NCBI RefSeq assembly: GCF_030265065.1 | Contig: NC_080406.1 | Location: 15,785,094-15,849,093, forward strand | Reading direction: 5' to 3' | Origin: Corythoichthys intestinalis | Lineage: Eukaryota | Length of the DNA stretch: 64,000 nucleotides | Shown: in pieces, positions 1 to 64,000 of the stretch | How positions within the stretch are numbered: the first letter of the stretch is position 1 | Layout of the letters: every line of letters starts with the position of its first letter | Position numbers and translations under genes: made by a program | The notes under the pieces: model-generated | Told to the model about the DNA's origin: nothing | Databases searched by the model: none | The model's input: only the letters and a program-made list of their open reading frames with translations

Positions 1-702
1 TCCCAGTCTCAGGTCTTGTGCAGATACCAACAGGTTTTCTTCCAGAATGCTCCTGTATTTGGCTGCATCCATCTTCCCGTCAATTTTAACCATCTTCCCT
101 GTCCCTGCTGAAGAAAAGCAGGCCCAAACCATGATGCTGCCACCACCATGTTTGACAGTGGGGATGGTGTGTTCAGGGTGATGAGCTGTGTTGCTTTTAC
201 GCCAAACATATCGTTTTGCATTGTGGCCAAAAAGTTCAATTTTGGTTTCATCTGACCAGAGCACCTTCTTCCACATGTTTGGTGTGTCTCCCAGGTGGCT
301 TGTGGCAAACTTTAAACGAGACTTTTTATGGATACCTTTCAGAAATGGCTTTCTTCTTGCCACTCTTCCATAAAGGCCAGATTTGTGCAGTGTACGACTG
401 ATTGTTGTCCTATGGACAGACTCTCCCACCTCAGCTGTAGATCTCTGCAGTTCATCCAGAGTGATCGTGGGCCTCTTGGCTGCATCTCTGATCAGTTTTC
501 TCCTTGTTTGAGAAGAAAGTTTGGAAGGACGGCCGGGTCTTGGTAGATTTGCAGTGGTCTGATCCTCCTTCCATTTCAATATGATGGCTTGCACAGTGCT
601 CCTTGAGATGTTTAAAGCTTGGGAAATCTTTTTGTATCCAAATCCGGCTTTAAACTTCTCCACAACAGTATCTCAGACCTGCCTGGTGTGTTCCTTGGTT
701 TT
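1..702 (-). pseudogene. Tc1-A transposase, N-terminal part, inactivated
   Basis: ATG at 702 on the minus strand. Codon 11 is TGA here (GTC TGA GAT) where copy 3 has GTC CGA GAT, so no long ORF is present in the transposase frame. Confidence 0.7.
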
Positions 703-1096
703 CATAATGCTCTCTGCACTTTAAACAGAACCCTGAGACTACCACAGAGCAGGTGCATTTATACGGAGACTTGATTACACACAGGTGGATTCTATTTATC
801 ATCATCGGTCATTTAGGACAACATTGGATCATTCAGAGATCCTCACTGAACTTCTGGAGTGAGTTTGCTGCACTGAAAGTAAAGGGGCCGAATAATATTG
901 CACGCCCCACTTTTCAGTTTTTTATCTGTTAAAAAAGTTTAAATTATCCAATAAATGTTCCACTTCACAATTGTGTCCCACTTGTTGTTGATTCTTGACA
1001 AAAAAAATTAAATTTCATATCTTTATGTTTGAAGCCTGAAATGTGGCGAAAGGTTGCAAGATTCAAGGGGGCCGAATACTTTTGCAAGGCACTGTA
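1..1096 (-). mobile_element. Tc1-like transposon, family A, copy 1 (cut by the window edge)
   Basis: Bases 1-700 match copy 3 at 44196 onward. The terminal repeat GGGGGCCGAATACTTTTGCAAGGCACTG + TA lies at 1063-1096. Confidence 0.85.
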
Positions 1097-1696
1097 CATA
1101 TTGCCATATTTTTTTTCTTATTGATATAACCTGTAAATGATTATTGCTTGCTATACTAGGTTGTAGTATAATGTTTAAGTGTTACAAAGAGTATAGAGGG
1201 TCGGGATGACAACTGCCTTGCTTCATGGCCGCATCATTGCGTAACTAGACCTTCCAGGACATCTTCAGCACCTGGCGTCTGGACTTTCGTCTAGACCTTC
1301 GAGGACAATTTTCCATTCGAGGACATCTTCCATGGCCGCAGCGTTGCATAACTGAAGTGTCTGGGTCATTCTGACCATTTTTTACCTGTGCCTTTGCTTA
1401 CATACGTGTATTTAGTTAGTTCCACCTATATGCTCACACATAGCCAACCAAAATCACATGGGTGTCTCCAGCTTGCTTTCCCCCTCCCTTCAGGGCGGCA
1501 CCGTTCTGTGTTAGGACAAACCCCTAATTAAAAGAGCAAAGAGGGTTTTTTCCTTAGATCAATTTTGGTGACTATACAGCGTAATCTAGCATTCCTCTGT
1601 CTAGTCCCTCTTTGTTCTCCTTGGCCAAGAAAACTGAGTGTCTTCTCTCCTTATTTATGGGTAATTTTACAAATGTCGACCTAAGGGTCTATTTTT

Positions 1697-2008
1697 GAAC
1701 TTGACACCACTCATCAGTGATTGGGCACACACCTGACTTAAATTGTTTGGTAAAAATTGGTTTCAATTGCTCTTTAAGTCTCCTTAGGCAGAGAGTTCAC
1801 TTAACTTTTTTCCACCCTTCTGTCACTGTTGGCATGCTATCCTCATTAAAATATGAAAACCTGTAAATGTTTTGGTGGTTTTAGTTAAAGCAGACACTGT
1901 ATTTTCATCTGTGTGATTTTCACAAAGATCAGATCACATTTAATGGTGATTTTATGCAGAAATGTCAGAAATTCCAAAAGGTTCAGATAATTTTTCTTAC
2001 CAGTGTAT
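1697..2008. mobile_element. Terminal fragment (IR/UTR) of Tc1-like family D
   Basis: About 300 bp match 59390-59699 (…CCAAAAGGTTCAGATA..TTTTTC.TACCAGTGTA terminus). Confidence 0.5.
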
Positions 2009-4142
2009 GTATCTCTTTCCAATGCTAAATCTGCATGAATACATTGAACAAAATTTTTTTGTTGTTGTTGTTGTTTTTTTAAATGTAAATAAGCTCCACC
2101 TATTCTTCGCAGATTTTTGATTATCGCGGGGGAAGGGTCCCCGTTTAATTCTTATTTTTGTGTTTCCAGGTTTGGTCAATGAATAAGCTGATAGCTTAAT
2201 ATGGAGTTGAGTCACATCATTCTTTATCTATATTTGAAGCACACGGGTCAAATATCGTGGTTATCTTGTACATTATTCTATAACCTGAGGCAATAATTTT
2301 AATGACCATTTTTTATTTTTAATTGATCATTATATTATCAGCGACTTGTTAATGAATGGCTTCAAATAAAGCAAAGCTATGTGAAAAACACTCAAACCTC
2401 CACTGTTCACTGTATATAATTAAGCGAAAAAGAGAGATAATAACCAGATTTTTCATTGATGCAAATTAGACCTTTTGGGATTTTTAAATTGAATATAAAC
2501 GGTATGGATTATGAATGAATGAAATCTCCCCCGTTAGGAAAGATTTCCCCACCCTAAAGTAGTACCAGACTTTTCTCATTCTAGTGACCTTGAAAAAAAC
2601 ATTGCAGATTTTATGTGCATCGTGAGGCGAAGCCAATCTTAGGTGGCACTCGACAATATTCCCTCACATAGCGGACGTGGCCCCGTGTCCATAAATCACT
2701 CCCATGACAGCTGCTTGAACTCGGAAAAAGCAATGAACTTAACTATGACTCACACGCTCCTATTTTTTACTCTGTTTAAATCAGTGGTGGCCAAAGTTGA
2801 ACCATTTTTTGCTCATGCACATACATAGGCTACACAGCATATAGTATGATAAATTTAAGGGAACACAGCACAAAACAGAGAGTTATTCTTGTGCTTGCCT
2901 GCATTGTAATTCATGTTCCGGTGTTTATGGTCTGAATGCGAAGACTGCTTCTGTTACTTTCCTTTTCTTAGCAGGGGCGAATTTAGTGAGATCCAGGGCC
3001 TACGGGCACTCTCCAAAAAAAAAAAAAAATGCTCCTCTTACAGACAGTCATTTGTTTGTTTTCCTATACCAGCCAATAGCCTGACCTGGTTGACATTGGA
3101 TTATTTTGAACCATTTTTGTTTAGAAAACAAATTGTGAAGATAATATTCTGGACTCAGCATTACATTTTCCTGCGTTTAGCCCTCCGTGGAAAAGGATCA
3201 CTGATTTTAGAGATTCATCAGTTTAAAATATAATCTTATCCCTATTTGCATTGGCCACGTTTATAGGACATGCTGCTAATAACCCTTTCAAAATCAGATT
3301 ATTGGCAGACTTAACCCAGTTGTGCTGAGCCATGTAAACACATTCAAAAACCCAAATATGCTCATATACAGGATTTCAAAAACCCGATTACGCCCCCTTT
3401 TCTAATATGAATATCTGGTCATGTAAATCTGCTGTCGGGATAGACGCTCTGTGCATGCTCCATTAGCAAGAAATTTAGGTCTCTTGAGTAGAAGAAGCAG
3501 GTGTTGCTGTCTAATACATGGCGAAAAACAGCAAAATGCTTCTGGAAAGAGAAGGAAACTCATGACTTCATTAGTGTAGTGAAAGATTCAAGTCATTAAA
3601 GGGATCCTCTGTTTTTAAGACAAGTAATTCCTAAAAGATAAATGTTAGTATAAGTTATAATAATTTGATATTAAAACCCCTCTTAATGTTTTTGTTTTAA
3701 TAAAGTTTGTAAAATTATTTTAAGTGATAGGTCGCCATTCTTGTTACGTCGCAGTGCGTGACGTCACTGGTCCGGTTCCAGCGTATCACTCGTTAGCTTT
3801 CCCAACATGTCGTGTTCTACTCTTCCTATTTGAACCAGATCTGAAAAGTGATGAGCAGGACAGCACTGTCGGTCGTTCACAAGATGAGTTTCAGGGAAAA
3901 ATGCGTGCAGCAAATACCTGATAAGACAAAATTTGGGCAAAACTGGTGATGCGAGAGAGTGCTGTTGGGAAGTCCGATTGGGAGCGAGAGTCTATGCTGT
4001 CCGGTTTTATTAGCAGATATTCAAGGTAAGCATATTGCGTTTTCAAACTTATCCCAATATAATTATGTAGATTGTTAGCATCCAGAGCTGCCGTGTGCTT
4101 ACAGTACAGGCCAAAGAGTACACCTTGACTAATGTCTTGTAC

Positions 4143-4795
4143 ATTGTAACGCGTGGTAGCTAGGATACGTGTATAAAAGTACTAAAAATGGGAGAAGCTT
4201 CCACTTATGCACATTTATTCACAAAAAATAATATTTCCACCTTGACCACTCTTCACTCGGGAGCTCAGCAGTACGCAAACACGGGTTCCCTGACGAACTC
4301 CCAACATTGTTGTAAGGTCCACGTCAGAGTCACTGTCGTCACTGTAGCGTGCCATAGTGCTTTACTTATTTAGTATGATTTAGAGAAAACTCCCACGAAG
4401 AATAGTCAACAAAAAAGATAGCAATAGTAATCCAAATCCGCGTTTTTTACTCACTCGAAGATCCAGGAATTAGACTGATACCATGGCAATGTTGCAGCCG
4501 CGATTAGGTCGTCGATTCCACAAAATAGACTGATCCGAAAAGCCGCTGTGGGACCGACGAATCAAAAAAATGGACAGATCTGAAACCAATATTGCAGACG
4601 CGGTGGGACCGTCGGATCCAGAAAATAGACGGATCCCTCACTTGACTGAGGATCCAGGAAAAATGTTCGGGCGCTAGTTGTAACGCGTGGTGGGTAGGAT
4701 ACGTGCATACAGGGACCAAAAAGGGGGAGGAGCACCCACTTATGCACATTTATTCACTAAAAATACTAATTCCACCTTGACCACTCCCCTTGTTT
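4143..4795. repeat. Pair of ~120-bp direct repeats (4143-4260 and 4680-4795) around short internal GATCC-rich repeats
   Basis: Near-identical block TGTAACGCGTGGT.GGTAGGATACGTG…CCACTTATGCACATTTATTCAC…TTCCACCTTGACCACTC occurs twice. Confidence 0.4.
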
Positions 4796-5777
4796 CCATT
4801 TGACTGGAAATTGCATCCAAAAGCAGCACATCGTGGCATTTTACTTCGCGAGTTTGGGCAGCAATAAGCAATTGTTGAACACCAAAGACACCAATGACGT
4901 CATCACTGCGAGCCCGCAAACCATGGCGCCAACTAACGGTCAAAATATGGACTAAATATTATAAAATATTGCTATTGATTTAACATTTTATGTGTTTATA
5001 ACAACATATTTTGGTACAAGAGAACAATTGTGGTTTATTAGAGCTTACATTTATTTAAGTTAGAGGATCACTTTAAAGGACCTGTGACATCACAAAAGAA
5101 ATCTTAAATATCATTACTTTTGGAATTAATATCATATTTTGAGATGATTCAACTATATACAACAATTTTGTAAAGCGCTGATGACGAGAAATGCATCTTT
5201 AGAATGCGTACGACAGGCTAAAAAAAATCTTAATAGCATGATTATGTGAATTACAATATTTTGAGATGATTCGACTACATACAACAATTTGACAAAGCGC
5301 AGATGACGAGAAATTAGTATTTTAATCCGCCGTCTAGCCAGGCCTACCATTAATAGGGCTCTAGCGTCCCCAATAGGTGGATGACGTCAGCGGGGGAATG
5401 GTTTCATCTGATTTAGTATGCAGCCCATTGAGGGGGGAATTATTCATAACGTGGAAAATGCGACGAAGAGAGCCGCAAAATCTCATTGTTTCAGTCTGTG
5501 TACTCCAATATTTTTAAAGATATTCAATTTTACAGAAGTATTTTCCCAATTGCTAAATAAATGGTAGGGTCATGACAAATAACAATCTTGTGCTAAATGG
5601 GATATGAAATAATAAAAATGCATTTATTCAGTACGACATGGCAAAATTACTCCATAATGGTCAAAACTGTCGACTTCACTTTTACTGTCGCATCTCCCGA
5701 AAGCTACATTATTCCACCGTAGTTAGTAAGGCTTTTGACATTTCCCAGCCCCCTGGCTTCAGAGAATGTAACAAAGG

Positions 5778-5800
5778 GTTAGGGGTTAGGGTTAGGGTTT
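5778..5800. repeat. Interstitial telomere-like repeat (TTAGGG)3-4
   Basis: GGTTAGGGGTTAGGGTTAGGGTT lies directly next to the TA target of Tc1-A copy 2. Confidence 0.6.
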
Positions 5801-5804
5801 AAGA

Positions 5805-7436
5805 TACAGTGCCTTGCAAAAGTATTCGGCCCCCTTGAATCTTGCAACCTTTTGCCACATTTCAGGCTTCAAACATAAAGATATGAAATTTAATTTTTTT
5901 GTCAAGAATCAACAACAAGTGGGACACAATCGTGAAGTGGAACAACATTTATTGGATAATTTAAACTTTTTTAACAAATAAAAAACTGAAAAGTGGGGCG
6001 TGCAATATTATTCAGCCCCTTTACTTTCAGTGCAGCAAACTCACTCCAGAAGTTCAGTGAGGATCTCTGAATGATCCAGTGTTGTCCTAAATGACCGATG
6101 ACGATAAATAGAATCCACCATTGTGTAATCAAGTCTCCGTATAAATGCACCTTCTCTGTGATAGTCTCAGGGTTCTGTTTAAAGTGCAGAGAGCATTATG
6201 AAAACCAAGGAACACACCAGGCAGGTCCGAGATACTGTTGTGGAGAAGTTTAAAGCCGGATTTGGATACAAAAAGATTTCCCAAGCTTTAAACATCTCAA
6301 GGAGCACTGTGCAAGCCATCATATTGAAATGGAAGGAGCATCAGACCACTGCAAATCTACCAAGACCCGGCCGTCCTTCCAAACTTTCTTCTCAAACAAG
6401 GAGAAAACTGATCAGAGATGCAGCCAAGAGGCCCATGATCACTCTGGATGAACTGCAGAGATCTACAGCTGAGGTGGGAGAGTGTCCATAGGACAACAAT
6501 CAGTCGTACACTGCACAAATCTGGCCTTTATGGAAGAGTGGCAAGAAGAAAGCCATTTCTCAAAGATATCCATAAAAAGTCTCGTTTAAAGTTTGCCACA
6601 AGCCACCTGGGAGACACACCAAACATGTGGAAGAAGGTGCTCTGGTCAGATGAAACCAAAATTGAACTTTTTGGCCACAATGCAAAACGATATGTTTGGC
6701 GTAAAAGCAACACAGCTCATCACCCTGAACACACCATCCCCACTGTCAAACATGGTGGTGGCAGCATCATGGTTTGGGCCTGCTTTTCTTCAGCAGGGAC
6801 AGGGAAGATGATTAAAATTGACGGGAAGATGGATACAGCCAAATACAGGAACATTCTGGAAGAAAACCTGTTGGTATCTGCACAAGACCTGAGACTGGGA
6901 CGGAGATTTATCTTCCAACAGGACAATGACCCAAAACATAAAGCCAAATCTACAATGGAATGCTTCAAAAATAAACGTATCCAAGTGTTAGAATGGCCAA
7001 CTCAAAGTCCAGACCTGAATCCAATCAAGAATCTGTGGAAAGAGCTGAAGACTGCTGTTCACAAACACTCTCCATCCAACCTCACTGAGCTCGAGCTGTT
7101 TTGCAAGGAAGAATTGGCAAGAATGTCAGTCTCTCGATGTGCAAAACTGATAGAAACATACCCCAAGCGACTTGCAGCTGTAATTGGAGCAAAAGGTGGC
7201 GCTACAAAGTATTAACGCAAGGGGGCCGAATAATATTGCACGCCCCACTTTTCAGTTTTTTATTTGTTAAAAAAGTTTAAATTATCCAATAAATTTTGTT
7301 CCACTTCACGATTGTGTCCCACTTGTTGTTGATTCTTGACAAAAAATTAAATTTTTTTATCTTTATGTTTGAAGCCTGAAATGTGGTGAAAGGTTGCAAG
7401 GTTCAAGGGGGCCGAATACTTTTGCAAGGCACTGTA
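5805..7436 (+). mobile_element. Tc1-like transposon family A, copy 2 (full length, transposase frameshifted)
   Basis: TACAGTGCCTTGCAAAAGTATTCGGCCCCCTTGAA terminal repeats at both ends, TA flanks, 1632 bp. Confidence 0.9.
6198..7215 (+). pseudogene. Tc1-A transposase with a 2-bp deletion
   Basis: ORFs 6198-6491 and 6448-7215 together cover the 339-aa protein of copy 3. At about 6480 this copy reads GAGAGTGTCCATAGG where copy 3 has GAGAGTCTGTCCATAGG. Confidence 0.85.
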
Positions 7437-7539
7437 TACAGTATGTGAATATGAAATATTAAAAATGCATTTATTCCGTACGACAGGGCTAAATTACTGA
7501 ATCATGGTCAAAGCTGCCGACTTCTTAAACCTTCCGAAC

Positions 7540-8484
7540 TAGTGATGTGTCGGTCGCGAACGAGCCGGTACAAAGAGCCTACTCTTTGAAGTGAACGATG
7601 AGAGCCGGCACCCTCGCTCGAGAGCCAGCTCGGTCATTTTCCCTTCTATCTATCCATCTATCCATCCATCCATCCATCCGTCCATCCATCTAGGAAAGGA
7701 CAACACACGAACACGGTTTCTAGGCCTTCAAGATGAGCAGAAAACGCAGTAACATTTGGAGACATTCTAATTGGTTAAAGTCACATGACAATAGGGCAGA
7801 GTGCCCTGTCTGTAAACTTAACCCCTTATAGCTTAATGTATCGCATTTGACACACTTAGAATTTCATTAATTTGAGACTCTAATATAGAAATTTGAATTT
7901 TTTTTTTTTTTTTAATTGAAGGATGCAAGTCAACACATGCATCTGCAGGTTCCATGAAAAAAAAAAAAAATCTGAATTTAGCTGAAAGACTGGACAAATA
8001 ATTACTGACAGAAGGAGCCGGATCAGCCCGTCCAAGTTGAAGTATTTAGTTTTCTTGAATGCAAATTTAAAATAAATCAAGAAGTAGCTTATGTTTGTTA
8101 AAATAAAGCAAGGAGTAGCTTATGTTTGTTTTGTTCGCTGTTGCTGTTACAACTCACTATTTTCGTTATGATGCAGCATGTTTGATTGTTGTTGGTTGAA
8201 GTTTGATTTTGTTGCTTGTTTATTGTTTGGAACCTTTTTAATGTTCAATAAAATAAGCAAAAAACCCTTTTCTTTGCTTGATAATTTTTGCTATTTGCAG
8301 TCAGTAGACTGCAATATTTAGTTCACCAAGTCATTTATCGAAATATATGCTAAATTTGTCATAAATATTTAAAAGAAAAGCTAAAGTTAAAAGAGCTGTA
8401 TGAGAGCCAAAAAGAGCCGACTCTTTTCACTGAGCCGATCCAAATGAACCGGATCACCGAAAAGAGCCGAAAATCCCATCACTA
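7540..8484. mobile_element. hAT-type non-autonomous element (TAGTG-TIR family), copy A
   Basis: Ends TAGTGATGTGTCGGTCGCGAACGAGCCGG … ATCCCATCACTA. It is flanked by the 8-bp duplication TTCCGAAC / TTCCGAAT. The ends match those of the element at 45555-48736. The interior holds a (CCAT)n tract and a short tandem duplication. Confidence 0.6.
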
Positions 8485-8499
8485 TTCCGAATGGTATTT

Positions 8500-8962
8500 T
8501 ACGCCACCGGTGTTAGTCCGGGCTCTTGTCATTTCCCTGCGGGGACTTGAGAGAGATCGAGGAAAGAGCATAAACAAAAGAGGAGGATAGGAGCTAGGCT
8601 ACATGCTAACTCGAACAGAGTGGCTCTTCCAAGTTTCTTCCTCGCCTTTCGAGCACGAGAAATCACATATAACTACCCCAACTCATGTCACACACGGCGG
8701 CGGGGGCGACTGTCTTCACCAATCGGCCAGCCCCCGGCGGTGAGCAAGTTTCGGCTCGTCGTTCCGTTGCTGCGGCCCTGGCAGGAGTGCTCGTCGCCAG
8801 GGGCGCAGCAGGGGAATGAACACCGAAAATGGCGCATTCTCAGTGGACAAACCAGCTGTCGTCGGAGCACATGGCTGCCCGAGCCCAAGCTGAGGATAGC
8901 GCTCTCTCGGAGGGCAAGCGAAAAGGGCCAAGGAGGGTGGAAGTCGCTTTCGAACACACACA
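8500..8962. repeat. GC-rich dispersed repeat R5 (second copy inverted at 62040-62410)
   Basis: Shared segments CTTGTCATTTCCC…GGGG and CCGGCGGTGAGCAAGTT..GCTCGTCG. The ORFs called here are GC-driven artefacts. Confidence 0.4.
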
Positions 8963-10340
8963 TACAGTGGAGCAAATAAGTATTTAGTCAACCACCAATC
9001 GTGCAAGTTCTCCTCCTTGAAAAGATTAGAGAGGCCTGTAACTGCCAACATAGGTAAGCCTCAACCATGAGAGACAGAATGTGGAAAACCAAAACAGAAA
9101 ATCACATTGTTTGATTTTTAAAGAATTTATTTCCAAATTACAGTGGAAAATAAGTATTTGGTCACCTACAAACAAGCAAGATTTCTGGCTGTCAAAGAGG
9201 TCTAACTTCTTCTAACGAGGTCTAACGAGGCTCCACTCGTTACCTGTATTAATGGCACCTGTTTTAACTCATTATCGGTATAAAAGACACCTGTCCACAA
9301 CCTCAGTCAGTCACACTCCAAACTCCACTATGGCCAAGACCAAAGAGCTGTCAAAGGACACCAGAAACAAAATTGTAGACCTGCACCAGGCTGGGAAGAC
9401 TGAATCTGCCATAGGTAAAACGCTTGGTGTAAAGAAATCAACTGTGGGAGCAATTATTAGAAAATGGAAGACATACAAGACCACTGATAATCTCCCTCGA
9501 TCTGGGGCTCCATGCAAGATCTCACCCCGTGGCGTCAAAATGATAAAAAGAACGTTGAGCAAAAATCCCCGAACCACACGGGGGGACTTAGTGAATGACC
9601 TACAGAGAGCTGGGACCACAGTAACAAAGGCTACTATCAGCAACACAATGTGCCGCTAGGGACTCAAATCTTGCACTGCCAGACGTGTCACCCTGCTGAA
9701 GAAAGTACACGTCCAGGCCCGTCTGCGATTCGCTAGAGAGCATTTGAAAGATCCAGAAGAGGACTGGGAGAATGTGTTATGGTCAGATAAAACCAAAATA
9801 GAACTTTTTGGTAGAAACACAGGTTCTCGTGTTTGGAAGAGAAAGAATACTGAATTGCATCCGAAGAACACCATACCCACTGTGAAGCATGGGGGTGGAA
9901 ACATCATGCTTTGGGGCTGTTTTCTGCAAAGGGACCAGGACGACTGATCTGTGTAAAGGAAAGAATGAATGGGGCCATGTATCGAGAGATTTTGAGTGAA
10001 AATCTCCTTCCATCAGCAAGGGCATTGAAGATGAGACGTGACTGGGTCTTTCAGCATGACAATGATCCCAAACACACAGCCAGGGCAACAAAGGAGTGGC
10101 TTCATAAGAAGCATTTCAAGGTCCTGGAGTGGCCTAGCCAGTCTCCAGATCTCAACCCCATAGAAAATCTGTGGAGGGAGTTGAAAGTCCCTCTTGCCCA
10201 ACGACAGCCCCAAAACATCACTGCTCTAGAGGAGATCTGCATGGAGGAATGGGCCAAAATACCAGCAACAGTGTGTGAAAAGCTTGTGAAGAGTTACAGA
10301 AAACGTTTGGCGTTCGTTATTGCCAACAAAGGACTAATGA
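8963..10340 (+). mobile_element. Tc1-like transposon family B, copy 1 (3' truncated)
   Basis: Left IR/DR TACAGTGGAGCAAATAAGTATTTAGTCA … GGAAAATAAGTATTTGGTCACC, then 5'UTR, then transposase. No right IR follows 10340. Confidence 0.8.
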
Positions 10341-10372
10341 CAGTCCATTTGCGCCACGTCACCAAGCGTTGA
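9330..10372 (+). pseudogene. Tc1-B transposase (Sleeping-Beauty-like), broken into three ORFs
   Basis: [23 protein letters not shown]…; [11 protein letters not shown]; [15 protein letters not shown]; [10 protein letters not shown]; [16 protein letters not shown]. There is an in-frame stop at 9657 and a frameshift near 9930. The C-terminus departs from the FVIANKGxATKY consensus. Confidence 0.8.
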
Positions 10373-11426
10373 CGCGTTGACCAGTCAGAAAATTGTGGAG
10401 ATGCACATCAGGCTATGGCGAAGGGTCGTAAATCGGCTCTGCCTTGGCAGTGCAGGTCTGCTGCAGAAACATAACTCGGTGTTAAGTCTTTCATTGGCAG
10501 TAAAGTCCCAGGATTGTGAGATTTACAAGAAGTTCATGTGGGATCCTGAAATGATTTGCCATGCGAAAGGAATATGACGATTGATTTACGACCGTGTATG
10601 CTGGCGCCTGTCAACGGATACTTCCAACTGTCTAAAAATTAGAAATATTGACATTAATCTAAATATTGTCTGGATATAAACATAGCCAAGATTAGTTTTC
10701 CTGCGCTTTGAAAACACTTTAATGAATCCCTGCGTCATCAGTCTCAAATGCCGTATAGTGTGTTTTTTAGGAAATGTCAATGATCCTTGAACTCTCACAG
10801 ACGTTTGATAGCCCTTAGTGGGTAAGCATTGGCGCCGCTGATGCACCGTGCCCGGTTTCATTCCGCAAATTCCTGATAGAAAATGTGAGCCTGTTGGGAA
10901 ATTATTATCACGGGCGTATCATTTTTCATACGATGATTGGTTATTTTCCCTGAGAAATGAGAAGCCAAGAACACACGCACGCACACACCTACACGCACAG
11001 CGTGCGTGAAGTAGCAGGTGTAATCGAGGAAATCAGTACACTGCTTACTATTCATGGTACCACTATTGAAGGGGAGTTTCTGTATTATCGCCTCTTTATC
11101 ACTTTTGTGGTGTTCTTTGGGAGTGTGAATTAAAGATTCTCCACACATACCTTGATTGTGAATAATGGTAGGTTCCTATAGGTTCTCATGCAAGTCCACA
11201 GCTATAGTATCTGATTTTTGTAGTAGTATTTTCCCATGAGCCACAGAGAGAGCACAGAGTTATGTTTGTTGTTTTATTCCAAGAAGAGAACAAACAGACA
11301 CACGGAATACAGTACACTAACGTGTATGGCATGGCAGTAGCTTCCACATAAACTTGAATTATCTGACTTTCCGGTTTGCTTGAATGCAGGAATTAGTCCA
11401 TGTAAAAAATTCCATCGTATATTGTT

Positions 11427-13612
11427 TAAAGCAGTGTTTTCAACCTTTTTCAAGCCACGGCACACTTTTTTCATGAAAAAATTCCAATGCACACCACAAG
11501 CAAAAAATGTAAAAATGAATTTCTGTAGACAATATAAAGTTGTGTATTGAATAGGAATCATACAAACAAAGAAAAACACATTTTATAATCATTTTTTTAC
11601 TCTGGCAAGACGAAACAAAAACACTCAAGCAGGGAGGCAAGGTCACCCTATCACACGTCAACAAAAGGTTCCTGAGAAAAATGACAACGTTTAGTTAAAC
11701 ATTCAGTCTTTGAAGGCTCTCGCAGGGCGGGCCATGGGCAGGAAGAGGGTGTGTTTGGGATTTTTTTTCTGTTGATTCGGGAGTTACTGTTGTCCGGGCA
11801 ACGAAAGTTGTGGATTTTGCAACGTCAGCGTCAAAGGGGCTCTTGGAGTCTTGTCAGTCGTGTTATCAGTTGGGTATCGGGCGTTCTCCGGTGTTTCTTG
11901 TATTGAGACAGAGCGTCCTGCTATTTGTTCTGGACTGTCCGAGAGAACTGATTGCGAGAGTTTGTGCATCAATCTTGCTCAGTCAGTTGTATGACGCACG
12001 CGCTGGGCTTATATGATAAGAAGGCGTTGTTTATCTCTTATGCCCGGAAAGGGGACACCGGGTGCCTAGTGATGAAGAGAATAGACAACTAGATATTAAC
12101 ATTGGAAAATAGAAATAAAGTAAGACAAGTAGTAGGTAGAGTGAGAAAAAGGAGATAGAACTCAGTGGCTGTACTTCCCCCAGCATTATAACTTCTAGTG
12201 CAGCTTAGACTAAACTGTGAGTCTACTCCGACTTCAGCTAGCCTGACCATAAGCTTTGTCGAATAGGAACATTTTTAATCTAATCTTAAATGTGCAGACT
12301 GTCTCAGCTTCTTTAATATTAGCTGGAAGCTGATTCCATAAAACGGGCTTGGTGGCTAAAGGCTCTAGCTCCGACAGTACTTTTAGAAATCCTGGGAACT
12401 ACCAGTAGACCTGCATTCTGTGAGCGGAGGGTTCTGTTGGGGCGGTATGGAACCAGAGCATCAGTGAGATAAGATGGCCCCAACCCATTAATGGTCTTAA
12501 ATGTAAGAAGGAGGATTTTAAATTTAATTCTAAACTCGACTGGAAGTCAGTGAAGGGCCTGGAGCACAGGGGTGATGTGCTCTCTTCTATTGGTTCCTGT
12601 TAAAAGTCTTGCTGCTGCATTTTGGACTAGCTGAAGACCTTTTAGAGAACTTTTAGGACAAGCTTCAAGTAGGGAGTTACAGTAATCCAATCTCGATGTA
12701 ACGAACGCGTGAATTAATTTTTCTGCATCGCTTTTAGATAAATATTACTAATTTTTGCTATGTTGCGCAGGTGAAAGAAGGCTGTTCTGCAGGTTTGTTT
12801 AATGTGAGCTTTAAAGAGCATACGACACGAGAAAAAAAGTCTTAAATGGCATTATTATGTGAATTAGAATCATATTTTGAGACGATTCGACTATATACAA
12901 CAATTTAGCAAAGCGCAGATAACGAGAAATTAGTCTTTTAATCTGCCAGTTAGCCGCGCCTACCATTATAGGGCTTTAGTAAGTGTACATATCGATAGCC
13001 TGTGAGCTTCTGTCATGACGAAGGTTTGTTTGTGAATGAGAATTGACAGTTAACACCGTAAAGGCAGTGTGTGACTGCGCATGCATGTGCAAATTTGTAT
13101 CCAAAGAAGAATATGGGTATTTTCGACTTAATTGCTTTATATATACATTTATATATGTATTGCTCGTAATCAAAGTCTTAACAACTGGGCAGGCTCTCTG
13201 GGAAAACTTCACAGGCAGCACAGTACCGTTGTATTCTGTGCAAAGCGTCAGTCAATTTCAACACACGCTAATTGGTCCTGTGAAAAATAATGAAAACAGG
13301 ACATTTTCATTAATTCATAAAACCCCGCTGGACGCCTCGGACATGATGTGAAAAGCGGACATGTCTGGGCAAAAGAGGACATTTGATCACCCGAAATTAG
13401 TTGCCTATTGACACCTACTGATTTGGAAAAGTATTGCGTGATTACCAACCATTGCACAGCACATACACCAGATTTTACGCATTTGCGGCTTCATTATCCA
13501 AAAGTATTTTTACATTAATTACGTGAAAGTGGATGATTTTCTATGGCACACCGGACACTATGCTACGGCACAGTAGTGTGCCGTGGCACAGAGATTGAAA
13601 AACACTGGTTTA
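11427..13612. mobile_element. ~2.2-kb element bounded by ~45-bp inverted repeats, with an L2 fragment inside
   Basis: Left TTTAAAGCAGTGTTTTCAACCTTTTTCAAGCCACGGCACAC. The right end is its reverse complement, CACAGTAGTGTGCCGTGGCACAGAGATTGAAAAACACTGGTTTAAA. The flanking duplication is TA or TTAA and cannot be resolved. Confidence 0.45.
12043..12815 (-). mobile_element. L2-clade LINE, 3' fragment (same family as 33100-37520)
   Basis: Over 95% identical to 33105-33880, covering the ORF2 C-terminus plus 3'UTR. It ends abruptly at 12815, where an unrelated repeat starts. Confidence 0.8.
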
Positions 13613-14902
13613 AAGTTTCACATTTCTTGTCTGGAAGTATAGGCCCGATAAGTTTTGAATCATCAGATTGGCCTGTTTCATTTGATTAATAATTGAGTGT
13701 GCCTTGACACAAAGCAAAGCCCACTATCAGTTCAGAGTCCTTTTCTCTAGATTGGTGACTCACATAACAGGCTTGGCCGCTATGGCCTTTGTACTAAGCC
13801 ACACCTGCAACATCATTTCCCTGTGAAAGGTCCTTTTCTCTTGCTTGTCAATGCAGCCATGGCCACACCATATCCGTACTTAAAACCTTTTCTCCTACAT
13901 TCTTGTGCGCTTATTCACTGGTGCTTTCAGTCTTATTACTTTCCCCTAGTAGTGTTCTCTGCCTCCAGCCCTCATGCTCACCCACCTGTGTCTTATCGCC
14001 TCCCATCACTACAAAGTCTTTTCACTTGCTTTCTCTACTTCTGCGTACTCTCTTTTTGGCTCATTTGTTCTTCTGCCTGGTTCTCGCATGCTTGCTCGCC
14101 AGCTTTTTTTTTCTCTTCCAAGTTGATGTTTGAGAAAACTTTGTCAGTTTCATTGCCAACAAACTCTCACACACACTTAGACAAGGTGTGACTCAACACT
14201 GTAAAGTTTTGCTTTCATGGGCAATTGTTATTTTTATTCAACTTTTTCCTTGGCCCTCAGTATTGCCCGTGAATGACGCATGCTCTGCTCAAACAGTTTA
14301 AATTTCATTGGTTTTAATCGATTTAAAAGCGCAAAGGAGTTTTACACCAACAATGGAAAGGGGGGGGAATCTAATGTTAAGAGACAAATGTTAAAGTAGT
14401 GTTTCTTCACAATATAAGTCGTATTATGGATCCCAAGACATTCAATTGAGCAAAAGTATTGATGGGAATTTTTTTTAATCATTTAGAATGTTTACATTTA
14501 ACATTCATTCTTTATTTTAGTTATATGACAACATTAAAAAAATGTTCTCTTCATACACTTACATGAGTAAAAACACTGTTTTCCCAAAATTAAAACTAGT
14601 AATATGATTATATACAGTAAATATATACAGTGGGGCAAATAAGTATTTAGTCAACCACTAATTGTGCAAGTTCTCCTACTTGAAAATATTAGACAGGCCT
14701 GTAATTGTCAACATGGGTAAACCTCAACCATGAGAGACAGAATGTGGGGGAGGGGGATTGAAAACTGAAAATTACATTGTTTGATTTTATAAAGAATTTA
14801 TTTGCAAATCATGGTGGAAAATAAGTATTTGGTCGATACCAAAAGTTCATCTCAAGACTTTGTTATGTATCCTTTGTTGGCAATAACGGAGGCCAAACGT
14901 TT

Positions 14903-15667
14903 TCTGTGAAGGGGAAAAGATATCATATATAGTCTAACACATACGTATGGTACAGGTTCTCGTAGGCACCGTCTAACTGTTTGCATTACTCTAACACACG
15001 TAATATCATTATTCAGGAAATAATATCATTTTCATATTTACGGTAGGACTACACTACTAATATAAAATAAATAGAACACCATAGTTTAATGAGAAGAAAT
15101 AGAAGAGCTACACAATGCTGTCTTATCACAAGATTGACGCACCAACTCTGGCAATCAGCTCTCCCAGCAAACTCCAATGACAAAGCGCTTTGTCCTAAAA
15201 CAAGTACAACCAGCCCGGACAGCAAAGTTGATAGCGGGCGTCCCAATCCGCGCACGAACCTAAGCCGCCCAAAACCGGCCACAGAGGGGATGACCCAAAA
15301 GCAACGCCCAGAAACGCCTTCGACAAGGCCCGCCTCAGCAAAGACTTTAAAAAGACTGGACACTGAGATAAGACAGATTTTTTCTGCTCGGAAACATGTA
15401 GCCTTGTTTTGGATCCAGAATTGTCCCTCCGTCGTCCGTTTTTGCCTTGTTTTTACCATTGTCGACGAATAAATTGTCAACCTGTTTTCGGTGAGTGTTC
15501 TTCAAGCTTTTGAAACATGGAGTCAGTACAAAGGGTTAAAATAAGAGGACGCGCGAGATTCGGCCTTCCCGGCGGGCGCACGCAGGGCAGCGTCAGCCGA
15601 GCAGCACTTGTTTTGGTTGGTGCTGTCCCCGGGTGCGTCTGGGCCGGGGGGGGAGGGCAAATTTCAA
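14903..15667. mobile_element. Unclassified ~765-bp insertion in the 3' UTR of Tc1-B copy 2
   Basis: It interrupts the sequence …AACGTTTTCTGT|…|TTCTGTAACGCTTCAC, which is contiguous in copy 3 (62930-62960). TTCTGT is duplicated at both junctions. The right end is G-rich. Confidence 0.35.
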
Positions 15668-16885
15668 CATCTGTAACGCTTCACAAACTTTTCACACACT
15701 GTTGCTGGTATTTTGGCCCATTCCTCCATGCAGATCTCCTCTAGATCAGTGATGTTATGGGGCTGTCGTTGGGCAACACGGACTTTCAACTCCCTCCACA
15801 GATTTTCAATGGGGTTGAGATCTGGAGACTGGCTAGGCCACTCCAGGACCTTGAAATGCTTCTTACGAAGCCACTCTTTTGTTGCCCCGGCTGTGTGTTT
15901 AGGATCATTGTCATGCTGAAAGACCCAGCCACGTCTCATCTTCAATGCCCTTGCTGATGGAAGGAGATTTTCACTCAAAATCTCTGGATACGTGGCCCCA
16001 ATCATTCTTTCCTTTACACAGATCAGTCGTCCTGGTCCGCATTGTGTTGATAGTAGCCTTTGTTACTGTGGTCCCAGCTCTCTGTAGGTCATTCACTAGG
16101 TCCCCCCTTGTGGTTCTGGGATTTTTGCTCACCGTTCTTGTTATCATTTTGACGCCACAGGGTGAGATCTTGCATGGAGCCCCAGATCGAGGGTGATTAT
16201 CAGTGGTCTTGTCTTTCATTTTCTAATGATTGCTCCCACAGTTGATTTCTTTACACCAGGGGTCCCCAAACTTTTTCCTGTGAGGGCCACATAACTTTTC
16301 CCTTCTCTGATGAGGTGCCGGGGTCAGTTTGTAACAGAAAAAGTGTGACGATTGCAGGAGTGCCTAAATGTAAAACAAATTGTTTTTCAGAAAGCCACAA
16401 TCAAATAACCCTTTCTGGATTCTTCACGGAACACAAGTAAATAAAATAAAAACAATAATATAACATAATATAATAATGATAAATAATAATAACACTATTA
16501 ATTAAATAGATAATAACCTAATAACCCTATCTGAGTTCTTCACAGAAAATGGCCAGGAAATAAATAAAACTATTGAGAAAAAAAAAAAAAAAAATCTAAA
16601 TGCTCTCTGGTATTGTTCAGCGGGCCCAACCAAATGTGGACGCGGGCTGTATCTGGCCCACGGGCCGTAGTTTGGGGACCCCTGTACACCAAGCATTTTA
16701 CCTATTGCAGATTCAATCTTCCCAGCCTGGTGCAAGTCTACAATTTTGTCTTTGGTGTCCTTCGACAGCTCTTTGGCCATAGTGGAGTTTGGAGTGTGAC
16801 TGACTGAGATTGTGGACAGGTGTCTTTTATACCGATAATGAGTTAAAACAGGTGCCATTAAAACAGGTAACAAGCGGAGCCTCAT
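15664..16885 (-). pseudogene. Tc1-B transposase fragments
   Basis: ORFs 15664-16005 (…[10 protein letters not shown]…[16 protein letters not shown]…), 15971-16219 and 16502-16885 ([21 protein letters not shown]…) are split by a MITE. Confidence 0.75.
16257..16684. mobile_element. MITE with a perfect 16-bp TIR CAGGGGTCCCCAAACT
   Basis: The TIR lies at 16257-16272 and as its reverse complement at 16669-16684. The 5-bp duplication TACAC sits at 16252-16256 and 16685-16689. The uninterrupted site TTTACACCAAGC is seen in copy 3 at about 63790. Confidence 0.7.
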
Positions 16886-17016
16886 TAGACCTCGTTAAAA
16901 GAAGTTAGACCTCTTTGACAGCCAGAAATCTTGCTTGTTTGTAGGTGACAAATACTTATTTTCCACTCCAATTTGGAAATAAATTATTTAAAAATCAAAC
17001 AATGTGATTTTCGGAG

Positions 17017-17038
17017 GGTAGGGTTAGGGTTGGGGGGG
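17017..17038. repeat. Interstitial telomere-like repeat
   Basis: GGGTAGGGTTAGGGTTGGGGGGG lies at the 5' junction of the SINE insertion. Confidence 0.5.
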
Positions 17039-17059
17039 TTTCACACTCTGTGCCTTTTG

Positions 17060-17320
17060 TGGGCGGCCGTGGCGCAATTGGTAGCTGGAGTTGTCCTTGG
17101 ACTGAAGAGTCAGTGGTTCGATTCCCGGCTACCACTGCCCACTGTCGAAGTGCCCTTGGGCAAGGCACTGAACCCTGATTTGCCTCCAATGGGTTGACAG
17201 CGCCTTACATGGCAGCAGCCCCATTGGTGTGTGAATGTGTGTGTGACTGGGTAAATGTGTGCTAATGTAAAGCGCTTTGGCCATGGTAACCATCTAGATA
17301 AATGTGCTATATAAGTACAG
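17060..17320 (+). mobile_element. tRNA-derived SINE inserted in the 5'UTR of Tc1-B copy 2
   Basis: tRNA-like head GGGCGGCCGTGGCGCAATTGGTAGC…GGTTCGATTCCCGGC carries A-box and B-box pol III promoter motifs. The body (…GCCCTTGGGCAAGGCACTGAACCC…GTAAAGCGCTTTGG…) interrupts Tc1 sequence that is contiguous in copy 1. Confidence 0.65.
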
Positions 17321-18380
17321 ACCATTTTGGTTGAGGTTTACCCATGTTGACAATTACAGGCCTCTCTAATCTTTTCAAGAAGGAGAACTTGCACAATTGG
17401 TGGTTGACTATATACTTATTTGCCCCACTGTATGTTGTTGTTACGGTGACTTTGAGCTTGCCTCATTAGGAGTCACCACAGTGAGGACCTCGCAATTTGA
17501 TGGCACAGGTTTTACATTGCAAGTCCTTCCTGATACAACAGACTCATTCTGTGGGTCTAGCTACCTTATCTGCTCCAGGAATGCCATTATTGATACATCA
17601 AGGGCATTCATAGTGGCCTTATAAAAGAACAACCACTTGGTCTGTGTAATAGGCTGACAACACCACCAGAGCAAACTTCAAACTGAAGGAGACTTGCCAA
17701 AGTGAAATGGGAGAAGTGATGAGGAGAGCAAGCCCGAGGTCAGCACCAGTGGCCTATAAGATTTTTATTTTAAATGCCCGAGGCGACGACATCGGCTTTG
17801 GAAGCCCCCAAAGGTGATCTGGAGGAGAGGGAAGATTGCAAATCTATGGAGGTATGCTGATGGAGTGTACATATAGAAAGACGATAAGTCTGAGAACATC
17901 GACCAGTTTCACGTCATCATGCTCAGCATGGAGAGAAAACTTCTTTTCAGAAAAAATCTACTGTAGGTTGTGGAAATTAATCCACATGGACTCACCTCAT
18001 GATGTCTGATAAAATGCTTCTCGGTGCATCGAAGTATTACAGCGATTGAGTTTAACCTAACCAAGTCACTACAAAAAAATCTTAACTTCATAATTCTCAC
18101 ACGTTACTGTCACAAAAAAAGTTATAAAAGAAATACCAGACGGATTTTCATTTTACTCTAGGCAACACAGTACAGCTTGCTTCTGCAGAGTAAAGAAACA
18201 GACAAGGTTTATGAACTTCTTGGACACTTTGAGCATTTTTATATTTGCTGTCAAGCTGCTTTCAGTGCTTTAAAGTTTGTGTAAAAATAAAAAGAAAACA
18301 TTTGAATGTTTCAAATGACCCTGTCATAAGACTTAGAATAATGACCTGTCACGTCAATGCATGCTTATGATAGATATTAT

Positions 18381-19320
18381 TATGAGTGCTTTCCAGTGTT
18401 GTTAATAACGGCGTTACAATATAACGGCGTTACTAACGGCTTTATTTTTTTCAGTAGTGGGTAATCTAATTAATTACTTTTCTCATCTTGGCAACGCCGT
18501 TACCGTTACTGAGGACGGAAAGGCATGCGTTACTATGCGTTACTTTATTGGTCGAAAAGTCTGAGGGAGACGGACTCACCGAGACGACAGAGCAGAGCAG
18601 GAGTAGGGAGGAGGCAAGAAAGTTGTGACGGCGAGCAAACGCCATGCTAGGTAGCTCCAATAATACATGTTGTAGCCGATAGCCTACCAACTACGCCCGC
18701 ATGTTATGGTAGATATGGTAGACATGGTAGATATCACATGTACTGTACATAGATATAACTAGATGCAAAATGACAGACATGGCACTAAATGAGTTAGTAG
18801 ACAGCCGCCATCTTAAAGCAGTAGACTTTTTAGGACGGCTCTGTTGTAGAGAACCTTCCTAGCGAACCTAAGTAACTTTTAATCTAAAATACTTCTAAAT
18901 CGGCAAAATCTTGACTTGAATCTATCTTTAAATGATGAAACAGTTTTAAAACTTTCATATGCCGAAAGTAGAGAGAAGGGAACTAATGCAATAATGGGAG
19001 CAATTTTAACAACTTTTAACAGTTGATTCAGGGTAAAGGGTAAATTAAGGTAAAGAATTGGGCTTGGGCCAATTGTACCAAAAACCTTCACAAAAAAAAC
19101 TTCCCATCGTGTGGCCAATTTTTTTTGTTTGTTTTTTTGTTTGTTTTTTGAGGGAAAAAAAAAAGTAATTATCACCAATTACTTTGCCAAGTAACTAATT
19201 ACTCTTACATTCAGGTAATTGAGTTACTAACGCAATTACTTTTTGGGAGAAGTAATTTGTAACTATAATTAATTACTTTTTTTTCAGCAAGATTAACAAC
19301 ACTGGTGCTTTCACACCAGA
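18381..19320. mobile_element. Candidate MITE (~940 bp)
   Basis: Inverted termini GCTTTCCAGTGTTGTTAATAAC … ATTAACAACACTGGTGCTTTC. Subterminal repeats include AACGGCGTTAC and GTAATTAC. The interior is AT-rich. Confidence 0.4.
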
Positions 19321-19642
19321 TGTCCGTTTGTTTTGTTCTGATTCAGGTGCTAAATCGATACAGTCCTCTCCATTTCCATTTGGGGCATTTGTCTTCAACA
19401 TTCAACATTGTATACAGATTTAAAATGTAAACAAATACCATGCGCTACTATAGACACAGTATCAGATATATAAGGCTGATGATGAAATTTTCCGAAACAG
19501 AATCATAACCACATTAATAAGATTTGTTAGAAACCAAACCGTTTGCAAATCTGTCTAGAATTCAACGAGTTAAGAGTATTCTAGTGGAGAAAATTGCTCA
19601 CATTATGTCTGCTGAAGTGAAGCCCGCCAAAGAAGTCGTCAC

Positions 19643-20516
19643 TAGGGTTGTTCCAATCATGTTTTTTGCTCCCGATCCGATCCCGATCGTTTTAGTTTGA
19701 GTATCTTCCAATCCCGATATTTCCCGATCCAATTGCTTTTTCTTTTTGCTCCCGACTCAATTCCAATCATTTCCGATGATTTTTCCCGATCATATCCATT
19801 TTGGCAATGCATTAAGAAAAAAAAATGAATAAAATATATACATTCAACATACAGTACATAAGTACTGTATTTGTTTATTATGACAATAAATCCTCAAGAT
19901 GGCATTTACATTATTAACATTCTTTCTGTGAGAGGGATCCATGGATAGAAAGACTTGTAATCCTTAAAGGATAAATGTGACTTTGTATATTGTGACTAAA
20001 TATTGCCATCTAGTGTATTTGTTGAGCTTTCAGTAAATGATACTATAGCCATGCCCAAATGCATGATGGGAAGTGCAACCATGACTGTGCGTAGTGGTAC
20101 CAATTGATATATCTTCTCTGCGTTGGGAAACAACATAGGGTGTTGAGAAAAAGATCAACTACTACCTTTGTTCCCCACATTGCTTCCCACGATATTTCTA
20201 ATTGTTGAGAGAGGGATTGTAAGGCTTTAGTCAATTAAAAAAAGGGTTCAAAGGCTGCCAAAATTCTCTCTACTCATTTAACGTTACCTTTTAATTCTAT
20301 GTATACGTAAAACGGTGCCATTATAGATTGAACACGACAATGCGTGAGTGAGTAGCGCAGCGCATTCGTTAATTGCGTTAAATATTTAAATTTTATTACC
20401 GCCGTTAACGCGATAAATTTGATAGCCCTACATTAAGCCAAAACTAAAGACTCTGGATGAGTGTAAGACATTTTGTCTGTAACGTTAAATATAATTTAAA
20501 AATGATTTAATTTGAA

Positions 20517-20566
<50 letters not shown>

Positions 20567-20662
20567 TAGGTATGTCCGATATTTTTTTGTCGATTCCGAT
20601 ACTTTGAAAATGACGTGATCAGACCCAATCGATCGTGATGCCAATCAATCAGGACATCTCTA
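19643..20662. mobile_element. hAT-type non-autonomous element with an 8-bp TSD
   Basis: TAGGGTTGTTCCAATCATG … GACATCTCTA, flanked by GTCGTCAC at 19635-19642 and 20663-20670. Subterminal CCCGATC repeats are present. The interior is homologous to the 40575 family, including that family's right terminus at 20432. Confidence 0.6.
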
Positions 20663-21129
20663 GTCGTCACCGACTCCACATTTAAACATCTATAGCTTTA
20701 TATATGGCGGAAAACACAGACAAGACTGAAAAAGCAGTTTCTGCTCTTGCACTCTTTAAAAGAAACTGCTGTATTTTAAGCCTAAACAACTGTTGTGTTT
20801 GATAGAACAATATGTCTATATGCTGTCATAGCAGATTCATAGAGCATTAAGCCCCTGAACTATTTGTAATTTGTCCGTTTTACCCTGGAAACCCCCTTTT
20901 ACAGAAGTTGCGCAACCGCTTTTGTTTCAACCCAGCCATAAAACAAAAGTAATTAATTAATATTTATTTTTCAAAATTTCAGTCATTTTCAGCTTAGAAT
21001 CATTAATAGATGTCTAATATTTCGTTTAAAAAAATGACTTTAAAAAATTATTCATTCGCATATTTTAAACTTTTAAACAAATTACATCACAATGAAAAAA
21101 ATGGCGTTGTAAAAAAGTCATGGATATCT

Positions 21130-21760
21130 ACCTCATAACTATTCCTTAATTGTATTTCTTTTTGTTACTGTCGCATTTTCTCCGATATGTTAGATAAGTA
21201 ATCGATCCAAACAAAGAAAAATTGAAGAAAAAAAAATAAACGTTTCAAAGGGTAAATATATGAAAAAGAAAATCTCGACCACTCCTTGATGTCTGCGATT
21301 TCTGCATCGCGACCCTTGTTTTATTACCGTTTCACCCATAAAATCCCCCAAAAATCCAGCTGTGGCCATTCACAGCTGTGTCTTGACACTCGGTGATACT
21401 TGCTACATAGAGTTTTTGGATCGAAACAACGTAAGTACGCAATAATATCTCGTTAAAGTCATGGCGTCTGTGATTCTGCTCTTGCGTGCTCTCACCTCCA
21501 GTTAGGGTTTTGCTGTTTAAATTTTTTTTTTTTTTAAATGCCCTCCTATTCAAAATTTGTCTTCCCCCAGAAATTTGAGATTTTAAGCTTTCCAACGATG
21601 TATCACACATGCATATCCGACAATTTTGAAATTTGGCCAAATTGGGGGTCTCAGAGCAAAACTTCAAGTCACCTGAGTGTTTTCCGCCATATCTATGTGC
21701 GTGACACAATTGCACTGTCAATGGTCAGGAATTAGCCCACAAAGCGCACGCATACACAAA
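21130..21760. repeat. Dispersed repeat R2 (second copy at 53235-54480)
   Basis: About 90% identical to 53235-53364 plus 54024-54480. It holds the uninterrupted site GGGTAAATATATGAAAA. Confidence 0.5.
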
Positions 21761-22934
21761 ACTGCATTTAGGACAACTGTATATCACTATATATCACTTC
21801 AGACATCTAGACCGATAGAGGGCCTATTTTCAAAAACTTGAAACTCAAATATTTTCAAAACCAAAGCCGCTAGCAACCTAAAACCAAAACAGGCACCTCC
21901 CGTAGGCAATTATGAGTCTTCGGGAGCAGCGGCATCAATAAAGTAGTTCCCGAATAAAATCCTGATTAATTATTTTTTATAGATATGTAACAAAACGTAA
22001 AATGGCTATAAAGTTCTCAGATTTTACGCGAGATGCACAAAAATCACCTATATTATCAGGGTCAAGAGCAATATTTACCATATCATATACACTACGTTTT
22101 TGCCCGAAATAGCGCCGTACATTTTTTTATTGAGTGCAATTTTGACATGTTTCACCACATACAGATATAATCACCTATATTTTCAGGTTCAAGAGCAATA
22201 TTTAACGTATCATATACGTTTTTGCCCGAAATCGCGATTTACATTTTTTTATTAGGTGCAATTTTGACACGTTTTCAACAGCTAATAAATCACTCAATTT
22301 TTACATCAGAAATTTAATACTTAAGGAAAGCATGGAGAATCATCTTAATTTTCCTCAACAAAAGCAAATTTTGCATATTTCTGTATAAAATCACAACTTC
22401 TTTATGTGGAATTCTTATGTGATTCTTGCCTCAGCACGTCTTGCCGGCTATCTGGCCCTAGTCGTTTTTAGATTGAAATGTTACATAAAACAAAACAGGT
22501 AAAAGCTGAATTGTTTTTTGGTTTTTTTTTGTTTGTTTCTTTCTATGGACGCAGAAATGTCTAAATTACTAGTTTATTGCCAAAACAAATCAGCCAATGT
22601 TCCGAAAATTGCCTGATTATTTGAATGTAAAGTTACGCTATCATGTAAGGATACAAAATCTAACATGGAGGCAATCACAAAGTTGAAAATTCATGTATAT
22701 TAATGCACATATCCCAGAATTTCTATTGATATGAACGTAGAACAGTCGATTATTGGTTAAAAGCAAAAAAAAACGGGCAGTTATCATTTATTTTACGAAA
22801 ATATTTCAAGCTAAAGTTAAACTAATTTTATCCATTGATTTTTTTTTTCACGTTTCAAAGTATGTGCATGGTGCTATTTTACATAATAATTACCTTGAAT
22901 CCTCAACCAAATCCCTCTTGAGACACTCCTGCCT

Positions 22935-24290
22935 GCTTGTAGGCAAGGCAAGGCAAGGCAAATTTATTTATATAGCACAATTCAACACAAGGCAATTCAA
23001 AGTGCTTTACATCACATGAAGATCATAAAAATCACATTTAAATCAATACAACGTAGAAACCAAGACAAAAGATCGCACTTAATCACAGAATGAAAATAAA
23101 TAAATACAAATAAAACAAAAAAAATAAAGCAAAAACTACTACTCCTAATAATAATTGAAATCGGCAGTGGAGATAAGCACAAGAGGAATAGAAAGCAGGT
23201 AGATTGAAATATATAGACAGTTATGGATATGCAGTGCTAAACAAAAGCGTTTTTAGCCCTGATTTAAAAGAGCTAACAGTTTGAGCATACTTCAGAGGTT
23301 CGAGTAACTTGTTCCAGTGGTGAGGAACATAATAACTAAATGCTGCCTCACCCTGCTTGGTTCTTGTTCTTGGAACATGCAGAAGACCGGTTCCAGACGA
23401 CCTTAGGGGTCTGGGTGTCTCATAGGAATCTAACAAGTCAAGAATGTATTTTGGTCCAAGGCCATTAAGTGTTTTGTAGACGAGCAGTAGTATTTTATAG
23501 TCTATCCTTTCACTCACTGGAAGCCAGTGTAGCGATTTCAAAACCCGTGTAATGTAGTCCAGCTTCCTTGTATTTGTGAGGACTCTGGCTGCAGCATTCT
23601 GTACTAGCTGCAGCTTCCTGACTGATTTTTGTAAAAATACAGTTGCAATAGTCCAATCTGCTGAAAATGAATGCATGCATAAGTTTTTCCATGTCTTGTT
23701 GTGTCAGAAGCCCCTTAATTCTGGTTATATTTTTTAGGTGGTAATAAGCGGATTTAGTGACGGACTTTAGATGGCTATCAAATTTTAGGTCTGAGTCAAT
23801 AATTACGCCCAGTTTTCTGACTTGATTTGTAGCTGTAAGTGACATTGTGCTCAGTTGGCTGTTTATCTTTAACCTTTCCTTTTTTTGGCCCAAAAATGAT
23901 CACCTCTGTCTTCTCCACATTTAACTGGAGAAAATTCTGGCACATCCATTCATTGATTTGACGAATGCATTTACTCAGGGAGACTAAGGGACTATAATCA
24001 TGTGGGGACACAGAAATGTACAGTTGTGTGTCATCTGCATAGGCGTGATAGGAGATGTCATACTGTTCCATTATCTGAGCTAATGGAAGCATATAGATGT
24101 TAAATAAGAGTGGTCCAAGAATTGACCCTTGAGGGACTCCACACGTGAATTTGGTTCGTTCTGACTGATAGTTTCCGATTGACACAAAGAAATCCCTATC
24201 ATGTAAATAGGATTTGAACCACTGAAGAATAGTGTCAGTAAGCCCTACCCACTGTCCTACTAAATCTTTCGTCCTGTTTCCAACTCAATC
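22935..24290 (-). mobile_element. L2-clade LINE, second subfamily, 5'-truncated and frameshifted
   Basis: RT and C-terminal fragments in three frames: [61 protein letters not shown]. The 3' tail (GGCAA)n…AGTGCTTTACAT lies at about 22935-23040. Confidence 0.75.
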
Positions 24291-25717
24291 CGGCATTAGA
24301 ACGCCACATGCATTTTGTGTGTGTTTATCGCAGTGAAAAATGCTCTGCCTGGCCAGGCCCCCTACGGGAAGCCTTGGCGCAATGTCTGTAGGAGCTGTCT
24401 CGTCATCTGATAGTAAGTCTATGATGCCTCTAAAAGTGGCATAATTTTAATGGCAGATATCACATTAAATAGAAGAGGGGATGGTCGGTAAGAGAAATAA
24501 ACCAACAACCTCCAAAAGCTTCTCTGTTATATCCTTGATGGCAGCTACCCAAACACTTCAGAACAGAAGTGCTATCATTGTCGCGCGCTGCCCTGCAGCT
24601 AACACCAAAACCAAATACAATCTGAATGCTAGCGGGCCATACTTTTGACACCCTTGTTGTGAAGTATTCAAATCTTCAATGTGAGTGAGGAGTGTGTGTG
24701 CGTTAGGCAGTGGCGTGTTCATTTGCGAATCGTAGCTATGGAATATCATACAATGGCTGCATTTGTAAGCGATGTCATTTACCTTGGTTGAAACATTTTC
24801 CTTTTTCAGAGGTCTAAGAAAGGCACAATTGGCATACTTAAAAGCTTTTGTAATCTTATTTCACATGAAGGTCATTTTTACTGGTGTTGTCTATTGCTTT
24901 AAAATAAATTTATGCTGTGTGGATACCCTAGCCTTCAGCCTGCTTCCTTGCATTTTGTTTCACCCGATTTTTGCCTCCATTCCACAATACTGGACCCACT
25001 TCCATTAGTGTAACATCATTTTTTCCCCCATAAACTATTCAGTTTTCTCTCATGATAATACAACTTTATTATCTTAAAACTAAGGTCTCCATTTTGATAG
25101 GTAACAGACCTCCACCGCAGTGAAAATATAAATGTGTCCAGATTTTAATTGCAAGGCAAGGCTCACTGTGTGTTTTTCCAATTTGGCAGACCAATATCCA
25201 TCAAGCTGGGCGCTCTGGTAAAATGAGGGTGTGTCCTTGGAGATGTGCCTAGTGGAGTGACAATTGGGCAGTAGAAAATCAGTCTCAACCTTAAATTTGC
25301 TCAGTCCACATCCAAATACTGTCTAATGTGATTTGGGTCAATGTGTTTGGACACACGCTGACCATAGATTGATGTCACCTTGACACCCGCAGCAACATGA
25401 ACACCTCTTTTTTTGGCTTTTGCTCATCTATGGATTCCTCAAAATTGGCCGACATGCTGATTTATACAGGTAAAAAACTAAGAGCCCTGAGACTTTACAC
25501 ACAATATCATCCTTCTTTCATTTTTTAGTAAAGTTACTACAACCTCATGTAGCATAATATGCATGTGTAGAAAAGGAAAAGGCATTAACAGTCCATGACA
25601 AATTATGTTTTGTATATTTCACCGCTCACCCTCTAAAATAACACAAATGTTGTAGATATTAGACAAACATAACCCAATGATATGCAAAAAAACATCTTTT
25701 AAATGTAAGAAAAAGTA

Positions 25718-27183
25718 CCATATTTTTCGGACTTTCAGTCACACTTGAGTATAGGTCGCACCAGCCATAAAATGCCCAACGAAGAGGAAAAAATCATATA
25801 TAAGTTGCACTGGAGTATAAGTCGCATTTTGGGGGAAATTTACTTGATAAAACCCAACACATAGAACAGATATGTGATCTTGAAAGGCAATTTAAAATGA
25901 AAATAGAATAGAGAACAACATGCTGAATAAATGCACAGTATGATAATGTTACATGATGCATGAACAACGAAATGCGAACGTGGCTGGTATGTTAACGTAA
26001 CATAGCTGTCACATAGCCCATTCACTCCCAGCCATTTTCACCGGTGCAACCCCCTTCGCTCCCGGCCATTTTACTAGATTTTGACTGACTTTTCAAGGCC
26101 CACAGAAAATTCGGTTCTATTGCTATATAAACATGGAACCCACCAAAAGAAAGATTAGACTCTTCTTTCAGGAAAAAAAAGTAAATTCATATCTTTTTCC
26201 ATTCTTTAGAAATCAGCATTAGAAAATAGCTTAGTTTGAGCAAATTTTCCAATTTCTGATGAAAAAAAAGAAAAATTGAGCTTTTTGTGCCATCATACAT
26301 TTCAAACATAATTTTGACTTTAACACAGCTATTTTTTGCATCCCAAGCATCTGAATAATGATTCCTTTTACAAAATAACATAAACAACAAGACAAATAGA
26401 GCTTTTGATAGCAAAGTAACAATTTATTTACACATAACTAACTGAGTGATGACGCTGTTGTGGTCGCGACAGCCAGGTAAACTTTTCCCTCATTGCCGCC
26501 TGTCTCATAAAGATGGACTTTTTAGAGTTTCTGCGGGGTCTGCTCGGCGAGCAGCACGGACTCAACGGCATTGTCCGCTGCACTGGTGGCTCCGGTCGTT
26601 CTGCTCGGTCGTCCAGTGCCTGGCACCCCGCGCGTCCTCTAGGTTGTTCTGCTCGGTCGTCCGCCGCTTGGCACCTGGACACCATTCGGTCGTCTTCCGC
26701 TGGCGCCCCGGCCGTGCGGCCTGGCATTGAATCGGGTTACGGGTCCTTCCAAATGCGCTTTTGCCCTCCAGTGGCCAGTTTTATTGCTTTAAAATGGATT
26801 TCCAGCTTTGTGCTTTGGAGCTAAATTGAATCAGAACCCAGAGATGTCTCTTGTTAAAAAAAAAAAAATGTAATGTGAAAATGTAAAAAGATGTATAAAT
26901 ACGTCTTTGGGACATTGAAACAATTCAAAATAGAATGTATTTATACGTATTTGGGAGCAAATGAGTTAAGAGCCATTCAGATAACTATAGCAAAAAGAAC
27001 ATGCTAACAAGTTTACCAAACCATCAGTGTCACTCCAAAACACCAAAATAACATGTGAAATGATATAATCATGTGTCAATACTTTCACACATAAGTCGCT
27101 CCAGAGTATAAGTCGCACCCCCAGTCAAACGATGAAAAAAACTGCGACTTATAGTCCAAAAAATACGGTAATTGTCCCACTTG
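25718..27183. mobile_element. TIR-bounded element related to the MITE at 39850, with repeat R3 inside
   Basis: GTACCATATTTTTCGGACTTTCAGTC…TATAAGTCGCA at the left end and TGCGACTTATAGTCCAAAAAATACGGTAA at the right. Confidence 0.4.
26020..26960. repeat. Dispersed repeat R3 (second copy at 54780-55740)
   Basis: About 90% identity over ~900 bp. It contains internal ~40-bp GC-rich direct repeats (GTTCTGCTCGGTCGTCC..GC.TGGCAC). Confidence 0.55.
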
Positions 27184-28074
27184 ATGAATATCAACATTAA
27201 CTGTACAGTACTGTACTGTAATTCCAGTCCATCACACAGTGGCAGAAACACTTTCACTATTTCAATGTAATTCTATCATTTTGTTATCATTTGATGCCCT
27301 GACTGCCTCTATAACTTTCCATTTTTCACTCCATGTTTTGTCCTATGAAATTTCAACTGTGTTACTTTGCAACTGTAATCTGCCCAGAGCCGTCAGACTC
27401 CTGAGAGCTGGTGCTTCCCTCTTATACACCAGGTTTCCTCTTTAACCACAAGTTACATTTCAGAATCGGCACACTGGCGAGTCCTGTAGATCCGCTCAAA
27501 GGCGGAAATGACATTGACATCATGCCCTACGACTGATTGAGGCATGCTAAATAGTCTTTGACTGGTTGACTAAACATTAATTCCTGTGGAGAATATTGCT
27601 GCACTCGAAAATCATTGCATTTAGTCCATTCACACTTTTAAAGTAAAATTGCACAATGGGAGGATGGGTTGGTGAACACAGTTGCTAGCTGGCTTTAACC
27701 ACAAAAGGATATGTTATCTACCCAACAAATTGCAATAGTTAAATTTGGTCTAGAAATATTTAGTGTCCCCGGTAAGTACTGGCATCCATCTCGTTATGTT
27801 TTAGCCTCCTAAGACACGTTTTCAGCTCATCATTGTGGCGTCATCGTCATGAAAAAAATTGTTCTTTGACTGAATATTTTCATTATCGTCATCGTTAATG
27901 AAAATAACACTGTTTGTCTGTTTCCTAAAAAATTCATGTTTGTGCTCTATTGTTGTGTAAAGATTTGGACTTAAATGAAAAAATCTGAATGAATATTTTT
28001 GGACATGAACTTTTTGGAAGGTGTGTGTCGCATTACAGCTGGTGAAAATGTAACACAACATTATAGAAAAAGAA

Positions 28075-28440
28075 CACAGTACCAACAGTCAGACATGGTG
28101 GTGGTAATGTAATATGACAGCCTAAGGATGCTTTGCTGCTTCAGGACCTGGTTGACTCACTGTGATTGACAGAACCATGACTTCTGCATTTTATCAGAAA
28201 TTACTGAAGGAAAAAGTTCAACCATCAGTCTGTGACCTGAAAAAGAAGCACATTAAGGTAACAAAACTCAACGTGTCAAAGTCTGAATGGCATTTAAAAA
28301 TAATTAAGGTTTTCAAATTGCCTTGTCAAAGTCTGGAGATGCATTGGAGTCAAATGCTGTACTTTAAAGGCTATTCATGCTTGAAAGCTGTCCAGTGTTG
28401 CTGAATTAAACAATTCTGAAAGTAAGCGTAAGCCAAAATA
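28075..28440 (+). mobile_element. Degenerate Tc1-like transposase fragment
   Basis: The translation reads TVRHGGGNV…AFYQKLLKEKVQPSVCDLKKK…SKSEWHLK…SLEMHWSQML, which is a decayed match to the Tc1 catalytic region. Confidence 0.5.
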
Positions 28441-28749
28441 TCTAACAGAGATATCAAGACTCATCACCTACCAACTTAAAGGGTATGAAAACACTAAGGG
28501 GCTGTGAGATATCAATAGAACCGTTATGTAGCAAGATAACAAATATTAATAAAGTTAACAAAAAAATAAATCGCATTCATGAGCAATTATCGAAAATAGA
28601 TCGAAAATTACGAACATTTCCGAAAGTATTCCGGAAACAGCCGAATGGGGCGGAGACGTCATAACAAGGAAACAAAAGGTCGCGGCAGCTACCATCGTTG
28701 TTTATCGACGAGAGAGTTGCGTTCATGTTTTATCAAAAAAACGCTAAAA

Positions 28750-29101
28750 TGGTTCAAACCTGTCATGCTATGTGGTTTACAAATAGCTATTTGTCGCAAT
28801 GTAGTACCCATGAGTTCCCGAGCGTGAGAAAAAGAGCTGGACTACGCAGACAATGAGTAAATTTTTCAGACCCAGCCTCGGGCGCGGTTTTGTGTGGTGC
28901 GCATTTTACACCTGAAAGCTATACGAACTATGGACAAATGAAATCAGGTTTTGCTAAGAAATTGCTGCTGAAAGCAGATGCGGTGCCCACCTATACGCGC
29001 AGCCACCTAAATGTCCCGAGATAACAAGAAAGAGGACGATGACTGGCTCTGATGAGACCACCCCACCACCCCAGGCAAAGCAAAGGAGGGAAATGGCCAG
29101 A
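28750..29101 (+). pseudogene. THAP zinc-finger domain remnant in two exons
   Basis: Exon 1 reads MLCGLQIAICRNVVPMSSR and ends at …CCGAGC|GTGAGA. The putative intron is 47 bp and ends TTTTTCAG. Exon 2 reads PSLGRGFVWCAFY(T) PESYTNYGQMKSGFAKKLLLKADAVPTY, with a 1-bp frameshift and then a stop. It ends at AG|GTGAGT near 29101. Confidence 0.45.
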
Positions 29102-29823
29102 GTGAGTACTCTTTTATAATAAAAAACAAATCACGCATTGGATATAGGACTGGACATATGTATAAATTATCGCTCGTAAAATATATAGAACAAATCCTCT
29201 AATCCCATTCATATTTGTGTCGGTTGGCAGAGCGAAAACCGATGATAGCACATTAAATGATAATTATTCTATACATTACTTTATTTTGCGGTCACGGTGT
29301 ATCAGCTTCACAAAAAGAAATGCAAAACAAACCATTTGGTGTTTCTGTTGCCGCCGGTGTTTCGGCAGTGTGATTGCTCCCCTCAATGATCCTTTCATTA
29401 GGCTGCATTGGCTTTCGTTTGGGCTCAAATTGATAACCCAAAACACCAAAGAAAGGTTCATAACTGTCCTCGTCACCATTAGAAGAATGTTCGTTACGTC
29501 GGATTCGTCGCTGCAACTAGAAACAAATTTGTCCGCCATTATCGCCGCCATTCAGTACTAAGCACTGAGCCGGTTGTTTCCTTATAGTGACGTCATGCAC
29601 ACAATATGCTAGATTTCCGGCATGTCGGGGGCAGGTCGTTTTACCTTGACAATCGACCTAATTTCTATCATTTTCTTGGTGTTGCGATGTGTGTGTAATT
29701 ACACGAAGTGGCATGATATGAATTCAAAAGGCATGCGTTGATGGATAAATGATGGAATATTAGCATTTCCCCAGGTGTTGTCATACCCTTTAAGTGGCTA
29801 TGAGGACACTAATAATAATAATA

Positions 29824-32513
29824 AGAAAAATAGGTAACACTTTATAATAATAACTATCCGTTTAACCATTAGTAAACTGTTGATAAATGATTTATTGTTG
29901 ATTTGTGAAGTTACCAAAATAGGTAACACTTTATAATAACTATCCGTTTTACCATTAGTGAACTGTTGATAAATGATTTATTGTTGATTTGCGAAGCATT
30001 TGTTAACAGTTTGTTAAGCATTTACAGGGTGTTCTTAACCTGAAACACAGTTTGTGTAGAAACGTTTCAAGTTTTTGTGTGTAACGTTTGGCATTTCTAT
30101 CTTTTCAGGTTAAGAAATGCCGTTCACTTCAAAAGAAAAGGCATTTTGATAAGGCATTTTGCAGGCAGCGCTCATGTTGCACATTTATGAAAATCTGCCA
30201 TAGAACCAACAAATAATTGTACTTTTCTTTGTATATTTAACCAATAAAACTTATGACCTTCAACATAAAGTGTATATAGTTTTATTAAGATCCATCAACT
30301 TATGGAGTTACAGGAGTGCCAAAATTAAAAATAAATAAATAAATGAATAAATAAATAAATGAATGAATAAATAAATAAATAAATATAAAGAGAAATAAAT
30401 ATATAAATGAATGAATAGGTAAATAAATGAACGAATAAATAAATATAAAGAGAAATAAATATATAATTAAATAAAAATATAACGGTATACTTTGTCATTG
30501 ACATTTACTTTTGATCATTAACAACCACAAACGGAAAAAACAATGACAATTTTATTTTTTGCCTTTGCCTTTTCTGTTTGGCTTTTACATTGTCATTGTC
30601 ATTTGTCAATCGCCTTTCCTCTTTGGGAATGTAAATGGCAAATGCGCAGAGAAACGGTCTGTCAATCAAATGACGTTGGTAGGGGCTTTCCAACCAGGAA
30701 TAGTAGTCGATAACTGATTATTTCTAGTTTAACTTTCCGCACATGCGCCGTACGGCTAACCAAGCGCGACCACGGCTGTTTTGTGTGACTGCACTACGCC
30801 ACTTCCTCCAATCGGTCTTTGTCAGTCACGTGCCCAAACTAGCGGACGCGCCCCCATGCGCCATTTTGAGTGTACCACGGATGTAAACAAACCAGAACAG
30901 AAGTAGCTCCAACGCCACATTACTGCCTCCAACTTCATCGCTGGATATAAAAAACTCCCTCTTTTACAGTATCAGCGCTTAAATTTTAAAAACTATAAAT
31001 CTCTCGAAGCTCACGGACATTTAACAAATGGCTCGGTGCAGGATCTCCGCATTTCGACCGCAGGACTGCGACAACACAGTCGTCACTCTCGTTGCTCCTC
31101 TCAGAAACATGATCCAGCTCTTACTTGAACATTGTTGAACTTGAATTGTACCTTGATTATCATCTTAAACATCGCATGACTAAAACAGGTGAAGGAACTG
31201 TCAAAATTACATGCAAATTCATGTATATTGCACAATATATTGTTTCAGTGTTGACATTGCCATGCAAAGATGTGCAATTCTCTCCATGCAGGACTTATCA
31301 TGTGAAGTGGGACAAATTTACTTGAACACGTTATTCTACAACTAGTAATATTTATTTTACTTCATATGCACGTTTTATATTTCCTTGTATTGCCATTTTC
31401 TGTTTACCATTGTGCGGCTGCTGTTTTGAATGAGAATTTTAGTAAAAATTATATATCTAAAAAAGTAAAACTGTCAAACTTCTCGTTTTGTTTGCAAACA
31501 TCATACTTCCTATTCAGTGTTTATCTCCCAAAAAATGTTTGAATGTAATTGGTAAAAAAAAATTTTTTTTAAAAAGTACTTTCCATGATCAAAACTAACA
31601 CTAGTTCTTTATGTATGTTCGTCATGATTATAAACACGAAGATTCAGACATAGAAAATAATTATTCTTTGAATGGTCTGGCATGTGTGTCGAATAATATA
31701 TTTTATAATATATTTTTTTACCGGTCTAGAAAAATGTATTTCTATCGTTTAATCTATCACGTAAAAAGTCTATCCATATCCATATCTATCCAGTCTATCC
31801 TATCCATAAAAACCGCACGTGCAACTCGATAACCGACATCACTTTCCTTCAGGTAAACTAGGAATAATCCGTTGTCGACTACTATTCCTGGTTGGAAAGC
31901 CCCGCCTAACGTCATTTGATTGACAGACCGTTTCTCTGCGCATTTGCCATTTACATTCCCGAAGAGGAAAGGCGATCGACAAATGACAATGACAATGTAA
32001 AAGCCAAACAGAAAAGGCAAAGGCAAAAAATACAATTGTCATTGTTTTTTCCATTTGTGGTGTTCAATGACAGAAAGTAAAAGTCAATGAAAAATGTTGT
32101 CATTGTTTTTTCCGTTTGTGGTTGTTAATGACCAAAAGTTAATGTCAATGACAAAGTATAACGTTATATTTTTATTTATTTATTTATTTATATATTTATT
32201 TCCCTTTATATTTATTTATTCGTTCATTTATTTACCTATTCATTTATTTATTTATATATTTATTTCTCTTTATATTTATTTATTTATTCATTCATTTATC
32301 GATTTATTCATTTATTTATTTGTGACTCCATACAACTAGCATGGGCATTTAGAATGGGGTCAATCATATTGGAATACCCTGTAAATGCTTAACAAACTGT
32401 TAACAAATACTTCACAAATCAACAATAAATCATTTATCAACAGTTTACTAATGATCTATTAACTAGTAAAGCGGATAGTTATTATAAAGTGTTACCGAAA
32501 AATAACAATTATA
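29824..32513. mobile_element. Foldback-like element with ~700-900-bp inverted arms
   Basis: 29824-30720 is the reverse complement of 31850-32513. The match includes a tandemly duplicated ~85-bp subterminal unit and an (AAATAAATG)n-like tract. About 1.1 kb of central sequence is unique. Confidence 0.55.
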
Positions 32514-33293
32514 TTGCTGTATTTTTCAATATTGCCTTATGTCTTGGGATAGTAAGAAAACATGGTTCCTACTATGAAACATGGATGAGGCTCGGCTTCT
32601 GAGGCTGCTTTACTGCACCTGGCACAGTGTTCAAGACATTCTGGAGAGAAATTCAATTCAATTTTATTTGTATAGCCCTCAATCACAACAGAGGTCTCAA
32701 AGGACTTTACAGAGGCAATATGATACACAATTAGAAATGAAGCAACAAAGATGAATAGATACAGTTCAAGTCCTGGGTATCCCCTATCCTTAAGACCCTC
32801 CATGCCGGCAAGGAAAAACTCCAAAAACTCCAGAGTCAATTGGGAGAAAAATGAGAAACCTTGGGGAGTACCACAGTCAGGAGAGATCCACTCCCAGGAC
32901 GGATAGACAGGAACCCCAGAACGGCTAATGGAAATTAGCAAGCGAAATTATAGTCCGTAAAAATACAGTGGAGTAAAGGAGCAAGAAGAGGTCCCTCTAG
33001 TCAGATGAGACGGGGGTAGCAGCGAGGACGTCTATCCAGCCAGGGGTCCGGACAGTCAGGAGGCTGCAGCTGAAAAATAGCCCCTCCCCAGAGGGGAGGG
33101 GGGAAAGGGGACATCGGGTGACTAGTGATGAAGAGACTAGACAACTAGATATTAACATTGGAAAATAGAAATAAAGTAAGACAAGTGGTAGGTAGAGTAA
33201 GAAAAGGAGATAGAACTCAGCGGCTGTACTGCCCCCCAGCATTATAGCTTCTAGTGCAACTTAAACTGTGAGTCTATTCCGACTTCAACTAGC

Positions 33294-36200
33294 CTAACTA
33301 TAAGCTTTGTCGAATAGGAACGTTTTTAATCTAATCTTAAATGTGCAAACTGTCTCGGCTTCTTTAATACTAGCTGGAAGCTGATTCCATAAAACAGGGG
33401 CTTGGTGGCTAAAGGCTCTAGCTCCGACAGTACTTTTATGAACCCTGGGAACTACCAGTAGACCTGCATTCTGAGATCGGAGTGTTCTGTTGGGGCGGTA
33501 TGGAACCAGAGCATCGGTGAGATAAGATGGCCCCAACCCATTAATGGTCTTAAATGTAAGAAGGAGTATTTTAAATTTAATTCTAAACTCGACTGGAAGC
33601 CAGTGAAGTGCCTGGAGCACAGGGGTGATGTGCTCTCTTCTATTGGTTCCTGTTAAAAGTCTTGCTGCTGCGTTTTGGACTAGCTGAAGACCTTTTAGAG
33701 AGCTTTTAGGACAAGCTGCAAGTAGGGAGTTACAGTAATCCAATCTCGATGTAACGAACGCGTGAATTAATTTTTCTGCATCGCTTTTAGATAAAATGTT
33801 TCTAATTTTGGCGATGTTGCGCAGGTGAAAGAAAGCCGTTCTACAGGTTTGTTTAATGTGTGCTTTAAACGATAAGTCAGGGTCAAATAAAATTCCTAGG
33901 TTTTTAACTGTGGCGCTGGAGGCTACACTTACATTGTCCAGAGTGACTATCTGGGCAGATAAAGAGTCTCTAACACTTTTCGAGCCTATTATAAGGACTT
34001 CTGTCTTTTCAGGGTTAAGTAGAAGATAGTTAGTGCTCATCCAGGTATTTATATCTCGGACGCAGGCGCTTAGTTTTTCTACTTGCCTGACCTGCTCAGG
34101 TTTAATTGATAAATACAGTTGTGTGTCGTCAGCGTAACAATGAAAGTTAATGCTATGTTTTCTGATGATGTTACCTAGAGGAAGCATATACAGCGTAAAC
34201 AAGATGGGCCCGAGGACAGATCCTTGCGGCACACCATAACTAACTCTAGAGTACGATGATGATTGCTGGTTTACATTGACAAACTGGTACCTATTAGATA
34301 AATATGATTTAAACCAGCAGAGGGCTGCTCCTCTAATGCCTATGTCACATTCTAATCTCTGCAATAAGATATTATGGTCGATTGTGTCAAAGGCTGCGCT
34401 CAGGTCCAGCAGAACCAGGATCGAGACTAATCCAACGTCAGCGGCAAGTAACAAGTCATTAGTTACTTTAACTAATGCGGTTTCAGTGCTATGATGAGCT
34501 CGAAAGCCAGACTGGAACTGTTCAAATAAACTATTGTCCTGTAGGTGCTGACAGAGCTGTTTAATTACCACTCTTTCAAGGACTTTGGAGAGAAATGGTA
34601 AGTTAGAAATAGGTCTATAATTGGCCAGAATATCAGGATCAAGAGTAGGTTTTTTCAAGAGCGGTTTAATAACTGCATATTTAAAGGACTGCGGCACGTA
34701 GCCAGTAACTAATGAGGTATTTATTATATTTAAGATAGTGTCAAGGAGGCACGTTGATGGTTTGGAGGACATTATAATTGAAGTTACATCAATTTGGTCT
34801 ACAGTGGTAAAGTTATTTAATATTTTAGAGGGGTTTATAGGAGATTCCGAATTCTTTGTCTGCACTTTATCAGACCTAATAATTGGAAGTGATTCATTTA
34901 TTTTATTTCTAATAGTTGCGATTTTATTGTTAAAAAATTTTAGGAAGTCATCACAGCTAAGGGTGGTTGGGATATAAGGTTCTATTGAGGTGTGACTGTT
35001 TGTCAGCCTTGCTACAGTGCTGAACAGAAACCTAGGATTATTTTTGTTTTCCTCTATTAAGGATGAGTAATATCTGGTTTTAGCCGTGCGCAAGGCCTGC
35101 TTATATGTCACTAAGCTGTGTTTCCAAGCAGAGAGGGTGTGCTCTGTGTTGGAACGGCGCCAAAGTCTTTCTAATTTACGTGTCGATTGTTTAAGAGAGC
35201 GTGTTTCAGCATTATACCAGGGAGATGCTCGTCTCGGCTTGACAAACTTTAATTTGGAGGGAGCGACGACATCTAGGGTGGTACGAAACGTAAACAGAAC
35301 ACGATCAACAAACTCGTCATTAACAGCAAGGCCGGACATCACTCCTTCATAATTAGATGACATGGAGGCAAATATAGGCTGAATTATCTGTTTATACTCT
35401 GAAACAGAGTGATCACCTAATGTCCTTTTCATCTGAGTTCTAATCACTGGTGGTGGATTATCTTGAAGCACAAACCGAAAGGTAATTAGAAAATGATCAG
35501 ACAGTACAGGGTTGTGGGGATGGACACTAAGATCACTAATCTCAGTACCGTAGGTTAAAATCAAGTCCAGGGTGTGCTTGTGACTATGAGTTGGTTTATT
35601 TACATTTTGAATGAAGCCAGTCCCATCTAGTAGGTCATTAAAGGCCTTACCAAGGGAGTCACCTTCATCGTCAACATGTATATTAAAATCCCCTACAATT
35701 ATAATTCTATCCCAGCTTAGCAAAATACTAGATAAAAAGTCAGAGAAATCTAACAAAAACTGTGAGTAGGGACCAGGGGGACGGTAAACCACTATGAACA
35801 GAACTGGTTTTTGGTTCTTCCAGTTAGCGTCTATAATTGATAGTGCTAGACTTTCAAAGGAGTTATAAATGTAATTAGCTTTACTTTTTGGGCTCATACC
35901 TAAACAAGAGTGTGATATTACTGCCACCCCCCCTCCACGGCCCGTGCTTCTAGCTGTGTGAAAATTCACGTGACTTGGGGGTGTGGATTCATTAAGTCTA
36001 ACAAAGTCATCCTGCTGAAGCCAAGTTTCAGTCAGGGCCAAAATATGAATATTGTAATCCCCAATTAAGTCATTAACTAACAGAGATTTGGGCGAGATTG
36101 ACCTGATGTTTAATAATCCGCATCTTATATATTTATTAAGAGCTAATTTATTTTCACTGCTATTAGGGGCTATATGTATTAAATTCTTTGGTCTCGTTCC

Positions 36201-36362
36201 TATAGTACTCGGTTTTCCCCTGTTCACTATACGAGGCACGGACACGGTCTCTATCTTCTGTCCTGAATTTTGGATTTGTGACAGCTCGGAAAGAGGCGAG
36301 TGGTCACTACTAACAGTGTTATGTTTTACACTACAACACTGCGCCCGGGCCCCCACTCTCAA
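33294..36362 (-). CDS. L2 ORF2: apurinic endonuclease plus reverse transcriptase (1022 aa)
   Basis: APE motifs [24 protein letters not shown] motifs [48 protein letters not shown]. The C-terminal block reads [13 protein letters not shown]…LHWLPV. Confidence 0.9.
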
Positions 36363-36365
36363 GTG

Positions 36366-37244
36366 TCACTTTGGGAGACTTAGTTTGGCGGCCAAATTTC
36401 GAGTTAAGAGAGCAGCACCGTCCCAAGTCGGATGAATGCCGTCTCGGCGCATGAGCCCGGGCTTGCCCCAAAACGCGTGCCAGTTATCAACAAAGACTAT
36501 ATCGTTTTCTGGGCACCATCTAGACAACCAGCGGTTAAATGATGAGAATCTAGAGTACATCTCATCATTGACCAAATTAGGCAGAGGACCAGAGAAAACT
36601 ACGGTGTCCGCCATCGACTTAGCAAGTTCACACACCGAGGCTACGTTTAATTTAAGCACCTCAGACTGTCTCCGCCGGGCGTCGTTACCGCCTGCGTGAA
36701 TCACGATACGGCGGAACCTCTTCCTACTCTGCTTTAAGAGTCTGAGGTTTCCTTCGATGTCACCGACTCTGGCCCCTGGGTAGCACCTGACAGACACCGC
36801 CGGGTGCTTCACGTCTCTAACTATGGAGCTTCCAATTACGAGAGTGTCTGGTTCAGCCGGTGTGTCGCTGAGGGGGGCAAACCTATTGCTGACGTGAAGC
36901 TGCTGGTGCACTAAGGTTGTGCGTTTACCACTGCGCTTCCCCCGTACAGTCACAAATCCCTCCTTAATTTCCCCCGGCTGCACGGGGCTCGCTGGGGGGC
37001 TAACTGCGCTAGCAATCCTACTACTGCAAGCACGACCTGCCACTACCTGGCTATAGCTAGGACTAGCTTTCGTCTCTAGAGTGCAGAGCCGTGCTTCTAG
37101 CTCAGAAACCCTGGTCTCCAACCCTGAGACTAAGCTACACTTCCTACAGCTACTACTGTCCTCGACGAAGGAGCCAGGGTGCTCGCTATACATACAGCAC
37201 ACTGAGCAGAAAAGACGGGAGGACGAAGGCAGAGGGCTAGCCAT
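36366..37244 (-). CDS. L2 ORF1: Cys-rich N-terminus plus SGNH-type esterase domain (292 aa)
   Basis: Motifs LVIGSSIVRDV (nucleophile block), IHAGGNDA (GxND block) and RDGIHPTWDG (DxxH block). It ends in a TGA that is in the same frame as ORF2. Confidence 0.85.
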   Translation of the reverse strand: MASPLPSSSRLFCSVCCMYSEHPGSFVEDSSSCRKCSLVSGLETRVSELEARLCTLETKASPSYSQVVAGRACSSRIASAVSPPASPVQPGEIKEGFVTVRGKRSGKRTTLVHQQLHVSNRFAPLSDTPAEPDTLVIGSSIVRDVKHPAVSVRCYPGARVGDIEGNLRLLKQSRKRFRRIVIHAGGNDARRRQSEVLKLNVASVCELAKSMADTVVFSGPLPNLVNDEMYSRFSSFNRWLSRWCPENDIVFVDNWHAFWGKPGLMRRDGIHPTWDGAALLTRNLAAKLSLPK

Positions 37245-37554
37245 AGCTCGGATAAGCTAGGCTAGCAAGATAGAGCTAAAGAGGAGAGGAGAGTAGTTTT
37301 AATCCACGATCTGTCCGATCGTGGGATAAAACAAAATAAGGAGCACTAGGAGAGCCGAACTAGCCTAGGATCGATTCTCCGATGTGTCCGTTGGATAAAA
37401 CAAATTGAGGAGCACTAGGAGATTAGCGACTAGTAGCAGCGCTAACAAACAAACGATACACTCCACAAACAAACGATACACTCCCTAGTGTCAGGAAGCT
37501 TGGTCTCGGATGCAAGTCATGGGTCGACCAACTTAACTTGGAGAAAAGCATTGG

Positions 37555-37800
37555 ACTATTTTGATGCGGCCTTATTTGAGCCCAGATCTAAATCCCATTG
37601 ATCGGCTCTGGAAGGATCTAAAAAAATGGAAGCTTGACAAGACACTCTTTAAACCTGAGACACGTGGAGCAGCTTCCTCAATAGGAGTGGGCCAAAATAC
37701 TTGTTGACAGCTGCAGAGGTCTCATTGACAGTTCTAGAAATTGTTTGATTGCAGTGATTGCCTCAAAAGGTTTTGCAGCAAAATACATAGTAGGAGATGA
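37555..37800 (+). mobile_element. Tc1-like transposase C-terminal fragment abutting the L2 5' end
   Basis: The translation reads …PDLNPIDRLWKDLKK…AVIASKGFAAKY. Confidence 0.55.
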
Positions 37801-38698
37801 GAAGAATGTATACATGTATGTATAGAATGAAACTGATTTCCCTCTGTATTAAGCAATTAAAAATTTACTAGCCACCATCATTTGTTTATCCTCTGTGTTT
37901 TTTTTTGTTTTTTTTTCCAAGCACAGGAGTGTGACTGAGAGACATCAGAGAGAGGTGCTAGTCACGAAGTACGTTGACACTTGAGCTGTTTACGAACCTG
38001 TTCTCTTTACGAGGACCCTCGTCTTTACTCTCAAACCTCCATCACATGCTCCGACACAATCAGCTCTTCAATCTCACACATTTGCTGCTCAAGGCTATGT
38101 GGTGATGAAGTGTGTACGCGTGCGTGTGTGCGTGCAAGCGCGCGTGGATGCGTGTGTCTCTAAGAGGCGACTTTGGGAAAGCTTCTTCAATTGGGACCAA
38201 AAAAAGGCCATTTGAGGGAAAAGCTCATTTTAGTTGAGAAGTGGCATTGTAAGTAACTTGGAGCCTGGAGCAGTGACTCTGGCAGAATACTGAATGCTCC
38301 TAAAGTTGCTTTGAAGATCACGAAAGTGGGCCTCGTGCAGTTTATGGTATATATGCTACAGGAGAGGCGGGACTTTCGACAAAAAATGTCATGTATTATT
38401 TACAGAACTGCACCATAGCTAGAGCGTTGTGCCTCTGACATTTTTTTTTTCAATAAATTCACGAATCAGCGAACATTTAACATTTATGCTGAGCCTTTAT
38501 GCCAGACATCTGTCAGGATGCGTGGACGAGGTGGACCCAATCGCAGGGAAAACAAAAGGCAAAGCAGGGTGTGTGGGACCCCAAAATGCTTTAGAATGTT
38601 TTTTTTAAATGAAAGTTGCCATGCCAGAGCTCTAGAATTTTATTAGCACAGTACGGTTTATGTCCAGACAATTGAAAAATACTGTAATTTACCAACAG

Positions 38699-38852
38699 TG
38701 AGTGAGTGAGTGAGTGAGTGAGTGAGTGAGTGAGTGAGTGAGTGAGTGAGTGAGTGAGTGAGTGAGTGAGTGAGTGAGTGAGTGAGTGAGTGAGTGAGTG
38801 AGTGAGTGAGTGAGTGAGTGAGTGAGTGAGTGAGTGAGTGAGTGAGTGAGTG
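38699..38852. repeat. (GAGT)n microsatellite, about 38 units
   Basis: A perfect GTGA/GAGT tetranucleotide run. Confidence 0.95.
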
Positions 38853-39849
38853 GACTGTTTGCTTGGGCAGACGGAGCCTCTCTGGCTTGTTAGTAAGGTG
38901 CTAAATTGTACTTTTCAACATGAGACCCACTTAGCAAATGTAGGCATGCCAGTTGCCATGACGATTGCTCCCATGCCCCAGACCTTTTGTAAAGTCCTTT
39001 TCTTTCATGCCAATATTAGTGACAGCAGGTGGTTTTGTTTCCCCTTTTCTTTTATAGCATTGATGCTTTAATTGCTGTACGTATGCTTGGCTGTTACGGC
39101 TGACCGACACTTTACAAAGGAACACGGTGTCCCACATGAATATGTAGAGCTGCCATTGTGTCTATCAATACGCAGGGTAAATGCCTGAAGGCCGCTCAAC
39201 GTCACAGAAAGGAACGCAGGTGAGTGCCCTTTATGGAACATCTATATAATGATAGACAGGTGAGACAGGCATGCCAGTATATTCATATACTGTCTGCCTT
39301 CATGCATAAGGGCAGTCTGACCTTGGCTGACAATGATCAAAAGTACTTTTGAGAATTTGAATTCAAATTAATTGCTGGAGCAAGTATTGCTCAAGGTGTT
39401 TGTCTATTACCTGCCAAGCACTTCATTATGCAACCCCTAACATACGCTACTTTCATAGACTGCGCCTGTGCACTCCAGCGTAAAATGTGATATAAAGCAC
39501 ACATATTTAGAAATTTCCAGTGTTCGTTACGATGCAAATGACACTTTCGCGGATGATAGGCGCACTTTTACTACGCCAACGGCGGCGTGGTTTAATTTCC
39601 ACTGCAGTGTGGACTGTTAGCGTAAAGCAGTGTTTCTCAAACATTTTACAGCAAATGCCATCTTAAAGAATATTTGGCTCTCACTTTCCATGAAGGCTAA
39701 AATTAAAAATAGGTGAATGTAGTAAGCTAGTTTTTATACATTTTCATAACCCACAGTTTTAACAACAATACTGAGCTGGGGGAAAAAAAAGGTAACATAC
39801 TTAAATTGTATTCTCTTAGAATTTGTTCCAAAACATTTGAAAAGAAATA

Positions 39850-40433
39850 GTACCGTATTGGCCCGAATATAAGACGGTGATTTTTGCATTGAAATAACAC
39901 TGAAAAAGTGGGGGTCGTCTTATATTCGCGGTCTAGACGTTATACCCATTCACGACGCTAGATGGCGCCAGATATCATTGAAGCGATGTTCTGTCATGAC
40001 AGATCTCAGCTACTCTCAAGTTTAAACAGTTTGCATTATTTTATTGCAATGTTTTTCCTTATTCAGATTTGTTTCAAGACTACAGTTACAGTTAGACCTC
40101 ACTTTGATGGTTAATGCAGGTATTGCAATTTTGTTGTTTTATCACAATAGATTGGTTTATTTACATTTCAAAAACCAGAAGCTATTCATTTACAAATGTG
40201 ATTCCACTTTAGTTTACATATTTAAATGTTCCGATATTAAGATTTGAATGAGGCAAAATAACATGCTTTTTCTCTCAAATTTATGTAATAATCATTTGTT
40301 TCGAATGTACTGTAATTATTTTCTGTATAAAAATTAATTTGGTGTTCAAAAAATCTGTTTTCAAACTTGAGTCTTGTAAAAGAGGGGGTCGTCTTATAAT
40401 CAGGGCCGTCTTATATTCGGGCCAATACGGTAC
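39850..40433. mobile_element. MITE with a 28-bp TIR and TA flanks
   Basis: GTACCGTATTGGCCCGAATATAAGACGG at 39850 and its exact reverse complement ending at 40433. TA lies on both sides. The subterminal repeat is GGGGGTCGTCTTATA. Confidence 0.65.
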
Positions 40434-40574
40434 TAAAGCATTGAATCGGAAACTTTATCATTTCATTTTAGATGTATTAGAGGGAAATGGCCGTGTACGT
40501 AAAAGAAGTTTAGATCATTGAATCCAGCTCATGAAAAATGGGAGCAAAAACAAAAATGTAACATTCATATTTGA

Positions 40575-41673
40575 GTATATTTACCAGGGCTGTCAAACGA
40601 TTACAATTTTTAATCGAGTTAATCACAGCTTTAAAATTAATTAATCGTAATTAATCGTAATTCAAACTATCTCTAAAATATGCCATATTTTTCTGATTGT
40701 TGGAATGGAAAGATAAGACACAAGACGGACATAAACATTCAACATACTGTACATAAGTACTGTATTTGTTTATTATAACAATAAATCCACAAAATGGCAT
40801 TAACATTATTCTTTCTGTTAAAGGGATCCACGGATAGAAAGACTTGTAGTTCTTAAAAGATAAATTTGAGTACAAGTTATAGTAAGTTTATATTAAAACC
40901 TCTCTTCATGTTTTAGTTTTAATAAAATTTGTAAAATTTTCAATCATAACAATAAACTAGTAGCTCGCCATTGTTGACGTTGCCGAGCGGGACGTCACAT
41001 GGGCTCCCTGCCGTTCTTCCGCAGTGTCTTTAACTACGTAAGATAGTGATTGAAATACACCACAAGGTGTCAATGGCGAGTTTAAAATTAATCAGAGATC
41101 TAGCCAAGGCAAAGTCTGAGTAAGTTTTATGTGTATTTTGCATAGCTATTTTGATTGGGAATGCCAGTTCTCTTTGCATTGAGCGCCTTTCTTTTTGTGA
41201 ACATTATTTTTTTGAGAGATAGGAATATTATTTTTGTTGTGCTTTCACTAAATGATACTGTAGCGACTTAACTGTTGCGCCCAAATGCATGATGGGAAGT
41301 TGGGCAACCATGACTGTCAGTGGTGGCTGCAAATGGTATACAGTATGTTCTGCGTTGTGTTCAATTAAGCGTGTCAAGAAAAAGATCGTCTGCTGTCTTT
41401 CTTCCCCATGTCGTTCGCCACAATACTTATATTTGTTGTGAAAGAGCTGCCAAAGCTTAAGCCAATAAAAGGCGCTGTCCAATGAACGCCTGGGTCCACT
41501 CGCATTTCTCTGCCTTTTCGCTCTCAATATGCCAAAATGGCGTCATTGTAAACTGTTTGAGGCAACGCGTTAACGGGTCATTCCGTGAATGCGTTAATTG
41601 CGTCAAATATTTTAACATGATTAATTTTAAAAATGAATTGCCACCCGTTAACGCGATAAATTTGACAGCACTA
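40575..41673. mobile_element. hAT-type MITE of the TAGGGCTGTCAAACGATTA family
   Basis: Ends CAGGGCTGTCAAACGATTAC…TAATCG repeats … CGTTAACGCGATAAATTTGACAGCACT. It shares its internal sequence with 19840-20430 and 53520-53780. Confidence 0.6.
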
Positions 41674-43606
41674 AGTAGTGAGCACACAAGCACACTTTGT
41701 GCTTGTGGGATCTCTATTTATTATGTGACTTGTTCAACACTGCTTTTGGACTATAAAACAACTGCAAGAGACAAAAACTGCCACCTAAAAAAGTGCAAGA
41801 GACATGTCCCTGGCATTCTACGCTGTAAATTATGTCTATGCGGCTGGCTCAAACTCGTCAATGAAAAGATTCATTCATATTGGATCCGTAAGGGGAGTTT
41901 GACTTTTTGGGGGCACAAAATGTTGATGACCCCGAAACGCTGTGTCAGCAATAAAATTAACTTACAAGAATATTTATAATTATAAGTTGAAAATGAGCGA
42001 TTTTTTGTTTCACATCATTTTTGAGGGGAATTCTAAACTAGGCTGCTTAGGACAGCGATAATTTTCGCCAAGGTCGCCATCCATTGAATATGGTACGCCC
42101 GCATGTGGTGGCTCTGTTGTATAATTAGTGTATTTAATGGGGCAAATTGAAACTCAGCTCTCTGGCGTTTCATGGTCCACATTTTCAATCATTGGTTCTT
42201 GCTCAGTAGATATTGTCACTTTTGAAAGCTTAGGTTTGAAAAAATTACGTATATCCATCTTGCCTCTTAGGTCCTCAGGTGGTTTTGGCTAACCAGAGTA
42301 AATGACCGTCTCAGGTGCTAGTCACATGATATGTTGAAAAATAATTTAGACCCATTATAAAAATGTTTTTAAAAAAGTCAATTCAATTCATTTTTGTTTT
42401 TTTGTTTTATTGCTTTTTACAACTTTTATAGACAATATTTTACCGGAAAACTCTTAATTTTAAAATCATACATAGGAAAGTTATTTACATGCAATGGCAA
42501 TTTTCTGCCACCAGGGGGGCGCCCCCCCCCCTTAAACTCCAGGTATGGTTGGATTCTTTCCACATTTTTTCTAAAAATCACCAAACTTGACAAGCTCACC
42601 AAATTCAACATAAAAAACACAATTTGGCAGCCTAAGAAAAACGTACTAACTCTATAACGCATGTACTCATTGGATACTTGACTAAACTCCATTAAGAAGT
42701 TCATTTGCAAACTGAATAATACTCACTTTTGATTAATAGTGTCAGAGAGCTATGGATTGAATGTTAAATCCTCAAGTACTAAAGTGGGTCTATCGATCGG
42801 CGAGTTAGCGACCTTGACTTTTCTGATCATGCCCTGATTTTTGCAGTCAATTGATGTCCTTGTTGAATCAGAGTGTCTTTGACTGTGTGTCCTGGCTAAA
42901 TACCACAATTCCGCCATTTAGTGACTGTCTGGATGCTGTTCCCAACACTGGTGGTGGAAATTTTCCACTTTGTTAGAATAATAAATATTAAATATTAAGC
43001 ATGTTCATAATTTACATTCAACACTGAAATTGGCTGCTGCAACCCAGTCACTCGGTTCGGTTTGAAAGGCAAATGTGAATAAATGCCTGTATGTTTGATA
43101 ATGGCTCTGGAATAGAGAGAGTCACTCGGTTCAGTTTGAAAGGCAAATGTGAATAAATGCCTGTATGTTTGATAATGGCTGTGGAATAGAGAGCGTATTG
43201 ACTTGACCTTTGGTACCAAGTCCCTGAGGAAAATCATCAGATAACAATGTGTGTTTCGTGAGACATACGTATGATCTAACAGGCGTATGACCGTATACTA
43301 GTTATGTCGAAGAGAAAAAAAATGTTGAATTGGACTTCATATGATCGGCGTATAGTGCCTATGCCCATGATTGCAAAGGTGACGATAAAAAAAAAGACTT
43401 AAACAAGATTAGACCAGAGGTACGTAGAGTAGCCAAAGGTTTTACTCAACAAAGAGCGTTCCTTCTAAATAATATTAGACAAGTAAAAGTAGTCATCCAA
43501 AAATTTACTCAAGTACAAGTAAAATAGTATTAGTTGAAACGAATACTCAAGTAATGCGTAACATTGTGAGTAGCTGCTAACAATGTCTGATTTTAATGGT
43601 ATAATA

Positions 43607-43608
<2 letters not shown>

Positions 43609-43659
<51 letters not shown>
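43609..43659. repeat. (TA)n microsatellite, target of the Tc1-A copy 3 insertion
   Basis: (TA)n runs directly into TACAGTG. A matching (TA)n tract lies at 45290-45327 on the other side. Confidence 0.9.
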
Positions 43660-43662
<3 letters not shown>

Positions 43663-45286
43663 TGCCTTGCAAAAGTATTCGGCCCCCTTGAACCTTGCAA
43701 CCTTTCGCCACATTTCAGGCTTCAAACATAAAGATATAAAATTTTAATTTTTTGTCAAGAATCAACAACAAGTGGGACACAATCGTGAAGTGGAACAAAA
43801 TTTATTGGATAATTTAAACTTTTTTAACAAATAAAAAACTGAAAAGTGGGGCGTGCAATATTATTCGGCCCCCTTGCGTTAATACTTTGTAGCGCCACCT
43901 TTTGCTCCAATTACAGCTGCAAGTCGCTTGGGGTATGTTTCTATCAGTTTTGCACATCGAGAGACTGACATTCTTGCCCATTCTTCCTTGCAAAACAGCT
44001 CGAGCTCAGTGAGTTTGGATGGAGAGTGTTTGTGAACAGCAGTCTTCAGCTCTTTCCACAGATTCTCGATTGGATTCAGGTCTGGACTTTGACTTGGCCA
44101 TTCTAACACCTGGATACGTTTATTTTTGAACCATTCCATTGTAGATTTGGCTTTATGTTTTGGATCATTGTCCTGTTGGAAGATAAATCTCCATCCCAGT
44201 CTCAGGTCTTGTGCAGATACCAACAGGTTTTCTTCCAGAATGTTCCTGTATTTGGCTGCATCCATCTTCCCTTCAATTTTAACCATCTTCCCTGTCCCTG
44301 CTGAAGAAAAGCAGGCCCAAACCATGATGCCGCCACCACCATGTTTGACAGTGGGGATGGTGTGTTCAGGGTGATGAGCTGTGTTGCTTTTACGCCAAAC
44401 ATATCGTTTTGCATTGTGGCCAAAAAGTTCAATTTTGGTTTCATCTGACCAGAGCACCTCCTTCCACATGTTTGGTGTGTCTCCCAGGTGGCTTGTGGCA
44501 AACTTTAAACGAGACTTTTTATGGATATCTTTGAGAAATGGCTTTCTTCTTGCCACTCTTCCATAAAGGCCAGATTTGTGCAGTGTACGACTGATTGTTG
44601 TCCTATGGACAGACTCTCCCACCTCTGCTGTAGATCTCTGCAGTTCATCCAGAGTGATCATGGGCCTCTTGGCTGCATCTCTGATCAGTTTTCTCCTTGT
44701 TTGAGAAGAAAGTTTGGAAGGACGGCCGGGTCTTGGTAGATTTGCAGTGGTCTGATGCTCCTTCCATTTCAATATGATGGCTTGCACAGTGCTCCTTGAG
44801 ATGTTTAAAGCTTGGGAAATCTTTTTGTATCCAAATCCGGCTTTAAACTTCTCCACAACAGTATCTCGGACCTGCCTGGTGTGTTCCTTGGTTTTCATAA
44901 TGCTCTCTGCACTTTAAACAGAACCCTGAGACTATCACAGAGCAGGTGCATTTATACGGAGACTTGATTACACACAGTTGGATTCTATTTATCATTATCG
45001 GTCATTTAGGACAACATTGGATCATTCAGAGATCCTCACTGAACTTCTGGAGTGAGTTTGCTGCACTGAAAGTAAAGGGGCCGAATAATATTGCACACCC
45101 CACTTTTCAGTTTTTTATTTGTTAAAAAAGTTTAAATTATCCAATAAATGTTGTTCCACTTCACGATTGTATCCCACTTGTTGTTGATTCTTGACAAAAA
45201 AATTAAATTTTATATCTTCATGTTTGAAGCCTGAAATGTGGCGAAAGGTTGCAAGATTCAAGGGGGCTGAATACTTTTGCAAGGCA

Positions 45287-45291
<5 letters not shown>
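43658..45291 (-). mobile_element. Tc1-like transposon family A, copy 3: structurally intact, candidate autonomous element
   Basis: Both terminal repeats are intact, TA flanks are present, and the transposase ORF is uninterrupted. Confidence 0.9.
43879..44898 (-). CDS. Tc1/mariner DD34E transposase, 339 aa, intact
   Basis: MKTKEHTRQVRDTVVEKFKAGFGYKKISQALNISRSTVQAII… forms the paired-like HTH region. The catalytic triad is in place: [21 protein letters not shown] and [16 protein letters not shown]. The protein ends AAVIGAKGGATKY. There are no internal stops. Confidence 0.9.
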   Translation of the reverse strand: MKTKEHTRQVRDTVVEKFKAGFGYKKISQALNISRSTVQAIILKWKEHQTTANLPRPGRPSKLSSQTRRKLIRDAAKRPMITLDELQRSTAEVGESVHRTTISRTLHKSGLYGRVARRKPFLKDIHKKSRLKFATSHLGDTPNMWKEVLWSDETKIELFGHNAKRYVWRKSNTAHHPEHTIPTVKHGGGGIMVWACFSSAGTGKMVKIEGKMDAAKYRNILEENLLVSAQDLRLGWRFIFQQDNDPKHKAKSTMEWFKNKRIQVLEWPSQSPDLNPIENLWKELKTAVHKHSPSKLTELELFCKEEWARMSVSRCAKLIETYPKRLAAVIGAKGGATKY

Positions 45292-45331
<40 letters not shown>

Positions 45332-45554
45332 CATACTCACGGTACACCATGCTAGTAACGGGTTGGACCCTGTTTTTCCTTCAGAACTGCCTCAATTCTT
45401 CGTGGCATAGATTCAACAAGGTGCTGGAAGCATTCCTCAGAGAGTTTGGTCCATATTGACATGATGGCATCACACAGTTGGTGCAGATTTGTCGGCTGCA
45501 CGTCCATGATGCGAATCTCCCGTTCCACCACATCCCAAAGATGCTCTATTGGAT

Positions 45555-48500
45555 TAGTGTTGTATCAGTCGCGAACGATTCGCTCTTTTTGAACGAATTG
45601 TTTGGGTGAACGAGACCGAACTAATCACCATCTGTACTGATTCGTTCTATGAAGTTGGGGCTTGTTTAGCTGCGTGGGAGGGCGTTGAGCAAGCGGCAGC
45701 GTCTTCTGACATCGCACACGACCAATCGGACGCCAGCCTCATCGCGGGCAGGGGTGGGAGCGGAAACAGAATCAGGGCGTCTGTCACTCACTTTCACGTG
45801 TGGCCAATAGGCAGCCAGCGTGTAGGCAGGGGGGCAAGACTGAGTTATGTCACTTCCCGTTCAGTGACTCGGTCCTCCGGTTCCTGACCTAGCTTGCTGC
45901 TAACTTGACTTTCCAGTAATGCAGTGAACGAGTCAAAAAATGAAAGGAATTGACTTTGTCACATATCTGTTAATGTGGAGCCTATCATATGCTGCTCAAA
46001 CAGACAAAAACACCACACAAACCTAGCGAGCATGGTTTAGTGTACTACTTTTCTCAACAGACTTGCGACTACCCATGACGACATGCTATCAAATTTTACA
46101 GTAGTTTAAAACACGGGTAGCTACGAGGCAAGCAAAAGCTGAGCTGCGGTCGCGTGACGGCAGTGAAGGGGGCAGAGAACTGTCACTATATGGAGGCTTC
46201 ATGGCAGCGATATTTACCTCATATGTGCACAGAAAAAAAGAATATTTCGTATGACCACCATAATACTGATTTGCAATGAAACTGTATATACATGTCAATT
46301 TTTTCCGAGTGTTTTTTTTTTCGTGTCAGAGCGTGGCGGGTGTTGGTTGATTTGACAAATTATGTCCATCTGTCCATCATGTGCTACTCAAGCGCCCAAA
46401 AACAACGCACGCGGACACGGGAGACGTCGCAATATGCCTACATTTTTCTTAACAGACTAATGAGAGTAGAAAGGCGACATCGTGAAGAGCAAACAATTAT
46501 TTCTCGTCAGCATTTGGCGATCTGAAATGAGAGGACAACAGGGGAGCTGACCGGGTTATTTTATTTGTTAATACCAGTGCAAAAATACAATACGATCATC
46601 TTAATACTGATTTGCAATTAAACTGTCAAATATCAAAATGTAGTATTGTTTTCATTTCAGAGCAGCACATTTGACAACTAGCTATTTACACTTTAGTTTT
46701 AACAATAGTGACCAAAAATAATAGTGATGAGCATAAAAACAAAAATACAACAGAGCGAGAGGTAAATATGATGTGTTGGTCGTTCCATATTTAGAAATTA
46801 AACTTTCGATTTATTTTTATTTTCGCGACAGCAAGCATGCCACGTTGGCTGGTAGCAGCAGCATTGTATATGTTATCAAGATCATGCTAAAGAAAGTCCG
46901 CGCGCCCCTGACCCCAAACCCCCACTTCCCCCACAAAAGGAAAATGTTTAACTGTGTCCTAAATCGAAATGCAAGCACGAGCCATGACTTTGATCCCAAA
47001 GAAATAGGACAGACGACGCGGAAGTTCTCCCTCGCTTTTGCAGCAGCGGGAGGGAGACGAGTACGGTGGCCGAGAGGTGTCAGGCGAAATGCAAAGTCCA
47101 AACACTTTGCAAATAGAAAAAAGCACGAACCCAAATTGCAAACGCTTTGCAAAAGAAAAAAGCACGAATGCAAACTGCCACAACACGATCCCCAATTCCT
47201 AAAGCGCGATTGCAAATTGGCAAAAGCACGAACCCCAACTGCAACAACACGACAGCAAATGGCTCGTAGCACGAATGCAAATTGTCACAAAGCGATCCCC
47301 AATTCCTAAAGCGCGATTGCAAATTGGCAAAAGCACGAATCCCAAGTGCCACAACACGACAGCAAATAGTTCGTAGCACAACAGCAAACGGCTCACAGCA
47401 CAGCAGCAAAATCACGCAACACAACGGCAAGAGGATGACCCGGAAGTTAAAAAAAAAAAAAGAAAAAAAAAGGACGACACTTTATACACTTTAAATGTGC
47501 TTTGTGACCATCTATACGGACCTCCATGAAGTTGCCCCCACCCCGCAAATTTATATAAAAATGATGTTAATCGTTTGTGCTGCAACGGTTTTGTAGCTCC
47601 CGCGGCAGCGTACCAACTCTCTCAATAACAGAGGAGTGTCATAATAACTAGCACGATCATAACACAAATTCGGGTCCATTTTGCAGTAAATTGGGGGCTT
47701 GAGATACTAATTTCGAGTGCTGACATCCCTCTAAGCCCCCTCATTTACAGCAAAATGGTGCTAGCTAGTTTTTAGGACACCCCTCTGTTATTGAGAGAGT
47801 TGGTACGCTCCATTAGCCACGGGAGCTAAACTGAGGAAAAGCTACGAGGGACGTCACCACTCGAAATTAATATTTCTATAAAAGCATAATACTGTATCAA
47901 CAAAACCGTTGCAGCACAAACGATTGACATCATTTTTATGTAAATTTGCGTCTGATGGGGGAGCAACTTCATAGAAGTCCGTATAGATGGTCACAAAGCA
48001 CATATAAAGTGTATATAGTGTCGTCTTTTTTTTTTTTTTTCCACTTCCGGGTCATCCTTTTGCCGTTGTGTTGCGTGATTTTGCTGCTGTGCTGTGAGCC
48101 GTTTGCGGTTGTGCTACGAGCTATTTTCTGTCGTGTTGTGGCATTTGGGATTCGTGCTTTTGCCAATTTGCAATCGCACTTTAGGAATTGGGGATCGTGT
48201 TGTGACAACTTGCATTCATGCTACGAGCCATTTGCTGTCGTGTTGTGGCAATTGGGGTTCGTGCTTTTGCCAATTTGTCATCGCGCTTTAGGAATTGGGG
48301 ATCGTGTTGTGGCAGTTTGCATTCATGCTTTTTTCTTTTGCAAAGCGTTTGCAATTTGGGTTCGTGCTTTTTTTCTATTTGCAAAGTGTTTGGACTTTGC
48401 ATTTCGCCTGACACCTCTCGGCCACCGTAGACGAGGCTGTGAAAGCAGAATGATATCGCCTGTCACTCATTTACGACAAGCAGCCAATGAGGAGCCTGTG

Positions 48501-48736
48501 TGCAAGAGAGAGGGAGGGACCAAGCAATGTCACTTCCCGTTCAGTTATACTGCGAAGCGGTCTTTGGTGATTCGTTCGGCAACGTCACTTCCCGTTCACT
48601 AACCGCACGATTCATTTGGTCAGGGAGGGAGATGAGGGGGGCGAACGATTCGTTGAACGATTTGTTTGAACGAGTCTTTTTACTGAACGAACTGAAATGG
48701 ATTCTTTCCTCAAGTGAACGACAGATCCCGTCACTA
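45555..48736. mobile_element. hAT-type non-autonomous element (TAGTG-TIR family), copy B, palindromic interior
   Basis: TIR TAGTGTTGTATCAGTCGCGAACGA … CGACAGATCCCGTCACTA. The 8-bp TSD TATTGGAT sits at 45547-45554 and 48737-48744. Subterminal repeats are GAACGA and GTCACTTCCCGTTCA. Internal ~400-bp inverted arms (about 47070-47460 and 47990-48420) are built from ~90-bp tandem units. Confidence 0.7.
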
Positions 48737-49563
48737 TATTGGATTGATATCTGGTGACTGTGGAGGCCATTTGAGTACAGTGAACTCATTGTCATGTTCA
48801 AGAAACCAGTCTGAGATTATTCCAGCTTTATGACATGGTGCATTATCCTGCTGAAAGTAGCCATCAGAAGTTGGGTACATTGTGGTCATAAAGGGATGGA
48901 CATGGTCAGCAACAATACTCAGGTAGGCTGTGGCGTTCCAACGATGCTCAATTGGTACCAAGGGGCCCATAGAGTGCCAAGAAAATATTCCCCACACCAT
49001 TACACCGCCACCACCAGCCCGAACCGTTGATACAAGGCAGGTTGTTGACACCAAATTCTGACCCTACCATCCGAATGTCGCAGCAGAAATCAAGACTCAT
49101 CAGACCAGGCAACGTTTTTCCAATCTTCTATTGTCCAATTTCGATGAGCTTGCGCAAATTGTAGCCTCAGTTTCCTGTTCTTAGCTGAAAGGAGTGGCAC
49201 CCGGCGTGGTCTTCTGCTGCTGTTGCCCATCTGCCTCAAAGTTCGACGTACTGTGCATTCAGAGATGCTCTTCTGCCTACCTTGGTTGTAACGGGTGGTT
49301 ATTTGAGTCACTGTTGCCTTTCTATCAGCTCGAACCAGTCTGGCCATTCTCCTCTGACCTCTGGCATCAACAAGGCATTTCCGCCCACAGAACTGCCACT
49401 CACTGGATATTTTTTCTTTTTCGGACCATTCTCTGTAAACCCTAGAGATGATTGTGCGTGAAAATCCCAGTAGATCAGCAGTTTCTGAAATACTCAGACC
49501 AGCCCTTCTGGCACCAACAACTATGCCACGTTCAAAGTCACTCAAATCACCTTTCTTCCCCAT
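48734..49563 (-). pseudogene. Tc1-C transposase, frameshifted
   Basis: The N-terminal ORF reads MGKKGDLSDFERGIVVGARRAGLSISETADLLGFSRTIISRVYREW…WSDES. A second frame reads …VMVWGIFSWH…FQQDNAPCHKA…WPPQSPDINPI. Confidence 0.8.
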
Positions 49564-50350
49564 ACTGATGCTCGGTTTGAACTGCAGGAGATTGTCTTAA
49601 ACCATGTCTACATGCCTAAATGCACTGAGTTGCCGCCATGTGATTGGCTGTTTAGAAATTAAGTGTTAACGAGCTGTTGGACAGGTGTACCTAATAAAGT
49701 GGCCGGTGAGTATACATATATTTATATTTATATATATTATCTTAATAAATTGTGTTTAAGCACTTCAAATGTAATAATTATGATAAGTCTTAAAACATGT
49801 TACTGTTCCACCGAATTATTTTTAAACAAGAATAAAGTAAAAAATGCTTGGCTTTATTAAATGCTTTATTGAGCGAGTCCACTCAAATCTGCTCAAGCTG
49901 CTCACTTACACAAAATGAGTTATCACAGCAACTGTTTAACAAGTTAAACAATGATTGACGCATGCGGCGGTATTAAAGTTCGCTGCTCTGGCAAGACTAA
50001 ACATTAAACGTCAATCATCGTTAACTTTAAAGGGCAACTGAAGACCTTTCCGGATTTTGGTGTAATTTTATGAATATAAACTTTGGACGAGTTCGTCAAA
50101 ACAACCATGACATTATCAACACGTAATTGTAAGGATAATTTGCGTTTTTTTAGTTTTTTTGCACTCCGTTAATGGTCCCTTCGCAAACCCGGAAGTCTGA
50201 CGTAGGCAACAGAAGACTACCCACAGCTAGCATAGCAGCAACAAGGATGTCAGTGATATTTCCACCAAAGGTAACCATTCAGGATCGCTCTTTCGTGACG
50301 CTACCGATGGCAAAGGCTCCCCGGAAAGATGAACTACAATTAATCCCTAC

Positions 50351-50458
50351 ATGTTTGAACCTGAGGCGTCAGATGACGCCGATTTACTTGACACAGCAGA
50401 TGGCGTCATGACACCAATTGACAGCTCGACACTTCACGAATGGGAGAGTGAGTGGTAA
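50351..50458 (+). CDS. Candidate coding exon (acidic peptide), unknown gene
   Basis: From ATG at 50351 an open frame reads MFEPEASDDADLLDTADGVMTPIDSSTLHEWESEW and ends at a consensus donor GTAAGT. CCGGAAGT and TGACGTA motifs lie ~150 bp upstream. Confidence 0.2.
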   Translation: MFEPEASDDADLLDTADGVMTPIDSSTLHEWESEW

Positions 50459-53234
50459 GTCCAGCATCGTGATTTTTTTATTAGAATGCGATTACATGGT
50501 TGTATATTTTTCCATGCTCTACACATAGCTAAAACTGGATATTAGGTAATGGGACAGCTCCTACCGATCTAAATATGATAAAGCTAGCCCAAATGTGGCT
50601 AAATGAATGATACGTTATTGATATCGTTGTCAGATTGTGACACAACATATTATACCAAGCACACAATGGCACACATCAAAGAGCATAATTTTAGTAAGCA
50701 ACACAAAGTTAGGATAGCAACGGACTAGCGCAACATTGAAAAATGATAATGGCAGTAGGAAATATGTATTTACTCTTTTCTGTAGCACGAAGTGTTCTCT
50801 ATACAAAGATAATGCATTATCATTAAAATATGAAGGTAACTAGATTTTTCTTTAAAAAAATGTGTACTGTATATATGACTAGTTTATGATTTCATGTCAT
50901 CAAAATTTGCTACATTTATTTTTCCTAAATCATCATCATCTGATATCGCAGACGGAAGAAATTCAGCATCTGGCAGGCCTCATAGGATCTCTTCAGTCAT
51001 CATCGCTGGACACCGCATCACTTGGGTCATCATATGACTCGACCACTCTCTCTTGATTTTGGGAAACTGGGTGGCAACTGGGTGGCAACTGACTTGCAAC
51101 GCTTTTTTCATCGTGTTGAGGGTTTCTGCCACTTAATTTTTTATGTTTGACTTCCTGGAGAAAAAAAAATAAATCACAGCAGCATGAAAATATTGGATGA
51201 ATCCTAATTTTAATTTAATAATAATTTCTTGGTAATCAAATAATAATGCCCCAGTCATAGCAGCATCTATTTGATGCTATTGTTCCCTCTTCAAATAGGC
51301 AGACCTTGATGTTGAAGTATAAAAAACAACGAGCCAAGGACCTATTTGGTGCTGGGGTCATTTGAATTTACATAACACCTATTGATATAATAATAAAATC
51401 ACATGAGTAGACGACATGTCAGCCAACCTATCTACTTATGACAGGCCAACAGCAAAAAAAAAAAAAAAAAAAAAAATGTCGCACTTCAACAAACAGGCAG
51501 TAGGAGTCCCCCTCGTTTATCAAAAAAAGCCATTAATGTTCTACTTACGTCTTTGTAAAACCAAGGTGGCATTGTTGTAGGTTTTCAAAGCTGTCGTGGC
51601 TGAAATGATGAAACAATGAGCCGATTGGGGACCTGTATGCATGCTAACAAAAACGGTCCAAACCTTTGCAGGAGAAGTTTTTTTTGGACCACTCCTAGAG
51701 TCTCGAATCTTCCTGTGAGTAATTCATCGCTACACATCGAGATGGCATGACGAATCCCGCGAGTAAAACCCAGAAAATGTTTGCAATATATGGCGAGGAT
51801 AGCGTGGTGCTATATTTCCGTGTTCAGAGTGGTGGCGAGGCTTCCTGGAAGTTACGTCATGAGGTAGGGGTCGGCAGGACGGCGCGTCCCTCGTTGCTAT
51901 GGTGTTGCTATGGCCATAACTCAAAAACTACGCGGTCAATTTTTTTTTTTTTTTTTATGTGACTTTTTGAGAGAGCGAATGACGCATTTAATACAATTCA
52001 ACTGAGTAAAACACTTAAGACCGAAATCTGAAAAGCTCTTCAGCTGCCCTTTAATAAGTAACTCCAGTGCACTCACTGCCTGACCAACAAAGAGCAGGGA
52101 GGGAGGGAGAGACTACGTGATCGACTTGGAACAGCTCTCCTGTCATTAATTATTTCTTCATTAATTGAAAACAAAATTGCGATCGACTGAGGGCGCAAAG
52201 TTTGAAGCGTGAAGTAGTGAGGGATCACTGTAATACGTTACTACCCACCTCTGGATTAGACGAACCCCAAATGAGTCTATTTTGCTTGTAATATGTGAGT
52301 AAATGAATTTGTATATCAAGCACATGCAACCTGTTAATTTGTAAAATTAATACAAAACATTTGTTTGCTGCTGACAAACATCTACTCCAAGTTTCAGCTG
52401 ATTTGCCTTTGTCAACAGTGACAGTGTAAATGAACAGGAAGGAGGAGGTTTGCAGAAACTACTGCACTACGTTGGGGAATTAGGATGGTTTCAGGGCTGA
52501 AATGTCAGACAGTGAGCAACAAACCGTTTGCTGTAAAGTATGTTTAACGGTTGTTAAAGCAAAGTGAGAAGCACGGCGAAAGCTGAAAGATGGAGAAGAA
52601 ATGAGTGACAGGAAAGGTACCTGCTAACAAGCAGACGATGTGAGCACAATTATTCCACATTGTTTTCATAAGACTGGAAGCCTTCTAATTAAGGATATAA
52701 TCACTCTGAACATTGTCAAATTGACGTTCATAATAGAATACAAGGTAAAACAAGAATTGAATACAATAAACACAAATCATTTCTGTTTAACTCAATCACT
52801 GCCATTGACGTTGATGGGCATCCAATCCATACAAACGAGGGCTAGCAGTGACTTAAAATAATCATATTATCCTCGTAATTTGCGCTGTTTTCCTTATTTT
52901 ACTTCCAACAATGTGTCGCACTTTTAATTAATTAATTTTAGTCGTACAATTTTTTTTACCTTCATCTTTTCTTTTTAACAACAATAGAAATGACGCTACA
53001 CCCAGGCCCTGAATGGGTAATCAGGAGGACCGGGACATTTCCCTGTGGGCCGGCCTGATGTTCGGGCCATTCGTAATATACATTTCTAATTAAGTTGTCA
53101 GTTAAACTCGTTAATAACAGCATTAACGCAACGCCCCCCTTTGCGCAATAAGTTATGGCCCTTCTAGCATCCCATAGTATGGAATTCAAGACCCTACGAC
53201 GTGCTCCCAATGCCGCCAGCTCTATTGACTTGAT

Positions 53235-54480
53235 GCTGTTGAAACTTTTTTTTTTGTTACTATCGCATTTTCCCCCATACAGTATGTTAGATGATAAATA
53301 ATCGATCCAAACAAAGAAAAAATGGGGGGGGGGGGGGGGGGGGGGCGTTTAAAAGGGTAAATATTAGGGCTGTCAAACGATTAGAATTTTTCATCGAGTT
53401 AATTAATTAAGATTGTAAGATTAATTAATTAATCATAATTCATCTTAATTCATCGCAATTCAAACCATCAATAAAATATGCCTTTTTTTTTGTAAATTAT
53501 TGTTGGAATGGAAAGATAAGACACAAGATGGATATATACATTCAACATACGGTACATAAGTACTGTATTTGTTTATTATAACAATAAATCAACAAGATGG
53601 CATTAACATTATTAACATTCTGTTAAAGCGATCCATGGATAGAAAGACTTGTAGTTCTTAAAAGATAAATGTTAGAACAAGTTATAGAAATGTTATATTA
53701 AAATCCCTCTTAATGTTTTCGTTTAAATGAAATTTGTAAAATTTTCAATCAAAAAATAAACTAGAAGCCCGCCGTTGTTGATGTCAATAATTGCGCAATA
53801 CTCATGGGTGCTTAAGCCTATAAAATCAGTCGCACCCAAACGCCAGCAGAAGGCGAAAAAACTCCAAGAAACACAAGTCACAAGTTGGCATTGCACTGTG
53901 CTGTCATTTTAATCTGTTTGAGCGGGGCATGTGCGTTAATTGCGTCAAATATTTTAACGTGATTAATTTTAAAAATTAATTACCGCCCGTTAACGCGATA
54001 ATTTTGACAGCTCTAGTAAATATATGAAAATGAAAATCTCGATCACTCCTTGATGTTTGCGATTTCTGCATCGCAACCCTTGTTATATTACCATATTTCA
54101 CCCATAAAATCCCCCAACAATGCAGCTGTGACCATTCACAGCTATGTCTTGACACTCGGTGATACATGCGACATGGAGTTTTTGGATCGAAACAAGGTAA
54201 GTACGCGAGAATATCATGTTAAAGTCAAGGCGTCTGTAAATCTGCTATCGCGTGCTCTCACCTCCAGATAGGGTTTTGCTGTTTAAAAAAATGTTGTTTT
54301 TGAAATGCCCTCCTGTTAAAGATTTTTCTTCCCCCAGAAAATTAAGATTTTAAGCTTTCCAATAATGTCTCACACATGCATATCGGAAAATTTTGAAATT
54401 TGGCCAAATTGGGGGTCTCAGAACGGAACTTCAAGTCACCTGAGTGTTTTCCGCCATAAGATAAAATTATAGATAGTACC
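53235..54480. repeat. Repeat R2 copy interrupted by a hAT MITE
   Basis: It matches 21130-21760 on both sides of 53365-54015. A (G)26 tract lies at 53317-53342. Confidence 0.5.
53365..54015. mobile_element. hAT MITE (TAGGGCTGTCAAACGATTA family) with a verified 8-bp TSD and an empty-site paralogue
   Basis: Ends TAGGGCTGTCAAACGATTAG … TTTTGACAGCTCTA. GTAAATAT sits at 53357-53364 and at 54016-54023. The R2 copy at about 21220 reads GGGTAAATATATGAAAA without an insert. Confidence 0.8.
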
Positions 54481-54779
54481 CCAAAAATAAAACGGTAATT
54501 CCACACAGAACCCGTGCTTGAGCCCTTGATCTCAGAACTGTCAGCGGACATGCTAGCCACTCTTCCTCTGTGCCTCCCTTTTTACAAGTTTATTTGGGGA
54601 AAATTCATGTTTAATTCTAGCCACTCTTCCTCTGTGCCTCCCTTTTTACAAGTTTATTTGGGGAAAATTCATGTTTAATTCATATTTACGAGTACTGTAT
54701 AAAGTAAAACTCATGTTTCTAATGAGGCTTAAATTTGAATGATGTAAGGTAAGCGCATTGGTCAACTCCTGTGCTAATA

Positions 54780-55740
54780 GGTGTATTCAACTCATTCACT
54801 CCCAGCCATACTCACCGGAGCAAGGCCCTTCGCTCCCGGCCGTTTTACTGGATTTTGACTGATTTTGCAAGGCCCACAGAAAATTCTTTTCTATTGCTAT
54901 ATAAACAGGGAGCCCACCAAAAGAAAGATTAGACTCTCTTCTGTCAGCAGGGAAAAAGTAAGTTCATATCTTTTGCCATTCTTTAGAAATTAGCATTAGA
55001 AAATAGCTTAGTTTGAGTAATTTTCACATTTCTGATGAAAAAAAACTGAGAAATTGAGCTTTTTGTGAAAGCATACGTTTCAGATATAACTTTGACTTTA
55101 ACACAGTTATTTTTTGCTTTAGTTACATCCCAAACATCTGAATAATGTTTTCCTTATACAAAATAACAAAAACAAAAAGACAAATAGCGCTTTTGATAGC
55201 AAAGTAACCATTTAGTTAAACTTAAATGAGATGACGCTGTTGTGGCCACGACAGCCGGGTAAACTTTTCCCTCATCGCCGCCTGTCTCATAAAGATGGAT
55301 TTTTTTGAGTCTCTGCGGAGTCTGCTCGGCAAGCAGCACGGACTCAACGACATCGTCCACTGCACTGGTGGTCCTGGTCGTTCTGCTTGGTCGTCCAGCG
55401 CCTGGCATCCCGGGCGTCCTCTAGGTTGTTCTGCTCGGTCGTCCGCCGCCTGGCATCCTTCCGCCGGCCCCTGGCCATCTGGCCCGGCCGTTCGTTGCGG
55501 TTGAATCAGGTTGCGGGTTTTACCAAATGCGCTACTGCCCTACATACTGCCCTGCAGTGGCCAGTTTTATTACTTTAAAATGGATTTTCAGCTTTGTGCT
55601 TTGGAGCTCAGTTGAATCAGACCCTAGCGATGTCTCTTATGAAAAAACAAAAAACGTAAAAGACGTGTATATACATCTACGGGACACTGAAACAATTTTA
55701 AAAAGAACATAATTATACGTTTTTGGGAGCAAATGAGTTA
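54780..55740. repeat. Dispersed repeat R3, copy 2
   Basis: It matches 26020-26960. Confidence 0.55.
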
Positions 55741-57342
55741 AAAATTAAAATATATAATTAAAAAATGCCACTAATCTCAAGTTTACTATTGACAGCATGC
55801 GATTAATTACGACTGAAAATTTAATCGCTGGACAGCACAATTATTATTTCAATATTTCAATACGGTAGGTCATGATATAAAGTGGGCCGGTCTGTGGCAA
55901 GAAACTCCCGGGCTGAAAATGAGTCCCACTCCGGCCCTGGCCCCACCTAATCAGTCATTTTCTGTCATTTTTAAAGACTTTTTTTTTTGCATCGGCTCTG
56001 TTTATTTATTTAAACTCCATCCCGTCATCATTGATGTTTTTCTCTCAGAAGCGTGCATTCCTCTCTAGCTTTGCCGTCCGTTTGTGTAATCAGGCCAAAG
56101 CGTCACAAATTACAGCCTGTGACATAATAATTAGAACAAATCAGCCTCGCTCAGAGAGACTTAGAATTAATAGAAAAACAAGTACTATAATCCTCACAAA
56201 AGGAGGATTTGTCATTAAGGCTGGCGTATCATTCTGCATCAAGTTAATGTGTTTACCTAATAAACTGGCAAATGAGTTCATTAAGGGCCTCTATGCAGCC
56301 ACAGCTGATTTATTGATATAGATTTACGCCTCGTTTTATAACACTGAGTGCAAAATTAGTTATTTTGTGCCATCATAATGGAATTCATTACCTCCTTTGT
56401 TAATCAAACCTTTTTAAATGCATATTGGTACCATCAGTGAATTGCAACATCAGATCAAAGTCTTTCAAAATCTTGGCTATCTGATGAAAATTCGATAAGT
56501 CCACTTCATGACTTCTTCTGCTGCCCGGTTGTCAGGACCAGATCTTGTTTTTTAAACTTGCAAGTGAATCATTATTTGGATGACACGTTGGAGGAGTGTG
56601 ACCGCCAAAAAGCATCTCAAACTTATAGTGAACTGCAGTCGAAGGAAGAGAACATTTCTTGCCATGCAGCAATTTTGCAACACTGCTTCAATGTTACTTT
56701 GTAACCTTTGGGAAAGTGGATGGTGGACTGTACTTGCAATGATTGCAAAGTCTAATCTCTTAAAGGGAACCACGGATAAAAACACTTGTAGTTCTTAAAA
56801 GATAAACGATAGTTTGAGTTAAAATAATTTGATATTAAAACCAGTCTTGATGTTTTTGTTTTTATACACTTTGTAAAATTAGATTAAGTAGTAGGTCGCC
56901 ATTATTGTTGACGTCGCAATGCGGTGACATCACTGGGTTACGCTGCCGGCCTACCAGAGTATGACTGTAGCGACATAAACATGTCATCTGTTCAACCCTT
57001 TCAATTTGAACCCGAGAGTAACATTAATGTGCATGACAGCACTGTCAATATTTCACAAAACGTGCAGCTAAAGTAAAATGAACAGGAAAGACGGGATGAG
57101 ACAACACGAGAGTAGGACAAAACCGGTGTTCTGCCAAAATGTGGTACACTGGCGAAACGTTCTACAAGAGGGGACTTTGACATCCAAAGTACTACGTTGC
57201 GCTTTCAGCTTGTTTTGTTTAGATGCATACAGTGAAAACATACTAAAGATGCCTCAAGAAAATACTTAAACATAGTAATATCAAATAAGGGTGGTTTAAA
57301 TATGCCACGTGACTAATGTGGTCAACAGATCAAACTTTAAGG

Positions 57343-59330
57343 CTACCAGTCAAGATTCCGGAAATGTCTGGCATGAATCGCTGTCTTTAGGTCATGCCAC
57401 AGTATCTCCATGGGGTTCAAGTCTGGACTTTGACTTGGCCACTCCAGAATGTGTATTTTGTTCTTCTGAAACCATTCTGAAGATGATTTATTTCTGTGTT
57501 TTGGATCATTAACTTGTTGCAGCATCCATCCTCTTTTTAGCTTCAACTGTCTGACAGACGACCTAAGGTTTTCCTGCAAAACATCCTTATAAACTTTTGA
57601 GATCATTCTTCCATTAATGATTACAAGTTGTCCATGCCCTGAGGTAGCAAAACAGCCCAAAATCATGATGCTCCCTCCACCATGCTTAACGGTGGGGATG
57701 AGGTGTTGATGTTGGTGAGCTGCTCCATTTTTACTCCACACATGACGTTGTGTGTTACTGCCAAACAATTCAACTTCGGTTTCATCAGTCCACAAAATAT
57801 TTTGCCAAAACTTCTGTGGAGTGTTTAAGTGCCTTTTTGCGAACATTAAACGAGCAACAATGTTTGTTTTAGACAGCAGTGGCTTTCTCTGTGGATTCCT
57901 CCCTTGAACACCATTCTTGGCCATAGTTTTACATACAGTTGATGTAGGGCTGCAGCTATCGAATATTTTAGTAATTGAGTAATCGACTGAAAATTCTATC
58001 GATTAATCGAGTAATCGTACAAAACATTTTTTTTTTTTAGGTAAAGCGCAATTATAAATGTACATGAGAAAAAGACATTTAATCCAGTATTGAACCATTT
58101 TCAATCAATCAATGTCTTTATTTTCGATGTACATTGTTGAAAACAGCCAACAATTGCATCTCAGATGTGACTAGAAAAAAAAATTCACTGCTTTCACTCA
58201 AAAAAACTTCTAGATCTTATGAAAAAAAAAAATTCTTACCTAAAAATGTAATTACGCTTGATAACACACATCACTTGAAAGCTACGTGTTTTTCCCACGT
58301 GTTTCAATTGAATTTCCATTTGTTTCAAGTTATTTTTAAGTTCTAGTTAAGTTTTAAGTTTGTCTAAACTGTAAGTACTGATAGGATTTTGAGTTTTCTC
58401 AGTGTTCATAATCAATGTATAATACCTGCTGCACATTAGGGACCAGTACTACTTGGTGTTTTTATTCAGCAATGACTACTGAGCTAAAACTGACAGTTAG
58501 CGTTAATATGTTTTAATTTTACACCCTTATCACTCTACAGCGCTGTGTTTTTACAGATTAAATAAAGCCTGCATGTAAGACATGTTAGCCACGCATTGAC
58601 AGTGGTCATAATCAATAGAAACCTAGCCCTCCGAAGGGCTAACGTTACGTGAGCGAGTGACAGTAACGCTATATTTATTAGCGCTGAGAAGTGTACTGCT
58701 TAAAGATGGCGGCTGTTTACTAACGCTGCCCAGACGCGGCCAAGTCTGTCATTTCGCATCTAGTTCTAAATGCATGCTATATCTATGAGATGCCTCGGAC
58801 ATTACCTGCTACCACCCTAGCATCATGCGGGCGTAGTTTTTAACAACGTCGGCGTAGTTTGTGGCAGCTGTTGGCTATCGTAAGTTTATTTTTTTTTTTT
58901 TATTGCTTCTTCCTCTACGCACGTGACGTCACCGTATTGTCCTGCATTAAAAGTAGTCCGGGCAAAACGTGATGCATAAAGCTGGAAAAATGAAACAATT
59001 CCTCGAGGTGAATAAAATTACTCGAGTTGCTCGAGTATTTGTTTCAGCTCTAGATGTGTGCACATAAAAATTGGACTGTGACAGTGATTTCTGTAAGTAT
59101 TTAGCAGACACTTTAGGGTTCTTTTGAACTCTCTGAGGATTCTGCGCTGAACTCTTGGCGTCATCTTTGGTGCCAAACTCTCTCCATTTGTAGACAACTT
59201 CTCTGACTGTCGATTGATGGACATCCCGACTTTTAGAGATGGTTTTGTATCCTTTCCCAGCATTATACAAACCAACAATTCTTGATTGCAGGTCTTTCAA
59301 CAGCTCTTTTGACCGAGCCATGATGCACAT
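57343..59330 (-). pseudogene. Tc1-D transposase, split and truncated
   Basis: The N-terminal frame reads MARSKELLKDLQSRIVGLYNAGKGYKTISK. The 57343-57924 frame reads …RKPLLSKTNIVARL…WTDETEVELFG…TVKHGGGSIMILGCF…QQVNDPKH…[13 protein letters not shown]. Confidence 0.75.
57945..59052. mobile_element. Non-autonomous DNA-transposon-like insertion inside the Tc1-D transposase
   Basis: Ends TAGGGCTGCAGCTATCGAATA … GTTTCAGCTCTA. Subterminal motifs TAATCGAGTAATCG and ACTCGAG are present. GATG is duplicated at 57941-57944 and 59053-59056. The insertion splits the transposase between …VHTS and TSTVCKT. Confidence 0.55.
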
Positions 59331-61499
59331 CAGACAATGCTTCTCATCAAGACAATTTTTGCCAGGTGTGTGTTATATAGTGGGCAGGGCAGCTTTAAAC
59401 CACTCATTAGTGATTGGGCACACACCTGACTTAAAATGTTTGGTAAAACTTGGTTTCAATTGCTCTTAAAGTCTGCTTGGCAGAGGGTTCACATACTTAT
59501 TTTTCCCCCTTCTGTCATTGTTTGCATACTATCCTCATTATAATATGAAAACCGATAAATGTTTGGGTGGCTTTAGTTAAATCGGACGCTGTATTTTCAT
59601 CTGTGTGATTTTGACAAAGATTAAATCACATTTGATGGTGATTTTAGGCAGAAATGTGAGAAATTCCAAAAGGTTCAGATACTTTTTCATACCACTGTAC
59701 CTACGAGGCAGTCACTACTGAGTGCTGTAGTTTTCAGCTTACATGAAATGAGAAATTATGGCATTTTCTTTGAAGAGGAATGTCTGAAAAACACGTCCTC
59801 TAAACGAGCTGGGTGAAGCATATGCTTTCATTTTGCACACAGTAAGATCTACAAGGCCAATGCGATGACATTACAAAACAAGGCACAAATTTTCAACTGA
59901 AAGTACTCGTCGGGATCAGCAACGAGGAAATGGAAAATAAGTGAACAGAAAAGACAGTATGAGCCGAATAGTATGAGTAATAATGCAGTCCCTGACAGTG
60001 AGCTTACGAGTGGATTTTGGGCAAGTGCACAGTCTTTTACTGACTTTGGTATGAGTGTATTGAGGCATTGGCAGAAAAGCTTTTGGAGTGGAAAGGACAG
60101 CAGCTTAAAAAAAGGTCTGCCTTATTTCATTATCATTGTTCAAAAACGTATGCTTTTTGAGGTACCTTATTTGCTGCCTGTTGCACTTTACAATTTTAAT
60201 AGAACACAGTTTTAAAAGAGGTATGTGTAAGAGCATATATGACGGCCTTAGAAGCTGATTCTGTTTTCAGAGTGGAGGTGAATTATTTGTATCGACTGTA
60301 CCAAGAGTGAAATTATTTATTTAGGATATTCAATACAGTACTATACTTGAGTATTTTTCGGCAACATCTGTTGAAAAAATGAGATAATTTTATCATTGTT
60401 GATTTAACCATAATAAAAAGACAGATTTTTTTGTTTGTTTATTTTTAAATACACTGTATAATGTTCAGAACCTCTCCCTCAAAATGTTTGGACCCTGGCC
60501 ACTTGGTTGATCAAGTTATTGGATGACTGTAGACATGAATGGCAATGCTTGCAACAAAGATGGGCTCCACTAACTACTGTAGAAATAGTATTGTAGCACT
60601 TAGTGTAAGACCACAGTAAAGACGCATTTCATTCTTATTGATTGAATAATGTAAAGTCGACAGTCCTTGACGGTACTGACATTCTACGTCTCATAATAAA
60701 ACACTTTAAAAGCCTTTAAATAAGAATGCAAATACCTGCAAACTCTCTAAAAGAAAACATCTCAAGGTTATTGTGGGTTCACCGTGGGTTTTCAGTGTAT
60801 CGCTGTGTCTTATTTTATCCGGGGACAGAGCTTCTTGTGCTGGATGGCTTGAAAGAGGCAGAGGTTTTGTGGGCTTAGGGGATTGCGGGCTCTTTTTGAC
60901 AAAGAAAAAAAAAGTGACCTTTGGAAAACAAAAAAAAACAATGTGTGCCTGTGTATGCAAGTGTGGGCGCGTACATGTGTGTATGTTTAATGGCCGCTAG
61001 AATGCTTTCAAGTGTCCTATTTATTCAGACAAGCTGTCACTCGCGCTTTATTTTTTTTAAGCATGACCTTCACAAGTTGCTCAGTGGAGCCAAATATTTG
61101 TGCTGATCGTTCAATTTGGTTTATATATCATTTAATCTTTTACTGACATAGTGGCATGTAGCAATACTTTAAATCTTAATTATTAATTTTAATTACTGTC
61201 ATTTACCAATGTACCAGCATATTGCAGGCATATTGAATCACACTCATGCATCACAAAGCTTCCATCACAAATACTGTGTACTCTTTCATATGTCACAAAG
61301 AACAGCTGAGAACAGCGTAAGCGGATTTTATGGGGGGGGGGGGGGGGGGTTAGAAATATATATTTTTATAATGGGTCAAAATTATTTTTCGAGCACCTTA
61401 GACGGTCATTTGCTTTGCATATAATTTTTTTTTTTAAGTTTTAAAAATATATATATTTATATTTTAAAAAATGTTTTATTCTTTGACCGAAAATATTTT

Positions 61500-61850
61500 T
61501 TTTGATTGAAGCAATTTTTGGGGGGGATTGAATGATTTAGACACAAATGTCCTAATCAAAATATGGCCCAAACACAAAAAGGATTGCTTCAATCAAAGAA
61601 AATGTTTTCAATTAAAAATTTAAGTGTTCAAATGCAAATTTTTCATTCTCAAATATTTTTTCGCATTCAAAAACTTTTTCTATGATTGATTTTTCTTTTT
61701 TTTGTTTGAAGTGAATTTCTTTTTTAAAATCTATATTTTTTTGAAGCAACTTATTTTTTCATTGAATAATAGAGACACAAATGTCCTAGCCAAAATGTGG
61801 CCCAAAAACACATCAACATTACTTCAATCAAAAAAAACTTCAATTTAAAA
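61500..61850. repeat. Two copies of a ~110-bp hairpin unit
   Basis: TTGATTGAAGCAA…GACACAAATGTCCTA.CCAAAAT.TGGCCCAAA…ATTGCTTCAATCAAA occurs at about 61500-61610 and about 61741-61850. Confidence 0.4.
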
Positions 61851-62039
61851 AAAAAAAAAAAAAAATAGCTTTCACATGCATTTCTACAAATGCAATGCTT
61901 TGAATATTTCCAGAAATACCTATTTATTAGTAGGGGTGAAAGTGGCTAGAATTTCTTGCAGGAACTCCATGACATGAAGGTCGCCACGAAGCCGGTGATT
62001 TTCAAAATAGAAGTTAACAAATACAACAGTAACTCAACC

Positions 62040-62410
62040 TCCATCTCCTAATTTTTTTTTAAATTTAATCTTATTCATATCCGTGTTGACCATGTGGCAG
62101 CTATGCGATCCTCCGACGTCGGCCGAATTGTATGGCGGCCTTTCCCAGCTGCTTTCCAGGCAAATGAGCTGTCCTGCCCGCAGTAAGAGAGCGACGAGCT
62201 GTAACTTGCTCACCGCCGGGCGGGTTGCCGATCGGCGAAGACGATCGACAACCCCGCCGCCGAGTGACATGTTCTGGGCTAGTTTTGTATGATTTTTTTT
62301 TGCTTCGAAGACTTTGAAACATTAATCGGTTCGGGTTAGCATGTCGGCTAGTTGTCACACTTCCTGGTTTGTTTACGCTCCCTGAAGCCGGGGAAGGGAA
62401 ATGACAAAAG
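62040..62410. repeat. Repeat R5, inverted copy
   Basis: It is the reverse complement of 8500-8830 (CGGCGG…TTGCCGATCGGCGAAGACG… aligned with CACCAATCGGCCAGCCCCCGGCGGTGAGCAAGTT). Confidence 0.4.
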
Positions 62411-62678
62411 CCAGACTAACTCCGGTGGCATAAAATATCATTTGGGAAAGTGCATAAAGTAGACAGTTTTGACCATTATGGAATTATTTTGCCATTTCGT
62501 ACTGAATAAATGCATTTTTGATATTTCATATTCCATTTAGCACAAAACTGTTATTTGTCATGACCATACCATTTATTTAGCAATTTGGGAAAAATACTGA
62601 GATAAAAAGAATATCTTGTAAAATGTCCAGTCAACATTTTGAGTTCCACAAAAATTCTGTTTTATTGTGTTATGTATA

Positions 62679-64000
62679 TACAGTGGGGCAAATAAGTATT
62701 TAGTCAACCACTAATTGTGCCAGTTCTCCCACTTGAAAATATTACAGAGGCCTGTAATTGTTAACATGGGTAAACCTCAACCACGAGAGACACAACGTGA
62801 GGGGAAAAAAAACAGAAAATCAAATTGTTTGATTTTTAAAGAATTTATTTGCAAATCATGGTGGAAAATAAGTATTTGGTCAATACCAAAAGTTAATCTC
62901 AATACTTTGTTATGTACCCTTTGTTGGCAATAACGGAGGCGAAACGTTTTCTGTAACTCTTCGCAAGCTTTTCACACACTGTTGCTGGTATTTTGGCCCA
63001 TTCCTCAATGCAGATCTCCTCTAGAGCAGTGATGTTTTGGGGCTGTCATTGGGCAACACAGACTTTCAAATCCCTACACAGATTTTCTATGGGGTTAAGA
63101 TCTGGAGACTGGCTAGGCCACTCGAGGACCTTGAAATGCTTCTTACGAAGCCACTCCTTTGTTGCCCTGGCTGTGTGTTTGCGATCATTGTCATGCTGAA
63201 AGACCCAGCCATGTCTCATCTTCAATGCCCTTGCTGATGGAAGGAGATTTTCACTCAAAATCTCTCGATACATGGCCCCATTCACTCTTTGCTTTACACA
63301 GATCTGTCGTCCTGGTCCCTTTGCAGAAAAACAGCCCCAAGGTATGATGTGTCCGCCCCCATGCTTCACAGTGATATGGTGTTCTTCAGATGCAATTCAG
63401 TATTCTTTCTCCTCCAAACACGAGAACCTGTGTTTCTACCATAAAGTTCTATTTTAGTTTCATCTGACCAGTCCTCTTCTGGATCATCCAAATGCTCTCT
63501 AGCAAACCGCAGACGGGCCTGGACGTGTACTTTCTTCAGCAGGGGGACACGTCTGGCAGTGGAGGATTTGATTCCCTGGCGGCGCATTGTGTTAATGATT
63601 GTAGCCTTTGTTATTGTGGTCCCAGCTCTCTGTAGGTCATTCACTAGGTCCCCCCGTGTGGTTCTGGGATTTTTGCTCACCGTTCTTGTTATCATTTTGA
63701 CGCCACGAAGTGAGGTTTTGTATGGAGCCCCAGATCGAGGGAGAATATCAGTGGTCTTTTATGTCTTCCATTTTCTAATAATCACAGTTGATTTCTTTAC
63801 ACCAAGCGTTTTACCTATTGCAGATTCAGTCTTCCCAGCCTGGTGCAGGTTTTTCGGTCTTATACTAGAAATATTTTTGGTCTTTGGTTTTTTTGGTCTT
63901 TTTGGTCTTGGCCATAGTGGAGGTTGGAGTGTGACTGACTGAGATTGTGGACAGGTGTCTTTTATACCGATAATGAGTTAAAACAGGTGCCATTAATACA
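62679..64000 (-). mobile_element. Tc1-like family B, copy 3, runs past the window end
   Basis: IR TACAGTGGGGCAAATAAGTATTTAGTCAACCAC at 62679. It is followed by the 3'UTR and then minus-strand transposase sequence through 64000. Confidence 0.8.
63046..63695 (-). pseudogene. Tc1-B transposase fragments
   Basis: ORFs 63366-63695 (…[19 protein letters not shown]…[11 protein letters not shown]) and 63046-63369 ([13 protein letters not shown]…[10 protein letters not shown]…[15 protein letters not shown]) lie in different frames. Confidence 0.75.

Follow-up and report, generated by a model that had tools for sequence, protein, structure and literature searches.

A decayed THAP exon in Corythoichthys intestinalis related to the first exons of zinc-finger proteins and of a Kolobok transposase

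We analyzed a 64-kb stretch of the Corythoichthys intestinalis genome (hereafter the window) and found, at positions 28749–29101, what is probably an orphaned THAP first exon copy that no longer functions and has no working gene attached to it (our probability for this reading is about 0.8). The ancestral exon would have comprised a start codon, a THAP zinc-coordinating DNA-binding domain, a basic linker, and a 5' splice site. In the same species, at least two annotated C2H2 zinc-finger proteins begin with an intact paralogue of it, and its homology with exon 1 of a DNA transposase of the Kolobok superfamily extends to an identical splice donor. The window copy appears to have lost everything beyond approximately 450 nt of its former intron, and it may have arisen either as a partial duplicate of the 5' end of a THAP zinc-finger gene or as the leftover of the transposon that donated the exon. 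We infer that the pseudo-exon is not expressed.

The coding remnant can be read in a single frame on the plus strand from an ATG at 28749–28751 to an AVPT box at 28980–28991, giving MVQTCHAMWFTNSYLSQCSTHEFPSVRKRAGLRRQ*VNFSDPASGAVLCGAHFTPESYTNYGQMKSGFAKKLLLKADAVPT for 28749–28991 by Pfam, tblastn, and the codon table; the exon itself ends at 29101. The full reading from this ATG, obtained by three-frame translation, is MVQTCHAMWFTNSYLSQCSTHEFPSVRKRAGLRRQ*VNFSDPASGAVLCGAHFTPESYTNYGQMKSGFAKKLLLKADAVPTYTRSHLNVPR*. With the internal stop masked, the translation of 28749–29021 matched the Pfam THAP profile (PF05485) at 26.6 bits (E 1.1e-5) over profile positions 17–86 only, above the curated gathering cut-off of 23.9 bits, and the score rose to 33.2 bits after the Trp was restored and the frameshift repaired. 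To judge from its sequence, the remnant at 28749–29101 is a decayed THAP-domain coding sequence. An earlier interpretation, made from the letters of the DNA without database searches (the sequence-only reading), had placed a THAP coding remnant at 28750–29101 and named a THAP profile search as its check; the profile match bears out the THAP-like coding, with the corrections that the ATG lies one base earlier and that the peptide had been threaded wrongly.

The threading error centers on a 47-bp GT...CAG intron that the sequence-only reading had removed. Translated in the domain frame, this stretch gives SVRKRAGLRRQ*VNFS, the aligned counterpart of NARKRPGLRRQWVKF...NFA in intact relatives, and encodes the conserved R..W part of the THAP domain. 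The peptide spliced as originally proposed gave no Pfam THAP match at E≤1, and we therefore reject the intron, an artefact that arose because three different frames were threaded. The string KLLLKADAVPTY is present in the sequence as stated, and the TPESY...AVPTY part of the earlier peptide is in the true frame; the remainder belongs to two other frames, and the reported "C-x6-C" and "VWCAFY" are out-of-frame readings of what are in truth C5...F10 and VLCGAHF. Pfam searches of all six frames across approximately 27.8–30.0 kb (plus frames over 26.9–30.3 kb) returned the THAP domain and no further domain, and the minus-strand open reading frames (ORFs) around the exon had no Pfam match. A word-indexed protein search with the decayed peptide found no match, and a protein-pattern scan of metagenomes found no relative of the exon.

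We called lesions by alignment and codon table against three intact relatives, P0062, P0001, and P0010, which are described below. Within 28764–28778 (plus strand), two cysteines that all three relatives keep (CCAxWC) have been lost: CAT at codon 6 specifies His, and TTT at codon 10 specifies Phe. The latter codon (28776–28778) is the position of the second zinc ligand of the C2CH motif, for which we applied the pattern C-X2-4-C-X35-53-C-X2-H; the ligand set of the window copy is incomplete, with C5, C49, and H52 kept and Cys10 replaced by Phe. THAP domains are further defined by invariant P, W, and F residues and a C-terminal AVPT(IF) box (PMC6004289). The remnant retains P24, F53, and AVPT, and in place of the invariant Trp (Trp36; RRQW in relatives) it has an in-frame TGA at 28854–28856, one base from TGG. 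An in-frame deletion of eight codons (24 bp) lies after 28859 (28857–28862, plus strand), between codons 37 and 38, at the site of KFVxxKxA in relatives. A net −1 frameshift lies directly after AVPT (28992–28996, plus strand), where the tblastn match changes frame between 28991 and 29003: relatives read AVPTIHA(Q)PPK, and the window copy reads AVPT-Y, then AQPPK in the next frame. A further five codons are gone near the end of the linker.

Between them, the in-frame stop, the net −1 frameshift, and the 8-codon deletion leave the remnant without an uninterrupted frame. Given the stop in place of Trp, the lost zinc ligand, the frameshift, and the two deletions, this copy makes no THAP protein. 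Judged by alignment, the lesion pattern is of the pseudogene type and is neither a sequencing slip nor an unusual gene structure. The early stop and 1-bp frameshift noticed by the sequence-only reading are both real, and its description of the remnant as "decayed" is apt in view of the stop, the frameshift, the lost zinc ligand, and the deletions; for the same reasons its other term, "domesticated", finds no support in this copy.

The linker part of the exon continues in the shifted frame at 28994–29101 (plus strand; tblastn and alignment) and reads YAQPPKCPEITRKRTMTGSDETTPPPQAKQRREMAR, with the 5-codon deletion before its end; residues 93–126 of P0062 match it by tblastn at 82% identity. Directly after ...REMAR stands a GTGAGT splice-donor consensus (29102–29107, plus strand), a putative donor. 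The Kolobok transposase gene on the contig L001 has the same exon end, ...KLAVAR followed by GTGAGT, and in P0062 and P0001 a homologous ...[EL]MAR/LAR is followed by sequence common to the zinc-finger paralogues.

The closest relatives of the remnant are THAP zinc-finger proteins. We searched 1.84 billion representatives exhaustively with the 55 residues that follow the stop, and the best match was P0001, a protein of 530 aa (E 6e-16, 78% identity) that corresponds to XP_057701391.1, "gastrula zinc finger protein XlCGF57.1-like", of C. intestinalis. A search with P0001 led to P0062, "zinc finger protein 391-like isoform X1", of the same species. As the window is itself C. intestinalis genome, P0062 and P0001 are paralogues of the remnant. 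Residues 1–89 and 93–126 of P0062 matched the window by tblastn at a joint E of 1e-43, far beyond chance, and identity over residues 1–89 was 70.8% for P0062 and 69.7% for P0001. Once the stop and the frameshift were mended in the translation, identity of the window peptide with P0062 was 73.6% across 125 aa (E 1.7e-60), or 79% when counted over aligned columns; with P0001 it was 65.9% (E 6.5e-52; range 66–71%), and with P0010 50% (E 1.9e-25).

Both zinc-finger proteins begin with a full-length Pfam THAP domain (46.6 bits in P0062 and 47.5 bits in P0001), which is followed by an acidic linker and a C2H2 array. The window copy has a homologous THAP first exon with the same end, sharing with them the linker EI(T/S)RKRTMTG(S/T)DETTPPPQAKQRR and the terminal ...MAR. 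Unlike the window copy, they possess all zinc ligands, the Trp, an open frame, the acidic linker, and 6–9 C2H2 fingers, whereas the window copy is broken and its downstream exons are absent from the 64 kb. The only parts of the two proteins that tblastn found in the window were residues 1–126 of P0062 and residues 1–127 of P0001, and seven members of the zinc-finger family gave nothing better than E ~0.1 outside 28749–29104. No acidic-linker or C2H2 exon lies within 28 kb upstream or 35 kb downstream of the exon. In the P0062 and P0001 gene models, which are predicted and could be prediction chimeras, the DVTVEDLHPEKH exon is the presumed partner joined to the THAP exon.

Another C. intestinalis zinc-finger protein, P0097, has a different THAP N-terminus, of the MGKKCWVVGC type (Pfam THAP, precomputed), which is unrelated to the MVQ(T/N)CCAMWC-type N-terminus of P0062 and P0001. 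C2H2 arrays in this species are accordingly preceded by at least two unrelated THAP N-termini, a pattern that suggests recurrent fusion of THAP domains and zinc fingers in pipefish.

Outside pipefish, the trail leads to a Kolobok transposase. P0010 is encoded on L001, a 19-kb ENA metagenome contig on which positions 1–5400 hold a multi-exon Kolobok transposase gene (THAP exon at 445–918, catalytic exons at approximately 3070–5300). The exons downstream of the THAP exon read GDGRSDSPGHSAKY, ITDRH, FDGWH, H..H..C.H, and STLEAFHS, and BLASTP was used to compare them with the catalytic core of Repbase Kolobok-1_XT as given in the supplementary alignment of PMC9587614. The alignment extends over 233 columns with 31% identity (E 2e-32) and takes in the DDE triad, the DxxH motif, and the H..C.H zinc finger. 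By homology, the P0010 gene is a Kolobok-superfamily transposase. Because these exons match Kolobok-1_XT, the nearest relative of the remnant outside pipefish is exon 1 of a Kolobok transposase and not a P element. Kolobok transposases usually carry a THAP domain at their N-terminus (PMC6004289), and the THAP domain of the window is related to that of L001 by the 50% identity given above and by tblastx (E 7.6e-21), the two first exons ending alike in ...AR followed by GTGAGT. A Kolobok system joins THAP to DDE, C/DxxH, and H2CH, whereas the window copy has neither the catalytic core nor demonstrable TTAA/RR..YY termini; tblastx of the whole window against L001 recovered the THAP exon only and found no Kolobok catalytic core. 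L001 also carries, at 6902–7010, a 109-nt palindromic element that is bounded by TTAA and MITE-like.

Among solved structures, the closest by sequence is human THAP1 (PDB 2KO0, 2JTG; E 1.1e-3). The two share the layout MVQ.C.A...N.Y...H.FP...W...C..HFTP.S...LLK..AVPT, although at approximately 30% identity only, and the remnant is a pseudogene. THAP1, the best-studied cellular THAP protein, has a coiled-coil region C-terminal to its THAP domain; unlike THAP1, the remnant has a basic linker and then at once a splice donor. THAP1 was the sole THAP chain in a PDB search at E≤10, which returned no P-element transposase or THAP9 chain.

The sequence-only reading had called the remnant "P-element-like" and had suggested looking for a P-element transposase body in neighboring sequence. 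None was found by Pfam or by ORF scan: ten long ORFs across the window were Tc1, LINE, or without a match. Nor did we find P-element ends (31-bp terminal inverted repeats with 8-bp target-site duplications), the repeats near the exon being Tc1-linked and none having 8-bp direct flanks. What P-element transposase and THAP9 have in common with the window copy is the THAP domain class only. With no P-element domain nearby, no P-element or THAP9 match in the PDB, and zinc-finger proteins and Kolobok as nearest relatives, the label does not hold.

We considered whether a gene with a short intron might nonetheless reside here, either a THAP gene that is live or was domesticated recently or one of the P-element/THAP9 type. 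Its start codon, the good donor at 29102, and GC-box and CRE motifs upstream would fit such a gene. This reading is scarcely credible, however, since the supposed intron is domain coding whose removal abolishes the Pfam match, the frame has the stop at the invariant Trp, the loss of Cys10, the frameshift, and both deletions, no P-element transposase domains lie nearby, THAP1 is the only THAP chain among the PDB matches, and the promoter-like motifs sit in a Tc1-linked repeat arm.

This arm belongs to the remains of Tc1 elements on either side of the exon. A decayed Tc1-family transposase ORF occupies 28007–28509 (plus strand), matching Tc1 copies of the window by tblastn (E 1e-9 to 1e-12, up to 28362) and ending in ...QLKGYENTKGL*. 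The C-terminal KGY..TK.* motif lies near the predicted end of the Tc1 ORF (compare NKGYITKY* in copy D and the family motif KG(Y/G).TKY*), and the last codons of the ORF form the left arm of a 26-nt inverted repeat (28469–28494, 29775–29800) that, together with a 21-nt one (28655–28675, 29574–29594), flanks the exon. Both repeats are parts of a longer, diverged inverted repeat. Its left arm (28469–28694, plus strand) consists of the Tc1 coding end and a presumed Tc1 3' inverted repeat; its right arm (29556–29800, minus strand) is a Tc1 3' end truncated beyond approximately 29805. Read on the minus strand, the right arm gives PLKGYDNTWG and is therefore a second Tc1 3' end, in convergent orientation; the two ends would belong to one Tc1 subfamily. 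The similarity between 28570–28675 and 29574–29688 reached a score attained by 0 of 1000 shuffles. Conservation of the arms is mosaic, with 21–26 nt at 88–95%, about 75 nt without detectable similarity, and some 110 nt at 60%. CCGGAAA, TGACGTCA, and AAGGAAACA all fall in the outer block, which is the better conserved, and the last of them occurs in the 64 kb at these two arm sites only.

The other Tc1 copies of the window have inverted repeats of 224–276 nt that begin at the stop codon. The two arms showed no similarity to the 3' ends of those copies, a search for a Tc1 left inverted repeat at 26.9–27.7 kb gave nothing significant, and BLASTP of the last 67 residues of the putative ORF against the Tc1 C-terminus gave no match, so that the arms are read as Tc1 from their position and from the KGY..TK.* motif. 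In the simplest reading, two Tc1 3' ends in convergent orientation would enclose approximately 860 nt of non-Tc1 DNA in which the exon lies. The GGGGCGG (28647–28653) and GACGTCA (28655–28661) motifs, which the sequence-only reading had placed correctly at about 100 bp upstream of the ATG (they lie approximately 90–100 nt from it), fall within the left arm. A GC box and a CRE inside a Tc1-linked repeat arm are for that reason not promoter evidence for the exon.

The symmetrical geometry led us to consider that the exon might have a mirror-image, palindromic duplicate on the minus strand, but no similarity at the sequence level bears this out. On that strand, two overlapping ORFs joined by one frameshift lie at 29292–29551 (MADKFVSSCSDESDV..SSNGDEDSYEPFFGVLGYQFEPKRKP...), without a Pfam match. 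Their starts lie 5–18 nt within the right arm's outer end, at a place that mirrors that of the THAP ATG on the other side. With their acidic, Ser-rich N-terminus and YxFEP motif, they may resemble the TE-associated P2RX7_C-type proteins of fish and invertebrates. Directly to the right of the Tc1 arm, 29827–29996 is a tandem duplication with a unit of 84–89 nt (93% identity), and a third copy of this unit lies 2.5 kb off on the opposite strand (32406–32496, 81–82% identity).

Kolobok elements are known for duplicating TTAA, for termini of the 5'-RR type, and for a THAP domain at the N-terminus (PMC6004289, PMC9587614). Since TTAA and RR termini typify these elements, we examined whether the exon could be the 5' end of an internally deleted, non-autonomous Kolobok element of approximately 1.3 kb that kept only the promoter and the THAP first exon. 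Such an element would be delimited by TTAA duplications and by AG-initial terminal inverted repeats, AGGGTATGA(A/C)AACAC, at 28480 and 29789. The outer repeat pair does show TTAA and then AGGG on both sides, the window has two occurrences, and no more, of the 19-nt pattern TTAAAGGGTATGAMAACAC, inverted around the exon, against 0.07 expected from shuffles, and the exon is homologous to Kolobok exon 1. Yet the left arm is formed by the final codons of a Tc1 ORF, its ...QLKGYENTKGL* being colinear from 28007 and lying at about the predicted ORF end, and on this ground we reject the Kolobok reading of the TTAA/AGGG repeat. The repeat, moreover, runs 7 nt beyond TTAA with five of the seven positions matching. 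The sole candidate pair of termini (28476–28494, 29775–29793) is in this way embedded in Tc1 coding on the left and in a repeat that continues past TTAA. The Tc1 reading is not resumed 3' of the right-hand TTAA, and the window holds no Kolobok catalytic core. Neither flank has significant similarity to L001, the observed score being reached by 768 of 1000 shuffles for the upstream part and by 92 of 1000 for the intron. We regard an element of this kind as improbable. A scan of metagenomes for the 19-mer returned 22 matches with unrelated flanks, about the number expected by chance on a rough estimate. A likeness between the window's upstream region and L001 (TTAAAG..AAACAC, TGACGTCA at about −100, and AAGGAAACA) was not significant as an alignment.

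The orphan-exon reading leaves two possible sources, and we weighed whether the copy is a fossil of the Kolobok-type donor transposon itself, its ends erased by later Tc1 insertions, instead of a duplicate from a zinc-finger gene. The setting is congenial to this idea: the surrounding DNA is TE-dense, no zinc-finger exon lies within 28 kb upstream or 35 kb downstream, and the homology to Kolobok exon 1 includes the exon end. However, the remnant is much closer to the zinc-finger-linked copies (74–79%) than to L001 (50%), the sole Kolobok copy compared, and its short linker matches P0062 and P0001, and not L001, in length and sequence. Kolobok termini and a transposase body were likewise not found in the window. 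A donor fossil is for these reasons rather unlikely, though far from negligible.

The window as a whole is dense in transposons, among them several copies of Tc1/Sleeping-Beauty-like elements and a LINE whose ORF1 encodes an esterase. The LINE, at 33294–37244 on the minus strand, is apparently intact, encoding a GDSL-esterase ORF1 of 292 aa and an ORF2 of 1022 aa with endonuclease and reverse transcriptase. Its ORF1 (36369–37244, minus strand) matches XP_057682991.1 and other entries exactly, from several C. intestinalis loci, a match that assigns the window to this genome. It is identical to proteins on nine C. intestinalis records, which suggests that the family was recently active. Two Tc1/Sleeping-Beauty-like elements, at 43605–45344 and 5804–7437, have inverted repeats of 276 nt and 224 nt, respectively, with 94% complementarity; the former encodes an uninterrupted transposase of 339 aa (HTH_SB and DDE_3), and a partial copy at 1–705 shows 96.6% protein identity. 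A long (AATA/AATG)n microsatellite-like array lies at 30298–30509, and a related low-complexity stretch at approximately 32094–32339 contains an ORF that reads "FIYLFIY" repeats. At 26428–26830 there is a GC-rich island in AT-rich DNA; both of its strands carry overlapping ORFs whose translations, about 100 aa in length, are rich in Pro, Arg, and Ala.

The locus itself is of little weight, being a dead exon and an ordinary genomic fossil, and gene annotation should not count 28749–29101 as a THAP gene or as a P-element relic. The pseudo-exon is of value as a pointer. Because two or more zinc-finger proteins begin with an intact version of the exon and a Kolobok transposase has its homologue as exon 1, the capture of a transposase first exon by zinc-finger genes of syngnathid fishes becomes a concrete, testable hypothesis. 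We propose tentatively, at somewhat less than even odds, that pipefish C2H2 genes may have captured a promoter-proximal Kolobok THAP first exon by exon shuffling, and the different THAP N-terminus of P0097 hints that fusion may have occurred more than once. If so, these genes would constitute a family of host-transposase fusions, as understood by Cosby et al. (bioRxiv 10.1101/2020.05.07.082677), that is specific to this lineage, and the pseudo-exon in the window would be a fossil either of the donor element or of an extinct fusion gene.

What the first reader, a model, noticed from the sequence alone, without database searches (positions are those of the whole stretch)
33294..37244. Full-length L2 LINE with ORF1 and ORF2 in one frame separated by a single TGA
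Reading the minus strand, ORF1 ends …SLPK-TGA at 36366-36368. The next codons, CAC and TTG (36360-36365), are followed by 1022 open codons encoding APE and RT, with no earlier stop. The first AUG in ORF2 lies further downstream. This arrangement fits ORF2 translation by stop-codon readthrough or by termination-reinitiation, rather than from an independent start. Both ORFs are intact, and the 770-bp copy at 12043-12815 is about 95% identical, so the family looks young.
Basis: seen in the sequence. Interest (0 to 1): 0.6.

Follow-up and report, generated by a model that had tools for sequence, protein, structure and literature searches.

The report
Fish L2 retrotransposon with leaky stop
This is a young L2 jumping gene of a pipefish whose two genes share one reading frame split by a single UGA stop; the same layout recurs in related fish elements, which suggests the enzyme gene is made by ribosomes reading through that stop.

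Summary
On the minus strand, 37244..33294 is one frame of 1317 codons. Its only internal stop is TGA at 36368-36366. It separates an esterase-type ORF1 from an endonuclease plus reverse-transcriptase ORF2. The first in-frame ATG lies 157 codons downstream, inside the endonuclease domain.

The TGA is not a private mutation. Seventeen DNA loci from other fishes have ORF1-TGA in frame with an open continuation. These include the zebrafish ZfL2-1 lineage, whose ORF1 esterase domain is far diverged from the window's. The stop is always TGA and the next base always C. The real ORF2 stops are TAG or TAA. Three cypriniform loci read UGA CUA G, the classic vertebrate readthrough context.

In the window's lineage, about 55 nt after the TGA are conserved. 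Third codon positions there are conserved as strongly as first and second, uniquely along the alignment. A hairpin is predicted, with weak covariation.

Best explanation: programmed UGA readthrough giving an ORF1p-ORF2p fusion (about 0.6). AUG-independent reinitiation remains possible (about 0.25).

Caveats: this copy lacks 16 conserved ORF2 codons; the element extends to about 32650; nothing is experimentally tested.

The parts
37245..37540 (-). 5' UTR (partial; true 5' end not determined). It holds a 34-nt repeat (37320-37353 and 37389-37422) and a 20-nt tandem duplication (37445-37484).
   Evidence: Similarity to relatives stops at 37266 (L001) and 37308 (L005). No target-site duplication of 7 nt or more was found.
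36366..37244 (-). ORF1, 292 aa plus the TGA. N-terminal Cys-rich and coiled-coil-like part, C-terminal SGNH/GDSL esterase.
   Evidence: 100% identical to C. intestinalis XP_057682991 and others.
36387..36848 (-). Esterase domain of ORF1 (residues 133-286).
   Evidence: Pfam PF13472 E=2.4e-12. PDB 4C1B, the ZfL2-1 ORF1p esterase, E=3.8e-31.
36366..36368 (-). In-frame UGA, the proposed recoding site. It is followed by C at 36365.
   Evidence: TGA and +4 C in all 14 loci tabulated, window included, plus L021/L022 and L029.
36312..36365 (-). Conserved block of about 55 nt directly 3' of the UGA (first 18 codons of ORF2). Candidate readthrough-stimulating RNA element.
   Evidence: Alignments. Third-position identity is 0.80, against 0.70 and 0.75 for positions 1 and 2. 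This is the highest of 399 windows.
36313..36342 (-). Predicted hairpin inside the block. In this copy it is CAGUGUUGU...ACAUAACACUG; the consensus is GCAGAG...CUCUGC.
   Evidence: RNAalifold and MFE folds. 92% of cells paired and 2 compensatory pairs, one of them in this copy. Covariation is weak.
33294..36365 (-). ORF2: 1023 sense codons from CAC to the terminal TAG (33294-33296), with no AUG start.
   Evidence: 51% identity over 1008 aa to a Clarias ZfL2-1-type ORF2.
36231..36254 (-). IETVSVPR motif (ORF2 residues 38-45). It is conserved in both L2 lineages and lies upstream of the APE domain and of any AUG.
35484..36113 (-). AP-endonuclease domain.
   Evidence: Pfam PF03372 E=4.4e-15 and PF14529.
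35895..35897 (-). First in-frame ATG after the UGA, inside the APE domain and downstream of the LNIRS and LTETW motifs.
34739..34740 (-). Site of an in-frame 48-nt (16-codon) deletion relative to all relatives. It removes the conserved LDP[IV]PT...LK segment.
33894..34652 (-). Reverse-transcriptase domain (YADD present).
   Evidence: Pfam PF00078 E=2.4e-35. Sequence.
32650..33293 (-). 3' UTR. It ends in a short stem-loop (about 32664-32712) and (TGAAT)2T terminal repeats (32650-32660), with no poly(A).
   Evidence: Blast to L001 and L002 reaches 32652/32650. Sequences. Fold.
12046..12815 (-). Fragment of a second copy of the family, covering the ORF2 C-terminus and the first 190 nt of the 3' UTR.
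   Evidence: 93.8% identity over 774 columns. Ends examined.

Best explanation
The locus is a young copy of an L2-clade LINE (esterase-ORF1 type, the ZfL2-1/Maui group) in the pipefish Corythoichthys intestinalis.

Proposed mechanism (inferred). One mRNA is translated from the ORF1 AUG. Most ribosomes terminate at the UGA and release the esterase protein ORF1p. A minority decode UGA with a near-cognate tRNA and continue in frame. This yields an ORF1p-ORF2p fusion of about 1316 aa that carries endonuclease and reverse transcriptase. The logic matches gag-pol readthrough in murine leukaemia virus and sets a high ORF1p:ORF2p ratio.

Proposed signals. The leaky UGA-C tetranucleotide is one. The conserved sequence just downstream, possibly folded as a stem-loop, is the other. 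The zebrafish lineage uses the short UGA CUA G context instead.

Shown: the anatomy, its conservation across lineages, the stop-codon and +4 bias, and the nucleotide-level conservation after the stop.
Inferred: that readthrough occurs, its efficiency, and that the fusion protein is the active enzyme.
For: 1. In-frame ORF1-TGA followed by an open frame in the window and in 17 DNA loci from other species.
   - Eleven related to the window's lineage, ORF1 54-87% identical where tabulated.
   - Four otophysan ZfL2-1-type loci.
   - Two marine-metagenome loci with only about 27% ORF1 identity, reading GAG GAG TGA CAA TT. These two contigs end before any endonuclease domain.
2. Eight 50%-cluster representative proteins span the junction with Trp at the stop position. 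The next residue is Q, L or H.
3. In the 14 loci tabulated (window included), the stop is TGA and +4 is C in all 14. Genuine ORF2 stops are TAG (6) or TAA (1).
   - At neutral A/G third positions of invariant K/E/Q codons, only 2 of 9 stay invariant across 10 of these sequences.
4. Three cypriniform loci read TGA CTA G (L025, L026, L029) and L004 reads TGA CTA. Seven of 11 loci in the window's group read TGA CAA.
   - Contexts derived from CUAGGC and from CAAUUA support more than 15% UGA readthrough in human cells (review PMC13517186).
5. No conserved AUG exists. The first in-frame ATG lies 24-470 codons downstream, usually inside or beyond APE.
   - Frame 0 has no stop from the UGA to APE, while frames +1 and +2 have 3-11 stops in 70 codons.
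6. Protein conservation between lineages starts at [11 protein letters not shown]2 residue 38, far upstream of any AUG.
7. In the 18 codons after the UGA, third positions are as conserved as first and second (0.80 vs 0.70 and 0.75).
   - This window ranks 1 of 399. The eight windows with the largest excess of position 3 over positions 1 and 2 all start at +0 to +7.
8. A hairpin is predicted in all 11, with 92% of cells paired. In 7 of 11 an extended stem is predicted starting at about +9 to +13, the spacing of known readthrough stem-loops.
   - Mean z-score is about -1.4.
9. No fused ORF1-ORF2 protein ranked among close relatives in a junction-spanning search.
Against: - There is no experimental evidence here: no reporter, Ribo-seq or peptide data.
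- All elements descend from a common ancestor. With no non-coding spacer, the shared frame is partly inherited rather than independently selected.
- Support for RNA structure is modest. The z-score is -0.9 for this copy and positive for two loci. Only two compensatory pairs were found.
- This copy's context, UGA CAC UUG, is not a characterised high-efficiency motif.
- The conserved 18 codons could in part reflect a conserved peptide.
- Human L1 shows that AUG-independent reinitiation exists in LINEs (review PMC5972666).
[quoted passage not shown] An obligatory fusion is therefore not required in that assay. The constructs could not be checked.
Confidence: 0.6

Rival explanations
1. Termination-reinitiation, or another AUG-independent initiation. 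Ribosomes terminate at the UGA, stay on the mRNA and restart at a non-AUG codon just downstream, giving separate ORF1p and ORF2p, as proposed for human L1. The conserved block after the stop would then be the reinitiation signal.
For: - No AUG lies near the junction.
- There is precedent in LINEs. Human L1 ORF2 is translated independently of its AUG, and SART1 uses UAAUG coupling with a downstream structure (PMC5972666; PMC3708506).
- A conserved downstream RNA block exists.
- ORF1p is reported to be dispensable in ZfL2-1 assays.
Against: - This model does not predict an invariant UGA with C at +4 while ORF2 itself ends in TAG or TAA.
- It does not predict the UGA CUA G context in the cypriniform loci.
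- No conserved near-cognate start follows the stop. The TTG of this copy is absent in relatives.
- There is no UAAUG or AUGA overlap.
- The ORF1 tail upstream of the stop is the least conserved part of ORF1, so no obvious TURBS-like element sits there.
Confidence: 0.25
2. The single TGA is a private nonsense mutation in a once-fused single ORF, or conversely the in-frame arrangement is an accident of this copy.
For: A few database proteins have a sense residue at that position: R in P0279, C in P0327, G in P0335.
Against: - The TGA sits at the same position in 17 DNA loci from other species, and is inferred in 8 further clusters.
- All ORF1 proteins in two searches end within 1-2 residues of the same point.
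- The sense-codon cases are one-base changes from TGA, and P0279 also carries insertions relative to intact ORF1s.
- L010, L012 and L014 carry three different private indels.
Confidence: 0.02
3. UGA is decoded as selenocysteine.
For: An in-frame UGA with a long 3' UTR.
Against: A permissive Rfam scan of 32300-37800 on both strands found no SECIS family at E<=5. The 3' UTRs of relatives are poorly conserved apart from the terminal tail.
Confidence: 0.01
4. This particular copy makes no functional ORF2p whatever the mechanism. It is a recently inserted but defective copy, mobilised in trans if at all.
For: A 16-codon in-frame deletion removes the LDP[IV]PT...LK segment, which is present in all 9 other loci that cover this region, including the Clarias element.
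Against: - ORF1 is identical to the commonest genomic variant.
- Both frames are open over 1317 codons.
- Whether the deletion is family-wide in C. intestinalis could not be checked, because no ORF2 protein of that species is in the database.
- This reading is compatible with the main explanation, which concerns the family.
Confidence: 0.5

Closest known systems
ZfL2-1 (zebrafish L2 LINE, retrotransposition-competent; Sugano 2006, Kajikawa 2012) and fugu Maui
   Same: - Esterase-type ORF1, with 4C1B at E=3.8e-31.
- APE plus RT ORF2, 51% identical to a Clarias ZfL2-1-type ORF2.
- IETVSVPR motif.
- 3' stem-loop and short terminal repeats without poly(A).
- ORF1-UGA-C-ORF2 in one frame.
   Different: - The sequence after the stop is unrelated. 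It is CUA G plus an A/U-rich stretch in cypriniform loci, against a G/C-rich conserved 55-nt block in the window's group.
- The accessible ZfL2-1 papers describe 'two ORFs' without a translation mechanism.
- The original descriptions are not held and could not be checked.
Gammaretroviral gag-pol stop-codon readthrough (MoMLV) and alphavirus or coltivirus UGA-C readthrough with extended 3' stem-loops
   Same: - A structural or accessory protein and the polymerase are in one frame, separated by one leaky stop.
- A conserved RNA element starts about 8-12 nt downstream.
- The element also encodes the N-terminus of the downstream protein (PMC13517186).
   Different: - MoMLV uses UAG and an H-type pseudoknot. 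Here the stop is UGA-C and at most a stem-loop is predicted, with no pseudoknot found.
- The host element is a non-LTR retrotransposon without a protease, so the fusion would stay uncleaved.
Vertebrate cellular readthrough genes with UGA CUA G (e.g. OPRL1; contexts reviewed in PMC13517186)
   Same: The same UGA CUA G context occurs in three cypriniform L2 loci, and UGA CUA in L004.
   Different: The window copy has UGA CAC UUG and most of its relatives have UGA CAA CCC. The extension here is a 1023-aa enzyme, not a short C-terminal tail.
Human L1 and silkworm SART1 ORF2 translation (unconventional termination-reinitiation; UAAUG coupling)
   Same: A bicistronic LINE mRNA. ORF2 expression depends on ribosomes that translated ORF1. 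L1 is AUG-independent, and SART1 has a downstream structure.
   Different: L1 has a 63-nt spacer and SART1 has an overlapping AUG. Here there is no spacer, no AUG, a strictly in-frame layout and an invariant UGA-C.

Membership tests
L2-clade LINE, esterase-ORF1 type (ZfL2-1/Maui group; 'Clade A' of PMC13343379) | ORF2 with an AP-endonuclease domain followed by a reverse-transcriptase domain | tested here: met
   Pfam PF03372 and PF14529 at residues 85-294; PF00078 at residues 572-824.
L2-clade LINE, esterase-ORF1 type (ZfL2-1/Maui group; 'Clade A' of PMC13343379) | ORF1 with an SGNH/GDSL esterase domain homologous to ZfL2-1 ORF1p | tested here: met
   PF13472 E=2.4e-12; PDB 4C1B E=3.8e-31.
L2-clade LINE, esterase-ORF1 type (ZfL2-1/Maui group; 'Clade A' of PMC13343379) | RT groups with L2 rather than CR1 or other clades | tested here: inconclusive
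   51% identity over 1008 aa to the ORF2 of a Clarias element whose ORF1 is 67% identical to ZfL2-1. PMC13343379 assigns teleost esterase-ORF1 elements to L2. No RT phylogeny with reference clades was run.
L2-clade LINE, esterase-ORF1 type (ZfL2-1/Maui group; 'Clade A' of PMC13343379) | 3' end with a stem-loop and short tandem repeats instead of poly(A) | tested here: met
   ...GGGCTATACAAATAAAATTGAATTGAATT at 32650, shared with L001 and L002. Hairpin AGUCCUU/GAGGGCU.
L2-clade LINE, esterase-ORF1 type (ZfL2-1/Maui group; 'Clade A' of PMC13343379) | Full-length insertion flanked by a short target-site duplication | tested here: inconclusive
   No shared k-mer of 7 nt or more between the 3' flank and 37245-38100. 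The 5' end is not defined.
Programmed stop-codon readthrough site | Leaky stop (UGA) with C at +4, conserved across relatives | tested here: met
   TGA and C in all 14 loci tabulated, window included, plus L021, L022 and L029. Eight proteins have Trp at the site.
Programmed stop-codon readthrough site | Characterised stimulatory 3' hexanucleotide (CUAG-type or CAA UUA-type) | tested here: inconclusive
   Met in the cypriniform loci (UGA CUA G). Most relatives of the window have CAA CCC, and L021/L022 have CAA UUC/UUU. The window copy itself has CAC UUG.
Programmed stop-codon readthrough site | Downstream ORF in frame, open and under coding constraint from the stop onward, without its own start codon | tested here: met
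Programmed stop-codon readthrough site | Raised synonymous-site conservation immediately 3' of the stop | tested here: met
   Third-position identity 0.80, rank 1 of 399 windows.
Programmed stop-codon readthrough site | Stable RNA structure starting about 8-12 nt after the stop, supported by covariation | tested here: inconclusive
   Hairpin 92% paired with 2 compensatory pairs. z-scores range from +0.8 to -2.8 and are -0.9 for the window.
Programmed stop-codon readthrough site | Measured readthrough product | not testable with these tools
   Needs reporter, Ribo-seq or proteomic data.
Termination-reinitiation (SART1 UAAUG, calicivirus TURBS type) | Restart AUG overlapping or adjacent to the stop | tested here: not met
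   No ATG in any frame within 243 nt in the window. No conserved ATG in relatives.
Termination-reinitiation (SART1 UAAUG, calicivirus TURBS type) | Conserved upstream motif that tethers the 40S subunit | tested here: inconclusive
   The last 18 codons of ORF1 are its least conserved part. Complementarity to 18S rRNA was not tested.
Selenocysteine recoding | SECIS element in the 3' UTR | tested here: not met
   No SECIS match at E<=5 in 32300-37800.

The most novel reading that the evidence does not exclude
Esterase-ORF1 L2 LINEs as a group, from zebrafish ZfL2-1 to percomorph elements and possibly more distant relatives, express their reverse transcriptase only as an ORF1p-ORF2p fusion made by programmed UGA readthrough. 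Different lineages would use different stimulators: the short UGA CUA G context in cypriniforms and a previously undescribed 55-nt RNA element in percomorph-type elements. This would be the first non-LTR retrotransposon clade shown to use retrovirus-style gag-pol readthrough.
Probability: 0.45. Interest if true: 0.75.

Novelty: new variant of a known kind. Interest (0 to 1): 0.62.

Why it matters
How bicistronic LINEs translate ORF2 is a long-standing open question. Only human L1 (unconventional reinitiation) and silkworm SART1 (UAAUG coupling) have been dissected.

A conserved in-frame UGA-C junction in the L2 clade points to a third solution, the one retroviruses use for gag-pol. It would fix the ORF1p:ORF2p ratio and tether the enzyme to ORF1p, which may explain cis-preference.

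The idea is directly testable. ZfL2-1 already has a working retrotransposition assay, and its relatives carry the textbook UGA CUA G motif.

There is also a practical point for annotation. Gene callers either miss ORF2, as in C. intestinalis where none was found, or translate the TGA as Trp.

Tried and rejected
- Exact-protein look-ups for C. intestinalis copies (P0001, P0121, the window ORF1) and for a zebrafish isoform (P0193) found no contig. Other copies from the same genome therefore could not be aligned at DNA level.
- A pattern scan of viral contigs found nothing.
- The scan of prokaryotic genomes gave one chance hit in a 74% G+C Nocardioides contig, with no LINE there.
- The private-mutation and fused-ORF reading is rejected on comparative data.
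- Selenocysteine is rejected, as no SECIS was found.
- A 2A/StopGo peptide after the junction is rejected. No NPGP motif occurs in the ORF2 N-terminus (sequence).
- Splicing out of the stop is rejected. The weak GT at AAG|TGA is not conserved in relatives, which read CCC TGA.
- The TTG 'start' is rejected as an artefact of bacterial ORF rules.
- A target-site duplication search found nothing of 7 nt or more.
- Literature searches found no accessible paper describing readthrough in L2 or CR1. Kapitonov 2003, Sugano 2006 and Kajikawa 2012 are not held. Poulter 1999 was not looked up. Prior mention there cannot be excluded.
- The extended outer stem could not be aligned consistently across lineages, so no covariance model was built.


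Full report
**1. Observation**

Reading the minus strand, ORF1 runs 37244..36366. It is 292 aa, starts at ATG and ends ...SLPK followed by TGA at 36368-36366. CAC and TTG follow in the same frame. The frame then stays open to TAG at 33296-33294.

The stretch 37244..33294 is one frame of 1317 codons with a single internal stop. The first in-frame ATG after the TGA is at 35897, 157 codons on. No ATG occurs in any frame for 243 nt.

Pfam places a GDSL/SGNH esterase in ORF1. In ORF2 it places an AP endonuclease (residues 85-294) and a reverse transcriptase (residues 572-824). The first ATG therefore lies inside the endonuclease domain, downstream of the LNIRS and LTETW motifs. The description is correct.

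**2. Source and age**

ORF1 is 100% identical to an 'uncharacterized protein' of the pipefish Corythoichthys intestinalis that is recorded on 9 contigs. It belongs to a 90%-identity cluster of 17 ORF1 sequences. Every member listed or aligned ends ...SLPK, and the six aligned are 99-100% identical to the window's ORF1. The family is young.

The second copy in the window is 12046-12815, 93.8% identical to 33102-33869. It stops short of the true 3' end, so it is an internal fragment rather than a standard 5'-truncated insertion.

**3. Limits of the element**

Relatives from Sphaeramia (L001) and Oryzias (L002) align again at 32906-32652 and 32939-32650. All three end in ...GGGCTATA(C/T)AAATAAA(A/G)TTGAATTGAA....

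The 3' UTR is therefore about 640 nt and the element ends near 32650. The end has a short hairpin and (TGAAT) repeats and no poly(A). This is the L2/Maui type of tail.

The 5' end lies upstream of 37266-37308 and could not be fixed. No target-site duplication of 7 nt or more was found.

**4. Is the in-frame TGA private?**

No. A junction-spanning protein query returned about 290-aa ORF1 proteins from dozens of percomorph fishes. All cover only the ORF1 half and all end within one or two residues of each other.

DNA was recovered for 28 loci.

- **Window's lineage and relatives.** Eleven loci from other species have the junction undamaged: L001-L009 and L013 with the TGA, plus the decayed L010-type copies discussed below. 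The clean set is Sphaeramia, Oryzias melastigma, Epinephelus, a Rhinatrema assembly contig and six metagenome contigs. Where tabulated, their ORF1 is 54-87% identical to the window's. In each, ORF1 ends in TGA, the next base is C, and the same frame continues into the endonuclease domain.
- **Fully open ORF2.** After the TGA, ORF2 is fully open (1023-1055 codons) in the window, L003, L006, L007, L008 and L009.
- **Deviating junctions.** L010, L012 and L014 are decayed copies. Each has a different private indel: a 1-nt deletion upstream of the stop, a 13-nt deletion, and loss of the A of TGA.
- **Zebrafish ZfL2-1 lineage.** Its ORF1 esterase domain matches the window's at E=3.8e-31. The layout recurs there:
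  - Danio rerio: GTT TGA CTA GTA
  - a cyprinid: ACA TGA CTA GTA
  - Danio aesculapii: ATC TGA CTA GTA
  - Clarias gariepinus: ATC TGA CTT GCG, with ORF2 open to its end
- **Very distant loci.** Two marine-metagenome contigs with about 27% ORF1 identity read GAG GAG TGA CAA TT. One of them stays open for at least 139 codons. These contigs end before any endonuclease domain, so an ORF2 there is not confirmed.
- **Protein evidence.** A search of 1.84 billion cluster representatives found eight proteins that span the junction with Trp at the stop position, followed by Q, L or H. The simplest reading is that gene callers used a table in which TGA encodes Trp. That gives eight more in-frame TGAs.
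- **Sense residues.** A few proteins have R, C or G at the site, each a one-base change from TGA.

**5. Evidence bearing on mechanism**

- **(a) Stop identity.** In all 14 loci tabulated, window included, the ORF1 stop is TGA and +4 is C. The genuine ORF2 stops are TAG (6) or TAA (1). For comparison, in 10 of these sequences only 2 of 9 A/G third positions of invariant K/E/Q codons stayed invariant.
- **(b) Context.** UGA-C is the leakiest vertebrate tetranucleotide (my own knowledge). Contexts derived from CUAGGC and from CAAUUA support more than 15% UGA readthrough in human cells (review PMC13517186). Three cypriniform loci carry UGA CUA G. Seven of 11 loci in the window's group carry UGA CAA. 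The window copy has UGA CAC UUG.
- **(c) No start codon.** The first in-frame ATG is 24 to 470 codons downstream, depending on the element. The TTG is unique to this copy. Yet protein conservation between the window and the Clarias element (51% over 1008 aa) begins at [11 protein letters not shown]2 residue 38. The region just after the stop is therefore translated.
- **(d) Frame.** Frame 0 has no stop between the TGA and the endonuclease domain. Frames +1 and +2 have 3-11 stops in 70 codons.
- **(e) RNA-level conservation.** The roughly 55 nt after the stop are highly conserved: TGA CAA CCC AGA GTT GRG ACC AGG ARG CAG AGT TGT AGT CTW ACA CAC YTC TCT G.
  - In a codon alignment of 10 open elements, the 18 codons starting at the stop have third-position identity 0.80, against 0.70 and 0.75 for positions 1 and 2.
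  - Elsewhere in ORF2 third positions score 0.40-0.52.
  - This window ranks first of 399. The eight windows with the largest excess of position 3 over positions 1 and 2 all start at +0 to +7. That pattern indicates constraint on the RNA, not only on the peptide.
- **(f) Structure.** A hairpin, GCAGAG...CUCUGC at +27 to +56, is predicted in the alignment.
  - 92% of cells pair. Two pairs show compensatory changes, one of them the window's CAGUG/CACUG.
  - In 7 of 11 sequences the minimum-energy fold extends it to a long stem starting at +9 to +13. This is the spacing of known readthrough stem-loops.
  - Shuffle z-scores range from +0.8 to -2.8, with a mean of about -1.4 and -0.9 for the window copy.
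  - I regard the structure as suggestive only.
- **(g) Alternatives excluded.** No SECIS or any other Rfam family was found. No 2A motif is present. No splice signal is conserved.

**6. Interpretation**

The comparative pattern is what programmed UGA readthrough predicts. Most ribosomes would release ORF1p. A minority would continue to give an ORF1p-ORF2p fusion, as in gammaretroviral gag-pol.

Termination followed by AUG-independent reinitiation, as proposed for human L1, is not excluded. It would explain the missing AUG and a downstream RNA element. It would not explain the invariant UGA-C, the CUA G context, or the absence of any conserved near-cognate start.

ORF1p is reported as expendable for ZfL2-1 retrotransposition in cultured cells. 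An obligatory fusion is therefore not proven necessary, although the constructs could not be examined.

My estimates are readthrough about 0.6, reinitiation or other non-AUG initiation about 0.25, and the remainder other or unknown.

**7. A caveat on this copy**

The window's ORF2 lacks 16 codons (PIPTKLFKQTLPLTID in Sphaeramia). This segment, with its conserved LDP[IV]PT motif just N-terminal of the RT domain, is present in all nine other loci that cover the region. The deletion lies at 34740|34739 between two GAC repeats.

The frame is open but the enzyme may be defective. Whether the deletion is family-wide could not be tested. No C. intestinalis ORF2 protein is in the database, which fits annotators not calling an ORF without an ATG.

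**8. Comparison with the known, and novelty**

The element is a member of the esterase-ORF1 L2 group (ZfL2-1, Maui). The recent CR1-group survey assigns such teleost elements to L2 clade A (PMC13343379).

None of the accessible papers on ZfL2-1, on LINE translation or on recoding mentions an in-frame stop or readthrough in L2. The original descriptions of ZfL2-1 and the 2012 ORF1 paper are not held, and the Maui paper was not looked up, so a passing mention there cannot be excluded.

I rate the finding a new variant of a known kind: a known element type and a known recoding mechanism in a combination that appears undescribed. It offers a direct experimental route through the ZfL2-1 assay.

Noticed in passing
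window 34739-34740 (minus strand): An in-frame 48-nt deletion in ORF2 removes 16 codons, including the conserved LDP[IV]PT motif. These codons are present in all nine other loci that cover the region. The copy is open but may encode a defective RT.
   Followed up: partly
window 37320-37484: The 5' UTR holds a 34-nt repeat (37320-37353 and 37389-37422, 91% identical) and a perfect 20-nt tandem duplication (37445-37484). This recalls the repeated 5' UTR units described for some L2 elements.
   Followed up: no
L001 (Sphaeramia orbicularis) vs window 33067-37266: A pipefish L2 and a cardinalfish L2 are 81% identical in DNA over 4.3 kb, with ORF1 87% identical in protein. That seems high for hosts in different orders, so either slow evolution or horizontal transfer is possible.
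   Followed up: no
L004 (Rhinatrema bivittatum assembly contig CAAJIB020000840.1): An L2 with an esterase ORF1 and the same TGA-C junction sits on a caecilian assembly contig. Its ORF1 is 56% identical to the window's. This may be a rare amphibian ORF1(+) L2, a horizontal transfer, or contamination.
   Followed up: no
proteins P0434, P0469, P0470, P0472, P0490, P0511: Fish L2 reverse-transcriptase fragments, 65-79% identical to the window's ORF2, are deposited as proteins of Vibrio parahaemolyticus, Acinetobacter baumannii and E. coli on 1-2.6 kb contigs. Fish DNA has probably contaminated these bacterial assemblies.
   Followed up: no
proteins P0263, P0267, P0275, P0298, P0307, P0314, P0320, P0344: These predicted proteins read straight through the L2 junction with Trp at the stop position. 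This suggests metagenome gene callers switched to a TGA=Trp table on these eukaryotic contigs.
   Followed up: partly
codon alignment of 10 loci, ORF1 codons -108 to -60 relative to the stop (window about 36550-36690): Third-position identity in the ORF1 esterase region (0.61-0.74) is clearly higher than anywhere in ORF2 (0.40-0.52). The cause is unexplained. ORF1 may carry further RNA-level constraint or have a different history from ORF2.
   Followed up: no
L008 about 1650-1720; L027 about 5440-5650: There are in-frame internal duplications in the ORF2 N-terminal linker. In L008, 21 codons repeat part of the conserved post-stop block. In the Clarias element the IETVS(I/V)PR...GLLNIRSL segment is duplicated. 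The linker tolerates length change only in multiples of three.
   Followed up: no
L021, L022 (marine metagenome Ga0163179): Very distant esterase-ORF1 elements, about 27% identical with a Q-rich coiled-coil N-terminus, also have GAG GAG TGA CAA TT followed by an open frame. The contigs end before any endonuclease domain, so the host and the ORF2 are unknown.
   Followed up: partly
window 32171-32321 and 29830-30740: A (TTTA)n-rich microsatellite with a 64-nt higher-order period lies just beyond the element's 3' flank. Sequences at 31851-32496 recur in inverted orientation at 29833-30734 (79-90% identical), which points to another repeat family next to the LINE.
   Followed up: no

What the first reader, a model, noticed from the sequence alone, without database searches (positions are those of the whole stretch)
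43658..45291. Apparently intact, recently active Tc1-like transposon with two inactivated sister copies in the same window
Copy 3 has both terminal repeats, TA flanks and an uninterrupted 339-aa transposase. The HTH region and the DDE triad (WSDETK / DNDPKH / [11 protein letters not shown]) are all present. Copies 1 (1-1096) and 2 (5805-7436) differ from it at only a few positions. Each carries one lesion: CGA to TGA at codon 11 in copy 1, and a 2-bp deletion near 6480 in copy 2. Such low divergence implies very recent transposition. Naturally intact vertebrate Tc1 elements are uncommon, so this is a candidate live autonomous element, and its IR/transposase pair could be of practical interest.
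Basis: partly seen in the sequence, partly recalled or inferred. Interest (0 to 1): 0.6.

Follow-up and report, generated by a model that had tools for sequence, protein, structure and literature searches.

The report
Open-frame Passport-like Tc1 transposon copy
This is a full-length fish "jumping gene" of a well-known family (Tc1, Passport-like) whose reading frame is still open, but it has already drifted from its family consensus at conserved positions, so it is an ordinary young relic rather than a clear live element.

Summary
The element is real. It has 221-223-nt inverted repeats, each with an outer and an inner 23-nt direct repeat (IR/DR layout). A 339-aa transposase lies on the minus strand, with D152/D243/E278 at DD34E spacing. 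It is a Passport-like Tc1. Its terminus matches Passport's published end at 22 of 23 bases, and it is 79% identical to a plaice Passport copy and 90-92% to salmonid and gar copies.

The "live element" reading is weak. The copies differ by about 2%, not a few positions. Copy 2 also carries E278K at the catalytic glutamate. Private changes in the three ORFs are 16 nonsynonymous to 4 synonymous (dN/dS about 1.1), which is neutral decay. An ORF this diverged stays open about 37% of the time by chance.

The ancestor reconstructed from the three copies matches, at 100% over 1264 bp, contigs assembled from public runs (20 or more samples). Copy 3 differs from it by five residues. Four (K147E, S190G, R236W, N295K) sit at near-invariant family positions. 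It also has a G-to-A change in the core of one outer repeat. Intact native Tc1 elements are now known in hundreds of fish genomes. This is a new member of a known kind, of low interest.

The parts
43658..43659 (.). TA target-site duplication, left flank of copy 3. It is the last unit of a (TA)25 microsatellite at 43610-43659.
43660..45289 (-). Copy 3 proper: a 1630-bp Passport-like Tc1 (DD34E, IR/DR) element, with the transposase sense on the minus strand.
43660..43880 (-). 3' inverted repeat (relative to the transposase). Outer DR at 43668-43690, inner DR at 43854-43876. The last base pairs overlap the stop codon.
43801..43806 (-). AATAAA polyadenylation-type hexamer downstream of the stop codon, inside the 3' IR. 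Its function is inferred.
43879..44898 (-). 339-aa transposase ORF including the stop. It contains the PAI/RED HTH domains, a GRPR-like PGRP motif at residues 57-60, an NLS-like RRKP...KKSR stretch, the glycine-rich strip, and the DDE domain.
44443..44445 (-). Catalytic D152 (in WSDETK).
44170..44172 (-). Catalytic D243 (in QQDNDPKH).
44065..44067 (-). Catalytic E278 (in NPIENLW), 34 residues after D243.
44458..44460 (-). Private substitution K147E in copy 3. The position is K in 99 of 107 homologs and E in none.
44329..44331 (-). Private substitution S190G in the glycine-rich strip. The position is S in 95 of 107 homologs and G in 1.
44272..44274 (-). Private substitution D209E. Both residues are common in the family, so it is probably harmless.
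44191..44193 (-). Private substitution R236W, a CGG to TGG CpG transition seven residues before catalytic D243. The position is R in 100 of 107 homologs and in SB100X, and W in none.
44014..44016 (-). Private substitution N295K. The position is N in 103 of 107 homologs and in SB100X, and K in none.
45069..45289 (-). 5' inverted repeat. Inner DR at about 45074-45096, outer DR at 45259-45281. Copy 3 has a private G-to-A change at 45268 in the ATTCGGCCCC core of the outer DR. This base is G in every outer DR of copies 1 and 2 and of seven related loci.
45290..45291 (.). TA target-site duplication, right flank. It runs on into a (TA)n tract to about 45325.
5805..7436 (+). Copy 2: element 5807-7434 plus clean TA duplications at 5805-5806 and 7435-7436. 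It has a 2-bp deletion at about 6482/6483 (codon 96), E278K at 7027-7029, W256C and W307L. In total it has 18 private substitutions and 1 indel.
1..1096 (-). Copy 1: the 5' 1094 bp of an element, cut by the window edge, plus TA at 1095-1096. TGA at codon 11 (673-675). It has 9 private substitutions and 2 indels.

Best explanation
Copy 3 is a full-length member of a Passport-like, IR/DR-type Tc1 (DD34E) DNA transposon family. The family amplified in this unidentified teleost lineage roughly a few million years ago.

By analogy with Passport and Sleeping Beauty, such elements move by cut and paste. The transposase's paired-like HTH domain binds the outer and inner direct repeats in each roughly 220-bp inverted repeat. 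The DDE domain then excises the element and inserts it at a TA, which is duplicated. This mechanism is inferred by homology and was not shown here.

The three window copies are independent insertions from a master identical to the family consensus. Since insertion, each has picked up about 1% of neutral mutations. Copies 1 and 2 happened to be hit by a stop and a frameshift. Copy 3 happened not to be, but it carries five amino-acid replacements and one change in a binding-site core.

Copy 3 is therefore best read as a young, decaying copy with a frame left open by chance. Any autonomous activity left in this genome more likely sits in copies that still match the consensus.
For: **Structure**
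- The core is 1630 bp, with 221-223-nt IRs at 95% complementarity. Each IR has an outer and an inner 23-nt DR, 186 bp apart.
- TA duplications flank the copies.
- Pfam finds HTH_SB, HTH_Tnp_Tc3_2 and DDE_3.
- The SB100X catalytic domain 5cr4 matches at E = 4.8e-87 over residues 112-339.
- D152, D243 and E278 are spaced 90 and 34 residues apart.

**Family**
- The terminus TACAGTGCCTTGCAAAAGTATTC differs at one base from the Passport primer TACAGTGCCTTGCATAAGTATTC.
- Identity is 79% to a plaice copy whose N-terminus matches the Passport CDS primer, and 57% to SB100X.
- Identity is 90-92% to Oncorhynchus and Lepisosteus copies.

**Independent insertions**
- The flanks of the three copies are unrelated.

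**Star-like neutral decay**
- Private substitutions number 13, 18 and 9 in copies 3, 2 and 1, with 0, 1 and 2 indels.
- In the ORFs the private changes are 16 nonsynonymous to 4 synonymous, dN/dS about 1.14. This fits neutrality (p = 1.0) and rejects omega = 0.1 (p = 7e-7).
- Simulated P(ORF still open) is 0.37 at 0.8% divergence.

**Consensus**
- The reconstructed ancestral protein is present exactly in the public collection as P0269.
- Its Logan contigs L017-L020, seen in 20 or more samples, are 100% identical to the reconstructed ancestor over 1264 bp. Copy 3 has 9 mismatches to them.

**Copy 3's departures**
- Its private residues at 147, 190, 236 and 295 occur 0, 1, 0 and 0 times among 107 homologs.
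- S190G lies in the Tc1-specific glycine-rich strip described for SB (PMC4820933).
- The outer-DR core change at 45268 hits a base that is otherwise invariant in outer DRs.
Against: - No catalytic-triad residue and no DNA-binding-domain residue is changed in copy 3. No stop or frameshift is present.
- The effect of K147E, S190G, R236W and N295K is inferred from conservation only and was not measured. SB has N at the position of K147.
- An A at the DR-core position occurs in the inner DRs of related lineages, so the transposase may tolerate it.
- Short-read contigs of a multi-copy family can be a majority path through the assembly graph. They do not prove that any single copy equals the consensus.
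- The age estimate borrows a zebrafish substitution rate. The host is unidentified.
Confidence: 0.8

Rival explanations
1. Copy 3 is itself a live autonomous element: its 339-aa protein is an active transposase and its own ends are competent substrates.
For: The frame is open. All domains and the DD34E triad are intact, both IR/DR ends and the TA flanks are present, and an AATAAA lies downstream. The native relatives Passport and ZB are active without reconstruction (PMC2651795, PMC7913693).
Against: Copy 3 has five private replacements, four at near-invariant positions, and a private change in the outer-DR core. The pattern of private changes is neutral, and an open frame is expected by chance about 37% of the time. 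Copy 3's exact protein is absent from the 15-billion-protein collection, while the consensus protein is present.
Confidence: 0.2
2. The family, rather than this copy, is still active in the host. Consensus-identical copies elsewhere supply transposase, and copy 3 is at most a passenger that can be moved in trans.
For: The consensus ORF is recovered exactly from 20 or more independently sequenced samples. The three copies show a star-like relationship to a single master. Three copies lie within 45 kb, which fits either a high copy number or local hopping.
Against: All three sampled copies are about 1% diverged and none is identical to the consensus. This points to a past burst rather than ongoing activity. 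The consensus contigs may be assembly majority paths. No polymorphism or expression data could be obtained.
Confidence: 0.35
3. The ORF is a domesticated, host-co-opted transposase gene kept open by selection.
For: The only support is that the frame is open.
Against: Both IR/DR ends and the TA duplications are retained. Multiple near-identical copies sit at unrelated sites. Private changes show dN/dS of about 1.1.
Confidence: 0.01
4. The three copies come from a segmental duplication or an assembly artefact rather than from transposition.
For: None beyond their proximity.
Against: The flanks of the three copies share no similarity. Each copy ends exactly at CAGTG...CACTG next to a TA.
Confidence: 0.01

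Closest known systems
Passport (PPTN), the native active Tc1 element of plaice, Pleuronectes platessa (Leaver 2001; Clark et al. 2009, PMC2651795)
   Same: - Both are IR/DR-type Tc1 elements of almost the same length (1626 bp versus 1630 bp).
- The terminal sequence is identical at 22 of the 23 bases covered by the published primer.
- The N-terminus is MKTKE... and the C-terminus is ...TKY.
- Transposase identity to a plaice genomic copy is 79%.
- Both show a patchy host range of fishes and frogs.
   Different: - The transposase differs by 21%.
- The host is an unidentified teleost.
- Activity was shown experimentally for Passport and not for this element.
- The nearest relatives of this element are the salmonid and gar versions (90-92%), not the flatfish one.
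Salmonid and gar Passport-like elements (the SSTN/Barb or Eagle/Glan subfamilies of PMC2651795; UniRef entries from Oncorhynchus mykiss, O. kisutch and Lepisosteus oculatus)
   Same: - Transposase identity is 90-92% at the same 339-aa length.
- Unnamed contigs of this group are 94-95% identical in nucleotides over the whole element, including the IRs.
- The DR layout is the same.
   Different: - This element has lineage-specific residues such as H48, V226 (LLVSAQ) and G331.
- Its outer DR reads TGCAAAAG where the relatives have TGCGAAAG.
- Which named subfamily it belongs to could not be resolved, because no reference sequences carrying those names were available.
ZB (Tc1-8B_DR), the native highly active zebrafish Tc1 (PMC7913693), and ZB-like elements (PMC9777934)
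   Same: - Both belong to the DD34E family, and ZB is reported to share a clade with Passport.
- Both encode a transposase of about 340 aa flanked by TIRs of about 200 bp.
- ZB-type elements prefer to insert into AT repeats. Copy 3 sits inside a (TA)n tract.
   Different: - ZB copies are more than 99% identical to each other, have identical TIRs, and are under 1 Myr old.
- The copies here are about 98% identical, and copy 3's TIRs are about 95% complementary.
Sleeping Beauty (SB100X; PDB 5cr4, 2m8e)
   Same: - The domain order is the same, with identical D-90-D-34-E spacing.
- Both have the glycine-rich strip and the IR/DR ends with four binding sites.
- Catalytic-domain identity is 57%.
   Different: - SB is a reconstructed consensus from a different Tc1 clade.
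- Its DNA-binding domain and IRs are unrelated in sequence to this element's. The PAI subdomain matches only at E of about 3e-5.

Membership tests
Tc1/mariner superfamily, DD34E (Tc1) family | A DDE catalytic triad with 34 residues between the second D and the E | tested here: met
   D152, D243 and E278 are spaced 90 and 34 residues apart. Pfam DDE_3 matches, and SB100X 5cr4 matches at E = 4.8e-87.
Tc1/mariner superfamily, DD34E (Tc1) family | An N-terminal bipartite paired-like HTH DNA-binding domain with a GRPR-like motif | tested here: met
   HTH_SB covers residues 1-51 and HTH_Tnp_Tc3_2 covers 68-138. PGRP lies at residues 57-60.
Tc1/mariner superfamily, DD34E (Tc1) family | Terminal inverted repeats and a TA target-site duplication | tested here: met
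   The IRs are 221-223 nt. TA sits on both sides of copies 2 and 3, and at the one visible end of copy 1.
Tc1/mariner superfamily, DD34E (Tc1) family | Cut-and-paste transposition catalysed by the encoded protein | not testable with these tools
   This needs an excision and integration assay.
IR/DR subgroup of Tc1-like elements (Izsvak et al.; SB, Passport) | Long IRs of about 200-250 bp, each carrying two copies of a 20-30-bp direct repeat at its outer and inner ends | tested here: met
   The outer repeat TGCAAAAGTATTCGGCCCCCTTG and the inner repeat TGCAATATTATTCGGCCCCCTTG lie 186 bp apart, mirrored in the other IR.
Passport-like clade (Passport/PPTN, SSTN, Barb, RTTN, Eagle, Glan) | Termini and DRs of the Passport type | tested here: met
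   22 of 23 bases are identical to the published Passport end primers.
Passport-like clade (Passport/PPTN, SSTN, Barb, RTTN, Eagle, Glan) | A transposase closer to Passport-group proteins than to other Tc1 clades | tested here: met
   Identity is 79% to the plaice copy P0024, 77-92% to Xenopus, tilapia, salmonid and gar copies, and 57% to SB. No formal phylogeny was built.
Passport-like clade: named subfamily (SSTN/Barb versus Eagle/Glan) | The diagnostic DBD residues and ITR positions shown in Fig. 5 of PMC2651795 | not tested
   Figures and named reference sequences are not held, so the subfamily is unresolved.
Currently active ('live') autonomous element | Identity or near-identity to the family consensus, with identical IRs | tested here: not met
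   Copy 3 has 13 private substitutions (0.8%), 5 amino-acid changes and about 95% IR complementarity.
Currently active ('live') autonomous element | Insertion polymorphism, transcripts, and activity in an assay | not testable with these tools
   No host genome, population data or RNA data are reachable. Copy 3's exact protein is not on record.

The most novel reading that the evidence does not exclude
The family, though not necessarily copy 3, is still transposing in this teleost. Its consensus transposase is P0269, recovered exactly from 20 or more public sequencing runs and equal to the ancestor of the three window copies. On this reading P0269 is a further naturally active Passport-like enzyme with its own IR/DR pair. 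The family would have reached this host by horizontal transfer from, or shared with, salmonid and gar lineages, given 91-92% amino-acid and 94-95% nucleotide identity.
Probability: 0.3. Interest if true: 0.35.

Novelty: new member of a known kind. Interest (0 to 1): 0.15.

Why it matters
The significance is modest. Native, ORF-intact Tc1 elements of this clade are already known and used (Passport, ZB/BZ), and intact copies have been catalogued in hundreds of fish genomes. One more copy does not change the picture.

Two practical points come out of the work:
1. Anyone wanting a new Passport-like tool from this lineage should test the consensus (P0269, with consensus IRs) rather than copy 3.
2. 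An open reading frame in a copy about 1% diverged is weak evidence of activity, because roughly one copy in three keeps it by chance.

Tried and rejected
- **Literature search for the terminal sequence.** Full-text search returned no papers. The family was identified instead through primer sequences in the Passport paper.
- **Exact look-ups.** Copy 3's protein and the neighbouring LINE ORF1 and ORF2 were looked up to find the host genome. None is on record.
- **Host identification via LINE ORF2.** The best named hits are percomorph teleosts at only 60-72% identity. The host stays 'unidentified teleost'.
- **Run accessions.** A paper search for ERR19879.., ERR19880.. and ERR19881.. found nothing.
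- **Collection scans.** Exact scans for the 28-nt terminus in viral contigs (a possible transfer vector) and in metagenome contigs gave no matches. A protein-guided metagenome scan gave only 94-95% relatives of unknown origin.
- **RNA genes.** Rfam and tRNA scans of the window found nothing.
- **Rejected readings.** Segmental duplication or assembly artefact is rejected because the flanks are unrelated. A domesticated gene is rejected because the IRs are retained, there are multiple copies, and dN/dS is about 1.
- **One window copy as parent of another.** This is not supported. No two copies share a derived change, and the majority-rule ancestor has zero mismatches to the independent consensus contigs.
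- **Not attempted.** Structure prediction would not have shown the effect of the four substitutions.
Full report
**1. What is in the sequence**

The region holds a complete Tc1-like DNA transposon. The element proper runs from CAGTGCC... at 43660 to ...GGCACTG at 45289, which is 1630 bp.

The terminal inverted repeats are 221-223 nt long and about 95% complementary. Each one carries an outer and an inner copy of a 23-nt direct repeat, 186 bp apart: TGCAAAAGTATTCGGCCCCCTTG and TGCAATATTATTCGGCCCCCTTG. This is the IR/DR layout with four putative transposase-binding sites, as in Sleeping Beauty and Passport.

A single 339-aa ORF lies on the minus strand at 43879-44898.
- Pfam finds HTH_SB (residues 1-51), HTH_Tnp_Tc3_2 (68-138) and DDE_3 (148-299).
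- Residues 112-339 align end to end with the crystallised SB100X catalytic domain, 5cr4, at E = 4.8e-87 and 57% identity.
- The catalytic residues are D152, D243 and E278, spaced 90 and 34 residues apart. That is the DD34E signature with the same spacing as SB.
- A GRPR-like PGRP motif, an NLS-like basic stretch, the glycine-rich strip, and an AATAAA in the 3' IR are also present.

Copy 3 sits inside a (TA)n microsatellite, with (TA)25 on the left and about (TA)18 on the right. This fits the preference for AT repeats reported for related elements (PMC9777934).

**2. The other two copies**

Copy 2 (5805-7436 including its TAs) lies in the opposite orientation. It has clean TA duplications in otherwise non-repetitive flanks. 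Copy 1 (1-1096) is cut by the window edge.

- CGA to TGA at codon 11 of copy 1, at window 673-675.
- A 2-bp deletion in codon 96 of copy 2, at about 6482/6483.

- The copies do not differ at 'only a few positions'. Copy 2 differs from copy 3 by 31 mismatches plus the deletion. Copy 1 differs by 20 mismatches plus two gaps over 1096 bp. Both are about 2%.
- They do not carry one lesion each. Copy 2 also has the catalytic glutamate replaced (E278K, at 7027-7029), along with W256C and W307L. Copy 1 has four further missense changes.

The flanks of the three copies are unrelated, so they are separate insertions and not a segmental duplication.

**3. Which family it belongs to**

The Passport paper (PMC2651795) gives end primers that read ...TACAGTGCCTTGCATAAGTATTC. 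Copy 3 reads TACAGTGCCTTGCAAAAGTATTC, which is 22 of 23 bases identical.

Passport's CDS primers encode MKTKELT... and ...GSTKY. Copy 3 has MKTKEHT... and ...GATKY. A plaice genomic protein with the Passport N-terminus (P0024) is 79% identical to copy 3's protein.

The closest proteins in the 5.8-billion-cluster database are 90-92% identical.
- One is a cluster of 2560 members. Its named members are Oncorhynchus mykiss and O. kisutch, and many are 339 aa.
- The other is a cluster from the spotted gar, Lepisosteus oculatus.

Further relatives come from piranha (81%), tilapia (80%), a poison frog (85%) and Xenopus tropicalis (77%).

That patchy host range across fishes and frogs is what Leaver and Clark et al. 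described for Passport-like elements and attributed to horizontal transfer. ZB, the native active zebrafish element, is reported to share a clade with Passport.

The element therefore passes every sequence-based membership test I could run for Tc1/DD34E, for the IR/DR subgroup, and for the Passport-like clade. The named subfamily (SSTN/Barb versus Eagle/Glan) could not be resolved.

**4. Is copy 3 'recently active' and 'live'?**

I polarised every difference among the three copies. Majority rule was used where all three are present. Two related contigs (L001 and L002, 94% identical) served as outgroups elsewhere.

| Copy | Private substitutions | Indels | Divergence |
|---|---|---|---|
| 3 | 13 | 0 | 0.80% |
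| 2 | 18 | 1 | 1.1% |
| 1 (over 1096 bp) | 9 | 2 | 0.82% |

No two copies share a derived change, so the pattern is star-like.

Within the ORFs, the private changes are 16 nonsynonymous to 4 synonymous. That gives dN/dS of about 1.14. It is indistinguishable from neutrality and incompatible with omega = 0.1 (p = 7e-7) or omega = 0.3 (p = 0.008). All three copies have been drifting freely since insertion.

I simulated neutral decay of the ancestral ORF using the observed indel-to-substitution ratio. The frame remains open in 37% of trials at 0.8% divergence and in 28% at 1.0%. One open frame among three copies is therefore what chance predicts. It is not evidence of selection or activity.

At the 4.13e-9 per site per year rate used for ZB, 0.8-1.1% from the master corresponds to roughly 2-3 Myr. 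This is an inference, because the host's rate is unknown. ZB, by contrast, has 20 copies more than 99% identical to each other, with identical TIRs, all under 1 Myr old.

**5. An independent consensus**

The ancestral protein reconstructed from the three copies was looked up by exact sequence and is in the public collection as P0269. Copy 3's own protein is not.

The four Logan contigs that encode P0269 are L017-L020. They come from runs ERR1987919, ERR1987964, ERR1988163 and ERR1988164, and the tool reports the contig in 20 or more samples. These contigs are 100% identical to my reconstructed ancestral DNA over 1264, 1262, 1178 and 1144 bp. Copy 3 has 9, 9, 8 and 7 mismatches to them.

This result does three things:
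- It validates the reconstruction.
- It shows that the family consensus ORF is intact and common in sequenced individuals of the host or a close relative.

One caveat applies. A short-read contig of a multi-copy family may be a majority path through the assembly graph rather than one physical copy.

**6. How copy 3 departs from that consensus**

There are five amino-acid replacements: K147E, S190G, D209E, R236W and N295K.

Conservation across 107 full-length homologs at 59-92% identity:

| Position | Consensus residue (count of 107) | Copy 3's residue seen in homologs |
|---|---|---|
| 147 | K (99) | 0 |
| 190 | S (95) | 1 |
| 236 | R (100) | 0 |
| 295 | N (103) | 0 |

For comparison, the catalytic D152 and E278 are kept in 102 and 99 of the 107. 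Position 209 varies freely between D and E.

- S190, R236 and N295 are also conserved in SB100X.
- R236W is a CpG transition seven residues before catalytic D243.

In the DNA, copy 3 has a private G-to-A change at 45268 in the ATTCGGCCCC core of the 5' outer direct repeat. That base is G in every outer repeat of copies 1 and 2 and of seven related loci. An A does occur in some inner repeats of relatives, so it may be tolerated.

None of these changes touches the catalytic triad or the DNA-binding domain. Their effect is inferred from conservation only. I put the chance that copy 3 is itself an active autonomous element at about 0.2.

**7. Novelty**

The premise that intact native vertebrate Tc1 elements are uncommon is out of date.
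- Passport (2009) and ZB (2021) are native and active.
- Jia et al. (PMC9777934) found intact ZB copies in 105 genomes and intact ZB-like copies in 183. Some species have hundreds to thousands of them.
- UniRef alone holds many 339-aa versions of this very family from trout, coho salmon and gar.

Copy 3 is a new member of a known kind. The most novel reading still open is that the family remains active through consensus-identical copies and arrived by horizontal transfer. I give that a probability of about 0.3, and the interest would be modest even if true.

**8. Verdict**

The element is structurally intact. It is neither especially young nor close to its consensus, and its open frame is explained by chance. 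Interest is 0.15.

Noticed in passing
window 33294-37244 (minus strand): An apparently intact LINE. ORF1 is 292 aa with a GDSL-esterase domain (36366-37244). It is followed directly by a 1022-aa ORF2 with endonuclease and reverse-transcriptase domains (33294-36362). The best named relatives are percomorph fishes at 60-72% identity, and the best unnamed hit is at 81%. It may be a better 'live element' candidate than the Tc1 copy.
   Followed up: partly
window 9252-10372, 15664-16885, 49090-49563, 57343-59330, 62990-63942: Fragments of at least four other, older Tc1-like families with HTH_SB and DDE_3 domains, about 65% nucleotide identity to copy 3, and broken ORFs. The window is a transposon-rich region. 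A second, degraded LINE reverse transcriptase lies at 23221-24185.
   Followed up: partly
L017-L020 versus window copies 1-3: The majority-rule ancestor of the three window copies has zero mismatches to independent public contigs. So no two window copies share a derived mutation. Three copies within 45 kb therefore came separately from a consensus-identical source. That fits either a high copy number or early local hopping, not one diverged copy seeding another.
   Followed up: partly
proteins P0001-P0008, P0136-P0140; loci L001-L007, L013: The same family is 90-92% identical in protein between this teleost, Oncorhynchus species and the spotted gar. Unnamed contigs are 94-95% identical in DNA across coding and non-coding parts. 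This is far too similar for vertical descent. It is the horizontal-transfer pattern already proposed for Passport-like elements.
   Followed up: partly
window 5779-5799: A short telomere-like run, (G)GGTTAG repeats reading ggttaggggttagggttaggg, lies a few bases from the left end of copy 2.
   Followed up: no
window 5602-5677 and 7449-7524: A 76-bp direct repeat at 88% identity lies on either side of copy 2. Copy 2 may have landed within or beside another repeated sequence.
   Followed up: no
window 47062-47539 and 47959-48429: A large inverted repeat with arms of about 480 nt at 91-100% complementarity, separated by about 420 nt. Each arm contains about two copies of a 107-bp tandem unit. Its origin is unknown; it could be the long TIRs of another element or a palindromic duplication.
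   Followed up: partly
window 38697-38852: A perfect (AGTG)39 microsatellite with 100% matches.
   Followed up: no

Follow-up and report, generated by a model that had tools for sequence, protein, structure and literature searches.

Results

The interrupted Tc1 copy

The window (the whole 64-kb stretch of fish DNA that was analysed) carries on its minus strand a Tc1 transposase pseudogene that is split in two: its N-terminal and central part lies at 48745-49563, with the start MGKKGDLS at 49563, and its C-terminal part (EHLWDVVE...GPTRY*) at 45352-45546. Between the two pieces sits a composite insertion of 3,182 bp (45555-48736, described in the plus-strand direction), of which 1,808 bp are hAT-type sequence of its own, the remainder being a nested palindrome together with a single copy of the 6-bp repeat that flanks it. 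When 45555-48744 is removed, the minus-strand reading frame of the transposase is restored, the healed junction falls within the Pfam DDE_3 match, and the reconstructed protein matches HTH_Tnp_Tc3_2 at 1.4e-18 and DDE_3 at 2e-11. A Tc1 protein search gave 90-92% identity to salmonid and gar Tc1 proteins, which marks the region as ray-finned-fish-like, and three intact transposable-element ORFs had no exact match on record. The interrupted host is a Tc1/mariner element with a Tc1-type transposase (HTH plus DDE_3), and the initial annotation rightly placed the insertion inside it, although the peptide LIGS, which it named at the break, is not found at the junction. The pseudogene bears further lesions: its frame is broken near 49040, and it has two stops, one of them in frame at 49092-49090. 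Tc1-family elements are dominant in the window, and the region is repeat-rich.

Ends of the outer insertion

The insertion begins with TAGTGTTGTATCAGTCGCGAACGA at 45555 and ends with ...CCCGTCACTA at 48736, its tips being TAGTG (5') and CACTA (3'), and on either side stands the 8-bp duplication TATTGGAT (45547-45554 and 48737-48744), the two copies of which agree at all eight positions. The TAGTG terminus and the 8-bp duplication had both been proposed earlier, and they hold exactly, coordinates included. The 5' terminal inverted repeat, TAGTGTTG (45555-45562, plus strand), faces CGTCACTA at the 3' end (48729-48736, plus strand; reverse complement TAGTGACG), and the pair is perfect over 5 bp only, plus position 8. 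The family consensus, TAGTGATG, was drawn from the related copy at 7540 and from contigs L001 and L002. A terminus starting with TAGTG occurs also in that second copy of the window and, in an exact-pattern scan of contigs, in two eukaryotic metagenome contigs; since similarity among these copies starts exactly at TAGTG, the tip belongs to a dispersed repeat family. The exact tip pattern has no match in GTDB or IMG/VR, and a literature search returned no published match to the terminal sequences.

As far as coding content is concerned, no Pfam domain is found in the six frames of 45555-48736 and, in particular, no remnant of a hAT transposase in those of the hAT part. A search for an autonomous hAT with the same termini, which the initial annotation had recommended, returned none from the scanned collections, which hold almost no fish DNA. 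Known hAT elements have 8-bp target-site duplications, terminal inverted repeats of 5-27 bp and YARNG termini (PMC3517528, PMC3014272). Given the perfect 8-bp duplication, the YARNG-type terminus TAGTG, the clustered subterminal repeats described below and the lack of coding capacity, the likeliest reading of the insertion is a non-autonomous element of hAT type within a Tc1 copy that was already dead, the assignment to hAT being a structural one.

Subterminal repeats and target sites

Both ends of the element are dense in short repeats. The 5' cluster (45570-45614, plus strand) holds GAACGA three times and takes in the quasi-palindrome GCGAACGATTCGC, which lies 16-28 nt from the tip; in the 3' cluster (48641-48722, plus strand) there are five copies of GAACGA, oriented as in the 5' cluster. 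The element contains 9 plus-strand copies of GAACGA as against 12 across the whole window, and with 13 copies in the terminal 0.7 kb and a window-wide density of 0.86 per kb, the core GAACG is enriched approximately 20-fold. These repeats had been noted before, and they are indeed present and enriched at both ends, but the orientation of TGAACGA had to be corrected, as it is the same at the two ends. Further inside lies a direct repeat of about 100 bp. Its left copy (45764-45865, plus strand) carries a CCAAT-like motif and GTCACTTCCCGTTCA and is 70% identical to 48443-48545, while the right copy, taken together with a third GTCACTTCCCGTTCA at 48584, spans 48443-48598 on the same strand. This motif, an inverted TGAACGG repeat, is present three times in the element and nowhere else in the window (chance expectation 0), and it has no match in IMG/VR.

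Asymmetric subterminal repeats, among them a quasi-palindrome at left-end positions 11-27 (LE11-27), serve the BED domains of Hermes as binding sites (PMC10368747). The GAACG clusters have the sequence features of such sites, and may be regarded as putative binding sites for the BED domain of a transposase. As for target choice, we compared the 8 bp adjoining the 5' tip at the four insertion sites available, TATTGGAT, TTCCGAAC, ATATGAGT and TTATGAAA. In this small sample, T stands at position 2 in three of four sites and A at position 7 in three of four, and none fits nnnTAnnn, the alternative, Buster-type preference; hAT transposases of the Ac/Hermes type prefer nTnnnnAn (PMC10368747).

A related element at 7540-8484

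The second copy in the window (7540-8484, plus strand, 945 bp, TAGTGATG...CATCACTA) is flanked by TTCCGAAC and TTCCGAAT, a duplication matching at seven of eight positions. It had been taken for a sister copy that lacks the palindrome. That description does not fit: its similarity to the main element is confined to the ends, some 60 bp on the 5' side and some 80 bp on the 3' side, and its subterminal repeat is (A)GAGCC(G) as against TGAACGA. Judging from these sequences, it belongs to a related family and is not the main element minus its palindrome. A BED-like C..C...H....H pattern in this copy was considered and dropped, as it has no zf-BED or other Pfam match and no homologues.

The interior palindrome

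The segment 47062-48429 (1,368 bp) aligns with its own reverse complement over its entire length, so the extended inverted symmetry that a self-comparison was expected to reveal is present. About 625 positions are paired in the two arms, at 94% identity, which rises to 100% over the outer 55-61 nt. The left long terminal inverted repeat (47062-47594, plus strand) starts with the tip TACGGTGGCCGAGAGGTGTCAGGCGA and includes tandem repeats at 47092-47410 and an A-rich tract at 47448-47470, the right one (47900-48429) runs on the minus strand, and the two are about 530 bp each and about 94-95% identical. The 305-bp middle domain between them (47595-47899) has short inverted repeats of its own and is asymmetric, with a loop of about 25 nt (47705-47729), a 23-nt bulge (47653-47675) and a 72-nt one-sided segment (47828-47899). 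Arms of about 400 bp built from tandem units of about 90 bp had been described here. The former figure is right for the well-matched outer arms (about 410 bp), although the inverted symmetry as a whole reaches some 640-700 bp per side; the latter has to be replaced, since each arm contains units of 107 bp (two copies), 40 bp (two copies) and 22 bp (about 2.8 copies). The 107-bp pair of the left arm lies at 47161-47379, on the plus strand, with its mirror image at 48112-48329.

The palindrome appears to encode nothing. Its open reading frames are spurious, the longest (47946-48602 in the right arm, 218 aa) having no homologues among 5.8 billion proteins, and Rfam and ARAGORN recognise no tRNA or other RNA family in the element. 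Matches of miRNA families to the (TA)n repeat and the central hairpin were the only hits, and these are spurious and far below gathering scores. The palindrome has no relatives elsewhere in the window and no similarity to the rest of the hAT element, and its exact tip pattern has no match in metagenome contigs or GTDB genomes.

Directly outside the last complementary base pair stands GACGAG, at 47056-47061 on the left and at 48430-48435 on the right, a putative 6-bp target-site duplication, which becomes AGACGAG (7 bp) with the palindrome's last base included. We estimate the chance of a six-out-of-six flanking match at approximately 2.4e-4. Without the palindrome, the uninterrupted site would read ...GGGAGACGAGGCTGTG.... 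Homology of the host across this site, assessed on the direct-repeat unit of about 100 bp, was not significant, 79 of 1000 shuffles having reached the observed score.

Discussion

The palindrome as a probable nested foldback element

The exact GACGAG flanks, together with the foldback anatomy, make a second, nested insertion the simplest reading of the palindrome, and going by its sequence it is most likely a separate foldback transposon lodged in the hAT-type element. Its duplication of 6 bp (possibly 7) differs from those of the known foldback elements, as the target-site duplication of Foldback (FB) is 9 bp long, that of Galileo 7 bp and that of Tetris 8-10 bp. Other differences are the host, a fish and not an insect, the tRNA-like tips discussed below, the single copy and the lack of any sequence relationship to the three. 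In architecture, on the other hand, the likeness is close. Namely, Foldback, Galileo and Tetris combine long terminal inverted repeats containing tandem repeats with short non-coding middles and target-site duplications (PMC3573991, PMC4079207), and the palindrome is nearly all long inverted repeats with internal tandem repeats, has a short non-coding middle and is flanked by an apparent duplication. That said, as there is only one copy, without relatives in the window, predicted proteins, metagenome contigs or GTDB, its mobility is to be judged from a single 6-bp flanking repeat.

Would our conclusions be different if the palindrome had arisen within the hAT element itself? The initial annotation saw it in this way, as an internal inverted duplication, and such a structure could be produced by aberrant transposition, hairpin-mediated repair or template switching, GACGAG then being a coincidence or microhomology. 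Indeed, hAT excision passes through hairpins as intermediates, and the interiors of non-autonomous hAT elements, Ds for example, are very heterogeneous and rearranged (PMC3260210); what is more, neither an independent copy in any of the four data sources just named nor significant host homology across the insertion site was found. However, the palindrome is bounded exactly by its own six-out-of-six direct repeat, at the low chance probability given above, while repair junctions normally keep one copy of a microhomology and not two flanking ones. It also has no sequence in common with the remaining hAT element, and conservation is highest over its outermost 55-61 nt, as expected of transposon ends. 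We therefore regard an intrinsic origin as unlikely, if well worth keeping in mind. The proximity of Tc1 copies suggests yet another possibility, that of a Tc1/mariner-type MITE inserted at TA, with ends CGGTGG...CCACCG between pre-existing GACGAG repeats. In its favour, Tc1-family elements dominate the window, the palindrome has TA at both ends, and its TACGGTG is one mismatch from the common Tc1 tip, TACAGTG; but such an event would need the target GACGAG-TA-GACGAG by chance (again about 2.4e-4), and the palindrome resembles no Tc1 copy in the window, so that this origin seems highly improbable. A Transib-like reading was suggested by the tip ACGGTGG, which resembles the heptamer CACGGTG, but the duplication is 6 bp and not 5.

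The remaining alternatives concern the assembly and the outer element. Palindromic artefacts are known in long-read assemblies, for instance when a missed adapter leaves a long read chimeric, or through a mis-join, but an artefact is scarcely credible here, given arms that are 94% and not 100% identical, the 72-nt one-sided segment, the 23-nt bulge and poly(A)/poly(T) tracts of unequal length; moreover, the two ends of the enclosing element, its duplication and the host reading frame are all coherent, and the palindrome is not at a sequence end. As for the outer 3.2 kb, it is conceivable that they belong to another superfamily with 8-bp duplications (P, Merlin, Mutator-like or others), considering that transposase evidence is lacking, that the inverted repeat of this copy is perfect over 5 bp only, and that YARNG is quoted also for the P superfamily, which makes 7-8-bp duplications (PMC2820524). 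Against this, a YARNG terminus, which TAGTG fits, together with an 8-bp duplication and short inverted repeats is the standard hAT diagnosis (PMC3014272, PMC3517528), positions 2 and 7 (three of four sites each, in a small sample) are in line with nTnnnnAn (PMC10368747), and the dense asymmetric subterminal repeats are as in Ac and Hermes. On balance, a superfamily other than hAT appears rather improbable.

Within the hAT superfamily, the element is similar to Ds, to the Drosophila Mar and hobo-MITEs and to the hAT-N elements of fish and lizards in its 8-bp duplication, its short YARNG inverted repeat, its size below 4 kb and its non-coding nature, as well as in the dense short repeats arranged asymmetrically at its two ends; as in Ds, the copies seen here share their ends only and have unrelated interiors. 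It differs from known non-autonomous hAT elements in that its inverted repeat is perfect over just 5 bp and neither a transposase remnant nor an autonomous partner was found, and the subterminal repeat here is TGAACG(A/G), diverged to AGAGCC(G) in the 7540-8484 copy.

Proposed order of insertion

Taken together, these considerations make a three-layered nest of transposons, with a dead Tc1 copy at the bottom, a hAT-type element in the middle and a foldback-type element on top, a reasonably probable account of the locus. Layer one would be the minus-strand Tc1-family copy with its transposase remnant at 49563-45352, presumably dead already when a non-coding hAT-type element of about 1.8 kb was pasted into it by a transposase supplied in trans. 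The landing site would have been the codons for N-P-I of the Tc1 motif SPD(L/I)NPIEHLW, and an 8-bp staggered cut at integration would have duplicated TATTGGAT. If Hermes and Ac are a guide, the transposase would recognise tips of the form TAGTG(A/T)TG and subterminal repeats of the form TGAACG(A/G). Finally, the 1,368-bp foldback-type element would have entered the hAT element at GACGAG, duplicating 6 bp; as it encodes nothing, it too would have been moved by a transposase acting in trans. None of the three layers shows a sign of present-day function. The locus is ordinary transposon layering rather than a system of a new kind. Teleost genomes routinely contain nested fossils of DNA transposons, and there is no hint of a host function here. 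For repeat annotation, the clean insertion order means that the locus should be split into three elements and not entered as one "palindromic hAT".

tRNA-like tips

The tips of the palindrome are similar to a class-II tRNA (tRNA-Ser/Leu) in its 5' half (GTGGCCGAGAGGT..AGGCGA, the A-box/D-arm region), and GACGAG equals nucleotides 1-6 of tRNA-Ser(GCT). One could imagine, although we find it very doubtful, an undescribed fish foldback family whose terminal inverted repeats start with such a 5' half and which mimics tRNA-Ser genes or targets them preferentially, the insertion into a hAT element being then an off-target event of this copy. Should the tRNA-like tips and GACGAG as target turn out to be shared by a family, fish would have a tRNA-associated DNA transposon of a second type, akin to Dada in manner while its ends and its target differ. 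Dada does invite comparison, sharing the duplication size (6-7 bp, here the 6-bp GACGAG), the ray-finned fish hosts and the link with tRNA genes, and an off-target Dada copy in a non-autonomous hAT element is documented (PMC8869645). Membership of the palindrome in Dada was nevertheless rejected, as target, coding capacity and termini all fail. Namely, GACGAG is absent from the 12 canonical Dada duplications (Table S1 of PMC8869645), and the palindrome sits inside a hAT element and not in a tRNA, snRNA or 5S gene, as is canonical for Dada. Dada elements are also coding, measure about 7-8 kb and have short termini (e.g. GGCCAGCCGTATATACC, TACCTGACAACCAC) unlike the palindrome tip TACGGTGGCC, the 10-12-mers of which are not found at termini in the published Dada consensus set (Dataset S1).

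Predicted hairpin formation and possible fragility

As single-stranded DNA, the palindrome is predicted to fold into one hairpin of -695.6 kcal/mol. The suggestion that a long hairpin should be extruded at this locus holds for such a single-strand fold, but not equally for duplex DNA, where the asymmetric centre disfavours cruciform extrusion; in yeast, an asymmetric palindrome centre sharply reduces it (PMC10164571). Compared with the yeast Alu-IR model, the arms are well above unstable lengths and their identity of about 94% still supports single-strand fold-back (PMC10164571), whereas the centre is imperfect, with a loop of about 25 nt, bulges and 305 nt between the well-matched arms. Going by the predicted fold, a foldback hairpin of about 650 bp on single-stranded DNA makes the locus a possible site of replication trouble or recombination, and its fragility is plausible. 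A quasi-palindrome of 1.4 kb is of a type able to collapse in short-read assemblies, to stall replication and, if transcribed, to give hairpin RNA.

Insertion into a Tc1 pseudogene

The main element is exactly 3,182 bp long (45555-48736) and lies between identical 8-bp repeats (45547-45554 and 48737-48744), the junctions reading ...GATGCTC TATTGGAT / TAGTGTTGTATCAGTCGCGAACGA ... CAGATCCCGTCACTA / TATTGGAT TGATATC.... When 45555-48744 is deleted in silico and the minus strand translated, the hallmark motif of the Tc1 catalytic domain is restored, and the Pfam DDE_3 match, covering residues 64-113 of the reconstructed C-terminal half, crosses the healed junction (residues 99-102). For these two reasons, this is a precise insertion with target-site duplication (TSD), and the initial annotation, which had described a 3.2-kb element with a TAGTG tip and an 8-bp TSD inside a Tc1 transposase gene, is confirmed. 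The N-terminal half of the host matches Pfam HTH_Tnp_Tc3_2 (1.4e-18). The host was already a pseudogene: its frame breaks near 49040 and is interrupted by stops following WSDES (49092-49090) and GPTRY. Its 3' end adjoins a complete Sleeping-Beauty/Tc1-like element (43605-45344; 276-nt TIRs, 94%), which therefore forms one more layer in the nest. In this neighbor, the transposase ORF is intact (339 aa; 43879-44898 on the minus strand) and shares 90-92% identity with Tc1 proteins from salmonids and gar, and the terminal repeat holds a (TA)23 microsatellite (45290-45335), which produces spurious sub-threshold miRNA matches in Rfam.

Superfamily assignment and related termini

Judging from its architecture, the main element probably belongs to the hAT superfamily. 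Namely, it combines an 8-bp TSD, a short TIR starting YARNG, a length below 4 kb and subterminal repeats that are dense and asymmetric, as described for hAT elements (PMC3517528, PMC3014272). The residual alternative is the P superfamily or another superfamily with an 8-bp TSD; six-frame Pfam scans found no domain in the element. As for the subterminal repeats, the element holds nine of the 12 + strand copies of GAACGA in the entire window, three of them in its first 60 bp and five in its last 95 bp, and the terminal 0.7 kb show an approximately 20-fold enrichment of the core GAACG. A second motif, GTCACTTCCCGTTCA, is present three times in the element and nowhere else in the window (chance expectation 0), and is carried at both ends of the element by a direct repeat of approximately 100 bp (45764-45865 and 48443-48545; 70% identical); since its reverse complement contains TGAACGG, it is a TGAACG-type repeat in inverted orientation. 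Both motifs, proposed earlier as subterminal repeats, are thus real. In Hermes, BED domains bind such repeats, one of them a quasi-palindrome near the left tip (PMC10368747), and a similar feature here is GCGAACGATTCGC, 16-28 nt from the tip.

The terminus belongs to a dispersed family. In particular, the pattern TAGTGNTGTNTCNGTCGCGAACGA matches a 945-bp hAT-type element elsewhere in the window (7540-8484) and two eukaryotic contigs of a JGI metagenome, the similarity beginning precisely at TAGTG and extending for approximately 80 nt. The two contigs, L001 (Ga0308020_1012586, 352-375) and L002 (Ga0308020_1051982, 950-973), share the terminus TAGTGATGTGTCGGTCGCGAACGAGCCG, and the family therefore extends to at least one further sampled genome; L001 also contains spliced-exon-like segments. 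At the four insertion sites, a sample too small to carry weight, T at position 2 and A at position 7 (each in three of the four) agree with the hAT preference nTnnnnAn. No autonomous copy with these termini was found in the collections scanned, which are nearly devoid of fish DNA.

The 7540 copy (tips TAGTGATG...CATCACTA; TSD TTCCGAAC/TTCCGAAT) had been taken for a sister lacking the palindrome, which it probably is not. Namely, it aligns with the main element only at the termini, over some 60 bp (5') and 80 bp (3'), blastn detects no similarity between the two at E<=1e-3, and it uses (A)GAGCC(G) as subterminal repeat, found nine times, always on the + strand, and occupying the GAACGA positions of the main element at the 3' end and some of those at the 5' end. 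It represents a related family or subfamily. It contains an ATG-initiated frame (7733-7867), MSRKRSNIWRH...CPVC...(stop)...HLTHLEFH, with a BED zinc-finger-like C..C...H....H pattern, for which neither a Pfam zf-BED match nor a homologous protein was found in the databases.

The palindrome

The large inverted symmetry reported inside the main element is borne out: 47062-48429 (1,368 bp) aligns with its own reverse complement over its full length, with approximately 625 paired positions at 94% identity in the gapped self-alignment. Identity is 100% in the outermost tips (55-61 nt), 95% in the next block inward (338-348 nt) and 92-94% in inner blocks of various lengths. The centre is asymmetric: a loop of approximately 25 nt lies at 47705-47729, 23 nt bulge out on the left (47653-47675), and 72 nt on the right (47828-47899), which include the loop sequence in inverted orientation, have no counterpart on the left. 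The simplest description is that of a 305-bp middle domain, with small inverted repeats of its own, between two TIRs of approximately 530 bp (47062-47594 and 47900-48429). The motif quoted for the arms is present, but their tandem units are not of about 90 bp; each arm carries 107 bp x2, 40-41 bp x2 and 22 bp x~2.8. As single-stranded DNA, the palindrome folds into one long hairpin (minimum free energy -695.6 kcal/mol).

It had been read as the main element's own inverted duplication. GACGAG, overlooked at the time, lies on both flanks (47056-47061 and 48430-48435), directly beyond the last complementary pair, and a direct match of 6/6 at fixed positions would arise by chance with a probability of about 2.4e-4. 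Together with the long TIRs bearing internal tandem repeats, the tips as the most conserved portion and the lack of similarity between the palindrome and the remainder of the hAT element, this repeat argues against such an origin, and the palindrome is probably a foldback-type transposon with its own TSD. Homology of host sequence across its insertion site was not significant (79 of 1000 shuffles reached the observed score). The anatomy, known here from one copy, is comparable to Galileo "two-TIR" copies and Tetris (PMC3573991, PMC4079207). No second copy was found in the window, nor among predicted proteins, metagenome or GTDB collections, and the latter negatives are weak because these collections contain almost no fish DNA. 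Finally, an assembly artefact is unlikely, since the arms differ by 6% and several indels, and the surrounding ends, TSD and host frame are coherent.

The sequence of the tips is TACG-GTGGCCGAGAGGTGTCAGGCGA. Aligned along with the adjacent GACGAG (47056-47100 and 48391-48435), they score 20.5 against what we take to be the 5' half of tRNA-Ser(GCT), GACGAGGTGGCCGAGTGGTTAAGGCGA, of which GACGAG would be nt 1-6 (shuffles 7.7 +/- 1.4, 0 of 1000 as high). The sequences we assume for tRNA-Ser(AGA) and tRNA-Leu likewise outscore nearly all shuffles, the likeness covering the acceptor/D-arm and A box of the tRNA-Ser/Leu 5' half. Neither the Rfam tRNA model nor ARAGORN finds a tRNA. Because the outer 410 nt or so of each arm end in an A-rich tract, a tRNA-related, SINE-like unit may be the source of the arms. 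Dada elements of ray-finned fish target tRNA genes with 6-7-bp TSDs, and an off-target insertion into a hAT-N element is documented (PMC8869645); we rejected membership in this group, as GACGAG is not among the canonical targets and published Dada termini and consensus sequences gave no match.

Mechanism and fragility

The locus is an ordinary, well-preserved transposon nest, probably of three layers (Tc1 first, hAT-type second and foldback last), built by successive insertions, each with target duplication, two of them established and the third probable. The hAT-type element would have been mobilised in trans via its tips and TGAACG repeats, and the foldback in trans by some transposase. Nothing suggests a host function, and what is new is confined to additional members of element types already known. 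In yeast, arm length and identity such as those of the palindrome are within the range permitting fold-back in single-stranded DNA, while cruciform extrusion from duplex DNA is strongly reduced by spacers above ~20 bp and by near-centre mismatches (PMC10164571). The centre is imperfect here; the palindrome can reasonably be regarded as a putative fragile site.

Other elements in the window

Besides several Tc1 copies, the window contains a LINE of CR1/L2 type and a further long-TIR element, a content that supports its origin from a repeat-rich genome resembling those of ray-finned fish. One Tc1-like copy (5804-7437; 224-nt TIRs, 94%), with a 255-aa transposase ORF fragment (6448-7215), ends some 100 bp upstream of the 945-bp hAT-type element. 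The foldback-like long-TIR element (29953-32453; terminal arms 82 nt at 95%, inner arms 261 nt at 90%) has (AAATAAATGAATG)-like tandem arrays within both arms and termini GGTAACACTTTATAATAAC..., and shows no sequence relation to the 47062-48429 palindrome. The LINE (33294-37244, minus strand) is apparently intact, its ORF1 (292 aa) containing a GDSL lipase/esterase domain and its ORF2 (1,022 aa) endonuclease and reverse-transcriptase domains. Finally, a 106-nt inverted repeat pair (14625-14730 and 17328-17433; 95%, 2.6 kb apart) probably delimits a further TIR transposon.

Follow-up and report, generated by a model that had tools for sequence, protein, structure and literature searches.

A 651-bp hAT-type MITE within a copy of the R2 repeat in Corythoichthys intestinalis, and the matching empty site in a paralogous copy

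The 64-kb stretch of Corythoichthys intestinalis DNA analyzed here (hereafter the window) is dense in transposons: it contains three Tc1/Sleeping-Beauty-like copies (1-1101, 5804-7438, and 43614-45335) along with other Tc1 fragments, a LINE with an endonuclease-RT and an esterase-type ORF1, and several elements bounded by terminal inverted repeats (TIRs). The three Tc1/Sleeping-Beauty-like copies are ~98% identical to one another, and an intact 339-aa transposase ORF is found in one of them (43879-44898, minus strand), with its nearest relatives in ray-finned fishes (90–92% identity); this family is young compared with the hAT MITEs described below. Three TE proteins encoded in the window had no exact counterpart on record. 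Three candidate TIR elements with exact 8-bp target-site duplications (TSDs) were also detected (Table 1), two of which (18394-19304 and 11432-13607) look like other hAT-type elements. The region at ~13790-13840 (plus strand) translates to ...ATPATSFPCERSFSLA..., which resembles the conserved hAT dimerisation motif of transposase C-termini (E = 0.007 in tblastn with the C-terminal ORF of the metagenome element L056 introduced below), and probably represents the decayed remains of a hAT transposase from a different family.

By reading the sequence and indexing its 8-mers, we resolved positions 53357-54023 into a TSD, a 651-bp element, and a second TSD. An exact 8-bp TSD had been noticed here in an earlier, sequence-only reading of the window, and indeed GTAAATAT is found 8/8 on both sides. 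The element starts with TAGGGCTGTCAAACGATTAG and ends with TTTTGACAGCTCTA; its 13-bp TIRs, TAGGGCTGTCAAA and TAGAGCTGTCAAA (the latter being the reverse complement of TTTGACAGCTCTA), are identical at 12 of 13 positions, and past them the inner sequence differs between the two ends. The conventional 5' end, relative to the transposase gene of autonomous relatives, is the one on the 54015 side. MITEs are defined as short, TIR-bounded elements without coding capacity (PMC3517528), and with a longest ATG-initiated ORF of 43 aa between its TIRs the element agrees with this definition and with its first reading as a MITE. Since it has no coding capacity and no transposase matching its family is encoded in the 64-kb window, the element is non-autonomous.

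Table 1 Coordinates of the insertion, its empty site, and related elements. Positions refer to the window, except in the last three rows.
Feature	Position	Strand	Description
Left TSD GTAAATAT	53357-53364	.	Same as 54016-54023; T at position 2 and A at position 7, agreeing with nTnnnnAn
Non-autonomous hAT element (MITE), 651 bp	53365-54015	.	31% GC; longest ATG ORF 43 aa
TIR TAGGGCTGTCAAA	53365-53377	+	Starts the CGATTAA...TTAATCG type end
TIR TAGAGCTGTCAAA	54003-54015	-	Starts the TCGCGTTAACGG / TAACGCAATTAACGC type end
Right TSD GTAAATAT	54016-54023	.	Exact 8/8 copy of the left TSD
Left flank, R2 copy cut by the MITE	53247-53356	+	82% to 21155-21224 (53247-53324); contains the G22 run; 19 bp at the insertion 18/19
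Right flank, rest of the interrupted R2 copy	54024-54458	+	Ends in the R2 terminus GTGTTTTCCGCCATA; 54016-54458 89.4% to 21252-21691
R2 copy with the empty site	20703-21691	+	Perfect 15-bp inverted repeat TATGGCGGAAAACAC at both ends; 21155-21691 homologous to the 53-kb copy
Unoccupied target site, single GTAAATAT	21252-21259	.	In the paralogous R2 copy; junction alignment seamless, no footprint
Longer relative, 1089 bp	40585-41673	+	Ends CAGGGCTGTCAAA and TAGTGCTGTCAAA; no TSD, flanks ATATTTAC / AGTAGTGA
Different hAT-like non-autonomous element	19643-20662	+	Ends TAGGGTTGTTCC... and ...GGACATCTCTA; exact TSD GTCGTCAC at 19635-19642 and 20663-20670
Left-truncated TAGGGCTGTCAAA-family copy nested in the 19.6-kb element	~19818-20430	+	Collinear with 40731-41673 (over 19834-20430); right end intact at 20418-20430
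Candidate TIR element	18394-19304		TSD GTGCTTTC, exact 8 bp; TIR CAGTGTTGTTAAT, 13/13
Candidate TIR element	11432-13607		TSD GTTTAAAG, exact 8 bp; TIR CAGTGTTTTCAAC, 10/13
Candidate TIR element	29833-32496		TSD GAAAAATA, exact 8 bp; long inverted ends
L056 element (metagenome contig), 2435 bp	4756-7190	ORFs on -	Both end types; TSD GTTAATAT/GTTCATAT, 7/8
L124 element (Entelurus aequoreus; GCA_033978785.2, CM067134.1)	9469-12273		ZBED1-like gene exactly between both end types; TSD ATATATAT, 8/8
L125 element (Neoarius graeffei; GCA_027579695.1, CM050639.1)	5759-8211		ZBED1-like gene exactly between both end types; TSD GTTTAAAT, 8/8

Next to chance expectation, this structure stands out. Given the base composition of the window, the calculated probability of an 8/8 direct repeat arising by chance at two given ends is ~0.26^8, i.e., ~2e-5. 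A scan for complete structures (an exact 8-bp repeat directly flanking a 13-bp TIR with ≤1 mismatch, at a spacing of 100–3000 bp) returned five in the window, compared to a mean of 0.015 across 200 windows simulated with a first-order Markov model. Two of these five are artefacts, i.e., palindromic 8-mers within long inverted repeats, and the remaining three, the 651-bp element among them, look like real elements. The TIR motif is also enriched across the window, with 14 matches (≤2 mismatches) against 3.7 expected, a number that none of 100 shuffles reached.

The element interrupts a copy of a repeat, R2, and a paralogous copy at 21 kb contains a single GTAAATAT within GGGTAAATATATGAAAA (context, AAAGGGTAAATATATGAAAAAG). 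An empty site matching the insertion had been proposed at ~21215-21235: the site itself is there, and it lies at 21252-21259, ~30 bp further right. The two loci are homologous on both sides of the insertion, as was also proposed, with BLAST identities of 89.4% over 443 bp on the right (54016-54458 vs 21252-21691) and 82% on the left (53247-53324 vs 21155-21224). When the element and one TSD are removed, the two copies align without gaps across the junction as CGTTT[A/C]AAAGGGTAAATATATGAAAA[T/A]GAAAATCTCGA, with no indel and no footprint. Around this point, 18 of 19 positions on the left and all of the first 12 bases on the right are identical, and ~30 bp surrounding the site are free of indels and inversions. 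The left flank of the 53-kb copy also includes a run of 22 G (53324-53345), 11 bp left of the left TSD, where the paralogous copy reads TTGAAGAAAAAAAAATAAA; this run could reflect either true expansion of a homopolymer or an error of sequencing or assembly.

hAT excision goes via hairpins in the flanking DNA and typically leaves small indels (PMC3499496), and because the 21-kb site carries no footprint, the best reading is that it was never occupied. The 21-kb copy thus keeps the pre-insertion state, which dates the insertion to after the split of the two R2 copies (present divergence, ~10.6%). This order of events is the most parsimonious one, with polarity resting on parsimony between the two available R2 copies. 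For the order to be reversed, the MITE would have to predate the split and to have been lost later at 21 kb, through precise excision or recombination between the 8-bp repeats, so that the empty site would be a derived state. Rare precise losses of DNA transposons do occur in general, and two R2 copies in the window do not formally establish polarity; however, a history of this kind would have to leave exactly one GTAAATAT and an otherwise undisturbed junction, unlike the small indels typical of hAT excision, and we regard it as extremely improbable.

An insertion after the split leaves the question of how the R2 copies themselves arose. A 15-bp inverted repeat without a single mismatch marks both ends of the 21-kb copy (TATGGCGGAAAACAC...GTGTTTTCCGCCATA, at 20703-20717 and 21677-21691), and R2 is probably a ~1-kb TIR transposon itself. 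In the 53-kb copy, the right terminus is present (54444-54458), and the left ~450 bp are missing together with the left TIR. Because R2 is bounded by perfect TIRs, its two copies probably represent two insertions rather than a segmental duplication. Hence, of the earlier proposal that the MITE inserted after R2 was duplicated, the order of events stands as the most parsimonious one, and the term "duplicated" probably does not, with two transposed copies in its place. The apparent mobility of R2 also means that composites could in principle spread: the MITE could have entered an R2 copy elsewhere, and the composite could have reached 53 kb afterwards, as a copy or by relocation, via R2 transposition or a segmental event. 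Such a history would leave the relative order (insertion after the split of the R2 lineages) unaffected, although the element could no longer be said to have inserted at this locus. Yet the 53-kb R2 copy, without its left portion and left TIR, is not transposable as a unit as it stands, and there is no second R2–MITE composite in the window, which together make this scenario very unlikely compared to an insertion in place.

Two other interpretations of R2 and its surroundings were considered and rejected. A single collinear segmental duplication, pairing 21–27 kb with 53–56 kb, could be suspected from a second ~1-kb repeat found near both R2 copies (26002-27016 vs 54777-55786, 81% identical). 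This second block has inverted ends of its own (AACTCATTCACTCCC... and ...GGGAGCAAATGAGTT) and lies 4.3 kb from one R2 copy vs 0.3 kb from the other, and it is an independent TIR element rather than an extension of R2. Similarly, a possible host first exon inside R2 (ATGGAG...AAG followed by GTAAGT, ~54174-54204) is better read as part of a transposon given the perfect TIRs of R2. A 27-mer common to both R2 copies had no match in bacterial or archaeal genomes or in viral contigs, as expected for eukaryotic DNA. Separately, a 64-bp unit is tandemly duplicated with 100% identity at 54553-54681, 95 bp past the right end of the 53-kb R2 copy.

Within the 64-kb window, the family of the 651-bp element has three members at 84–93% identity: a full copy, a longer relative, and a truncated copy. 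The longer, 1089-bp relative resembles the MITE at both ends (84% identity across the initial ~420 bp of the MITE, 93% across its final 84 bp), with a different middle of ~600 bp. A terminus common to the MITE and to a copy at 40575-41673 had been described previously; the relationship holds, and the start of this copy is shifted by 10 bp, to 40585. Both of its termini are present, while its flanks (ATATTTAC at 40577-40584 and AGTAGTGA at 41674-41681) form no TSD, which points to recombination of two copies or to one flank having been rearranged afterwards. The truncated copy is nested in a different hAT-like element at 19643-20662, for which both features noted originally were recovered, i.e., an exact 8-bp TSD of its own (GTCGTCAC) and, internally, the right end of the MITE family (20381-20430, with TAGGGCTATCAAA on the minus strand at 20418-20430). 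This nested copy lacks the left ~130 bp including the TIR, and its flanks, CATTAAGA (19810-19817) and CATTAAGC (20431-20438), match at 7/8 positions. Tentatively, it may be a nested insertion from which sequence was later deleted, beginning at the element end.

Next, we evaluated which transposon class and group the family belongs to. hAT elements have 8-bp TSDs and 10–25-bp TIRs (PMC3942097), and the 651-bp element has an 8-bp TSD (8/8) and a 13-bp TIR (12/13). Target preference was derived from the 8 bp preceding the terminus at 108 distinct junctions: T was found at position 2 in 70% and A at position 7 in 64%, with no central TA signal. This corresponds to the nTnnnnAn preference reported for Hermes (PMC10368747), rather than to the nnnTAnnn target of Buster elements (PMC3499496), and the individual TSDs GTAAATAT, GTCGTCAC, GTTTAAAT, and ATATATAT all agree with it. 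Judged by target-site preference, the family would belong to the Ac/Hermes-type group and not to Buster.

Additional evidence comes from the same termini in other genomes. In an exact scan, the 18-bp terminus AGGGCTGTCAAACGATTA was detected in >120 host-derived metagenome contigs, mostly from few projects, ~50 of which match the first ~40 bp of the MITE at ~85–95%. Genome contigs (596 Gb) yielded three matches to the 18-bp MITE terminus vs ~17 expected by chance (our own estimate), and a literature search for the terminus returned unrelated primer matches only. Most metagenome copies with both ends displayed TSDs with only 6–7 of 8 positions matching in what was a crude search, and the family as sampled is thus not obviously young. 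Over 40 bp, the CGATTAA-type end of the MITE is ~85–90% identical to the ends of elements that encode a transposase. One of these, L056, carries ORFs with Pfam matches to zf-BED (4.5e-6), DBD_Tnp_Hermes (5.6e-4), and Dimer_Tnp_hAT (2.4e-15); when joined into a conceptual protein, these ORFs match the Hermes transposase structure 6dww (E = 6e-18) and are 74–84% identical to teleost ZBED1-like proteins. In Entelurus aequoreus (L124) and Neoarius graeffei (L125), the genes bounded by both end types encode ZBED1_RNase-like and Dimer_Tnp_hAT domains. A hAT transposase enclosed by these termini is therefore present in three relatives (L056, L124, and L125), and none of this family is encoded in the window.

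The asymmetry of the ends is conserved across these elements, with CGATTAA...TTAATC motifs downstream of the transposase gene and TCGCGTTAACGG and TAACGCAATTAACGC motifs at the upstream end. The right end of the MITE shares 37 of 41 aligned positions with the upstream end of the Entelurus element; when the comparison is extended to 100 bp, 82 of 106 positions agree. The left end of the 40-kb copy is close to the Entelurus downstream end over ~100 bp by eye (79.5% over 156 bp by BLAST). The hAT assignment, formerly drawn from TSD length and TIR shape alone, is thus secure, because hAT transposase genes lie between the same ends, targets follow nTnnnnAn, and the TSD and TIRs agree with the hAT definition. 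An 8-bp TSD is not unique to hAT, and an element from another superfamily with TSDs of about this length (P, Merlin, or Zisupton), or a TIR and TSD pattern produced by chance, could be envisioned. This is effectively refuted by the three independent loci at which these ends enclose genes encoding zf-BED, ZBED1 RNase-H-like, and hAT dimerisation domains, as well as by the target logo and by the expectation of 0.015 chance structures per window. The fish genes at the Entelurus and Neoarius loci are annotated as "E3 SUMO-protein ligase ZBED1-like"; both are enclosed precisely by hAT TIRs and perfect 8-bp TSDs, which makes them copies of a transposon and not host ZBED1 genes, with a name that was likely carried over in annotation.

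Overall, we are highly confident that 53365-54015 is a non-autonomous, MITE-sized teleost hAT element of the Ac/Hermes type, related to elements with "ZBED1-like" transposases, which was inserted into R2 after the R2 copies split. The teleost ZBED1-like hATs of E. aequoreus and N. graeffei start with the same 13-bp TIR and have the same asymmetric subterminal regions (CGATTAA/TTAATC at one end, CGCGTTAAC/TAACGCAATTAACGC at the other) and 8-bp TSDs agreeing with nTnnnnAn. Unlike the window element, however, they are 2.4–2.8 kb long and encode a transposase, whereas the interior of the 651-bp element is unrelated and non-coding, so that only ~150 bp and ~90 bp of the ends are common to both, at ~75–90% identity. 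The Drosophila Mar and BuT2 MITEs are likewise short, non-coding, and TIR-bounded with 8-bp TSDs, and likewise consist of ends only and depend on a hAT transposase in trans (PMC3517528, PMC3942097); they are unrelated in sequence, occur in other hosts, and belong to the Buster and Tip groups, in contrast to the Ac/Hermes-type target preference of the window family.

The way in which the element moved can be outlined by analogy with Hermes, Ac, and Tol2. It keeps only the asymmetric ends of its autonomous relatives, i.e., ~100–150 bp of the CGATTAA end and ~85–95 bp of the GCGTTAA end, and, as it encodes nothing, must have been mobilised in trans, presumably by a transposase from another locus of the genome. 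This transposase may recognise the TIRs and subterminal repeats via its BED finger and DNA-binding domain, and the element would then be excised and integrated through staggered cuts at the 8-bp target, GTAAATAT, with gap repair yielding the 8-bp duplication. This target was part of an R2 copy that already existed, the paralogous copy at 21 kb never being hit. The superfamily mechanism of Hermes (housefly) and Tol2 (medaka), the animal hAT elements that have been characterised experimentally, is assumed to apply here as well (a BED-finger transposase that binds TIRs and subterminal repeats, an 8-bp staggered cut, and nTnnnnAn targets; PMC10368747); the ends of the window family display no sequence similarity to either.

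Taken together, the 651-bp insertion is textbook transposon biology, a standard case of nested transposons with nothing new in kind; it has little importance beyond annotation and raises no new question about transposition. It appears unlikely that the family is still active in the species, with the insertion being recent and polymorphic among individuals and the nested copy at ~19818-20430 reflecting aberrant one-ended hAT events; if true, ongoing mobilisation of a hAT MITE could be followed in a natural teleost system. For annotation, the pair of filled and empty sites gives precise boundaries, the TSD, and the target for one hAT MITE family, and the locus ties this family to ZBED1-like autonomous relatives. 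These data can be used when building a repeat library of this genome and when dating nested repeats relative to one another, with the MITE younger than the split of the R2 copies, and the insertion would serve as a presence/absence marker if it proves polymorphic.
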